Shown: positions 1 through 32,000 of the stretch, one piece after another
Layout of the letters: each line of letters begins with the position of its first letter
How positions within the stretch are numbered: position 1 is the stretch's first letter
Source: Sinorhizobium meliloti
GTDB taxonomy: Bacteria > Pseudomonadota > Alphaproteobacteria > Rhizobiales > Rhizobiaceae
Assembly (NCBI RefSeq): GCF_017876815.1
Contig: NZ_JAGIOS010000002.1
Coordinates: forward strand, 1,530,001-1,562,000
Direction: 5' to 3'
Length of the DNA: 32,000 nucleotides
Notes under the pieces: generated by a model
Databases searched by the model: none
Seen by the model: only the letters and a program-made list of their open reading frames with translations
Told to the model about the DNA's origin: nothing
Position numbers and translations under genes: made by a program

Positions 1-1024
1 TCGGCAGGCTGACATCGAAGTTGAGGAGCAGGGGCAGCCGGTCCAGCGCGTGGCCCTCGCGGATACGCCAGAAGGTTTGAACCTCCTTTTGCGATTGCGC
101 GATCAGCGCGTCGTCGATCACGCCGTCCTCCAGGGCTCGCCCGAGAAACGCTTCGAACCGTTCGCGTTCCGCTTCATGGCCTTGCAGGTCCTCTTCCACG
201 ATGACTGCGAAAGCGGGAGTGGCTTCGAAGAGCCTGAGCCCTTCGGCCACACAATTGAAACGGAAATAGCTCTCCCATATTGCCTCATATGCGGAGAGGC
301 CGGCGAGTTCCTTCTGTGCCCGCTTGAGCAGGGCGACGACATTCTCATAGCTGTCGAGCGCGCAGAGCGCCGTCAGCCGCCCGGCCGGTAGCGGGCGCAG
401 GCGCAGCACCGCCCGCGTGATAATGCCGAGCGTGCCTTCCGAACCGATGAAGAGCTGCCGCAGGTCGTAGCCGGTGTTGTTCTTGATCATCTTGTTCATC
501 GACGAAAGCACGGTTCCGTCGGCAAGAACGGCCTCGAGCCCCAGCACATTGTCGCGCGCCACACCGTTGCGGATGACCCGGATGCCGCCGGCATTCGTGG
601 CCAGATTGCCGCCGACCTGGCAGGAGCCGCGGGCCCCTAGATCGATCGGCAACAGGAAACCCGCATCCTCGGCCGCGCGCTGGGCGACTTCGAGAGGTGT
701 TCCGGCGAGAACCGTCATCGTACCCGCCGCAGCATCGATCTCCTCGATGCCGGAAAGTCTCTCCAGCGAAATGGCAACGTCGCCAGCGCACGGATTGGCG
801 CCGCCGGCGAGCCCGGTCAAGCCGCCCTGCGGCACCACGGCCTGGCGATGCGCGTTGCAGATCCTCAGCGCGTCGGCGACCTCGGCAACGCTCGCCGGGC
901 GAACGACCGCCAAAGGGAGAATCCGGCCCGTGAGGCTCGCATCACCGCGGTGACGTTCGGCGATCCGGTCGCCGGTGAGCACGGCATCGCCGAGTGCGCT
1001 CGTGAGATCATCGATAACAGACAT
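1..1024 (-). CDS. FAD-binding oxidoreductase, GlcD / D-2-hydroxyacid dehydrogenase-like (N-terminal 341 codons; C-terminus lies beyond the left window edge)
   Basis: Absent from the ORF track because it runs off the window. My reverse-complement translation from ATG at 1024..1022 reads MSVIDDLTSALGDAVLTGDRIAERHRGD...VVPQGGLTGLAGGANP...NTGYDLRQLFIGSEGTLGIITRAVLRLRP..., the FAD_binding_4 (PCMH) pattern of GlcD-type oxidases. I translated the 5' end, a mid-section (about 420-480) and the last ~85 nt in this frame and met no stop. The ORF track lists no closed minus-strand ORF in this frame. Confidence 0.8.
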   Translation of the reverse strand, partial: MSVIDDLTSALGDAVLTGDRIAERHRGDASLTGRILPLAVVRPASVAEVADALRICNAHRQAVVPQGGLTGLAGGANPCAGDVAISLERLSGIEEIDAAAGTMTVLAGTPLEVAQRAAEDAGFLLPIDLGARGSCQVGGNLATNAGGIRVIRNGVARDNVLGLEAVLADGTVLSSMNKMIKNNTGYDLRQLFIGSEGTLGIITRAVLRLRPLPAGRLTALCALDSYENVVALLKRAQKELAGLSAYEAIWESYFRFNCVAEGLRLFEATPAFAVIVEEDLQGHEAERERFEAFLGRALEDGVIDDALIAQSQKEVQTFWRIREGHALDRLPLLLNFDVSLP

Positions 1025-1135
1025 GGAACGGTTTCTACCGCAGGATTCATTTGATCGGAACCGATTAATTCGGCAGATCAAAGCCCGGCGTGTAGACCGC
1101 GCGTAACCGCGCTTCCGCAGCCCAGGTTCACCGCC

Positions 1136-2242
1136 TCACGTGCCGGTGGCTGCGAGCACGGGCGCCTCCGCCTCTATCGGCGGTGCCGCCGCCTTCTGTC
1201 CCCCCTTGCGGAATAGCTTCCATCGCGTCGGCCGGAAGGCGATGCGCGTGTGGTCGGTGGAGGCGGCGCGTTCCGGCGGGAGTTCGATCTCGACCGGAGG
1301 GTGGGTACGTCCGAGATCGAGTTCCAGATGCCGGGTGCCAGCCACGCGCCGGCTGGCCGTGACCAGGCCGGCGAGGCAACCGCCGCAGCCGTCGATGAGT
1401 TCCACGTCGTGCGGGCGGAAATAGAGGGTTGCGGGGCCGTCCGGCTCGTTCCCGGCACGAAGGCCGATCGGGCGGTCCTCGTGCCAGATTTCACCATTGG
1501 CGAGGGTGACGTCGAGGCAGTTCGACTGGCCGATGAAGCCGTAGACGAAGGGCGAGACCGGATGGTCATAGATCTCGTCGGGCGTGCCGACCTGCTCGAT
1601 CGCGCCCTTGCTCATCACGACGACGCGGTCGGCAAGCTCGAGTGCTTCCTCCTGGTCGTGGGTGACGAAGATCGTCGTGTGGCCGGTGCGGTCGTGGATT
1701 TCGCGCAGCCACCGCCTCAGCTCCTTGCGCACCTGCGCATCGAGCGCGCCGAAAGGCTCGTCGAGGAGCAGAACGTTGGGTTCGACGGCCATGGCGCGGG
1801 CGAGTGCGACGCGTTGGCGCTGCCCGCCGGAAAGCTGGGCCGGGTAGCGTTTCTCCAGCCCGGAGAGCTGCACCAGTTCCAGCAGGTCGAGCGCCCTGCG
1901 GCGGATGTCGGCAGCCGCCGGCCGCAGTTTGGCGGGCCGCACCTTCAGACCGAAGGCGACGTTGTCGAGCACCGTCATGTGGCGGAAAAGCGCGTAATGC
2001 TGGAAAACGAAGCCGATGTTGCGTTCCTGCACGGTCTTTTTCGACGCATCCTCGTCGCCGAAGAAAATCGTACCTTCGGTCGGGCTTTCGAGCCCGGCGA
2101 CCAGCCTCAGCAGCGTGGTCTTGCCGGAGCCGGAGGGGCCGAGGAGCGCGATCAGTTCACCCGACCGGATGTCGAGGGAAACGTCTTCGAGTGCGGGAAA
2201 GCGGCCGAATTCCTTGCGTATGTTCTGGACGCGGACTTCCAT
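1136..2242 (-). CDS. cysA: sulfate/thiosulfate ABC transporter ATP-binding protein CysA
   Basis: 368-aa ORF with Walker [13 protein letters not shown] signature LSGGQRQR and Walker B LLLDEPF, plus a C-terminal regulatory (TOBE-like) tail. It is the last gene in the canonical sbp-cysT-cysW-cysA order. Confidence 0.9.
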
Positions 2243-2257
2243 GGAGGTCTGGACCTT

Positions 2258-3139
2258 TCAGTGCCTGCGGCTGGCAGCGATCTCGTCGCTGTAGCGAAGT
2301 TCAAGAGCAGTCTTCAAAACGAGCGTTACCAGCGCCAGGAGCGCGAGGAGCGCTGCCACCGCAAATGCGGCGACGAAATTATATTCATTATAGAGGATTT
2401 CGACCTGCAACGGCATGGTGTTCGTTTGGCCGCGAATATGGCCGGACACGACCGAGACCGCACCGAACTCGCCCATGGCGCGGGCATTGCAAAGAAGCAC
2501 GCCGTAGAGCAGGCCCCATTTTATATTGGGAAGCGTCACATGCCAGAAGGTCTGCCAGCCGGTGGCCCCGAGCGAGAGTGCCGCTTCCTCGTCGGCCGTT
2601 CCCTGTTCCTGCATCAGCGGAATCAATTCACGCGCGACGAAGGGGAAGGTCACGAAGACGGTGGCGAGCACGAGGCCGGGAACGGCAAAGAGGATCTGGA
2701 TGCCGTAGCTCTGCAGGATCGGTCCGAGCACGCTGTGGGAGCTGAAAAGCAGCACGAAAACGAGGCCGGAGATCACAGGCGAAACGGAGAAGGGAAGGTC
2801 GATCAGCGTCGTCAGGAACGCCTTGCCCTTGAACTCGAATTTCGCGATGGCCCAGGCAGCCGCCACCCCGAAGACGAGATTGAGCGGCACGGCGATCCCC
2901 GCGACGAGCAGTGTCAACCGGATTGCGGAAAAGGTCTCGGGATCGCCAAGCGCCGTGACGAACTCCATCGCTCCTTTGCGGAACGCCTCGATGAACACCG
3001 TGGCGAGCGGCAGAAGCAGGAAGAGCGCGACGAAACCGAGCGCTACGATGGTCAGGACCACGCGCGAAAGCCGCGTTTCCGACGTTGCGGCCGTCACAAG
3101 CGTATTAGAGGCGTAGCCGGCATCATGCGCCATAACCAT
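2258..3139 (-). CDS. cysW: sulfate ABC transporter permease CysW
   Basis: 293-aa polytopic membrane ORF with multiple hydrophobic helices. Its position between cysT and cysA, with a 15-bp gap to cysA, fits CysW. Its start region overlaps the cysT stop. Confidence 0.85.
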
Positions 3140-3989
3140 ATCTCCGTCTGCTCCACGCCTGGATCACATTGATGACCAGCAGCATCATGAAGGAAAGCAG
3201 GAGCATCACCGCGGCGATCGCAGTTGCTGCCGGATAGTTGAACTCCTCCAGGCGGATGACGATCAGAAGCGGCGCGATCTCCGAGACATAGGGTAGGTTG
3301 CCGGCGATGAAGATCACCGAACCATATTCGCCGACGCCGCGGGCAAAGGCGAGTGCGAAGCCGGTCAACCCGGCAGGCAGGAGACCGGGCAACAAGACCC
3401 GGCTGATCGTCTGGAAGCGGGTGGCGCCGAGGGTCGCAGCCGCCTCTTCGACTTCCTTGTCGATCTCTTCCATGATCGGCTGCACGGTACGCACGACGAA
3501 GGGCAAGCCGACGAAGATCAGCGCCACGACGATCCCGGCAGGGGTGAAGGCGATCTTGATGCCGAGCGGAGCGAGCAGCGAGCCGATCCAGCCGTTCGGC
3601 GCATAAAGCGTCGTCAGTGCAATGCCGGCGACCGCTGTCGGCAGGGCGAAGGGCAGATCGACCATGGCGTCGATCACGCGCTTGCCGGGGAAGCGATAGC
3701 GCACGAGAACCCAGGCGAGGAGCACGCCGAAGACGAGGTTGACGACGGCTGCGATGAAGGCCGTGCCGAAGCTGATCGTCAATGCGTTGACCGTGCGCTC
3801 GTCAAGCGCCAGCTCCATGAATTTCGACCATCCGAGGCCACTGGAGCGCCACAGCAGACCGGAGAGAGGAATGAGGACGATGATGGTGAGCCATGCCAGC
3901 GTGACGCCGAGCGCCAATCCGAAACCCGGAATGACGCTCGGCTGCCGGAACCGCCATCGCGTGCTGCTGCGAGCGGCCATGGATATCAT
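3123..3989 (-). CDS. cysT: sulfate ABC transporter permease CysT (CysU)
   Basis: 288-aa polytopic membrane ORF. The start ATG (3989..3987) overlaps the sbp stop codon in an ATGA junction. It occupies the second position of the sulfate operon. Confidence 0.85.
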
Positions 3990-5011
3990 TGCCCCGGTCT
4001 GTAGATCTGGTCGAAGACCCCGCCATCGCCGAAGAATTTCGGCTGAGCTTCCTTCCAGCCGCCGAAATCGTCGATCGATACGAGCTTCAATTCGGTGAAG
4101 CGCGCGGTGTCCTTGGGATCCGCCAGTTCAGGCTTGAACGGCCGGTAGTAGTGCTTGGCCGCGATCTTCTGCCCGACATCGCTGTAGAGATAGTCGAGAT
4201 AGGCCTCGGCGACCTTGCGCGTGCCCTTGCTGTCGACGTTGCCATCGACCAGCGCAACGGGGGGCTCGGCCTTGATCGAGATCGACGGCGTGACGATGTC
4301 GAAATTATCGGGGCCCAGCTCTTCCAGTGACAGATAGGCTTCGTTCTCCCAGGCCAGCAACACATCGCCAAGGCCGCGCTGGACGAAGGTGGTCGTCGCG
4401 CCGCGCGCGCCGGTGTCGAGAACCGGCACATGCTTGAAGAGCTGCGCCACATATTCTTGCGCCTTCGCATCGTCTCCGTTATTGGCGGCACGTGCCCAGG
4501 CCCAGGCGGCCAGGAAATTCCAGCGAGCGCCGCCCGAAGTCTTCGGGTTGGGCGTGATCACCTGCACATCCTCCCTGACGAGATCGCCCCAATCCTTGAT
4601 GCCTTTGGGGTTGCCCTTGCGGACGAGGAAGACGATGGTCGAGGTGTAGGGCGCGCTGTTGTTATCGAAGCGGGACTTCCAATCGACGGGGATCTTGCCG
4701 CTTTCCTTGGCGATCGCGTCGATATCCGCTTCGAGTGCCAGCGTCACGACGTCCGCCTCCAGGCCGTCGATGACCGAACGGGCCTGCTTGCCGGAACCGC
4801 CATGCGATGTCTGGATCGTCACGGTTTCGCCGGTGTCGGCCTGCCATTTTTCGGCAAAGGCCGCATTGAATTCCTTGTAAAGCTCCCGAGTCGGGTCGTA
4901 GGACACGTTCAGAATTGTCGTGTCCGCATGCGCGAGGCTAATCGAGCCAAGTTGCAGGCTTCCGACGATAAGCGCCAATTTCACTATTCCGGCAAGACTA
5001 TTCGAGCTCAT
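3986..5011 (-). CDS. sbp: periplasmic sulfate-binding protein (Sbp/CysP)
   Basis: The ORF track gives 3986..5023. I prefer the ATG at 5011 ([29 protein letters not shown]|DTT, a signal peptide) because GGAGG lies 5 nt upstream of it. The mature protein is about 310 aa with sulfate/thiosulfate SBP-like sequence, and it is the first gene of the cysTWA operon. Confidence 0.85.
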
Positions 5012-5274
5012 TTCGACCTCCATCTTTTGCCAGATAAAGCTACCGATTTGGTAGACTACGGCAACGCAAACTTATGATGCTTCGAGGTGGATTCTTGAAA
5101 AGTCCTATCAATATGCGAGCTGCTGAAAGAATGCCGTGCCTGTCATCGGTCTTGGGCCACATCGCCGATAAGATAGCACGACATTTTAGAAATGCACTGA
5201 AATAGTGGACTAATAGTTTTCGGCTGACGACAGGCCCTGAGCTCTCCCTTTGCGGCGTCGTGACCGGGCGCCGA

Positions 5275-6333
5275 TCAGAGGACGCGGCCGCGGGCGACAA
5301 CCGGCCATGTCCCTTTTGGCCCCCCGCTCTCGATGACGTGGACTGCGTCGACCATGTTGGTCACGACGCAGGCATGGTTCGGAACGATGCGGACCAGTTC
5401 GCCGACATGGAGACCGATCGGACCGTCCGAGACAAGGCGGCCATGCTCCTCGGAGAGCTGGTCGATACGTATGTCGTCGCGGCCGAGCACGTGGCCGTAG
5501 CCGGTGAGACCTAGCAGGTCGGATGTCAGGACCTTGCTGCCGGCGTCGATGATCGCCCGGTTTTCGCTGGGAACCGAGACCACGGTCGCGAGCACTGTGA
5601 GGGCACAGTCTTCCCATGATGCCACGCCACGGGCAACCAGCGACCGATCGTTGTAGATGTACGTGCCCGGCCTGTGCTCGCTTGCTATCGGCGCTTCGGC
5701 TGCCTGCATCATACCGGGCGTGCCCCCTGATGTAATGCACGGAACTTCGAGCCCCTCTGCCTCGATCAGCCGCTTCGCCTCGCTCATGAAGGCCTGGACG
5801 CGTGCGGCGCCATCGGCCGGCGGATAGGTCATCAATCCGCCGAAGCGCAGTCCCGGTGCCTCGGCGATGCGCCGGGCAAGGCGCGCCGCCTCGGACGGAG
5901 TCCCGACGCCGCAGCGATCTGCCCCGGTGTTGCATTCGACGAGCACGGTCAAGGGCTTACCGGCATCGGCGAAGAAAGCTGCGAGCCCGTCGACGACGGT
6001 CGCATTGTCCCCAACGACGCTGACCGTCACCCTCTCGTTGAGCCGCGCCAGCCGCGCGAGCTTCTCCTCGCCGAGGAGGTTGTAGGTGATCAGCACGTCC
6101 TTGATCCGGGCGCTGCCGTCGACCATCGCCTCCGCCTCCGTCACCTTCTGGCAGGTGATGCCGATCGCCCCTGCATCGAGCTGCAGCTCCGCCATCTGCG
6201 GAAGCTTGTGGGTCTTTATGTGCGGGCGCACGCGGATGCCGTGCCGGTCGGCATAGGCCTGAAACGCAACGACATTGCGACGGGCGATATCGAGATCGAC
6301 CAGCACGGCGGGAGTTTCGATCGGCAGGGTCAT
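5275..6333 (-). CDS. D-TA family PLP-dependent enzyme (alanine-racemase-fold D-threonine aldolase / D-serine or D-hydroxy-amino-acid dehydratase family)
   Basis: 352-aa ORF. The N-terminus MTLPIETPAVLVDLDIARRNV...RPHIKTHKLPQ carries the PLP-lysine motif (H-x-K-T-H-K) typical of the fold-type III D-TA/DSD1 family. The C-terminal segment EEHG...RIVPNHAC matches the family's metal/substrate region. Confidence 0.8.
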   Translation of the reverse strand: MTLPIETPAVLVDLDIARRNVVAFQAYADRHGIRVRPHIKTHKLPQMAELQLDAGAIGITCQKVTEAEAMVDGSARIKDVLITYNLLGEEKLARLARLNERVTVSVVGDNATVVDGLAAFFADAGKPLTVLVECNTGADRCGVGTPSEAARLARRIAEAPGLRFGGLMTYPPADGAARVQAFMSEAKRLIEAEGLEVPCITSGGTPGMMQAAEAPIASEHRPGTYIYNDRSLVARGVASWEDCALTVLATVVSVPSENRAIIDAGSKVLTSDLLGLTGYGHVLGRDDIRIDQLSEEHGRLVSDGPIGLHVGELVRIVPNHACVVTNMVDAVHVIESGGPKGTWPVVARGRVL

Positions 6334-6386
6334 GCGGGCGTTTCCTCAATGCGAATTGGATCGGCGGCGAATGTAGCCGATCCTGC

Positions 6387-6415
6387 TTGACAAGTAATGG
6401 CCCAAGGCATTTGAT
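6387..6415 (+). promoter_or_regulatory. candidate sigma-70-type promoter for the amino-acid ABC operon (TTGACA-N17-TTTGAT)
   Basis: TTGACA at 6387-6392, a 17-nt spacer and TTTGAT at 6410-6415, about 75 nt upstream of the SBP start at 6492. A 7-bp inverted repeat GATCGGC-N10-GCCGATC (6359-6382) sits immediately upstream. Confidence 0.4.
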
Positions 6416-6491
6416 GGGTCAATCCGTTATTCAGGACGCATGTCCAATATACCGGAAATCTATGCGTGGGAACAAAAGGGGAGATCTTTCG

Positions 6492-7334
6492 ATGATCAGC
6501 AAATTCACGGTCGCCGCGAGCTTCGTCGCCGCCGTGCTGGCGGCAATGCCGGCGCAAGCGCAACAGGCATCGAGCAAGCTCGACGAAGTTCTGAGCCGCG
6601 GCCATCTGATACTCGGTACCGGCAGCACAAACGCGCCGTGGCACTTCAAGAGCGCCGAAGACAAGCTCCAGGGTTTCGACGTCGACATGGGCCGTATCAT
6701 CGCAAAGGCGCTGTTCGGCGATCCGGAGAAGATCGAGTTCGTCAACCAGTCGTCCGATGCCCGTATTCCGAACATCACCACCGGCAAGGTGGATATCACC
6801 TGCCAATTCATGACGGTTACCGGGGAACGCGCTCAGCAGATCGCCTTCACAATTCCCTATTACCGTGAAGGCGTCGGCCTAATGCTGAAGGCGGACGGCA
6901 AGTATGCCGATTATGACGGGCTGAAAGCTGCCGGCTCGTCGGTAAAGATTTCCGTGCTGCAGAACGTCTATGCCGAGGACATGGTCCATGCGGCCTTGCC
7001 GGAGGCGACGGTCGACCAGTACGAATCCGTCGACCTGATCTATCAGGCGCTCGAATCCGGACGCGCCGATGCCGCCGCCACCGACCAGTCCTCGCTCGCC
7101 TGGTACATGACCCAGAACTCCGGGCGCTACAAGGACGCAGGCTATGGCTGGAATCCGCAGACCTATGCTTGCGGCGTCCGGCGCGGTGATCAGGACTGGC
7201 TGAACTTCGTCAACACGGCGCTGCACGAAGCCATGACCGGTGTCGAATTCGATTTCTATGCCAAGTCGTTCAAGACCTGGTTCGGCAAGGACCTCACCCC
7301 GCCGCAGATCGGTTTCCCCATCGAGTACAAGTGA
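6492..7334 (+). CDS. polar amino acid (PAAT-type) ABC transporter substrate-binding protein
   Basis: ORF track frame 6387..7334, trimmed to the ATG at 6492. That start is preceded by AAAGGGGAGA and gives the signal peptide MISKFTVAASFVAAVLAAMPAQA|QQ. It has a family-3 SBP-like body and is followed by two permeases and an ATPase. Confidence 0.85.
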   Translation: MISKFTVAASFVAAVLAAMPAQAQQASSKLDEVLSRGHLILGTGSTNAPWHFKSAEDKLQGFDVDMGRIIAKALFGDPEKIEFVNQSSDARIPNITTGKVDITCQFMTVTGERAQQIAFTIPYYREGVGLMLKADGKYADYDGLKAAGSSVKISVLQNVYAEDMVHAALPEATVDQYESVDLIYQALESGRADAAATDQSSLAWYMTQNSGRYKDAGYGWNPQTYACGVRRGDQDWLNFVNTALHEAMTGVEFDFYAKSFKTWFGKDLTPPQIGFPIEYK

Positions 7335-7396
7335 GCCCTGCCAATGGCGGCTCCGCCTGTTGGCGGAGCTGCCTGTACCATGAAACGGCTGCTTCC

Positions 7397-8059
7397 ATGA
7401 CATATTCCTTGAACTTCGCGGCTGTGTGGCGCTCGTTCGACCTACTTCTCGAAGGCCTGGCGCTCAGCCTCGGCCTGGCATTTGTCGCGATCCTCGCCGG
7501 TTGCGTGATCGGGCTGATCACGGCTTTTGGGCTCGTTTCCAGGAGGGCGTTGCTGCGCAAGCCTGCCGGGCTCTACGTCACCGTGATCCGCAACACGCCG
7601 GTCCTTGTCCTCGTCCTCTTCAGCTATTTCGCGCTCCCAGAGCTCGGGGTCCGGCTCGGCAAGATCGAGAGCTTCGTGGCGACGCTTGCAATGTATTCGG
7701 GGGCCTATCTTGCCGAAGTGTTTCGCGGCGGTCTCATCGCCATACCGCCGGGACAGCGGGAGGCGGGGCTCGCGATCGGGCTTACGGAGATGCAGATCCG
7801 CACGTCGATCATCATTCCGCTGATGCTGCGCAGCGTCCTGCCGTCGCTCGGCAGTACGATGATCTCGCTTTTCAAGGATACCTCGCTCGCCGCCGCGATC
7901 GCCGTTCCGGAACTCACCTTCGAGGCACGCAAGATCAACGTCGAGACCTTCCGCGTCATCGAGACCTGGATCGTTGCGAGCTGCCTCTATGTCGCAACCT
8001 GTTCGCTGCTGGCCGCGCTGATGCGCGCCGCCGAGCGGCGTCTTGCAGTGCCGAGGTGA
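7397..8059 (+). CDS. amino acid ABC transporter permease (His/Glu/Gln/Arg/opine family)
   Basis: Frame of ORF 7331..8059, trimmed to the ATG at 7397 ([25 protein letters not shown]...). About 220 aa, with the typical N-terminal motif and hydrophobic helices of PAAT permeases. Confidence 0.85.
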
Positions 8060-8064
8060 CCGTC

Positions 8065-8724
8065 ATGGATTTCTCTTTTCTCGATCAGCTCTGGCTTGCC
8101 CGCATTCCGCTCCTAAAGGGGCTCGGCGTCTCCGTCTCGATATCGCTTCTCTCGATCGTCCTCGGCACCGTGCTGGGCGTTTTCGTCGGTCTGGCGCTCG
8201 TCTACGGATTTCGTCCCGTCAGGTGGATCGTGCGCGGTTACACCGATTTTATCCGCGGCACGCCGGTGCTCGTCCTGGTGCTCGCGAGCTACTACGTCCT
8301 GAGCACAATCGGCATCGATCTCGGGCCGTTCCAGGCCGGTGTTCTGGCGCTTGCCGTCTTCTGCAGCTCGCATGTAGGCGAACTGGTGCGCGGCGCGCTG
8401 CAATCGATCCCCAAGGGACAGACCGAAGCCGCCAAGGCGATCGGTTTGACCTTCGCGCAAACCTTCACCTATGTGCTCGGCCCGCAGGCGTTGCGGCAGG
8501 CACTTCCTGCCTGGGTCAACACTGCGGCCGAGATGGTCAAGGCATCGACGCTACTTTCGATCATCGGCGTGAGCGAGTTGCTGCTGCGGACGCAGGAGGT
8601 GATCTCCCGCACCTTCATGAGCCTCGAATTCTATTTCTTCGCGGGCTTTCTCTATTTCGTCATCAATTACGGCATCGAGCGCTTCGGCCGTTACGTCGAG
8701 CGCAAGACCGCCGTTCCATCGTGA
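8065..8724 (+). CDS. amino acid ABC transporter permease (second subunit)
   Basis: This is the real 3' part of the 432-aa track ORF 7426..8724. The start is the ATG at 8065 ([29 protein letters not shown]...), 5 nt after the previous stop. About 219 aa and hydrophobic. Confidence 0.85.
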
Positions 8725-8738
8725 GGCTTCGCAATCCG

Positions 8739-9506
8739 ATGACCAATCTTCTCGAAATCCGCGATCTTCACAAACGCTACGGCACGGTCGAGGTGCTGAA
8801 GGGGGTCGATTGCTCGATGCGCCAGGGGGAGGTGATCAGCATCATCGGCTCCAGCGGCTCCGGCAAGACGACGATGCTTCGCTGCATCAACATGCTGGAG
8901 GAGTTTCAGGGCGGCACGATCGCCATCGACGGCCAGGAGATCGGCTACGAGACTGCAGGAGGCGCTCGCCGGCGCAAGCCTGAGCGGGAGATCGCCCGCC
9001 AGCGCGCGCTGACCGGCATGGCCTTCCAGCAGTTCAACCTGTTTCCGCACATGACCGCCGCCGCCAATGTCATGCTCGGGCTCGTCAAGGTGAAAAAGAT
9101 GAGCCGCGACGAGGCGATGGTGCTTGCCGAGAAATGGCTCGATCGGGTCGGCCTGCTCTCGCGCAAAGATCATTATCCGGGGCAGCTTTCCGGCGGCCAG
9201 CAGCAACGCGTGGCGATCGCCCGTGCCATCGCCATGAATCCGAAGCTCATGCTCTTTGACGAGGTCACTTCGGCGCTCGATCCGGAGCTCGTCAACGAGG
9301 TACTGCAGGTCATCAAGGGGCTCGCCGAGGATGGGATGAGCATGCTGATCGTCACCCACGAGATGCGCTTCGCCTACGAGGTCTCGTCCCGGGTGATCTT
9401 CATGAACCAGGGGCGCATCGGCGAGGAGGGGGATCCGCGCGAGATGTTCCTGAAACCGAGGACCGAACGCCTGGCGGAGTTTCTGAAGACCTCGACGTTC
9501 AACTGA
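8739..9506 (+). CDS. amino acid ABC transporter ATP-binding protein (OccP/NocP/HisP-like)
   Basis: This is the real 3' part of track ORF 8043..9506. The start is the ATG at 8739 ([15 protein letters not shown]...). It has Walker [10 protein letters not shown], signature LSGGQQQRV and Walker [13 protein letters not shown]. The insertion after the Q-loop region ([21 protein letters not shown]) resembles that seen in opine/histidine-type ATPases. Confidence 0.9.
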
Positions 9507-9542
9507 GCAACCAATGAATTTGAAGAAGAAGTGGAGTGAAGC

Positions 9543-9926
9543 GTGACGATCAAGCGTTATGGAACGGGCGAAACCGGTGCGGGCAAGCAGCACCTTCCAT
9601 TTGCACGCGCCGTGGAGGCGAACGGGTGGCTCTATCTTTCCGGTCAGGTCGCCATGGAGGCGGGCGAGATCGTCGGCGGCGGGATCGTCGCGGAAAGCCG
9701 CAAGGCGATCGAGAACATGATCGCAATCCTGCACGAAGCCGGCTATGGGCTCGAAGATGTGGTGCGTGTCGGCGTCTGGCTCGACGACCCGCGTGACTTC
9801 TGGACCTTCAACGGCGTCTATGCGGAGTATTTCGGCGCCAACCCGCCGGCCCGCGCCTGCGTCCAGTCACGCATGATGGTCGACTGCAAGGTCGAAGTTG
9901 ACTGCGTCGCCTACAAGGCTAAATGA
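9543..9926 (+). CDS. RidA/YjgF/TdcF-family reactive enamine-imine deaminase
   Basis: 127-aa ORF with a GTG start, typical RidA size and sequence (...ARAVEANGWLYLSGQVA...SRKAIENMIAILHEAGYGLEDVVRVGVWL...ARACVQ...VEVDCVA). Confidence 0.85.
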   Translation: MTIKRYGTGETGAGKQHLPFARAVEANGWLYLSGQVAMEAGEIVGGGIVAESRKAIENMIAILHEAGYGLEDVVRVGVWLDDPRDFWTFNGVYAEYFGANPPARACVQSRMMVDCKVEVDCVAYKAK

Positions 9927-10783
9927 GGTCAATTCTCAAGGACCGGAACGGAAGCGGCAAGGAGGGCGCGGTGGCGGAGGCGGAAGACACGATCAATCGC
10001 AGGGCAAGGGGTCTCGACCGGGCCTTCGAGATCCTCGATTTCCTGCGTTTGCAGCGTCAACCCTTGCGCCCCAACGAAATCGCGCAAGGGATCGGCGCGC
10101 CGCGGTCGTCGATCTATGAGCTCGTCAACCTGCTCGTCCGCCAGGGGATCATCGAATATCGCGGCGATGACGGCCGCGTCTTTCTCGGGCGCAAGCTCTA
10201 TTTCCTCGGCGCGGCCTATGCCGAACAGTTCGACCTGATGCGCGAAAGCGAGCATCTTCTGGCGCGCATCGCCGAGGAGACGCGCGAGACGGCGCAGATG
10301 TGCCAGCTCGAAGGCAACAAATATGCCGTCGTTCTGATGAACGAGGGGAGCCGTCCGTTCCGCATCTCCACCAATATCGGCGAGCCCGTCGCCATTCCGT
10401 GGACCGCGTCCGGCCGTCTCCTCGTCGATCACATGAGCGACGAGGAAATACTGGCATTCATACCGCAGGAGGATTTCGTCCTGCCGGATGGCACGCGTCT
10501 CGAGCCCTCCGAATTCATCGCCCAGGTCCGCAATGCCAAGAAGGAAGGCTATTTCACCTTCAACAGCATCGTCGACAGCTTCACCCATTGCTTCGCCGTG
10601 CCGGTCTACGACGCCGAAGCGATCTGCATCGCGACGCTCTGCCTCGTTGCCCCGAAAGAGGACGGTCTGCGCAATCGAGACGCCTATCTTCGCGTGCTGA
10701 TCGAGGGAGCTGGCGAGCTTTCCGAGAAGCTTGGCTATCGCAGCGACCGGAAGGCTTCGGCACGGGCGGCTGCCGGCCGGTGA
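9923..10783 (+). CDS. IclR-family transcriptional regulator
   Basis: 286-aa ORF whose ATG overlaps the RidA stop (ATGA). It has an N-terminal wHTH (LDRAFEILDFL...LRPNEIAQGIGAPRSSIYELVNLLVRQGII) and a C-terminal IclR effector-binding domain of typical length. Confidence 0.85.
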   Translation: MRSILKDRNGSGKEGAVAEAEDTINRRARGLDRAFEILDFLRLQRQPLRPNEIAQGIGAPRSSIYELVNLLVRQGIIEYRGDDGRVFLGRKLYFLGAAYAEQFDLMRESEHLLARIAEETRETAQMCQLEGNKYAVVLMNEGSRPFRISTNIGEPVAIPWTASGRLLVDHMSDEEILAFIPQEDFVLPDGTRLEPSEFIAQVRNAKKEGYFTFNSIVDSFTHCFAVPVYDAEAICIATLCLVAPKEDGLRNRDAYLRVLIEGAGELSEKLGYRSDRKASARAAAGR

Positions 10784-10824
10784 CAGGCGCCTCCGCTTCT
10801 GGTGGTGGTAGATCGTCCTTCTCT

Positions 10825-11907
10825 CTATTCCATTCTAAGCGAGCGGCCGCTTTCCGGATCGAACAGATGCAGGGCCGTCTCGTCGAAGGTGAAGGCTTGA
10901 GCCGATCCCATTCCAACTGCCGTGCGCGGCGGCAGGCAGGCAGTGATGCGCTGGCTGCCGACCGTGGCCGTGGTCACGAGTTCCGGCCCTGTGAGTTCCA
11001 CCACCTCGACATGCGCAGTCAATCGCTGGCCCTCTGACCCGGCTGCGAGCCGCAATGCCTCCGGCCGAATGCCGACCTTCACGCGCCGTCCCGCCGAGGC
11101 GGCCCCGTTGAAGGCTGCCGGCAGGGGAAGCACCTCCTCGCAGCCCTCGAGCTTCAGGCCGCTTGCGGTCATCTCGGCATCGAGAATGTTCATCGGCGGC
11201 GAGCCGACGAAGCCGGCGACATAGAGCGTCGCGGGGCGATCGTAGACCTCTTCCGGCGTGGCGAGCTGCTCGATGCGGCCGTCGCGCATCACGGCGATGC
11301 GGCTTGCGAGCGTCATCGCCTCGATCTGGTCATGGGTCACATAGACGACCGTCGTTCTCAGCATCTGGTGCAGGCGTTTGAGTTCGGTGCGCATTTCCAT
11401 CCGGAGCTTGGCGTCGAGGTTCGACAGCGGCTCGTCGAAGAGGAACACCTGGGGGTTGCGCACCAGGGCCCTGCCGATCGCGACGCGCTGACGCTGGCCG
11501 CCGGAAAGCTGGCTCGGCTTCCGGTCGAGCAGGTTCTCGATCTGCAGCAGCCTTGCGGTATCGCGCACCGCCTTGTCGCGCTCCGCCGGCGACACCCGGC
11601 GCATTTCGAGGCCGAAGCCGATGTTTCGGGCGACGCTCAGGTTCGGATAGAGCGCATAGGACTGAAACACCATCGCGATGTCGCGGTCCTTGGGATGGAC
11701 CCCCAGGACCGAACGCTCGCCGATCAGGATGTCGCCGCTGCTCGGTTCGGCAAGCCCGGCAATGATGTTGAGCAGCGTGGACTTGCCGCAGCCGGAAGAA
11801 CCGAGCAGCACGAGGAACTCGCCGCCTTCGAGCGCGATGTCGATTCCCTTCAGCGTTTCCACTTCGCCGTAGCGCTTGTGGACGTTGCGGATTTCGAGAG
11901 CGCTCAT
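10825..11907 (-). CDS. carbohydrate ABC transporter ATP-binding protein (UgpC/MalK/MsmX-like)
   Basis: This is the real 3' part of track ORF 10825..12339. The start is the ATG at 11907 (MSALEIRNVHKRYGEVE...), overlapping the kinase stop (ATGA). It has Walker A GSSGCGKST, signature [15 protein letters not shown], Walker B VFLFDEPLSNLD and a C-terminal MalK-type TOBE domain. Confidence 0.9.
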   Translation of the reverse strand: MSALEIRNVHKRYGEVETLKGIDIALEGGEFLVLLGSSGCGKSTLLNIIAGLAEPSSGDILIGERSVLGVHPKDRDIAMVFQSYALYPNLSVARNIGFGLEMRRVSPAERDKAVRDTARLLQIENLLDRKPSQLSGGQRQRVAIGRALVRNPQVFLFDEPLSNLDAKLRMEMRTELKRLHQMLRTTVVYVTHDQIEAMTLASRIAVMRDGRIEQLATPEEVYDRPATLYVAGFVGSPPMNILDAEMTASGLKLEGCEEVLPLPAAFNGAASAGRRVKVGIRPEALRLAAGSEGQRLTAHVEVVELTGPELVTTATVGSQRITACLPPRTAVGMGSAQAFTFDETALHLFDPESGRSLRME

Positions 11908-12845
11908 CGCCTGGATTCCTCGAGGAAGGCCGAAAGGGGCTTGCCGTAGCGGCGCGGAAGGGTGGAGATCGCCTCCGAGGCGATCATGACCCCGGTCTTG
12001 AGGCAGGCTTCGAGCGGCATTTCGGCGGCGAGTGCCGCCAGGAAGCCCGCATTGAAGACGTCGCCTGCACCGATCGTGTCGACGACCTGAACCTGCGGCG
12101 CCGGCACGGAAAAAGTTCCGCCGTCCCGATCGATGGCGAGCGCTCCATGGGGCCCGCGCTTGACGACGACGATGGCATCGGCAGGCATTTCGTCCTTCAG
12201 ACTCAGCGCGGCTTCTGCCGGATCGGACAGACCCGTCAGCGTGGTCGTCTCTACCTCGTTGAAAAGGGCGCAATGACAGCGTTTCAGCCAGCCGAGCGTC
12301 CTGAGCCTGTTGGTCTCCGTCCAGCCATCGAGCGGCCACCCGGTGTCGAGTGCCACGGCGATCTCGTAGGCGTCCGCCCAGTCGAAAAGCGCGTCATAGG
12401 CAAGGGTAAGGGCATCGGTCAGGAAGGAACCGGAAAGCAGCGCATAGCCGCCTCGAAGTCGGTTGCCGTCGAGCATCGAGTGCACTTCCGGGAAGCTGAA
12501 CAGCGGCAGATGGCCGCGCGTGGTGAAGAAGGTGCGTTCGCCATCCGGGTGGGTGATGCCCACCGAAAGCGTCGTGCCGGCCGCTTCCACCGGCCAGTTA
12601 CGGGAACGCTCCCCGAAAGCCTCCTTCAGCCAGGTGCCGAACTGATCGTTGCCAACATTGGCGGCAATCACATAGTCCACGCCGAGCGAATCCCAGGCAA
12701 GAGCGTTGTTGCCGGCGCAGCCGCCGACGCGCAGTTCGTCATGGTCGACGATGGCCTCGGTGCCGGGTTTCGGCCAGGGTTCGGCCGGGCCGAGTATGAG
12801 ATCGACGTTGACGTTGCCGATGGCTGCGAGCGGACGCATCGTCAT
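11904..12845 (-). CDS. PfkB-family sugar/ketosamine kinase
   Basis: 313-aa ORF with the C-terminal PfkB signature DTIGAGDVFNAGF and an N-terminal GNVNVDLI motif. The start overlaps the stop of the SIS gene (ATGA). Confidence 0.85.
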   Translation of the reverse strand: MTMRPLAAIGNVNVDLILGPAEPWPKPGTEAIVDHDELRVGGCAGNNALAWDSLGVDYVIAANVGNDQFGTWLKEAFGERSRNWPVEAAGTTLSVGITHPDGERTFFTTRGHLPLFSFPEVHSMLDGNRLRGGYALLSGSFLTDALTLAYDALFDWADAYEIAVALDTGWPLDGWTETNRLRTLGWLKRCHCALFNEVETTTLTGLSDPAEAALSLKDEMPADAIVVVKRGPHGALAIDRDGGTFSVPAPQVQVVDTIGAGDVFNAGFLAALAAEMPLEACLKTGVMIASEAISTLPRRYGKPLSAFLEESRR

Positions 12846-13867
12846 TCGCTCCGGGTGACCTTGGTGGATCGCACCGGCGTGCCGGCGTTTTCGACGCGGG
12901 CGTCGGCAAAGGCGATCATCAGGGATTGCGCGACCGGAAGCATAGCGAGGATCGCGGCCATGCCCGCCGCCGGCTTGAAGCGGATCGTCGTGGCACCCGC
13001 GGCCGCAGGCTCGTCCGATGCGTCGAAGACGATAACCGGCGAGCGGGCTTCGGCTGCGGAGGTTGCCATGGCTCCGACGAGCTTGGCGGTCGGATCGGCG
13101 GCGCGGAACAGGACGACGCCGACAGAAGCCCCCAGCATTTCCATTGGGCCGTGGCGCAACTGCCCGCCCTCTAGCGAAAAGCAGGGAAGACGGGAGAGTT
13201 CCGTAAGCCCAAGGGCGATCGCTTCGGCGAGACCCTGCAGTTTGCGGCCGGAGGTGACGATCGCGCCGACATCGGCGAGAGCTGCAAGTGCCCCATCGAT
13301 TACCGGCGCTTCGGGATCCCTGAGGGCGCGAAGTGCGTCGGCCGAGTCGGCGCCGAGGGCGGCGAGGACCGCCAGGTGCAGCGCAAAGGTGACCGTCAGG
13401 CTGCGCGTGGCCGCAAATGCCCGCTCCCTCCCGCCTGATCCGACGAGCGAAGGCACGGCCTTGGCCAGGAATGCGTCTTCCTCGAGCGTCAGCCCGAATG
13501 TCTCGCTTGTACCGCCGTCCGTTTCGCGGAACCAGCGCAGCACTTCCGCGCTTTCGCCTGATTGCGAAGTGACGAGGATGGTCTTGCCTTCGATCGAAAG
13601 CGGCTCACCGAGTTGTTCGGAAAGCGGCACGGCGACCGCCTCGATGCCAAGGGCGCGATAGAGCGGTTCGACGGCGCGGCCGACGGCGTGCGAGCCGCCC
13701 ATGCCGAGAAGCAGAAGCCGGCCCGTCGACTTCAGCGATGCGGCGATCCGCTGCGCCGTGGCCGTCGCTCCCTCGTAGGAAGCGATCGCGTCGGCATGCT
13801 GGCGCGCCATCTCCCGGTCGATTGCAATGAGCCCCGCCGGGCGGTCCTTCGATATGCTCATGGTCAT
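12842..13867 (-). CDS. two-SIS-domain sugar-phosphate isomerase/deglycase-like protein (GlmS isomerase-domain / FrlB / NagB-II type)
   Basis: This is the real 3' part of track ORF 12842..14758. The start is the ATG at 13867 (MTMSISKDRPAGLIAIDREM...), overlapping the permease stop (ATGA). About 341 aa, with SIS motifs LLLLGMGGSHAVG and ILVTSQSGESAE. Confidence 0.8.
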   Translation of the reverse strand: MTMSISKDRPAGLIAIDREMARQHADAIASYEGATATAQRIAASLKSTGRLLLLGMGGSHAVGRAVEPLYRALGIEAVAVPLSEQLGEPLSIEGKTILVTSQSGESAEVLRWFRETDGGTSETFGLTLEEDAFLAKAVPSLVGSGGRERAFAATRSLTVTFALHLAVLAALGADSADALRALRDPEAPVIDGALAALADVGAIVTSGRKLQGLAEAIALGLTELSRLPCFSLEGGQLRHGPMEMLGASVGVVLFRAADPTAKLVGAMATSAAEARSPVIVFDASDEPAAAGATTIRFKPAAGMAAILAMLPVAQSLMIAFADARVENAGTPVRSTKVTRSE

Positions 13868-14709
13868 CCCTTGACGCCGCCGCTGGTGAGCCCGGAAATC
13901 AGGGCTCTCTGCATGATAAGGCCGATCAGCACCGGGGGCAGGGCGGCAAGGACCCCGGCGGTTGCGATCAGTCCGTAGTCGGAAACACGGCCGCCGGCGA
14001 GGTCGGCGATGGCGACCGTGAGGGTCTTGGCGCGCTGGTCGGAGGTGAAGAGCAGCGCGTAGAAGAATTCGTCCCAGGCGAGCAGGAAGGCGAAGAGCGC
14101 CGAGGTTGCCATGACAGGGGCGGCAAGCGGCAGCGTCAGTATCCTCAGGATCTGGTCCAGCCGCGCGCCGTCGATCATCGCCGCGCTCTCGATCTCCCGC
14201 GGTATCGAATCGAAGCCCGATTTCAGGAGCCAGGTCGTGAAAGGGGCGAGAATGGTGAGATAGACGAGCGCCAGGCCGAAGACGGAATTGAGCAGGCCGA
14301 AATAGGCAAGACCCATATAGAGTGGCACGGCCAGGGCGACAGGCGGCAGCATATAGGTGGCGATTACCGCGTAGAGCGACCAGGCGACGGCCGGCGTGCG
14401 CGACACGGCCCAGGCGGCCGGAACGGCGACCACCACAGCGGCAAGCGTCGCCATTCCGGCGACTTTGATGCTGTTCAGGAGCGAGGCGATGAAGGCCGCA
14501 CCGGCACTGTTCTCGATAGCCGACAAAAGGGTCCGGTACCGCGAGAGGTCGATGTCGCTCGGCCACCAGGCAAGCGGCTTGGCACTGAGGTCCGCGGCAG
14601 GCGAAATGCTCATGATCAACAGCCAGGCGACAGGCGCGAGGATGACGACGGCGAGAAGCAGGGCACTCGCATGGATGAAGACGGAGAAGAGGGGGCTTTG
14701 GCGTTCCAT
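13864..14709 (-). CDS. carbohydrate ABC transporter permease (CUT1 family, MalG-like)
   Basis: This is the real 3' part of track ORF 13864..15099. The start is the ATG at 14709 (MERQSPLFSVFIHASALLLAVVILAPVAWLL...), sharing one base with the upstream stop (TGATG). About 281 aa and polytopic. Confidence 0.85.
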   Translation of the reverse strand: MERQSPLFSVFIHASALLLAVVILAPVAWLLIMSISPAADLSAKPLAWWPSDIDLSRYRTLLSAIENSAGAAFIASLLNSIKVAGMATLAAVVVAVPAAWAVSRTPAVAWSLYAVIATYMLPPVALAVPLYMGLAYFGLLNSVFGLALVYLTILAPFTTWLLKSGFDSIPREIESAAMIDGARLDQILRILTLPLAAPVMATSALFAFLLAWDEFFYALLFTSDQRAKTLTVAIADLAGGRVSDYGLIATAGVLAALPPVLIGLIMQRALISGLTSGGVKG

Positions 14710-15590
14710 CACGAAGCTCCGGCGGCCTTTCGGAGGAGCGCCGCGTATGCGGCGGCAAGAATTGTCACGAGCAGGGTGACGATGAGTGCCAGCGACGCGC
14801 CGGAACCAGCTCGCTGGAAGGAAAACGCTTCCTGATAGACGAGGATCGAGAGCGTGCGCGTGCTGTTCGCCGGTCCGCCGCGCGTCATCACCCAGATGAT
14901 GTCGAAGACCTTGAATGCTTCGATGGTACGCAGTACCAGCGCCACCAGCAGCGGGCCGGCGAGATAGGGCATAATGACGAAGCGGAAACGGTTGAACGGA
15001 CCGGCCCCATCGACGAGCGATGCAGCAGTGATGTCGCGCGGCACGGCCTGGAGCGCGGCGAGTGCGATCAGCGCCACCAGCGGGAAGTTCTTCCAGCAAT
15101 CCGCGACGATCAGCGCGGCAAGCGCCGTTCCCGGCTCGCCGAGCCAGGAGCGATAGCTGTCAAGGAGGCCAAGCTGCGTCAGCGCGGCATTGAGCGCGCC
15201 GTATTCCGGATTGTAGATGAGGCGCCAGAGCGTCGCGTTGACCACCGTCGGCAGCGCCCACGGCAGGATCATCAATGCACGAAGCGCCGCTCGCCCGCGG
15301 AATTGCTGGTTGAGAAGGAGCGCGGCAAGGACCCCGAGCACCATTTCGGCGGCAACCGAAATGACTGCGAACCAGGTCGTGGTGACAAGTGCCCTCTGAA
15401 AATTCGATCCGCCCAGCATCTTGATGTAGTTGGCCGTTCCCACGAAACCGCCCTCGGTGCCGACGAGCTTCGCATCGGTGAAGGAGAGCCGAACGGTGTC
15501 GACCAGCGGCCAGCCGATGACGGCGGTCATCACCACGAGGAGCGGCAACATCAGAAGCCACGCGCGGGTCGAAATCCAGGTGCCGGTCAT
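14709..15590 (-). CDS. carbohydrate ABC transporter permease (CUT1 family, MalF-like)
   Basis: Frame of track ORF 14709..15635, trimmed to the ATG at 15590 (MTGTWISTRAWLLMLPLLVVMTAVIGWPLVD...). Polytopic, about 293 aa. Confidence 0.85.
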   Translation of the reverse strand: MTGTWISTRAWLLMLPLLVVMTAVIGWPLVDTVRLSFTDAKLVGTEGGFVGTANYIKMLGGSNFQRALVTTTWFAVISVAAEMVLGVLAALLLNQQFRGRAALRALMILPWALPTVVNATLWRLIYNPEYGALNAALTQLGLLDSYRSWLGEPGTALAALIVADCWKNFPLVALIALAALQAVPRDITAASLVDGAGPFNRFRFVIMPYLAGPLLVALVLRTIEAFKVFDIIWVMTRGGPANSTRTLSILVYQEAFSFQRAGSGASLALIVTLLVTILAAAYAALLRKAAGAS

Positions 15591-15644
15591 GAATGGAAAC
15601 CTCTTCTTCGGTAGCGGCCGGCAATACTCACTCAAGGATCCTCA

Positions 15645-15817
15645 TTCCTGTGCCTGTCACAGGAAACCAGCCAGCCCAAGTCCTTGGGCTGGAAAGCTCC
15701 CTTCCGCGCCGCAGACGCGGCGCTGCTGGATCCCTGTGACAAGCACAGGGATGAGGGAGGGAACGCGCCGCACCGACCAAGCGCGGGGACGCAGTGCCGG
15801 ACGGTGAGCCCGTCCGG
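15645..15817. repeat. intergenic mosaic of five consecutive stem-loops (REP/RIME-like element) between the SBP and permease genes
   Basis: Perfect stems read directly from the sequence. The five are TTCCTGTG-N5-CACAGGAA (15645-15665), CCAGCCCAAG-TC-CTTGGGCTGG (15671-15692), GCGCCGC-AGAC-GCGGCGC (15706-15723), ATCCCTGTG-N5-CACAGGGAT (15730-15752) and CCGGACGG-N5-CCGTCCGG (15797-15817). The first and fourth share the core CCTGTG-N5-CACAGG. Confidence 0.75.
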
Positions 15818-15834
15818 TACGGACCCGACCCGTC

Positions 15835-17073
15835 TTAGAGACCGCTATTCTCGGCGGCACTCTTCAAGGCATCTTCCGCAGAAGACTGGCCGAGCAGTGC
15901 TTCCTGGATCGCCTGCTGCAGGGCGGTCGAAAGCTCCTGATATTTCGGCGTCGTCGGGCGCGGATACATGGCGGCAAGTCCACGCTTGGCGGCGGCGATC
16001 AGCTCCTCCTGGCCCTTCGTCACATTCGGGTCCTCATAGGAAGAGGCCCAGATCGGGAGGCTCAGCTTGGCATAGGCGTTCTGCGTCTCCTGCGAGGTCA
16101 TATGGACGATATATTTCCAGGCCTCTTCAGGGTGCTTGCTGGTCGCGGTGATGCCGAGCCCCATGGAGCCGTTGACGGCCGAAACCTCGCTCTTGCCGGC
16201 AGCGCCCGGAGCCGGAACGACGCCGACCTTGCCGGCCACCTTGCTCTCCTTGGGATCGTTGGCGAGATTGTACATGTAGGTCCAGTTGAGCGCGAAGGCG
16301 GCTTCGCCGTTCTGGAAAACCTTCCGTACATCCTCTTCGAGGAATTCCTTCGAGTTCGGGTTGGTGAGCCCCGACGTGTAGCTCGTCACCATGTAGTTCA
16401 GCGCATCGAGCCCGCCGCCGGTCGTGAAGGCCGGCTTGCCGCCGTCGAGGAATTTGCCGCCATAGGCGCTGACCAGCGTCGTGTAGTCGCAGATCGCCGC
16501 TTCCGCCTGAGACCAGCTCCAGGCGATCGGGCTTTCGAGCAACCCCTTGTCCTTGATCGCCTTGGCCTGCTCGGCAAGTTCCTCCCAGGTCTTCGGCGGT
16601 TGCTTGATACCGGCTTTCTCAAGGATTTCCTTGTTGTAGAAGAGATACTTCGTGTCGAGGATCCACGGCATTCCGTAACGTTTGCCGTCATATTCCACGG
16701 TCGTCCATGCTCCCGGCAGGACGCCTTTGTTCATCTCGTCCGTGACGCGGTCGGTCACGTCTAGGAGAACGTTGTTGGCCGCGTATTCGGCAGGCCAGAT
16801 CACGTCGAAGAGGACGACGTCATAGCCGCCGCCGGAACCCTGGGCGAGCACCGTCTTGTCGTGCAGTCCCTCATAGGGAACGAATTCGAGATTGACCTTG
16901 ATGTCCGGGTTGGCCTTGGCGAAAGCATCCGTCATAGCGCGGACATCGGCCTCGCTATAGGCGGCCTGCGCCATGAACAGCGCATTCAGCGTCGTTTCAG
17001 CCTGAGCATGACCGGTGAAGCCGGCCCCGATGAGCGTCGCGCCGATCAAAGCGTTGCGGGTGGATTTCAACAT
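15835..17073 (-). CDS. carbohydrate ABC transporter substrate-binding protein (CUT1 family)
   Basis: Frame of track ORF 15835..17172, trimmed to the ATG at 17073, which is preceded by GGAGGCGACA. It has the signal peptide MLKSTRNALIGATLIGAGFTGHAQA|ETT and a family-1 extracellular SBP-like body of about 412 aa. Confidence 0.9.
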   Translation of the reverse strand: MLKSTRNALIGATLIGAGFTGHAQAETTLNALFMAQAAYSEADVRAMTDAFAKANPDIKVNLEFVPYEGLHDKTVLAQGSGGGYDVVLFDVIWPAEYAANNVLLDVTDRVTDEMNKGVLPGAWTTVEYDGKRYGMPWILDTKYLFYNKEILEKAGIKQPPKTWEELAEQAKAIKDKGLLESPIAWSWSQAEAAICDYTTLVSAYGGKFLDGGKPAFTTGGGLDALNYMVTSYTSGLTNPNSKEFLEEDVRKVFQNGEAAFALNWTYMYNLANDPKESKVAGKVGVVPAPGAAGKSEVSAVNGSMGLGITATSKHPEEAWKYIVHMTSQETQNAYAKLSLPIWASSYEDPNVTKGQEELIAAAKRGLAAMYPRPTTPKYQELSTALQQAIQEALLGQSSAEDALKSAAENSGL

Positions 17074-17235
17074 TGTCGCCTCCAGTAGCTGACCGTTGCA
17101 GTCTTCGCGGCGCGCCTGGCGCGCGCCGAACAGGAATTCCGCCGCTTCTCGCGGCCGCCTTCGACAAATCAAACCGGAGCGTTCGCGGGCATTTTCGGGC
17201 CGCTTTCGTTCCCCCGAGGTTCTTCGACCTCTTAT

Positions 17236-17256
17236 TAAGTCAATTGTCTTGACTTA
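17236..17256. promoter_or_regulatory. candidate operator: perfect 8-bp inverted repeat TAAGTCAA-N5-TTGACTTA in the divergent SBP/ROK promoter region
   Basis: TAAGTCAA (17236-17243) and TTGACTTA (17249-17256) are exact reverse complements. The repeat is AT-rich and lies 42 nt upstream of the ROK start and about 165 nt upstream of the SBP start. Confidence 0.45.
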
Positions 17257-17297
17257 TTTCTTGTTCAATAGTCCAGATGTGTCAAGAGGGTTTGTTC

Positions 17298-18527
17298 ATG
17301 AACGAGATCCGCCCGATCCGGGCCAAGAGCGGCACCAATCAGGAGGGCGCGAGCGCACACAACCGCCGTGTCATGATCGACGCTCTGCGGCTGAACGGGC
17401 ATCTGTCCCGGGCCGATCTGGCGCGTGCGACCGCACTCACCAAGCAGGCCGTTTCCAACATCATCGAGGAGCTCGAGAACGACGGGCTCGTGGCGTCGCT
17501 TGCCGCGGTGCGCAAGGGGCGGGGACAGCCATCGACGCCCTATCGGCTGGTACCGGAAGGCGCCTTTGCCATCGGCCTTCAGATCGACCGGCACGTGACG
17601 CGCACGGTCGCCGTCGACCTGATCGGCACAGTCCTCGCCCGCAACGAGGTGATCCTGCCGGCCGGCGGTCCTGAGACGGGTGTCGAGGCCATACTCACCC
17701 TGATCGACGAAACACGGCAGGAACTTTCGGCCATGGCACCGCAATCCAGGGACCGTCTGGTGGGTCTGGGTGTGGCGATGCCGGGCCCGTTCGGCGTCGA
17801 CGCCGACGCCGACGATCCCTGGATGATGGCTGCCTGGCAGAGCTTTCCCTTGCTTGAAAGGCTCGCGGCCGGGACTGGTCTCGACGTGCGCCTCCAGAAC
17901 GACGCGGCGGCGGCCGCGACCGCGGAAAAGATGGTCGGCGCTGCCCATGGAGTCGACCACGCCCTCTGCGTCTATCTCGGTTACGGTCTTGGAGCGGGAC
18001 TGATCCTCAATGGCGAACTCTATCGTGGCGCGCATGGCAATGCCGGCGAGATCGGCATGATTTTGAGCAGGCCGCGTGGCGGCGCCGACGACGGGAGGGC
18101 ACCGCTGGAGCACCGGATATCGATCGCCTCTCTGTGCAAGATTCTCGAGATCGATCCCGCCGATGGCGATCTCTACGGCCGCATCGACGCCGTCGCTCAC
18201 TTGAAGGATCGTCGCGTAGCTGCCTGGATCGCAGAGGCGGCGTTCGAATTGCGGGCGACGATCCAGTTGCTCGAAACGGTTTTCGATCCGCAGATGATCA
18301 TTCTATGCGGCGGCATGCCATCCGGGCTCGCTCGCCTTCTCATGGACGCTCTCCACCCGCTGCTGCCGTCGATCGCCGAGCGGCGGCAACGCAGCGCGCC
18401 GCGGCTGCAACTGGGTTTCACGGACCCGTGGGCGGTTGCGATCGGTGCCGCGGCCGAGCCGATCAGCCGGACCTTCGATCCGCGCTTTTCAGCGATCCTA
18501 AAGACGCGGGCCGCGGGGCCGCCCTGA
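17298..18527 (+). CDS. ROK-family transcriptional regulator (NagC/XylR-like)
   Basis: Frame of track ORF 17277..18527. I prefer the ATG at 17298, which has AAGAGGG 7 nt upstream. It has an N-terminal wHTH (NRRVMIDALRLNGHLSRADLARATALTKQAVSNIIEELENDGLV) and a ROK sugar-binding domain with the GAHGNAGEIG motif. Confidence 0.85.
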   Translation: MNEIRPIRAKSGTNQEGASAHNRRVMIDALRLNGHLSRADLARATALTKQAVSNIIEELENDGLVASLAAVRKGRGQPSTPYRLVPEGAFAIGLQIDRHVTRTVAVDLIGTVLARNEVILPAGGPETGVEAILTLIDETRQELSAMAPQSRDRLVGLGVAMPGPFGVDADADDPWMMAAWQSFPLLERLAAGTGLDVRLQNDAAAAATAEKMVGAAHGVDHALCVYLGYGLGAGLILNGELYRGAHGNAGEIGMILSRPRGGADDGRAPLEHRISIASLCKILEIDPADGDLYGRIDAVAHLKDRRVAAWIAEAAFELRATIQLLETVFDPQMIILCGGMPSGLARLLMDALHPLLPSIAERRQRSAPRLQLGFTDPWAVAIGAAAEPISRTFDPRFSAILKTRAAGPP

Positions 18528-18734
18528 GCGCTAACGGCGTGGCGAATCGCTCGCGAAAATACGGATTGTTATTCTTACTTGAAATATTGCCGATATAGCG
18601 CTTAAATGCGCACCAGTCGGCGGGATCACATTTAACTGCTGCATGATTATTTGATTGCGTCTGCAACATTTCGCAGGCGGCTACATTTTTATTTGCATAC
18701 CATTTTTATTATCTAAAATCAGAGGGATTGCGAT

Positions 18735-19634
18735 ATGTCTCTTCCCCATCTTCGGCGGCTTGAAGCCGAAGCGATCCATGTCATTCGAGAAGTTGTTGCG
18801 ACATTCTCCAATCCGGTCGTGCTTTACTCGATCGGCAAAGACTCCTCGGTACTGCTGCACCTGGCGATGAAGGCGTTCTACCCCGCCAAGCCGCCATTTC
18901 CATTCCTGCATGTAGATACCAAATGGAAGTTCCGGGAGATGATCGAGTTTCGCGACCGGATGGCGCGAGAGCTCGGCTTCGATCTCCTCGTCCACGTCAA
19001 TCAGGACGGGGTCGAGCAGGGCATCGGGCCATTCACGCACGGTTCCAACGTGCACACCCATGTCATGAAGACGATGGGGCTCCGGCAGGCGCTCGAGAAA
19101 TACGGTTTCGACGCGGCGCTCGCAGGCGCGCGGCGCGACGAGGAGAAGTCGCGCGCCAAGGAACGCATCTTCTCGATTCGCAGCGCCCAGCACGGCTGGG
19201 ATCCGCAGCGCCAGCGGCCCGAGATGTGGAAGACTTACAATACGCGGGTCGGACAAGGCGAGACGATGCGAGTCTTCCCGCTTTCCAACTGGACCGAATT
19301 CGACATCTGGCAGTACATCCTGCGCGAGGAAATTCCGATCGTGCCGCTTTATTTCGCGGCCAGGCGCCCGGTCGTGAAGCGAGAGGGTATGCTGATCATG
19401 GTCGACGACGACCGCATGCCCATCCAACCCGAAGAGGAGGTTACCGAACAGCTCGTGCGTTTCCGCACGCTTGGCTGCTATCCGCTGACCGGGGCGGTCG
19501 AGTCCGACGCTGTCACCGTTCCCGAGATATTGCGGGAAATGCTGACGGTGCGCACGTCCGAACGGCAGAGCCGGCTGATCGACACGGATGAGGTCGGGGC
19601 GATGGAGAAAAAGAAGCGGGAGGGCTACTTCTGA
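18735..19634 (+). CDS. cysD: sulfate adenylyltransferase subunit 2 (CysD / NodP)
   Basis: 299-aa ORF with the PP-loop motif [12 protein letters not shown] and the conserved stretch [20 protein letters not shown]. The stop shares one base with the next start (TGATG). Confidence 0.95.
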
Positions 19635-21535
19635 TGTCGTATGTTCAATCCATACCACCGCATGACATTGAAGCGCATCTGGCCGAGCACGACAACAAGT
19701 CGATCCTGAGATTCATCACTTGCGGCTCGGTCGACGACGGCAAATCGACCCTGATCGGGCGACTGCTTTACGATGCGAAGCTGGTCTTCGAAGACCAGCT
19801 CGCAAACCTCGGGCGGGTCGGCTCTCCCGGCACCGCCAACGGTAAGGAGATCGATCTCGCCTTGCTTCTCGACGGGCTTGAGGCCGAGCGCGAGCAGGGC
19901 ATCACCATCGACGTGGCCTATCGCTACTTCGCCACGTCCAAACGCAAGTTCATCGTCGCCGATACGCCCGGCCACGAGGAATATACGCGCAACATGGTGA
20001 CCGGCGCTTCTACGGCGGATCTCGCCATCATCCTCATCGACAGCCGGCAGGGCATTCTCCAGCAGACCCGGCGCCACTCCTATATCGCCTCACTCCTCGG
20101 CATCCGCCATGTCGTGCTGGCCGTCAACAAGATCGATCTGGTTGATTATCAACAACAGGTGTACGAGGAAATCGTCGCCGACTACATGGCTTTCGCCAAA
20201 GAGCTCGGTTTTGCCAGCATACGGCCAATCCCGATCTCGGCGCGAGACGGCGACAACGTCATCTCGGCTTCCACCAATACGCCCTGGTACAGAGGGGCGG
20301 CGCTGCTCGAATATCTGGAAACGGTCGAACTCGAGCCAACGGACGAGGCAAGGCCTTTCCGCTTCCCGGTTCAGATGGTCATGCGGCCGAACGCGGATTT
20401 TCGCGGCTATGCCGGGCAGATCTCCTGCGGGAGGATTTCCGTGGGCGATCCGGTCGCCGTCGCGAAGACCGGGCAGCGCACATCGGTCAAGGCGATCGTG
20501 ACCTTTGACGGGGAGCTTGCGACGGCAGAGGAAGGCGAAGCGGTGACACTGGTCCTCTCTGACGAGGTGGATGCGTCCCGCGGCAATATGCTCGTCGCCC
20601 CCGGTGCCCGGCCCTTCGTGGCGGACCAGTTCCAGGCGCATGTGATCTGGTTCGATGCGAACCCGATGATGCCGGGACGAAGCTATATCCTGCGCACGGA
20701 GACCGACAGCGTCAGCGCGACGGTCACCACGCTCAAGCACCAGGTCAACATCAACAGCTTCATCCGTGAGGCGGCGAAGTCGCTGCAGATGAATGAAGTG
20801 GGTGTCTGCAACATCTCGACACAGGCGCCGATCGCCTTCGACGCCTACAAGGACAACCGGGCGACGGGCAATTTCATCATCGTCGACCGGGTGACGAATG
20901 CCACGGTTGGTGCGGGGTTGATCGATTTTCCGCTCCGGCGCGCAGACAACGTCCACTGGCATGCGCTCGAGGTTAACAAGAGCGCGCGCAGCGCCATGAA
21001 AAATCAGCTCCCTGCAGTTCTCTGGTTCACCGGGCTTTCCGGCTCCGGAAAATCGACCATCGCGAACGAGCTCGACAGGATCCTCCACGCTCAGGGCAAG
21101 CATACCTACCTGCTCGACGGCGACAATGTGCGTCACGGCCTTAACCGGGACCTCGGCTTTACCGAGGAGGACCGGGTAGAGAACATCCGCCGCGTGGCGG
21201 AGGTGGCCAAGCTCATGGCCGATGCCGGTCTGATCGTTCTCGTCTCCTTCATCTCGCCGTTCCGAGACGAGCGGCGGATGGCGCGGGAATTGATGGCGGA
21301 GGGCGAGTTCATCGAGATATTCGTCGACACGCCGCTCGACGAGTGTGCGCGCCGCGATCCGAAGGGGCTCTACGAGAAGGCGCTCGCCGGCAAGATCGCG
21401 AACTTCACCGGCGTATCCTCGCCCTATGAGGCCCCGGAAAATCCGGAACTCCATATACGCACCGTCGGCCATGAACCGACCGACCTGGCGCTCGCGATCG
21501 AGGAATTCCTTGACCGCAGGATGGAGGACAAATGA
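19634..21535 (+). CDS. cysNC: bifunctional sulfate adenylyltransferase subunit 1 / adenylylsulfate (APS) kinase (CysN-CysC fusion, NodQ-type)
   Basis: 633-aa ORF. The N-terminal GTPase has G1 [17 protein letters not shown] and NKID. The C-terminal APS kinase has the P-loop [14 protein letters not shown] plus [11 protein letters not shown]. This fused architecture is the one known from rhizobial NodQ. Confidence 0.95.
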
Positions 21536-22371
21536 CGCCCCTTTGCAAAATGCTGGAGCGCATAGCGCTCGATGCGGGAGCGGCAATTCTCGAGGTCTAC
21601 GACGCCGGTCCCCAAGTCTGCTACAAGGACGATCACTCGCCCGTCACCGAAGCCGACGAGCGGGCCGAAGCGATCATTCTCGAGAGACTTGCGGCGGCGT
21701 TTCCGCACATCCCCGTGGTTGCCGAGGAGTCTGTTTCCTCGGGCCGCGTTCCGGATATCAGCGGCGGCACGTTCTTTCTCGTCGATCCGCTCGACGGCAC
21801 GAAGGAATTCATCAATCGCCGAAACGACTTCACCGTCAACATTGCCCTCATCGAGGGCAATGTGCCGGTTGCCGGCATCGTCTATGCACCCGCGCAGCGC
21901 TGCGCCTATGTCGCCGACGGCGGCAGGGCGGAAAAGCTTCTGCTCGATCCGGCATGGGCACTCGAACACCGGCAGTCGATCCGCGTGAGGATGCGGGGTG
22001 TGGAACTGACGGCGGTTGCCAGCCGCTCGCACAACAGTTCCGAGACCGAGGCCTTCCTCAACGGCCACGGCGTCATGAACTACGCTTCCGTGGGCTCGTC
22101 GCTGAAATTCTGCCTGCTGGCTGAGGGCAAGGCGGACGTCTATCCGCGGTTCGGCCGCACGATGGAGTGGGATACGGCCGCCGGCGACGCGGTGCTGAAA
22201 GCTGCCGGCGGATCGGTCGTCCGCTTGGACGGCTCGCGCCTCCTCTACGGCAAGACGGTGCAGGAGGAGGACAGCGCCTTCGCAAACCCGCACTTCATCG
22301 CCTGGGCGGATATGTCCTCGCTCCACCTGTCCGGCGCCGAGGGTCTTCAGCCTGCTTACGCGCTGTCGTGA
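21532..22371 (+). CDS. cysQ: 3'(2'),5'-bisphosphate nucleotidase CysQ (inositol monophosphatase superfamily)
   Basis: 279-aa ORF whose ATG overlaps the cysNC stop (ATGA). It has the motifs [17 protein letters not shown] and [10 protein letters not shown], typical of CysQ/IMPase. Confidence 0.85.
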
Positions 22372-22417
22372 ACAGTGAGATGTCCGCCGCAGCTTTTGTC
22401 AAAGGGCCGAGTGACGC

Positions 22418-23158
22418 ATGAATGGACAGGAGAAGATACGTGCTGGCAGGCCTGTGTTCTGCCGCTATCGGGACATCAGCCGAGAGCAACTGAACGTGGA
22501 GTTCCAGGTTCACACGAGTTGGACCGACGGGCAGGCGACTGCGCTTGAAATCCTGCAAACGGCCAGTGAACGCGGTCTCGCAGAGCTGGCTTTCACGGAG
22601 CACGTACGCGAAGACACGTCATGGTTTCCTGAGTTCAGAGACGAGATCCGCTCCGCTGCGCGTGGTTTTGATCATATGAGCGTCTATGTCGGCTGCGAGA
22701 CGAAAGCGATGGATGACGACGGCAGGCTGGATGTGTCGCAGGACGTGCTGGACGGATGCGATATCGTTCTCGGCGTCGTTCACAGGCTCCCGGACGGACG
22801 CGGCGGCTATCTGGATTTCAAGCGGCTTTCCTATGAAGAGACCGCCGGGATCGAGTTTCGCCTGTCGATGGGAATGGTCAAAAACGCGCCCATCGACGTC
22901 CTGGCGCATCCGGGCGGCATGAGCCTGAGGCGGCACGGGCGTTTTCCGGAAACCTATTTCAGGGACTTGATGAGAGCGACCGTCGAACGGCGGATCGCGA
23001 TCGAGATCAACTCCTCCTACCTCGTCGACATGCCGGCGTTTCTGGCCCTGTGCGAGGAGGTCAATCCGTTCGTTTCGATCGGTTCCGATGCGCACCGGTT
23101 GAGCGAACTGGGCCATTGCAGAGATCAGCTAATCGAATTGGGAGCAGGGCGGTCATGA
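22418..23158 (+). CDS. PHP-domain metal-dependent phosphoesterase (PolX/YcdX/HisJ-like), substrate unknown
   Basis: 246-aa ORF. PHP motifs are visible: QVHTSWTDG (motif I, with the first His replaced by Gln), FTEH, VVHR, LAHPG and GSDAH. It lies 46 nt after cysQ. Confidence 0.75.
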   Translation: MNGQEKIRAGRPVFCRYRDISREQLNVEFQVHTSWTDGQATALEILQTASERGLAELAFTEHVREDTSWFPEFRDEIRSAARGFDHMSVYVGCETKAMDDDGRLDVSQDVLDGCDIVLGVVHRLPDGRGGYLDFKRLSYEETAGIEFRLSMGMVKNAPIDVLAHPGGMSLRRHGRFPETYFRDLMRATVERRIAIEINSSYLVDMPAFLALCEEVNPFVSIGSDAHRLSELGHCRDQLIELGAGRS

Positions 23159-24147
23159 AGGTCTTTATCACCGGGGCAGGTGCCCTGCTCGGGCAAGGCA
23201 TCATTCGCGCTCTACGGCGCTCGACCTTGAACGCGAGGATAATCGTGGGAGACCCAAGTCCGCTCTCGGCCGGGCTTTACTGGGGGGATGCCGCCTATCT
23301 CGTGCCGATGGCCAAGGACCCTTCATATCTGGACCGGCTTGGCGAACTCCTGCATGCCGAACGGCCCGACATCCTCATTCCGGGAACCGACGTGGAACTT
23401 CCGATCCTCGCGGCGAACAGGAACGCGATCGAGAGAACCTACGGAACCAAGGTGATCATCAGTTCGCCGCGGGTGGTGTCGATCGCCAACGACAAGTGGC
23501 TGACCTCCGAGTTCTTTCGCGAGCGCGGCCTGGGATATGTTCCCTCCTGTCTGCCGGGCGATGAAGACGCTCTGATTCAGGAATGCGGATTTCCGCTCGT
23601 CATCAAACCGAGAGTCGGGGCACGTTCGATCGGCTTCAGCGTCGTTCGCAACCGCGAGCAGTTGGCGCGCGCAATTGAGGAGCAGCCCGGGATCGTGATC
23701 CAGAAACATGTCGGCTCCGAAACGAGCGAGTACACCGCCGGCACGCTGACCTTCAACGGGAAGTGCCGTGCGACGATCGTCATGCGCCGGGACCTTCGGG
23801 ACGGCAATACCTACAGGGCATTTGCAGAGCCTTTCCCCGCACTGAACAAGGCCATGGCAGAAGCTGCCGATGCCCTCGGTGCCTATGGTCCGGCGAACTT
23901 CCAGTTCCGTCTGGACGACGGTGTCCCCCGCATCTTCGAGATCAATGCGCGGTTCTCCGGAACCACGGCGGTCAGGATCCATGCGGGCTTCAACGAGGTG
24001 GAGATGTGCATCCGCCATCTTCTCTTCGACGAGCCGATCGAGCAGCCGCAGATCACGCCGGTGACGATATTGCGGCACTGGTCTGAAACCGTGGTGAGCC
24101 CCGGCGACCTGGTCACTGCGCCCGCGAAACTCGACGAGACGGTGTGA
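23155..24147 (+). CDS. ATP-grasp family ligase (carbamoyl-phosphate-synthase-L-chain-like fold), substrate unknown
   Basis: This is the real 3' part of track ORF 23050..24147. The start is the ATG at 23155 (MKVFITGAGALLGQGIIRAL...), overlapping the PHP stop (ATGA). It has a pre-ATP-grasp N-domain, the ATP-binding segment FPLVIKPRVGARSIGF and the catalytic E-x-N motif IFEINARFSGTT. About 330 aa. Confidence 0.8.
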   Translation: MKVFITGAGALLGQGIIRALRRSTLNARIIVGDPSPLSAGLYWGDAAYLVPMAKDPSYLDRLGELLHAERPDILIPGTDVELPILAANRNAIERTYGTKVIISSPRVVSIANDKWLTSEFFRERGLGYVPSCLPGDEDALIQECGFPLVIKPRVGARSIGFSVVRNREQLARAIEEQPGIVIQKHVGSETSEYTAGTLTFNGKCRATIVMRRDLRDGNTYRAFAEPFPALNKAMAEAADALGAYGPANFQFRLDDGVPRIFEINARFSGTTAVRIHAGFNEVEMCIRHLLFDEPIEQPQITPVTILRHWSETVVSPGDLVTAPAKLDETV

Positions 24148-25088
24148 GGAAGATGCGGCTGGTGGTTACCGGCGCGACCGGCTTCATCGGTGCCAGATTG
24201 ATCGATCGTGCCCTGTCGAGAGGGTACGAGGTCACTGCACTTGCGCGCGATCCGGAGCGGGCCGCAGCCAGAATCGGCGCGCGTCTCGGCGTCGAGAAAT
24301 GGTCGATCGGCGATCCTCTCCCGCCGCTAGGTCAATCCGATGCCGTTCTTCATCTTGCCGCCTACATTCCCGCCGATCTCAGCGATGCGCGTCAGGCCGC
24401 CCGATGCTTCGAGATCAACACGAACGGGGCCATCCAGATCGCGATGGAAGCGGCATCGCAGGGCGTGAAGCGTTTTGTCCTGTTCGGATCCGCGCAGGTC
24501 TATGCTCCCGGCACGGAGCCCGCTTCGGAAGCGAGCCCGGCCTATCCCGTGCACCGGGCGAGCTACTATCTGGCGAGCAAGCTCGCGGCCGAAATCTGTG
24601 TGCTGGCCTTCGGCAAATCCAGCGCCATGCCGGTCACGGTGCTCCGCCTCGCATCGGTGTACGGTCCCGGCATGCACGATACCGGAATGGTGCCCACCTT
24701 CGTACGAACACTCGGAAGCGGGCGTTCCCTCGTCATTCAGGACGGGGGGCGATACAGTGTCGACCTAGTCTATGTCGACGATGTCGTGACGCTGGCGCTG
24801 CAGGCGGTGGAGACAGCCGAAGGCGGCGTATTCAATGCGGGGAGCGGGCGTGCTTGCACGTCGCTGGAAGCCGCCCAGATCGTCGCCGATGCAGTCGGGG
24901 CAGAACGGCACCTCATTGCCGTGGAGGGCGACAGCACCGATGCGGCGCCGCGCGGTTTCAGGGTCCTCAACGTTTCCAAGGCCGCAAACGAACTGAGCTA
25001 CGCGCCGCTCTCCTTCCGGGAAGGGATCGAAGCATGGAAATCGATGACGGGCCTGACGGATTTTCAGGACGGGAGCGTGAACGCGTAG
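24144..25088 (+). CDS. NAD(P)-dependent epimerase/dehydratase (extended SDR)
   Basis: 314-aa ORF whose GTG at 24144 overlaps the ATP-grasp stop (GTGA); an alternative ATG lies at 24153. It has the Rossmann motif VVTGATGFIG and the catalytic YxxxK (YLASK). Confidence 0.85.
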   Translation: MRKMRLVVTGATGFIGARLIDRALSRGYEVTALARDPERAAARIGARLGVEKWSIGDPLPPLGQSDAVLHLAAYIPADLSDARQAARCFEINTNGAIQIAMEAASQGVKRFVLFGSAQVYAPGTEPASEASPAYPVHRASYYLASKLAAEICVLAFGKSSAMPVTVLRLASVYGPGMHDTGMVPTFVRTLGSGRSLVIQDGGRYSVDLVYVDDVVTLALQAVETAEGGVFNAGSGRACTSLEAAQIVADAVGAERHLIAVEGDSTDAAPRGFRVLNVSKAANELSYAPLSFREGIEAWKSMTGLTDFQDGSVNA

Positions 25089-25091
25089 TAG

Positions 25092-25152
25092 GCTTCGAAA
25101 CAGGCAATTGGTTCGAAGCGCAGCGACGCGCGTCCATAGACGCGCTGCGCTG
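25092..25152. terminator. two tandem hairpins in the 85-bp convergent gap (possible bidirectional terminator)
   Basis: GCTTCGAA-N12-TTCGAAGC (25092-25119), then CAGCGACGCGCG-N8-CGCGCTGCGCTG (25121-25152; 10 of 12 positions pair). They lie between the SDR stop (25088) and the RTX stop (25174). There are no clear U-tracts, hence the modest confidence. Confidence 0.4.
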
Positions 25153-25173
25153 CGCCGACGCTTCCTTCACCGA

Positions 25174-26337
25174 TCAGGCGAAAAGGAAATCGCTGCTCGA
25201 AAAGTTCGCGGCGCTAAGGGTGCCGTTGGGATCGTCCAGCAGAATGGAGAAGGCTTTGCCGGAGGAGTCGTAGCCTTTTACCAGCACGTCGCCGCCCGTG
25301 GCATCATAGGCGTAGACGGTGCCTGCAGCGCCTGAGCTGGAGTATTGCTTAATCCCGAGCTTCTCTATGACGAGGAAATCGACGCCATCCTGGAAATCCA
25401 TGACGGTATCCTGACCACTGAGCACCGGGGCACCTTTGAAGACGAAACGATCGGAATCGGCTCCGCCCCATAGAATATCGGTTCCCGCCTCGCCGATGAG
25501 GACATCCCGGCCGGCGTCGCCGCGCAGGGTATCGTTGCCGTCGCCGCCGAAAATGCGATCGTAGTTGTTGCCGCCGCTCAAGGAATCGTTGCCGGCTTCG
25601 CCGTACAGCATGTCGTCACCGTCATCCCCGAAGACCCGATCGTCGCCGGCACCGACGACGATCTTGTCATTGCCGATGCCGCCGTGGGCCTCGTCGATGC
25701 CGCCCTCGGAATCCAGCACGTCATTACCGTCGCCACCGTCGAGATAGTTGTTCCCGTCGCCGCCATCGACGATGTCGTTGCCGATGCCGCCATAAACCCA
25801 ATCATTGCCGGATTGGCCCTTGAGAGCGTCATTGCCGTCTTCACCATATATCCTGTCGTGGCCGGCGCCGCCGGCGACCGCTTGCTGCGTGACCTGCCCG
25901 GTTGCGGGATTTACCCGGTTGTTGAAGCCGTCGTCTCCCGAACCGGCATAGATGATGTCGTCGCCATCCCCTGCGTCGATGTATTCTTCGCCTGCGCCGC
26001 CAAAAATCTTGTCGTGGCCCCGGCCGCCCAGGATCTGGTCATGGCCGTCGCCGCCATCGAGAATGTCGCTGCCGTCACCGCCGTCTAAGATGTCGTTCCC
26101 TAGTCCGCCCTTCAGCGTGTCATGGCCAAGGCCGCCGTCGAACCGGTCGTTACCCGCGCCACCTTCGGCATAGTCGTCGCCGAGCCCGCCGACGATGAAG
26201 TCATTGCCATCGCCGCCAAAAAGCTTGTCATTGCCCTCGGCGCCATCGAGATAGTCGTCGCCCGCGTAGCCCCAGAGCTCATCGTCGCTCAGAGCGCCGC
26301 GGATCGTGTCGGAAAGATTGGTTCCCTTCAGAATCAT
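25174..26337 (-). CDS. RTX (hemolysin-type calcium-binding) beta-roll repeat protein, probable type I secretion substrate
   Basis: 387-aa ORF with no N-terminal signal peptide. By my reading it has about 28 GGxGxDxUx nonapeptides in two blocks (for example GGDGNDFIVGGLGDDYAEGGAGNDRFDGGLGHDTLKGGLGNDILDGGDGSDILDGGDGHD), separated by an 18-aa linker. An acidic/hydrophobic C-terminal non-repeat domain ends in ...SSSDFLFA. Confidence 0.9.
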   Translation of the reverse strand: MILKGTNLSDTIRGALSDDELWGYAGDDYLDGAEGNDKLFGGDGNDFIVGGLGDDYAEGGAGNDRFDGGLGHDTLKGGLGNDILDGGDGSDILDGGDGHDQILGGRGHDKIFGGAGEEYIDAGDGDDIIYAGSGDDGFNNRVNPATGQVTQQAVAGGAGHDRIYGEDGNDALKGQSGNDWVYGGIGNDIVDGGDGNNYLDGGDGNDVLDSEGGIDEAHGGIGNDKIVVGAGDDRVFGDDGDDMLYGEAGNDSLSGGNNYDRIFGGDGNDTLRGDAGRDVLIGEAGTDILWGGADSDRFVFKGAPVLSGQDTVMDFQDGVDFLVIEKLGIKQYSSSGAAGTVYAYDATGGDVLVKGYDSSGKAFSILLDDPNGTLSAANFSSSDFLFA

Positions 26338-26533
26338 TTTGATTTCCTCTAGCTGTAGGCCGGAGGGCGGGTAAATTGAGAATAGGGCGCAAAGTGATCC
26401 TCAGCCTATAGTCGCTTGCCGCCACCAGGAATTAATTCACTTTCAAATAAAAACTATATATACTACTTATCTTAGAAACCATCAATTACTTTCAACTGAA
26501 CAGGAAAGTTTGGGAAAGTCACATGTGGTTGTA

Positions 26534-26576
26534 TGATGCAACCGAAAAGCACCATATGTTGGACAGGGTTGCATCA
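26534..26576. repeat. 10-bp perfect inverted repeat TGATGCAACC-N23-GGTTGCATCA inside the AT-rich intergenic island
   Basis: Exact reverse complements at 26534-26543 and 26567-26576. An additional GGTTG occurs at 26527-26531. The repeat lies 25 nt downstream of the GT stop (26601) and about 200 nt upstream of the RTX start (26337). Confidence 0.6.
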
Positions 26577-26600
26577 ATTAGTTGTGGGCAATTCATTCAT

Positions 26601-27683
26601 TTAAGCCATTAGGAATTCCGAATATTTGGTGGTCACTGCAGCAATCGCATACTCATTCTCGATGCGTTCCCGCGCCGTGCGCGCATAGCGCGCATACTCC
26701 GCCTCCGGCAGGTCGAGAAAGGCGCGCATTGCATCGGCGAGCGCTTGGGGATCGCGCGCCGGTACGGCGATACCGGCCTTTCCGGCGACCGCGGCTGCGT
26801 CACCGACATCCGTCGTGACGATCGGCTTGCCGAAACTCATGGCCTCCGCGATGACGTTCGGGAAACCTTCGGTCCGCGATGAGAGGACCAAGAGATCGAT
26901 GCCTTGATAGAATTCAGGCATGTCGCTGACCTCCCCCCGGAGATCGACGGCGTGGGCCGGAAGACCGGCTTGTGCCATCAGCTCGATGACCGCCGGGTTG
27001 TCACGGACGAGTCCGTTGCCGGCTGCGGAAAAGACCGCCTGCGGGTGGGTCTTCACCACCTGAGCGGCCGCCTTGAAGAAAGTTCCGTGATCTTTCTGCG
27101 GGTGGAAGCGGCCCACAATACCTATTCGCCGAGCCGTTCGCGGTTCGGGAGCCGCGAGCTGCGGAAGGTCAAAGCCATTGGGAATGACGACCGCGTTCCG
27201 GTTTGCATAGCCGTACGCGCGATGCAGATCGAGCGCGCGGGCGCTGTTGTAGATGATGCCGCTCGGCCGCTGCGACAACAGTTTCGCGGCCGCAATCGCG
27301 ACGCGGGAACTGCGCGTAAGGGAAGCGGGATCGTCCAGAGACTGGCGCACGTTCCAGAAAACCGGCGCCCGATGCCGCGCCATGCCCGCCGCCAGGGTGC
27401 CGGCGACCATCGCGTGGTACATCCAGCAGAGGATCACGTCAGGCTGCTCCTTCCGGATCAGTCGGGCAAGCCGCAGGATCGCGCCGGGAAGCGCCGCGAG
27501 CGAAGCCGCTCCTAACGGGACATAGGCGACCCTCGGATTGTCGGCGAGGCGACGGTTCCGCTCGGAAACGCCGATGAGAGAGACCACGACGATGCGCTCG
27601 TCCGTCGCACCGCGCAGCAGCCGCGCCAGCATCGTTTCGGCGCCGGCGCTCGCGGTGAAATTGGTGATGACATGCATTATCAT
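26601..27683 (-). CDS. glycosyltransferase family 4 (GT-B, Glycos_transf_1)
   Basis: Frame of track ORF 26601..27755. I prefer the ATG at 27683 (MIMHVITNFTASAGAE..., a canonical GT4 N-terminus). The GTG at 27755 would overlap the upstream stop in a GTGA junction, so it remains possible. The C-terminal motif is LVLSSRTEGFPNVIAEAMSFGKPIVTTDVG (the E-x7-E region). Confidence 0.85.
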   Translation of the reverse strand: MIMHVITNFTASAGAETMLARLLRGATDERIVVVSLIGVSERNRRLADNPRVAYVPLGAASLAALPGAILRLARLIRKEQPDVILCWMYHAMVAGTLAAGMARHRAPVFWNVRQSLDDPASLTRSSRVAIAAAKLLSQRPSGIIYNSARALDLHRAYGYANRNAVVIPNGFDLPQLAAPEPRTARRIGIVGRFHPQKDHGTFFKAAAQVVKTHPQAVFSAAGNGLVRDNPAVIELMAQAGLPAHAVDLRGEVSDMPEFYQGIDLLVLSSRTEGFPNVIAEAMSFGKPIVTTDVGDAAAVAGKAGIAVPARDPQALADAMRAFLDLPEAEYARYARTARERIENEYAIAAVTTKYSEFLMA

Positions 27684-27751
27684 CGCAGCGACCCATGTCT
27701 GCCGCTCCGGCGACGTTCTCGGTGGCTGATCTGCGGCACGATGAAAATCCC

Positions 27752-28978
27752 TCACTCGGCCAGGTGCATGCCGGCAAACAGCATCCTGTTGATCATGTGG
27801 ACGTCAAACTTGGTTTCCGCGAGCTCTCGCGACCGCGTTCCCATTTTCTCTGACAGGTCCGGGTCCTGCGCAAAGGCGACCATGGCGTCGGCGAGCGCGG
27901 CGACGTCGCGCGGCTTCACGACCATACCATTGGTTCCCGGCTGCACGGTGTCTCGGCAGCCCGGCAAATCCGTCGTGATCACTGGCCGTCCCGTCGCCAG
28001 GGCCTCGAGAATGCTCCGCGGAATTCCTTCGCGGTAATAGGAAGGCAGAACGAAAACACTACACGCCGCGAGATAAGGCCGCACGTCCACTGTCGTGCCA
28101 AGGTAGTCGAGTATTCCCTCGCGTACCCAGCCGTCGATTTCCTCGCGGGAAATCGCCGTCGGGTTGCTGTCGAAATGGCCGAGCAGCTGAAATCTGGCAT
28201 GCGGGAAAGAGCGACGCACGATCCGTGCGGCTTCGACATATTCGACGACGCCCTTGTCGCGCAGCAGCCGGGCGACCATCAGGAAAGTCGGCCCGCCGCG
28301 AGGCGGCTTCGAGAATTCGAAATGGTCGAGATCGACGCCCGATCCGGAGATCATCGTAGGCGAGAGGCCGGCCTGCAACATTCGGTAGCGGCGAATGTCG
28401 TCGTCGTCCGCGTCGTTGTAGACGAAGACGACGCGGGCGCCCCGCAGCGCAGTACGGTATAGGCGGACGCACAGGTGGCGGATTGCCCGCGCCTTGAGCG
28501 AAGCACCGGCGGCCTCCGAGAATATATGGCCGAGCCCCGTGACGAGAAAGCAGCGCTCCTTTATCCCGAGCGTCCTGGCCGCGATCCCGGCATAGATGAT
28601 CGGCTTCATGGTATAGGGAAGGACGACGTCAGGCTGCAGCCGTGCGAAGTGTCGCCGCAGCGTGCACAAGGTCCGCAGATCCTCCAGCGGGTTGAGCCCG
28701 GTGCGCGCCATGGGGATCTGGATGAAGCGCACGCCGATGCATGCAAGCTCCTGCTCGACCCGGGCGTCGTGTTCGGGTGCGAAGGCTATGACATCGTGCC
28801 CGGCGGCGACCAACCGCTTCAGCAGCTCGAGCCGAAAGATCACGAGAGATGCCGTTAGGCTGGCGACGACGGCAATAACGCGCTTCTGCCGAGACGGGCG
28901 CGCCACTCCGCCGTGTTTTGCCAAATGGTCCGTAAAGTGCTCGGCTTCGGTGCGAGAAACCTTTTCAACAAGATTCAC
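27752..28978 (-). CDS. glycosyltransferase family 4 (GT-B), WbuB/WbjE/PglA-like architecture
   Basis: 408-aa ORF with a GTG start. After a roughly 30-aa leader the core starts at KRVIAVVASLTASLVIFRLELLKRLVAAGHDV. The C-terminal motif is VFVLPSYYREGIPRSILEALATGRPVITTDLPG. The exact start is uncertain. Confidence 0.8.
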   Translation of the reverse strand: MNLVEKVSRTEAEHFTDHLAKHGGVARPSRQKRVIAVVASLTASLVIFRLELLKRLVAAGHDVIAFAPEHDARVEQELACIGVRFIQIPMARTGLNPLEDLRTLCTLRRHFARLQPDVVLPYTMKPIIYAGIAARTLGIKERCFLVTGLGHIFSEAAGASLKARAIRHLCVRLYRTALRGARVVFVYNDADDDDIRRYRMLQAGLSPTMISGSGVDLDHFEFSKPPRGGPTFLMVARLLRDKGVVEYVEAARIVRRSFPHARFQLLGHFDSNPTAISREEIDGWVREGILDYLGTTVDVRPYLAACSVFVLPSYYREGIPRSILEALATGRPVITTDLPGCRDTVQPGTNGMVVKPRDVAALADAMVAFAQDPDLSEKMGTRSRELAETKFDVHMINRMLFAGMHLAE

Positions 28979-29159
28979 TGCTCGTCTCCCGGGATCGGCT
29001 CCACCGTCGAGCGGTGGTATTCAACGTTCAATTTCTCACTGCGTCGGCTGTATACGCGGGCCGCGCGGGGGGCGCCGACTGGTCTGCTGCAATATCGGCG
29101 CGCGGCACGGCTTCCGATCGGCGGGCTTTCGCAGGCGGCCGCACCGATCGTGTAGGTCG

Positions 29160-31358
29160 TCACCTTCCGGGCAGGCGGAACTCCGCGCGGTAGCCGCGTG
29201 GTGATTTCGCTTCCTTGGCCTTGATCCGGCTCTTCGGCCGCAACGGTGTGCGTTTGCTCGCGGCCGCCATCTTGCGATCCGCCTCGTGCTCATATCGAGG
29301 AAGCAATTCGCGCATGACCGCCACGACGCTGGCCTCGTTCCCCCGTTCCGAATGGCGCTGCAGGCGCGCGAAAGCGTCCCTCAGCGTCGGCAGCGGAATG
29401 GGTTCGGGGACCGCTCCGAGGACGCCTGGGACCGGCGAGCTCGTGCGCTTGTCGGTCTCGTCGAAAAGCTCCTCGAAGAGCTTTTCGCCCGGCCGGCAGC
29501 CGATGATCTTGATTTCGATCTCCTGGTCCGGCGTGAAGCCGGCAAGCCGGATCATCCGGCGGGCGATATCGATGATCTTGATCGGTTCACCCATGTCCAG
29601 CACGAAGATCTCGCCCTGGCCGAGCTGCTTTTCGAAGCCGTAGGCGGAAGCCTGCAGGGTGAGTTCCACCGCCTCGCGGATCGTCATGAAGAACCGAGTC
29701 ATATTCGCGTCGGTCACGGTCAGGGGGCCGCCCCGGGCCAATTGACGCTTGAAGAGCGGAATCAGCGAACCGCTGGAACCCAGCACGTTGCCGAAGCGGA
29801 CGGTCATGAAGCGCGGGCCGAGGCCTGTTTCGAGCCCGTTCAGGTCGAGCGCCTGACAGTAGAGCTCGGCAAGACGCTTCGTCGCGCCCATGACGCTCGT
29901 CGAGTTGACGACCTTGTCGGTCGACACCTGGACCATCGCGAGCGTGCCGTATTTCTTGGCGGCGTTGGCGACATTCATGGTGCCGACGACATTGGTGAGT
30001 ACGCCCTCGCAAGGATTCATCTGGACCATCGGCACATGTTTCAAAGCCGCGGCGTGAAAGACGAGCTCAGGCCGGTGCCGCTCGAATATCTCCTCGACCC
30101 GCTGACTGCGGCGGACGCTGCAAAGATAGCTCCACCGCGGAAGTTCGGGGAAGCTTTCCGTGAGCGTCATGTCGATTGCGTAGAGATTGTATTCCGTGTT
30201 GTCGATCAGGACGATCTCCGCCGGTTCGCAGGCGGCGACCTGGGCCGTCAACTCGCTGCCGATCGAGCCGCCGGCTCCGGTGATGAGCACCCGGCGCCCG
30301 CGAACGAGGCGACCGATCGCCTCCCGGTCGAGCGCTGCCTGCGGCCGTTCCAGGAGGTCGGTCAATTCGATCGAGCGCAGCTCGTACGGGTTGTCACCCT
30401 TGGCGCGCTTCAGCTCCGTCATCTGCGACAGGCGCGAAACGGCAATGCCTAGTCTTTCGGCCGATCTCAAAAGGCCGTCGGATGCCTCCTCTCCAAAGGC
30501 CGCGGGGGCCTCGGTGAAGACGATGTGACGCGGCTGCTTGCCCTGTTGCTGCAACTCTGCAACCACCCGCTCGAAGTCTTGAATACGGCCGGCGATCGGC
30601 ACGCCGCGCAGGCTCATGCCGGTTTGATCCTCACTCCTGTCGAGGCATGCGACGGGCGTATAGGTCGCGTTGGGATCGCGTGCGAGAGCCCGAAGGTAAA
30701 GGTCGGCGGCATCGCTCGCGCCGATGAGCAGCAGCGGAATTCGCTTATCGTCCTGTGCGTCCTTGCTGCGCCCGGACTTGAAAACGGGCCGCCTCAGAGC
30801 GAGTTCCTCAGCACGGAAGCTCAGCCGCGCAGCTGCCAGGAAGGCGATGAGCAGGAGCGACTGCATCGGGACGACGGTGCGCGGGATGTCGGTGAGCCTG
30901 GTCGAGAAAAACAGCAGCGAGACGAGCAGCAGCGAGGTCAGCAACACCGCCCGCAAAATGATGAAAAGGTCGGAAATGGACCCATATTTCCAATTTCGGC
31001 TGTAGAGGCCGGAGAGGGGGAAAACGAGTGCGCATATGGTGAGGTATTGCGCACCCGACCATAGCAGCACCGAGGCGGTCTCTGGTCGTGCGGAAAGTTC
31101 TTCGACGCCGTAGCGTAGCAATAATGCCATCGCGAGCGCGACGCCGACCGATGCCAGGTCGGTGAGATAGAGGGCAGGATATTTCTGAACGCTGCGGACC
31201 GCTCCCCTTATCCGCCTGAAGCCGATATCGAGGGCGGCTCCGCAGATCGCCCAGAACATTCTGGCCGGTGCTCTGCTGCCCCCCTCTCTTCCCAAAATAG
31301 TCGGTAACGCCAGGAAATGATTACGAACTGCCTTCGCGGCGGCGTGTATACGCTGCAT
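29160..31358 (-). CDS. membrane-anchored nucleotide-sugar 4,6-dehydratase (WbpM / PglF / CapD family polysaccharide biosynthesis protein)
   Basis: Track ORF 29160..31373, with a likely start at MQRIH (31358). The N-terminal third has several hydrophobic helices, followed by the Rossmann motif VLITGAGGSIGSEL. The SDR catalytic region (STDKVVNSTSVMGATKRLAE) is typical of UDP-GlcNAc 4,6-dehydratases. A basic C-terminal tail follows. Confidence 0.85.
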   Translation of the reverse strand: MQRIHAAAKAVRNHFLALPTILGREGGSRAPARMFWAICGAALDIGFRRIRGAVRSVQKYPALYLTDLASVGVALAMALLLRYGVEELSARPETASVLLWSGAQYLTICALVFPLSGLYSRNWKYGSISDLFIILRAVLLTSLLLVSLLFFSTRLTDIPRTVVPMQSLLLIAFLAAARLSFRAEELALRRPVFKSGRSKDAQDDKRIPLLLIGASDAADLYLRALARDPNATYTPVACLDRSEDQTGMSLRGVPIAGRIQDFERVVAELQQQGKQPRHIVFTEAPAAFGEEASDGLLRSAERLGIAVSRLSQMTELKRAKGDNPYELRSIELTDLLERPQAALDREAIGRLVRGRRVLITGAGGSIGSELTAQVAACEPAEIVLIDNTEYNLYAIDMTLTESFPELPRWSYLCSVRRSQRVEEIFERHRPELVFHAAALKHVPMVQMNPCEGVLTNVVGTMNVANAAKKYGTLAMVQVSTDKVVNSTSVMGATKRLAELYCQALDLNGLETGLGPRFMTVRFGNVLGSSGSLIPLFKRQLARGGPLTVTDANMTRFFMTIREAVELTLQASAYGFEKQLGQGEIFVLDMGEPIKIIDIARRMIRLAGFTPDQEIEIKIIGCRPGEKLFEELFDETDKRTSSPVPGVLGAVPEPIPLPTLRDAFARLQRHSERGNEASVVAVMRELLPRYEHEADRKMAAASKRTPLRPKSRIKAKEAKSPRGYRAEFRLPGR

Positions 31359-31431
31359 GACGGCCCCTTCCAATACTTTTAAGCCCTACAGCTCCGCCGA
31401 ACGACGAACGCACGACCCCCCAAAGCTCTTA

Positions 31432-32000
31432 GAGGCTGCCTCAAAAAGAATTGAGTGATTTCAGCCAGTTGTGATTCCGTCGGATTTGCAAAGATTCGAT
31501 GGAGATCACGATGGCCTGGACTGAAACCACCCGGCGCAATTATGTCCGGCGGACGAGCGGATATGCAAGCGATGTCACGGATCGCGAATGGGATTTTGTT
31601 GCACCGTTCATGCCTGCGCCACGGCGTCTGGGTCGTCCGCGCAAGACTGATTTGCGCGATGTTTTAAACGCCCTTCTCTATATCGCTTCGACAGGCTGCC
31701 AGTGGCGGATGCTGCCGAAGGACTTTCCGCCCTGTTCGACGGTGCAGCGATATTTCTATGAATGGCGGGCAATGGGTCTTTGGCCACGGATCAACCATCA
31801 CCTCGTCATGGAGGCGCGGGAATTGGAGGGGAAAGAAGCCTCGCCGACAGCGGGCGCGATCGACAGCCAAAGCGTTAAAACGACGGAAAGCGGCGGTATC
31901 CGTGGCTTTGATGCAGGCAAGAAGATTAAGGGCCGCAAGCGCCACATCATTGTCGACACGCTCGGGCTGATGGTCGGCCTCATGGTGCACAGCGCCGATA
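31432..32000 (+). mobile_element. IS5-family insertion sequence, left end and 5' part (continues beyond the window)
   Basis: The transposase ORF starts at 31511. The candidate terminal inverted repeat begins GAGGCTGCCTCAAAAAG at about 31432, preceded by TTA/TTAG, which fits TNA/YTAR target preferences in IS5-family subgroups. The boundary is uncertain by a few nucleotides because the right end is not in the window. Confidence 0.6.
31511..32000 (+). CDS. IS5-family DDE transposase (N-terminal 163 codons; truncated by the window edge)
   Basis: Absent from the ORF track because it runs off the edge. My translation from the ATG at 31511 reads MAWTETTRRNYVRRTSGYASDVTDREWDFVAPFMPAPRRLGRPRKTDLRDVLNALLYIASTGCQWRMLPKDFPPCSTVQRYFYEWRAMGLWPRINHHLVMEARELEGKEASPTAGAIDSQSVKTTESGGIRGFDAGKKIKGRKRHIIVDTLGLMVGLMVHSAD. 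It has the DUF4096-type N-domain and the first catalytic D in the IDSQSVKT context, typical of IS5/IS4-like DDE_Tnp_1 transposases. Confidence 0.9.
   Translation, partial: MAWTETTRRNYVRRTSGYASDVTDREWDFVAPFMPAPRRLGRPRKTDLRDVLNALLYIASTGCQWRMLPKDFPPCSTVQRYFYEWRAMGLWPRINHHLVMEARELEGKEASPTAGAIDSQSVKTTESGGIRGFDAGKKIKGRKRHIIVDTLGLMVGLMVHSAD

Follow-up and report, generated by a model that had tools for sequence, protein, structure and literature searches.

The 32,000-nt stretch of Sinorhizobium meliloti DNA analyzed here (the window) carries six closely packed genes that, on balance, we read as one operon of two modules, a PAPS-supply module having been spliced onto a module for amino-sugar N-acylation and tailoring. 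The second of these, a trio of phosphoesterase, ATP-grasp, and SDR genes, is most likely a widespread module that decorates an amino sugar.

A six-gene operon in a known polysaccharide cluster

Sequence comparison places the window on pSymB: identity is 100% to S. meliloti megaplasmids of the pSymB type and 98.8% to strain 2011; a co-linear reference record matches window positions 1-31431 at 99.97% identity (offset 1266). The initial annotation had presented the six-gene composition as matching no known characterized pathway, but the locus is identical to part of nodP2-smb21248, already described as a putative sulfated surface-polysaccharide cluster containing nodP2Q2, the sulfotransferases SMb21237, SMb21243, and SMb21249, and many glycosyltransferases, with SMb21228 and SMb21232 labeled "sugar epimerases" (Zou et al. 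2017, PMC5498481). Its polysaccharide is presumed; the cluster spans ~30 kb and looks Wzx/Wzy-dependent. A literature search of limited reach found no mention of SMb21226-28 as a unit, of the seam described below, or of the trio's wider distribution; the conserved trio is thus the undescribed part of a known cluster. The features discussed are as follows.

1136..5011, - strand: sulfate ABC transporter (substrate-binding protein, cysT, cysW, ATPase), annotation transferred from the co-linear record
18735..19634, + strand: cysD/nodP2 (SMb21223 homologue), sulfate adenylyltransferase small subunit (TIGR02039, 522 bits; PGAP)
19634..21535, + strand: cysNC/nodQ2 (SMb21224 homologue), ATP sulfurylase GTPase subunit fused to APS kinase (NF004035, 1047 bits)
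21532..22371, + strand: cysQ (SMb21225 homologue), 3'(2'),5'-bisphosphate nucleotidase (TIGR01331, 287 bits)
22372..22417, + strand: 46-nt gap, the seam between PAPS module and trio
22418..23158, + strand: PHP-family phosphoesterase (SMb21226 homologue)
23155..24147, + strand: ATP-grasp carboxylate-amine ligase (SMb21227 homologue; NCBIfam NF009402, 465 bits)
24153..25088, + strand: extended SDR (SMb21228 homologue), NAD-dependent epimerase/dehydratase family; alternative start GTG 24144
25092..25153 (approximate), no strand assigned: two adjacent GC-rich hairpins (MFE -44 kcal/mol, z = -2.74)
25174..26337, - strand: RTX/HemolysinCabind calcium-binding exported protein (SMb21229 homologue), convergent with the operon
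26601..28978, - strand: two GT4 glycosyltransferases (26601-27755 and 27752-28978)
29160..31373, - strand: WbpM/PglF-like membrane-anchored UDP-GlcNAc 4,6-dehydratase (SMb21232 homologue; PGAP start equivalent 31259)
31432..32000 (last ~570 nt), no strand assigned: IS5-like ISRm4-1 element, strain-specific and not in CP050561.1

All six open reading frames were found on the + strand at these coordinates, in the close packing first proposed, and profile scores bear out the domain assignments. The cysNC/nodQ2 product, with its APS_kinase domain at residues 461-609, makes PAPS, and CysQ, which scores above its model cutoff of 228.8 (~229), clears the by-product PAP. Reading the junctions directly confirmed the TGATG at 19632-19636 (cysD/cysNC), the ATGA at 21532-21535 (cysNC/cysQ), the ATGA at 23155-23158 (PHP/ATP-grasp), and the 46-nt gap, which is a seam joining the two modules. 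The ATP-grasp start at 23155 has a Shine-Dalgarno-like GGGAGCAGGG just 5' of the junction and gives a 330-aa product that homologues span over 100% of its length. The GTGA overlap proposed for the SDR gene did not hold up as well: ATG 24153, which follows GAGGAAG, agrees with the PGAP call, and coincides with the beginning of tblastn alignments, appears the more likely start than GTG 24144, so that a 5-nt gap replaces the overlap and packing remains tight.

The only sigma-70-like match on the + strand (18692..18719, TTTGCA-16-TAAAAT) sits ahead of cysD, in a 207-nt AT-rich spacer; it is weak evidence and, with 2 matches in the scan against 1.9 expected, not significant alone. Between the genes (18735-25088, + strand), the site scan showed no promoter-like and no convincing terminator-like site, and hairpins were found in the operon scan only 3' of the SDR gene, where they probably mark the operon end. 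The six genes therefore look like one operon, and we infer a single transcript, in line with the co-transcription initially suggested. In published proteomics, an entry for NodP (given there as nodP SMa0855), SMb21227, SMb21229, SMb21236, and SMb21240 share one up-regulated module (PMC12542648), although this entry is perhaps not separable from NodP2 because the nodP1 copy is 99.7% similar (PMC5498481). Counting mildly against strict co-regulation of the six genes, those induced in Clr transcriptomics include nodP2 and nodQ2 but not SMb21225-28 (PMC5498481).

The glycan module that had been placed directly downstream is present, with its WbpM-like dehydratase and two GT4 genes, but it lies on the minus strand, convergent with the operon, and the double hairpin and the RTX gene intervene. 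The dehydratase would supply a 4-keto-6-deoxy-HexNAc precursor; ISRm4-1 is inserted upstream of its operon. At the other end of the window, the sulfate ABC transporter provides context for sulfate supply.

No sulfotransferase is annotated in the reference record over the part matching window 1-31431. The cluster's three Sulfotransfer_1/3 genes all lie past the right end of the window, the first ~2 kb past it in the reference strain and farther away in the window strain because of the IS element. The earlier suggestion of a sulfotransferase beyond the window or of a noncanonical one is hence right in its first half, whereas the second is not needed, the three being of ordinary type (PMC5498481), and the trio is not a hidden sulfotransferase. 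In 14 sphingomonad species, a sulfotransferase gene lies 2.7 kb from the module, and the S. meliloti sulfotransferase adjoining DegT is 50% identical to its product. The operon is embedded in the polysaccharide cluster, where its PAPS is presumably used.

Distribution of the trio

We surveyed 80 species loci carrying the ATP-grasp module, with a context radius of 10 kb. A phosphoesterase adjoins the ATP-grasp gene in 73 of them (PHP in 34, calcineurin-like in 39, both in none), and an SDR gene lies directly downstream in 65/80. On the ATP-grasp tree, which is itself incongruent with taxonomy, phosphoesterase type is consistent within clades. Fusions join the ATP-grasp domain to PHP (P0254 and P0272), to Metallophos (P0380), to SDR (P0294 and P0307), and, in a metagenomic protein with PglB2 architecture, to Bac_transf (P0305; 251 bits against the family of the window protein, to which its ATP-grasp domain is 36% identical). 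The SDR gene is absent from cyanobacterial and Chloroflexi variants, making its step dispensable there, and Lujinxingia loci are without any phosphoesterase.

Within 10 kb of the module, DegT genes occur in 47 loci, WbpM-like genes in 39, small PGT genes in 35, and UDP-glucose dehydrogenase genes in 7. The PGT gene is directly upstream of the module in many loci; compact PGT-PHP-ATPgrasp-SDR-DegT-(WbpM) operons exist that lack an acetyltransferase gene, and the order in Rhizobium is PGT-FMT-PIG-L-DegT-PHP-ATPgrasp-SDR. S. meliloti has DegT, PIG-L, small PGT, and formyltransferase genes elsewhere in the cluster and the WbpM-like gene in the window. Several Myxococcota loci have the trio by itself, with DegT, PGT, and WbpM absent within 10 kb, so its link to amino sugars is common without being universal. 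We read the trio as a self-contained sugar-tailoring unit that moves horizontally, and its pathway would be that of a 4-amino-4,6-dideoxy-HexNAc.

Direct joining of cysD-cysNC-cysQ to the trio is confined to the Sinorhizobium/Ensifer clade (loci L002-L013). Outside it, cysDN is within 10 kb in 2/68 species with the ATP-grasp module and fused to it in 0/68, so the linkage to PAPS genes proposed at the outset is kept in Sinorhizobium/Ensifer but not beyond, and the trio is not generally tied to PAPS supply. Four further Sinorhizobium/Ensifer species have an insertion at the seam position, an asparagine-synthase-like (asnB-like) gene, as at L005:7262-9200, which carries Asn_synthase and GATase domains.

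The PHP protein conserves the metal ligands H32, D37, E61/H62, E94, H122, H164, and D224/H226, its first motif being QxH instead of HxH. Its AF2 model (pLDDT 94) is nearest to the PolX PHP domain, YcdX, and histidinol-phosphate phosphatase. The ATP-grasp protein is 50-62% identical to homologues from other phyla, and its model (pLDDT 91) is nearest to 2pn1, PurK, and PylC. The SDR has TGATGFIG, the Ser, and YxxxK.

Proposed pathway and alternatives

We propose a scheme whose substrate sugar, acyl donor, step order, and sulfation site we infer. The nodP2-nodQ2-cysQ module would make PAPS and remove PAP for the three canonical sulfotransferases of the cluster, while the trio would stand in for the N-acetyltransferase (PglD) step of a bacillosamine-type pathway. 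The WbpM-like dehydratase and DegT aminotransferase would produce UDP-4-amino-4,6-dideoxy-HexNAc; the ATP-grasp enzyme would acylate the 4-amino group with a carboxylic acid via an acyl-phosphate, for which Pyl and the PglB2 ATP-grasp domain are precedents; the phosphoesterase and SDR would complete the side chain or sugar; and the small PGT would initiate the repeat unit on undecaprenyl phosphate. We prefer a phosphorylated acid donor (e.g., phosphoglycerate) from which the phosphoesterase would strip the phosphate after ligation, a role suggested only by analogy, as an ATP-grasp ligase itself needs no phosphoesterase.

Bacillus cereus Pyl (Bc5272), a UDP-4-amino-FucNAc:2-oxoglutarate ATP-grasp ligase with partners Pat and Pdeg, resembles the trio's ligase by description: as portrayed in the passages that cite it (PMC11626204, PMC8987622), it attaches an acyl group at the 4-amino position of a UDP-sugar, and its gene shares the setting of DegT-type 4-aminotransferase, WbpM-like 4,6-dehydratase, and small PGT genes; an obligatory phosphoesterase partner is not described for Pyl in those passages. 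Neisseria PglB2, a PGT joined to an ATP-grasp domain, makes glyceramido-acetamido-trideoxyhexose (GATDH) (PMC11130364). The metagenomic fusion shares this domain logic, a likeness of architecture, whereas in S. meliloti the PGT and ATP-grasp are separate genes, which the reference record places ~21 kb apart. In Neisseria, "ORF8" is inserted along with pglB2. Homologues of the dehydratase, aminotransferase, and small PGT of the Campylobacter/Neisseria bacillosamine pathway (PglF/PglE/PglD/PglC) accompany the module, the trio taking the place of PglD, but acetylation there depends on acetyl-CoA, whereas here we propose ATP-dependent ligation and two tailoring enzymes, and rhizobia add PIG-L and formyltransferase genes and sulfotransferases. 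Work from the Raushel laboratory reportedly showed that in Campylobacter jejuni the ATP-grasp amidoligase Cj1438 acts before the phosphatase Cj1435. This pair is, to our knowledge, the only precedent that would explain why an ATP-grasp sugar ligase has a phosphoesterase of its own, and the likeness would be that a phosphorylated partner is ligated and then dephosphorylated. It differs in that the sugar (glucuronate) provides the carboxylate, the phosphorylated partner is the amine, and the phosphatase is of the HAD family, whereas the context here favors an amino sugar in the amine role.

A uronamide route in the style of the C. jejuni capsule is unlikely. The ATP-grasp enzyme would couple ethanolamine phosphate or serinol phosphate to a uronic acid carboxylate, the phosphoesterase would take the phosphate off, and the SDR would be a UDP-uronate 4-epimerase. 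By the Cj1438/Cj1435 precedent, this would give the phosphoesterase a natural role; a nucleotide-sugar dehydrogenase is present in the S. meliloti cluster, UDP-hexose and UDP-glucuronate 4-epimerases are among the SDR's PDB matches, and the AsnB-like amidotransferases that four species have at the seam are enzymes typically associated with the amidation of uronic acids. Yet UDP-glucose dehydrogenase homologues are far rarer near the module than DegT (7/80 versus 47/80), the PGT-ATP-grasp fusions and compact operons point to a UDP-amino-sugar, and no HisC/CobD-type phospho-amine enzyme was seen adjoining the module. Slightly less probable again is a strictly Pyl-type route, in which 2-oxoglutarate, the aminotransferase by-product, would be coupled to the 4-amino sugar and reduced by the SDR to 2-hydroxyglutaryl, leaving the phosphoesterase an accessory, e.g., for proofreading or with a lipid-linked pyrophosphate as substrate. 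This would account for the near-universal ATP-grasp and SDR pairing and fusions, and Hwang et al. 2014 reportedly found the reduced 2-hydroxyglutaryl form in the B. cereus polymer. Pyl is also, in the passages that cite it, the only biochemically characterized UDP-4-amino-sugar ATP-grasp ligase (PMC11626204, PMC8987622). The route nevertheless leaves the tightest partner, the phosphoesterase (73/80 adjacent; fused in three lineages), unexplained; the SDR is of the extended, NDP-sugar type and not a 2-hydroxyacid dehydrogenase; and 2pn1, the nearest solved structure, is just 22% identical and without assigned function.

That the trio instead acts in sulfur chemistry, as a noncanonical sulfotransferase or sulfonucleotide-modifying system or with PHP as a second pAp phosphatase, is very improbable and largely refuted by distribution. 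The trio is physically joined to cysD-cysNC-cysQ in Sinorhizobium, and some PHP enzymes hydrolyze pAp (family model NCBIfam NF041577); however, 51/80 species have neither PAPS nor sulfotransferase genes within 10 kb of the trio, the cluster has canonical sulfotransferases, and the calcineurin-like esterase that substitutes for PHP tracks the ATP-grasp gene and not the cys genes. With the 3',5'-bisphosphate phosphatase model (cutoff 400), the PHP protein itself reaches 19 bits, and its structural model reaches TM values of 0.41-0.43 to RNase AM/TrpH-type enzymes versus 0.62-0.68 to PolX, YcdX, and histidinol-phosphate phosphatase.

Organization and expression of the six-gene locus

The six plus-strand open reading frames of the initial annotation were all found at the coordinates it gave, in a 6.35-kb segment that matches S. 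meliloti pSymB-type megaplasmids at 100% identity and strain 2011 at 98.8%. Gene names were assigned by gene order and published descriptions, as follows.

18735-25088 (+): nodP2/cysD (SMb21223), nodQ2/cysNC (SMb21224), cysQ (SMb21225) and the genes for a PHP phosphoesterase (SMb21226), an ATP-grasp ligase (SMb21227) and a short-chain dehydrogenase/reductase, SDR (SMb21228)
22372-22417: 46-nt gap between cysQ and the PHP gene
25174-26337 (-): RTX calcium-binding protein gene (SMb21229)
SMb21230 and SMb21231 (-): two GT4 glycosyltransferase genes
29160-31373 (-): WbpM-like dehydratase gene (SMb21232)
31432-32000: ISRm4-1, an IS5-like insertion sequence

Direct reading of the junctions gave the same TGATG (19632-19636, cysD/cysNC), ATGA (21532-21535, cysNC/cysQ), ATGA (23155-23158, PHP/ATP-grasp) and 46-nt gap as annotated, and the ATGA at 23155-23158 is preceded by a ribosome-binding site, GGGAGCAGGG. 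The last junction had also been read as an overlap; a GTG at 24144 does overlap the ATP-grasp stop codon, but the ATG at 24153 is the likelier SDR start. GAGGAAG lies just before this ATG, PGAP calls it as the start and homologue alignments begin there; with this start, the spacing between the ATP-grasp and SDR genes is probably +5 nt. A consensus scan found no promoter-like site on the plus strand within 18735-25088, terminator-like sites were no more frequent there than in shuffled sequence, and a double hairpin lies directly 3' of the SDR stop codon (z = -2.7).

In a phaR mutant under low phosphate, a single up-regulated proteomic module contained the NodP entry (log2 4.34), SMb21227 (2.81), SMb21229 (2.49), SMb21236, SMb21240, and ExoF3 (PMC12542648). 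The NodP entry is listed there as nodP SMa0855 (PMC12542648); nodP1 and nodP2 may be inseparable in these data, as they are 99.7% similar (Zou et al., PMC5498481). Clr microarrays list nodP2 and nodQ2 but not SMb21225-28 (PMC5498481). Given the gene spacing, the lack of internal signals and the shared proteomic module, it is likely that all six genes are co-transcribed.

The glycan module that had been placed directly downstream is present, with its WbpM-like and two GT4 genes, but it lies on the minus strand, convergent with the six genes, and the RTX gene separates it from the SDR gene. The locus has also been recognized before: a 30-kb "nodP2-smb21248" cluster has been described, with 13 glycosyltransferases, the export proteins ExoP2, Wzx1, ExoF2, and ExoF3 and three sulfotransferases (SMb21237, SMb21243, and SMb21249), and was proposed to make, under the control of Clr/cAMP, a surface polysaccharide that is sulfated (Zou et al. 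2017, PMC5498481).

Several other features of the window were observed. The RTX gene, on which the initial annotation was silent, encodes a 387-aa RTX/HemolysinCabind protein whose homologue is kept at the same position in most Sinorhizobium species. ISRm4-1 (98.8-99.7% identity to annotated copies) is absent from the co-linear reference record CP050561.1, whose sequence is otherwise 99.97% identical. The element is 58-172 nt upstream of the WbpM-like gene start, between the WbpM-like operon and the formyltransferase gene, and in this strain it could affect how the SMb21232-30 operon is expressed. An operon for a sulfate ABC transporter (~1136-5011, minus strand; substrate-binding protein, cysT, cysW, and ATPase) lies ~14 kb upstream of nodP2, and between the two are operons for the uptake and catabolism of amino acids and amino sugars as well as the gene of a ROK regulator (17277-18527).

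Protein families and predicted structures

CysD (PAPS_reduct fold; TIGR02039, 522 bits) and CysNC, a CysN GTPase with a fused APS kinase (NF004035, 1047 bits; residues 461-609 match APS_kinase), have the features of NodPQ-type PAPS-synthesis proteins, and CysQ is a 3'(2'),5'-bisphosphate nucleotidase (TIGR01331, 287.3 bits against an equivalog cutoff of 228.8).

SMb21227 belongs to the curated family NF009402, "carbamoyl phosphate synthase-like" (465 bits against a cutoff of 218), and has the three-domain ATP-grasp fold of carboxylate-amine ligases; its model (pLDDT 91) matches PurK, PylC, biotin carboxylase and 2pn1, the last of which has no assigned function, at probability 1.0. The SDR scores 159 bits to Epimerase and is an extended SDR of ~310 aa, with a GxxGxxG Rossmann motif (TGATGFIG), the Ser...YxxxK set (GSAQVY and YYLASK) and a C-terminal substrate domain.

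SMb21226 has the distorted TIM-barrel fold and conserved His/Asp/Glu metal ligands of the PHP superfamily, with H32, D37, E61, H62, E94, H122, H164, D224, and H226 invariant or almost invariant; rhizobial proteins have QxH as the first motif, where other members have HxH. The nearest folds to its model (pLDDT 94) are the PolX PHP domain, YcdX and histidinol-phosphate phosphatase. Fold searches with the ATP-grasp and PHP models confirmed the folds and revealed no substrate.

Two other roles were considered for the PHP protein. A second pAp phosphatase beside CysQ can be set aside: the protein scores 19 bits against the pAp-phosphatase model NF041577 (Cv1693/TrpH type; cutoff 400), its model matches TrpH/RNase AM poorly (TM 0.41-0.43) and its gene tracks with the ATP-grasp gene and not with the cys genes. 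A CpsB/YwqE-type capsule tyrosine phosphatase is unlikely, as none appears in the top 50 fold matches and PHP domains are fused to ATP-grasp domains in other lineages.

The trio is a widespread module

ATP-grasp homologues with 50-62% identity occur in Myxococcota, Planctomycetota, Chloroflexota, Acidobacteriota, Gemmatimonadota, Actinomycetota, Cyanobacteria, Bacillota and sphingomonads, and a profile search gave 879 matches at E <= 1e-30 among 1.84 billion representative proteins (50% clustering). Neighborhoods were sampled at 80 species loci (L numbers) with 10-kb flanks; the final statistics were taken from neighbors mapped by tblastn, because greedy ORF calling sometimes took antisense ORFs in GC-rich loci.

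A phosphoesterase gene adjoins the ATP-grasp gene in 73 of the 80 loci. In 34 it is a PHP gene, directly upstream; the other 39 have a gene for a calcineurin-like metallophosphoesterase (Pfam Metallophos), located upstream or immediately after the SDR gene. The two never occur together, a case of non-orthologous displacement in which one required activity is supplied by either type. Of the seven loci without an adjacent phosphoesterase, at least three are at contig ends. The SDR gene directly follows the ATP-grasp gene in 65/80 and is missing from a cyanobacterial/Chloroflexi sub-type. On a neighbor-joining tree of the ATP-grasp proteins the partner type is consistent within clades, and the tree is incongruent with taxonomy, which argues for lateral spread of the unit. 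Functional coupling of the members is confirmed by fusion proteins: PHP with ATP-grasp in Candidatus Peribacter and a Nanoarchaeota MAG, and also Metallophos with ATP-grasp, ATP-grasp with SDR, and Bac_transf with ATP-grasp (P0305). In a search for E. coli O-antigens of known structure with the module, an Enterobacteriaceae-MAG homologue had no blastn match in 5,426 E. coli genomes.

Literature searches found no description of a sugar module combining an ATP-grasp protein with a PHP protein or metallophosphoesterase. What is new here is this conserved phosphoesterase/ATP-grasp/SDR module, whose chemistry is undescribed; the surrounding locus was already known.

Sulfation genes joined to the module

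The initial annotation had proposed that the sulfotransferase was either outside the window or non-canonical. Neither the window genes scanned nor the genes annotated across the window in the co-linear record include a Sulfotransfer_1/2/3 gene, and three Sulfotransfer_1/3 ORFs were confirmed in the cluster in that record, so that the first option holds and the second does not. The equivalent of the first of these genes starts ~2 kb past the window end; in the window's own strain the distance is greater, because ISRm4-1 starts at 31432. A dedicated pathway for a sulfated or otherwise decorated sugar is supported in the form of a pathway with an external sulfotransferase, but not as new sulfation chemistry.

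S. meliloti reportedly assimilates sulfate via APS reductase; if so, PAPS made by NodQ would be used only for sulfotransfer.

Linkage of the trio to PAPS genes was present in part of the sample only. Only in L002-L013, a set of Sinorhizobium/Ensifer species with one related Rhizobiales isolate, is the PHP gene immediately preceded by cysD-cysNC-cysQ; other Rhizobiaceae keep the trio and lack the cys genes. Four of the L002-L013 loci have an asparagine-synthase-like gene exactly at the position of the 46-nt gap. These inserts and the trios without cys genes indicate that the gap is the seam at which two modules meet. The link to PAPS genes is a splice peculiar to one lineage and does not amount to a new mechanism of sulfation.

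The seam insert encodes a 646-aa glutamine-dependent asparagine-synthase-like protein and was found in Ensifer aridi, Ensifer sp. BR816, S. fredii USDA 205 and S. americanum (L005:7262-9200, L006, L010, and L012); AsnB-like genes are likewise found close to the module in several further phyla.

A sulfation gene lies within 10 kb of the ATP-grasp gene in 29 of the 80 loci, all 29 alphaproteobacterial. Fourteen sphingomonad species have a Sulfotransfer_1 gene 2.7 kb upstream of a metallophosphoesterase-ATP-grasp-SDR module:

L055:7209-8066 and 13 other sphingomonad loci: Sulfotransfer_1 gene (L087:16818-17660 listed alongside)

Over its full length the sphingomonad protein shares 50% identity with the S. 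meliloti sulfotransferase encoded beside DegT, which is SMb21249 by gene order. Two further species (L061 and L065) have cysD-cysNC-cysQ 5-8 kb from the module, and an Aureimonas locus has a homologue of the SMb21237-type sulfotransferase. Since the sphingomonad loci belong to a different ATP-grasp clade from that of Sinorhizobium, two lineages of the module have acquired, or kept, the association with sulfation, a hint that the decorated residue, or the glycan it belongs to, is favored for sulfation.

Proposed role in N-acylation of amino sugars

The module is often accompanied by amino-sugar genes.

Genes within 10 kb of the ATP-grasp gene (80 species loci)
DegT-type aminotransferase: 47/80
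WbpM/PglF-like 4,6-dehydratase: 39/80
Small phosphoglycosyltransferase (PGT): 35/80
UDP-glucose-dehydrogenase homologue: 7/80

Some loci are compact operons of the order PGT-PHP-ATPgrasp-SDR-DegT-...-WbpM, without a hexapeptide N-acetyltransferase, and in Rhizobium the order is PGT-formyltransferase-PIG-L-DegT-PHP-ATPgrasp-SDR. The S. meliloti cluster has every partner gene in scattered form: the window contains the WbpM-like gene, the formyltransferase gene is just beyond the window and a PGT-PIG-L-DegT operon (SMb21248 is the DegT gene), beside a sulfotransferase gene, is roughly 21-25 kb from the trio. As a bacillosamine-type dehydratase, aminotransferase, and PGT are present, the trio appears to sit at the N-acetyltransferase step.

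We therefore lean, by a modest balance of the evidence, toward a locus of two modules in which the trio tailors an N-acyl group. The ATP-grasp protein would acylate the 4-amino group of a UDP-4-amino-4,6-dideoxy-HexNAc, the acid donor would be phosphorylated, the phosphoesterase would remove the phosphate after ligation and the SDR would adjust either the sugar or its side chain. The phosphorylated donor, favored because the phosphoesterase is the most tightly coupled partner, is a tentative part of this scheme, argued by analogy and on balance improbable. Ligation of a phosphorylated partner followed by dephosphorylation has a precedent in C. jejuni Cj1438/Cj1435. If this sequence of steps holds for the trio, it would add a general way to build unusual N-acyl amino sugars in bacterial glycans, where such sugars matter for antigenic diversity. 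The N-acyl-tailoring reading itself would assign a concrete biochemistry to SMb21226-28, three "hypothetical" genes of a polysaccharide cluster under symbiotic regulation. The ATP-grasp family is large, and its phosphoesterase partnership is backed by adjacency and fusion across many phyla.

Two known enzymes are precedents for acylation of the 4-amino group by an ATP-grasp protein. B. cereus Pyl ligates 2-oxoglutarate to UDP-4-amino-FucNAc (cited in PMC11626204 and PMC8987622), and Neisseria PglB2 has an ATP-grasp domain that yields a glyceramido sugar, GATDH (PMC11130364). The Bac_transf-ATP-grasp fusion (P0305) has the PglB2 architecture, whereas the window protein lacks a PGT domain and is a stand-alone polypeptide of 330 aa. 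The genomic association expected of a Pyl-type ligase (DegT, WbpM-like, and small PGT genes) was found. Strict 2-oxoglutarate chemistry with the SDR as a reductase would leave the tightly coupled phosphoesterase unexplained, and we regard it as quite unlikely. A uronamide route is also unlikely, with UDP-glucose-dehydrogenase homologues near the module in only seven of the 80 loci, against 47 for DegT. Direct participation of the trio in sulfur chemistry, for which its junction with cysD-cysNC-cysQ might speak, is very improbable. A sulfotransferase hidden in the trio can be discarded, with canonical ones in the cluster and no sulfation genes near the trio in 51/80 species.

The N-acyl-tailoring reading can be extended to a conjecture that we think unlikely as a whole: that phosphoesterase/ATP-grasp(/SDR) units are an undescribed route of UDP-4-amino-4,6-dideoxy-HexNAc N-acylation in many phyla, including CPR bacteria and DPANN archaea, that they would use a phosphorylated metabolite (e.g., 3-phosphoglycerate) followed by dephosphorylation, and that in Alphaproteobacteria the hydroxylated product would be the specific target of SMb21249-type sulfotransferases. 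If true, the phospho-acyl route would also explain glyceramido sugars such as neisserial GATDH, and targeting by SMb21249-type enzymes would account for the splicing of PAPS genes to the module in Sinorhizobium.

Variant arrangements

In Myxococcota, a conserved 314-aa protein with no Pfam match (L082:8993-9937) precedes ATP-grasp-SDR-Metallophos, and the trio is outside any obvious polysaccharide cluster, beside DUF350, DUF4178, and spermine-synthase-like genes. Translated sequences of the Lujinxingia loci (L044:11997-15287 and L024:9202-9882) show neither phosphoesterase nor SDR, and the ATP-grasp gene is beside a PglD-like hexapeptide acyltransferase gene; in L044 the acyltransferase has an N-terminal lipoyl/biotinyl domain and is followed by E1 alpha and beta of a 2-oxoacid dehydrogenase. 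On this reading of the sequences, the arrangement looks like a different acyl-group supply. Three metagenomic proteins (P0241, P0282, and P0306) have ATP-grasp fused to a GNAT/FemAB-like domain (710-717 aa) or to a SAM-dependent methyltransferase (589 aa), which suggests extra elaboration of the ligated group in some lineages.

Follow-up and report, generated by a model that had tools for sequence, protein, structure and literature searches.

In the UDP-Yelosamine pathway of Bacillus cereus ATCC 14579 (Pdeg, Pat and Pyl), the ATP-grasp enzyme Pyl acylates a UDP-4-amino-4,6-dideoxy-HexNAc at its C4 amine with a free acid, 2-oxoglutarate, according to later summaries of the original work (Hwang et al. 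2014 JBC via PMC11626204, PMC8987622). Its gene lies beside those of a UDP-GlcNAc 4,6-dehydratase, a C4 aminotransferase and a small phosphoglycosyl transferase (PGT). In Neisseria, the passages devoted to PglB2 in two further papers describe an ATP-grasp/PGT fusion that leads to a 4-glyceramido-2-acetamido-trideoxyhexose (PMC11130364, PMC6959607), and ORF8 is described there as co-inserted with pglB2. The ATP-grasp part of PglB2 stands in for the bacillosamine-pathway acetyltransferase. In that slot, PglD and Pcryo_0637 acylate UDP-2-acetamido-4-amino-2,4,6-trideoxyglucose after PglF and PglE or Pcryo_0638, but their fold, a left-handed beta-helix, is unrelated, and their donor is a thioester, not ATP plus a free acid. 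An enzyme of the opposite polarity is reportedly found in the HS:2 capsule locus of Campylobacter jejuni, where the C-terminal ATP-grasp amidoligase of Cj1438 is said to work with the phosphatase Cj1435 and the PLP enzymes Cj1436 and Cj1437. Here we describe a three-gene module of Sinorhizobium meliloti that most probably decorates an amino sugar of a surface polysaccharide with an unusual acyl group.

The window, the whole stretch of 32,000 nucleotides that was analysed, belongs to S. meliloti pSymB (99.8-100% match). The module occupies three co-oriented genes:
22418-23158, + strand: predicted PHP-domain phosphoesterase SMb21226, which opens the module (Pfam PHP, 1.5e-10).
23155-24147, + strand: predicted ATP-grasp ligase SMb21227, 330 aa from its ATG (NCBIfam NF009402).
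24144-25088, + strand: predicted extended SDR SMb21228, 314 aa, GalE-like (Pfam Epimerase, 1.8e-46; PGAP start at ATG 24153).
The stop of the PHP gene and the start of the ATP-grasp gene overlap as ATGA at 23155-23158. Further on, the letters around 24141-24150 read acgGTGTGAgg, where a GTG start of the SDR gene would overlap the TGA stop of the ATP-grasp gene; GenBank/PGAP chooses ATG 24153 instead, 5 nt past that stop (position 21736 of locus L001). Hence, the GTGA overlap reported in the initial annotation depends on the start codon chosen, whereas the tight coupling of the two genes, which it also reported, holds whichever start is used. SMb21227 and SMb21228 are clearly genuine genes within a glycan locus, as had been recognized, and with SMb21226 they form one three-gene unit that occurs in many bacterial phyla. 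The initial annotation had left out the phosphoesterase gene.

Firstly, we assigned the ATP-grasp protein. SMb21227 carries VIKPRVG at residues 149-155 and FEINARFSG at residues 261-269, in the open reading frame where both motifs had been placed, and K151, E262, N264 and R266 are invariant in an alignment of 14 sequences from several phyla. The invariant ATP-binding Lys and Mg-binding E-x-N, the Pfam matches (ATPgrasp_Ter, PylC-like_N and ATP-grasp_3) and the fold of an AF2 model (pLDDT 90.9; ATP-grasp structures matched at E 1e-17 to 5e-24) all point to the ATP-grasp superfamily. By its profile score, the protein is a member of NF009402 (PRK12767.1-1, 'carbamoyl phosphate synthase-like protein'), a so far uncharacterised family: it reaches 465 bits against a curated cut-off of 218, and the match runs from residue 1 to 319, covering profile positions 3-328 of 329. 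It has 2046 homologues at E≤1e-5, at about 60% identity across phyla, and NF009402 as a family is very conserved (50-60% identity across about ten phyla). Scores against the NCBIfam models for PurT, Ddl, RimK, CPS, PylC and LysX lie at 17-41 bits overall, against cut-offs of 143-1027; we thus rejected Ddl (27-28 bits, cut-offs 243-246), RimK (25, 143), PurT (23, 339), CPS (17-22, 599-1027), PylC (22, 248) and LysX (20, 276). Judged by its profile matches, SMb21227 is not PurK, PurT, Ddl, RimK or CPS, as the reading in the initial annotation requires. The structure comparison agrees too, since Foldseek places first an uncharacterised entry, 2pn1 (a structural-genomics protein from Exiguobacterium sibiricum labelled 'carbamoylphosphate synthase large subunit'; E 5e-24, TM 0.77-0.82), followed by PurK, CPS, PylC and PurT. 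The relatives after 2pn1 include PurK, PylC, PurT and L-amino-acid ligases, which are amine-acylating or carboxylating enzymes. 2pn1 is also the best sequence match (2e-19), and its family in Firmicutes likewise adjoins PglF-like and DegT genes, but the identity is only ~22%, and no phosphoesterase or SDR gene adjoins it at the two loci examined.

Secondly, we assigned its two partners. SMb21226 scores 42 bits on Pfam PHP (cut-off 26), and 37 orthologues all retain its metal ligands H32, D37, E61, H62, E94, H122, H164, D224 and H226; in the HxH motif, Gln replaces the first His, as it does in the PolX PHP domain aligned to SMb21226. The sequence therefore points to a PHP phosphoesterase with conserved trinuclear metal-site ligands. 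In SMb21228, GATGFIG (residues 10-16), YYLASK (141-146), the catalytic S116 and Y142-x3-K146 are found, and 68 orthologues share the Gly-rich motif, the catalytic Ser and YxxxK; the SDR frame, GATGFIG and YLASK stand where they were initially reported. No NCBIfam model scored SMb21228 above its cut-off; in the PDB, its sequence comes closest to GalE-type epimerases (4zrm, 2e-25) and WbmG, consistent with a GalE-like extended SDR of the ~310 aa type with a C-terminal substrate domain. Nucleotide-sugar 4,6-dehydratases have an acid/base pair after the catalytic Ser/Thr ([ST]DE, [ST]DK or TDK...M; PMC8987622 Table 1). The 68 orthologues read S-[AG]-[QN]-x-Y with YxxxK (S-A-Q in S. meliloti) and have no D-E or D-K pair. 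We therefore rejected a 4,6-dehydratase, and the epimerase or ketoreductase type suggested at first is reasonable.

Thirdly, we compared ATP-grasp loci from 80 species of about ten phyla. A phosphoesterase gene adjoins the ATP-grasp gene in 73 of them, either a PHP gene directly upstream (35) or a metallophosphoesterase in its place (38), and both kinds of partner keep their catalytic metal ligands. The SDR gene lies immediately 3' of the ATP-grasp gene in 65 of the 80 species, and the presence of the phosphoesterase is associated with that of the SDR (Fisher p=0.002). At least one gene for a WbpM/PglF-type dehydratase, a C4 aminotransferase (DegT) or a small PglC-type PGT (Bac_transf) is found within 10 kb in 66/80 loci (none of the three in the other 14), and a relative of the WbpM-type dehydratase in 39. 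In contrast, a UDP-sugar 6-dehydrogenase (Ugd family) occurs within 10 kb at only seven. Very few module loci (5/80) have a PglD-like acetyltransferase gene, which fits a replacement of the PglD step by the ATP-grasp enzyme. The Rhizobiaceae relatives have a single operon in the order PGT, formyltransferase, PIG-L, DegT, PHP, ATP-grasp, SDR. By their alignment scores, the linked aminotransferases are closely related to enzymes producing UDP-4-amino-4,6-dideoxy-GlcNAc: the S. meliloti DegT protein SMb21248 aligns with 7L7X at 450 bits (4e-134), an entry that corresponds to Pcryo_0638 (PMC8040287). The DegT enzyme of locus L006 reaches 330 bits (1.5e-97) against 1o61/4ztc. We take 1o61/4ztc to be C. 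jejuni PglE. In a myxobacterial metagenome-assembled genome (MAG), the trio sits among non-glycan genes without nearby glycan genes, and in Lujinxingia the ATP-grasp gene is present without phosphoesterase or SDR, which weakens the case for an obligatory phosphorylated donor.

Domain fusions tie the same partners together. PHP and ATP-grasp domains are fused in P0137 and P0148; the PHP part of P0137 aligns with SMb21226 at 1e-29, and its ATP-grasp part scores 333 bits on NF009402, above the cut-off. Fusion of the ATP-grasp to the SDR arose at least twice (P0173, whose ATP-grasp part scores 305 bits on NF009402, and P0163). The PGT domain Bac_transf is fused to it in P0194 (289 bits on NF009402 for the ATP-grasp part), P0277, P0278 and P0279, a metallophosphoesterase in P0240 and a PglD_N/Hexapep domain in P0259. 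The fusion loci adjoin DegT and PglF-like genes. Among the multi-domain representatives examined, no glycosyltransferase~ATP-grasp fusion was found.

The surroundings of the module on pSymB comprise the following features:
18735-19634, + strand: nodP2 (open reading frame and annotation).
19634-21535, + strand: nodQ2 (open reading frame and annotation).
21532-22371, + strand: cysQ (TIGR01331, 287 bits).
25174-26337, - strand: RTX-repeat calcium-binding protein SMb21229 (Pfam HemolysinCabind 1.7e-59, ten stretches).
26601-27755 and 27752-28978, - strand: two GT4 glycosyltransferases of the same polysaccharide cluster (Pfam Glycos_transf_1, Glyco_transf_4).
29160-31373, - strand: WbpM/PglF-type membrane UDP-GlcNAc 4,6-dehydratase SMb21232 (Pfam Polysacc_synt_2 3.5e-108 and CoA_binding_3).
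SMb21232, the WbpM-like dehydratase that had been noticed ~4 kb from the ATP-grasp/SDR pair, has the motif STDK...MGATK, which conforms to the PglF/WbpM type TDKxnMx3K (PMC8987622 Table 1), and is the probable source of the 4-keto sugar for the later amination and acylation. With the DegT gene (SMb21248) and the PGT gene (SMb21246), both ~24 kb from the module, the S. meliloti cluster contains all three of the dehydratase, the C4 aminotransferase and the PglC-type PGT. Genes for a formyltransferase and a PIG-L deacetylase belong to the cluster as well, and one for a nucleotide-sugar dehydrogenase is found at the margin of the region. SMb21229 sits between the module and the glycosyltransferases, a position conserved only in Sinorhizobium; we treat it as context and do not count it as a pathway member. 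The genes nodP2, nodQ2 and cysQ, for PAPS synthesis and PAP removal, are co-oriented with the module and end 46 nt 5' of the PHP gene. They may share its transcript: on the + strand, 18692-18719 is the sole promoter-like site, and no terminator-like site was seen between the genes, both being weak evidence. PAPS genes are linked to the module in Sinorhizobium and also, within 10 kb, in two sphingomonads. The nodP2-smb21248 cluster encodes a probably sulfated surface polysaccharide. [quoted passage not shown]

The context of SMb21227 (dehydratase, C4 aminotransferase and PglC-type PGT) matches that of Pyl- and PglB2-type ligases; neither Pyl nor PglB2 was among the homologues listed. The chemistry proposed for SMb21227 is by analogy that of Pyl and PglB2. 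The summaries of the B. cereus pathway describe no phosphoesterase and no coupled or fused SDR. The family of SMb21227 spans about ten phyla. The PGT~ATP-grasp architecture of PglB2 recurs among NF009402 members, but the S. meliloti protein is separate and coupled to PHP and SDR genes. The statement in the initial annotation that glycan ATP-grasp enzymes decorate uronic acids was accordingly incomplete, since Pyl and PglB2 acylate 4-amino sugars.

We propose, from its family and its neighbours, that SMb21227 is a putative ATP-dependent N-acyl ligase for a UDP-4-amino sugar. The reading as a whole, in which this enzyme N-acylates the sugar and the phosphoesterase and SDR tailor the product, is one that we believe somewhat more than we doubt. 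SMb21248 would yield UDP-2-acetamido-4-amino-2,4,6-trideoxyhexose. The ATP-grasp enzyme, in the slot of the acetyl-CoA-dependent PglD, would then turn a free carboxylic acid into an acyl phosphate and ligate the acyl group to the C4 amine. That the sugar supplies the amine and not the carboxylate is well supported by the context counts (66/80 versus 7/80) and by the kinship of the aminotransferases. The donor would probably be a phosphorylated central metabolite, with 3-phosphoglycerate and O-phosphoserine as the simplest candidates. For the remaining steps, linkage and chemical logic offer hints: the PHP phosphoesterase, or the metallophosphoesterase elsewhere, might strip the phosphate after ligation; and the SDR might carry out a redox reaction or an epimerisation on the UDP-bound product, at the acyl side chain or at C3. 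SMb21246 would finally load the finished sugar onto undecaprenyl phosphate.

The SDR might instead stand outside acylation and merely be co-transcribed, as a UDP-4-keto-6-deoxy-HexNAc 4-reductase (Preq/WbpV-like) or a UDP-HexNAc 4-epimerase, and so provide the same repeat unit with another sugar (QuiNAc, FucNAc or GalNAc). Its GalE-like character without dehydratase residues, its absence from 15/80 loci where ATP-grasp and phosphoesterase persist, and the reductase Preq that the cited summaries place beside Pdeg in B. cereus would suit this role; we nonetheless doubt it, given the covalent ATP-grasp~SDR fusions and the fixed position of the SDR gene across phyla.

A little less probable still is the sugar-acid amidation that the initial annotation had put forward, here sharpened by the Cj1438 example. 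The ATP-grasp enzyme would activate a uronate, UDP- or polymer-bound, at its C6 carboxylate and join it to a phosphorylated amine (such as ethanolamine phosphate or serinol phosphate, from a DegT-like PLP enzyme); the phosphatase would dephosphorylate the product, with the SDR serving as UDP-uronate 4-epimerase. The precedent is said to come from work by Riegert and Raushel on Cj1435-Cj1438, and the set of DegT-family enzyme, ATP-grasp and phosphatase resembles it: in both, an ATP-grasp enzyme and a phosphatase lie in a glycan locus, and a phosphorylated block would be ligated and then dephosphorylated. The GalE-like SDR, a Ugd-family dehydrogenase after the operon in Rhizobium setariae and the dehydrogenase at the margin of the S. 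meliloti region point the same way. However, the Cj1438 system joins a sugar carboxylate to a small amine, has a HAD phosphatase and fuses its ATP-grasp to glycosyltransferase domains. We disfavour a Cj1438-type uronic-acid amidoligase on the scarcity of Ugd-family genes, which also speaks against the uronic acid-type precursor suggested earlier, and on the fusion partners, which are PglC- or PglD-type domains and, in the multi-domain representatives examined, not glycosyltransferases; moreover, the linked DegT proteins are close homologues of sugar C4 aminotransferases and occur with PglF-type dehydratases.

The distance of the DegT and PGT genes from the module in S. meliloti, with the formyltransferase and PIG-L genes of the cluster, also allows the ATP-grasp enzyme to acylate a freed C2 amine. 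Known sugar N-formyltransferases work on 3- or 4-amino groups. In Rhizobiaceae, PIG-L would strip the sugar of its 2-N-acetyl group and the formyltransferase would act on the C4 amine, which would leave C2 to be re-acylated by the ATP-grasp enzyme; both genes stand in the module operon of L019-L024. We consider this improbable, since PIG-L accompanies the module in only 10 of the 80 loci and the formyltransferase in 12, while in most lineages, where the ATP-grasp is 55-70% identical, the C4-NH2 is the sole amine, which argues for a single acceptor. The least credible option, a free small molecule or non-glycan target with an ATP-grasp acting for example as carboxylase, carbamate-forming enzyme or kinase, draws on the myxobacterial locus, the bicarbonate-activating structural relatives (PurK, CPS, biotin carboxylase) and the name ATPgrasp_Ter, which points to Ter-operon metabolite pathways, and is very hard to reconcile with the amino-sugar or PGT genes near most loci, the fusions to PglC- and PglD-type domains and the glycan setting of the sister family of 2pn1.

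Extending the preferred reading, N-acylation of a UDP-4-amino sugar, we suggest tentatively that the trio is a widespread new pathway that places a phosphorylated metabolite, such as 3-phosphoglycerate or phosphoserine, on the C4 amine and yields an N-acyl bacillosamine-type sugar that is dephosphorylated and redox-tailored. The exposed hydroxyl could be a sulfation site in S. meliloti and the sphingomonads, in S. meliloti on the cryptic polysaccharide that is under Clr/cAMP control and has been proposed to affect secondary infection. The nodP2-smb21248 cluster is among the last uncharacterised surface-polysaccharide loci of this model symbiont, and the probable, unusually N-acylated 2,4-diamino-trideoxyhexose, as initiating or signature sugar, gives chemists a target for mass and NMR analysis. 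For NF009402, a defined three-step chemistry open to testing would bring a further sugar into the glycan repertoire of bacteria and aid substrate prediction for PglC-type phosphoglycosyl transferases, and the ligase would offer an ATP-driven, CoA-independent tool to acylate amino sugars.

The window belongs to the pSymB megaplasmid of Sinorhizobium meliloti (100% identity with NZ_CP021795 and 99.8% with strain 1021 at 790320-792990). The initial annotation had presented the ATP-grasp gene and the SDR gene as a unit of two genes joined by a GTGA overlap. This overlap exists in the DNA, with a GTG at 24144 lying over the ATP-grasp stop codon, but the PGAP start of the SDR is the ATG at 24153, 5 nt past that stop and preceded by GAGGAAG; the SDR start is ambiguous between the two codons, and the coupling is tight with either. 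A PHP-domain gene had been overlooked. Since its stop codon overlaps the ATP-grasp start (ATGA, 23155-23158), the unit consists of three genes, and the functional unit includes the phosphoesterase.

Genes of the nodP2-smb21248 cluster (window coordinates, strand, product)
18735-19634, +, nodP2/cysD, first in a run of co-oriented genes
19634-21535, +, nodQ2, same run
21532-22371, +, cysQ, same run
22418-23158, +, PHP-domain protein SMb21226, same run
23155-24147, +, ATP-grasp protein SMb21227 (published locus tag)
24144 or 24153-25088, +, extended SDR SMb21228 (published locus tag)
25174-26337, -, SMb21229, RTX-repeat calcium-binding protein of 387 aa, between the module and the glycosyltransferases
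after the RTX gene, -, two GT4 glycosyltransferases
29160-31373, -, WbpM/PglF-type dehydratase
outside the window, formyltransferase
outside the window, three sulfotransferases
outside the window, Wzz/Etk-type protein, Wzy-like protein, flippase and Wza
outside the window, small Bac_transf 'sugar transferase' of 226 aa
outside the window, PIG-L deacetylase
outside the window, DegT aminotransferase

This ~30-kb cluster was assigned to an unknown, probably sulfated polysaccharide and is activated by Clr/cAMP; SMb21228 was labelled merely 'sugar epimerase' (Zou et al. 2017). Our literature search on SMb21226-28 returned transcriptome tables only, and functional work was not found. The RTX gene SMb21229 is kept at this position in Sinorhizobium only. 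The region 5' of nodP2 (1-18500) holds unrelated transport and metabolism genes. Those of a sulfate ABC transporter (cysTW) are near neighbours of the PAPS genes; the others encode an ABC system for amino acids, accompanied by RidA and an IclR regulator, one for sugars, accompanied by a PfkB kinase and an aminotransferase, and a ROK regulator. A terminator-like hairpin at 23997-24016 was taken as chance, since it falls within the coding part of the ATP-grasp gene and such sites are fewer in the region than in its shuffles (3 versus 5.9). ORFs of 250-500 aa that lie antisense or out of frame over real genes (20090-21586, -; 23323-24078, -; 24299-25273, +) are the usual high-GC artefacts, and they also misled simple ORF-based neighbourhood clustering.

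We then assigned the three proteins to families. SMb21227 contains VIKPRVG and EINARFSG, the two motifs that had been pointed out in it (the second within FEINARFSG). Residues K151, E262, N264 and R266 do not vary across phyla; further invariant arginines are R89, R153, R157, R212, R215, R221, R274 and R307. On NCBIfam NF009402, a family named 'carbamoyl phosphate synthase-like' that carries no assigned function, SMb21227 reaches 465 bits (cut-off 218), and it falls far under the cut-offs of Ddl, RimK, PurT, CPS, PylC and LysX. Its AlphaFold model is confident (pLDDT 90.9); the top Foldseek match is 2pn1, an uncharacterised structural-genomics entry from Exiguobacterium sibiricum (E 5e-24), followed at about 1e-17 by PurK, CPS, PylC, biotin carboxylases, PurT and L-amino-acid ligases. 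Because of these scores and this order of matches, a primary-metabolism ATP-grasp (PurK, PurT, Ddl, RimK, CPS) was ruled out, and with it the family placement that was to refute the initial proposal. The proposal of a glycan-pathway ligase with a coupled SDR was right in that part.

The SDR motifs GATGFIG and YLASK were likewise found and are conserved in 68 orthologues. SMb21228 is GalE-like, with 4zrm (2e-25) and WbmG as top PDB matches. The 4,6-dehydratases are defined by [ST]DE, [ST]DK or TDK pairs (PMC8987622); the catalytic Ser is followed by S-A-Q in SMb21228 and by S-[AG]-[QN] in orthologues, which is none of these pairs. Since the 68 orthologues lack the acid/base pair, the reading of the SDR as a second 4,6-dehydratase was rejected. 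By sequence comparison, the PHP protein still has the metal-binding residues of active members of the PHP phosphoesterase family. Two other readings of it, a CpsB-type tyrosine phosphatase serving the Wzz/Etk kinase of the cluster and a PAP phosphatase duplicating the role of CysQ, were set aside because the phosphoesterase accompanies the ATP-grasp in loci without kinase or sulfation genes and is sometimes fused to it. On the pAp-phosphatase model it scores a negligible 19 bits (cut-off 400).

NF009402 proteins are unusually conserved (50-60% identity) across Alpha- and Gammaproteobacteria, Myxococcota, Chloroflexota, Planctomycetota, Acidobacteriota, Actinomycetota, Gemmatimonadota, Cyanobacteria and Firmicutes. 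Easily cultured carriers of the module include Sphingobium chlorophenolicum, Rhizobium setariae and Chlorogloeopsis fritschii PCC 6912. De novo clustering of ORFs around the NF009402 genes picked up antisense ORFs and proved unreliable at the high GC content of these loci; it was dropped for tblastn with reference neighbour proteins on 80 species-representative loci. A phosphoesterase gene is adjacent in 73 of the 80: a PHP gene lies directly upstream in 35 and a metallophosphoesterase gene in 22, while in 16 the metallophosphoesterase directly follows the SDR. Catalytic metal ligands are kept in both families, and the ATP-grasp tree separates a PHP-linked from a Metallophos-linked clade with three exceptions. 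Two unrelated phosphoesterases thus occupy the same position, a case of non-orthologous displacement. The SDR is immediately downstream in 65/80 loci, replaced by a DegT gene in 5/80, and its presence is associated with that of the phosphoesterase (Fisher p=0.002). At least one of DegT, a small Bac_transf phosphoglycosyl transferase (PGT) and a WbpM/PglF dehydratase lies within 10 kb in 66/80 loci, a Ugd-family 6-dehydrogenase in 7/80 and a PglD-like acetyltransferase in 5/80; no amino-sugar genes were found within 10 kb in 14/80. One locus of a Myxococcota MAG (L003:6993-10653) has ATP-grasp, SDR and Metallophos genes after a 314-aa protein without a Pfam match; glycan genes were not found there within 8 kb, the neighbours being HisKA, DUF350/DUF4178 and spermine-synthase genes. 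In Rhizobiaceae relatives (L019-L024), Wza, PGT, formyltransferase, PIG-L, DegT, PHP, ATP-grasp and SDR genes form one operon in this order, whereas S. meliloti has them dispersed over its cluster.

Among 1.84 billion representative proteins, a search revealed multi-domain relatives in which the ATP-grasp domain is fused behind a PHP (P0137, P0148), Metallophos (P0240), Bac_transf (P0194, P0277-P0279) or PglD_N/Hexapep (P0259) domain, or in front of an SDR (P0173, P0163), Acetyltransf_6/FemAB-like or methyltransferase domain. With their ATP-grasp parts, P0194, P0137 and P0173 still reach 289-333 bits on NF009402, so these proteins are members of the family. The fused PHP, SDR and Metallophos parts match their stand-alone partners at 1e-29, 6e-18 and 9e-9, respectively, and the fusion loci likewise adjoin DegT and PglF-like genes. 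The FemAB-like fusions are many (~720 aa; P0121, P0162, P0283-P0381; Verrucomicrobiota and others), also occur as adjacent gene pairs (L089:880-3032), and hint that an enzyme resembling aminoacyl transferases extends the acyl group further. In Lujinxingia (L027, L030, L031, L051), ATP-grasp orthologues about 60% identical stand without phosphoesterase or SDR, with a PglD-like hexapeptide acetyltransferase nearby. Together with P0259, these loci suggest a variant of the pathway: the acid that is ligated may be an amino acid, to be N-acetylated in a later step.

The DegT partners point to the amine. Module-linked DegT enzymes are of two subtypes with little shared sequence. The DegT protein of locus L006 matches 1o61/4ztc, which we take to be C. 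jejuni PglE, at 330 bits (1.5e-97). SMb21248, the S. meliloti partner, matches 7L7X at 450 bits (4e-134). The latter is Pcryo_0638, shown to make UDP-2-acetamido-4-amino-2,4,6-trideoxy-D-glucose and only 27% identical to PglE (PMC8040287). The S. meliloti dehydratase (29160-31373) bears the PglF/WbpM motif STDK...MGATK. From the DegT matches and this motif, the module therefore appears to occupy the slot of the PglD acetyltransferase of bacillosamine pathways.

Two literature precedents fit this picture. Neisseria PglB2 is a bifunctional PGT/ATP-grasp protein in which the ATP-grasp replaces the acetyltransferase domain of PglB, the product being a 4-glyceramido-2-acetamido-2,4,6-trideoxyhexose (PMC11130364, PMC6959607). 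The proposed module resembles this system and Pyl of B. cereus ATCC 14579, encoded next to the PGT Q814Z7, in architecture, context and chemistry. No named Neisseria protein was among the matches listed for a PGT~ATP-grasp fusion, nor a B. cereus protein among those listed for the 2pn1 sequence. Tblastn of plasmids gave rhizobial and distant matches only, and a link to an E. coli O antigen of known structure was abandoned, the gene of an enterobacterial MAG having no homologue in 5,426 E. coli genomes. Members of the sister family around 2pn1 are likewise neighbours of PglF-like and DegT genes in Firmicutes. In one of its glycan loci (L093:3923-6102, Bacillus sp. JJ1532), an Orn/Arg/DAP-type PLP decarboxylase directly 5' of the ATP-grasp may make the partner substrate.

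We classify the module as a conserved, widespread, uncharacterised three-enzyme version of Pyl/PglB2-type amino-sugar acylation, and its chemistry is most likely N-acylation of an amino sugar. As is well supported by the context, the ATP-grasp would turn a free carboxylic acid into an activated acyl phosphate and then amidate the C4 amine of UDP-2-acetamido-4-amino-2,4,6-trideoxyhexose. Because the phosphoesterase is near-obligatory, displaceable and sometimes fused, we infer that the acid bears a phosphate taken off after ligation; the simplest candidates would be 3-phosphoglycerate (giving glyceramide, as in GATDH) and O-phosphoserine. For the GalE-like SDR, an oxidation, reduction or epimerisation of the product is conceivable, with UDP as the handle and with the acyl side chain or the C3-OH, the only free ring hydroxyl, as the site. 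For Rhizobiaceae, where PIG-L and formyltransferase genes are present, we allow the alternative that the ATP-grasp acylates a freed C2 amine instead. The scheme is also weakened by the Lujinxingia loci, by the Myxococcota locus and by the 14/80 loci that lack amino-sugar genes within 10 kb. The amidation of a sugar acid proposed initially is disfavoured. It agrees with C. jejuni Cj1438, a uronate amidoligase found with a phosphatase and two DegT-like enzymes, whose polarity is opposite to that of amino-sugar acylation, and would account for the phosphoesterase; however, uronate-forming genes are rare, the DegT partners are of the amino-sugar type, and fusions go to PglC- and PglD-type domains.

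Up to 10 kb from the module, 20/80 loci have sulfotransferase-like genes (13 sphingomonad loci and Aureimonas, L085, have two each) and 15/80 have PAPS genes (nodPQ/cysQ); in a gammaproteobacterial MAG, a sulfotransferase gene adjoins the SDR. This link to sulfation recurs in L062-L086 (Sphingomonadaceae), L085, L023, L024, L005 (9981-10913) and the window (18735-22371). In several lineages of Alphaproteobacteria, sulfated glycans may contain the product of the module. Amino-sugar acylation by such a module would be unsurprising in principle to a glycobiologist, but it gives a large orphan enzyme family, and a cryptic polysaccharide related to symbiosis, a concrete hypothesis that can be put to the test.
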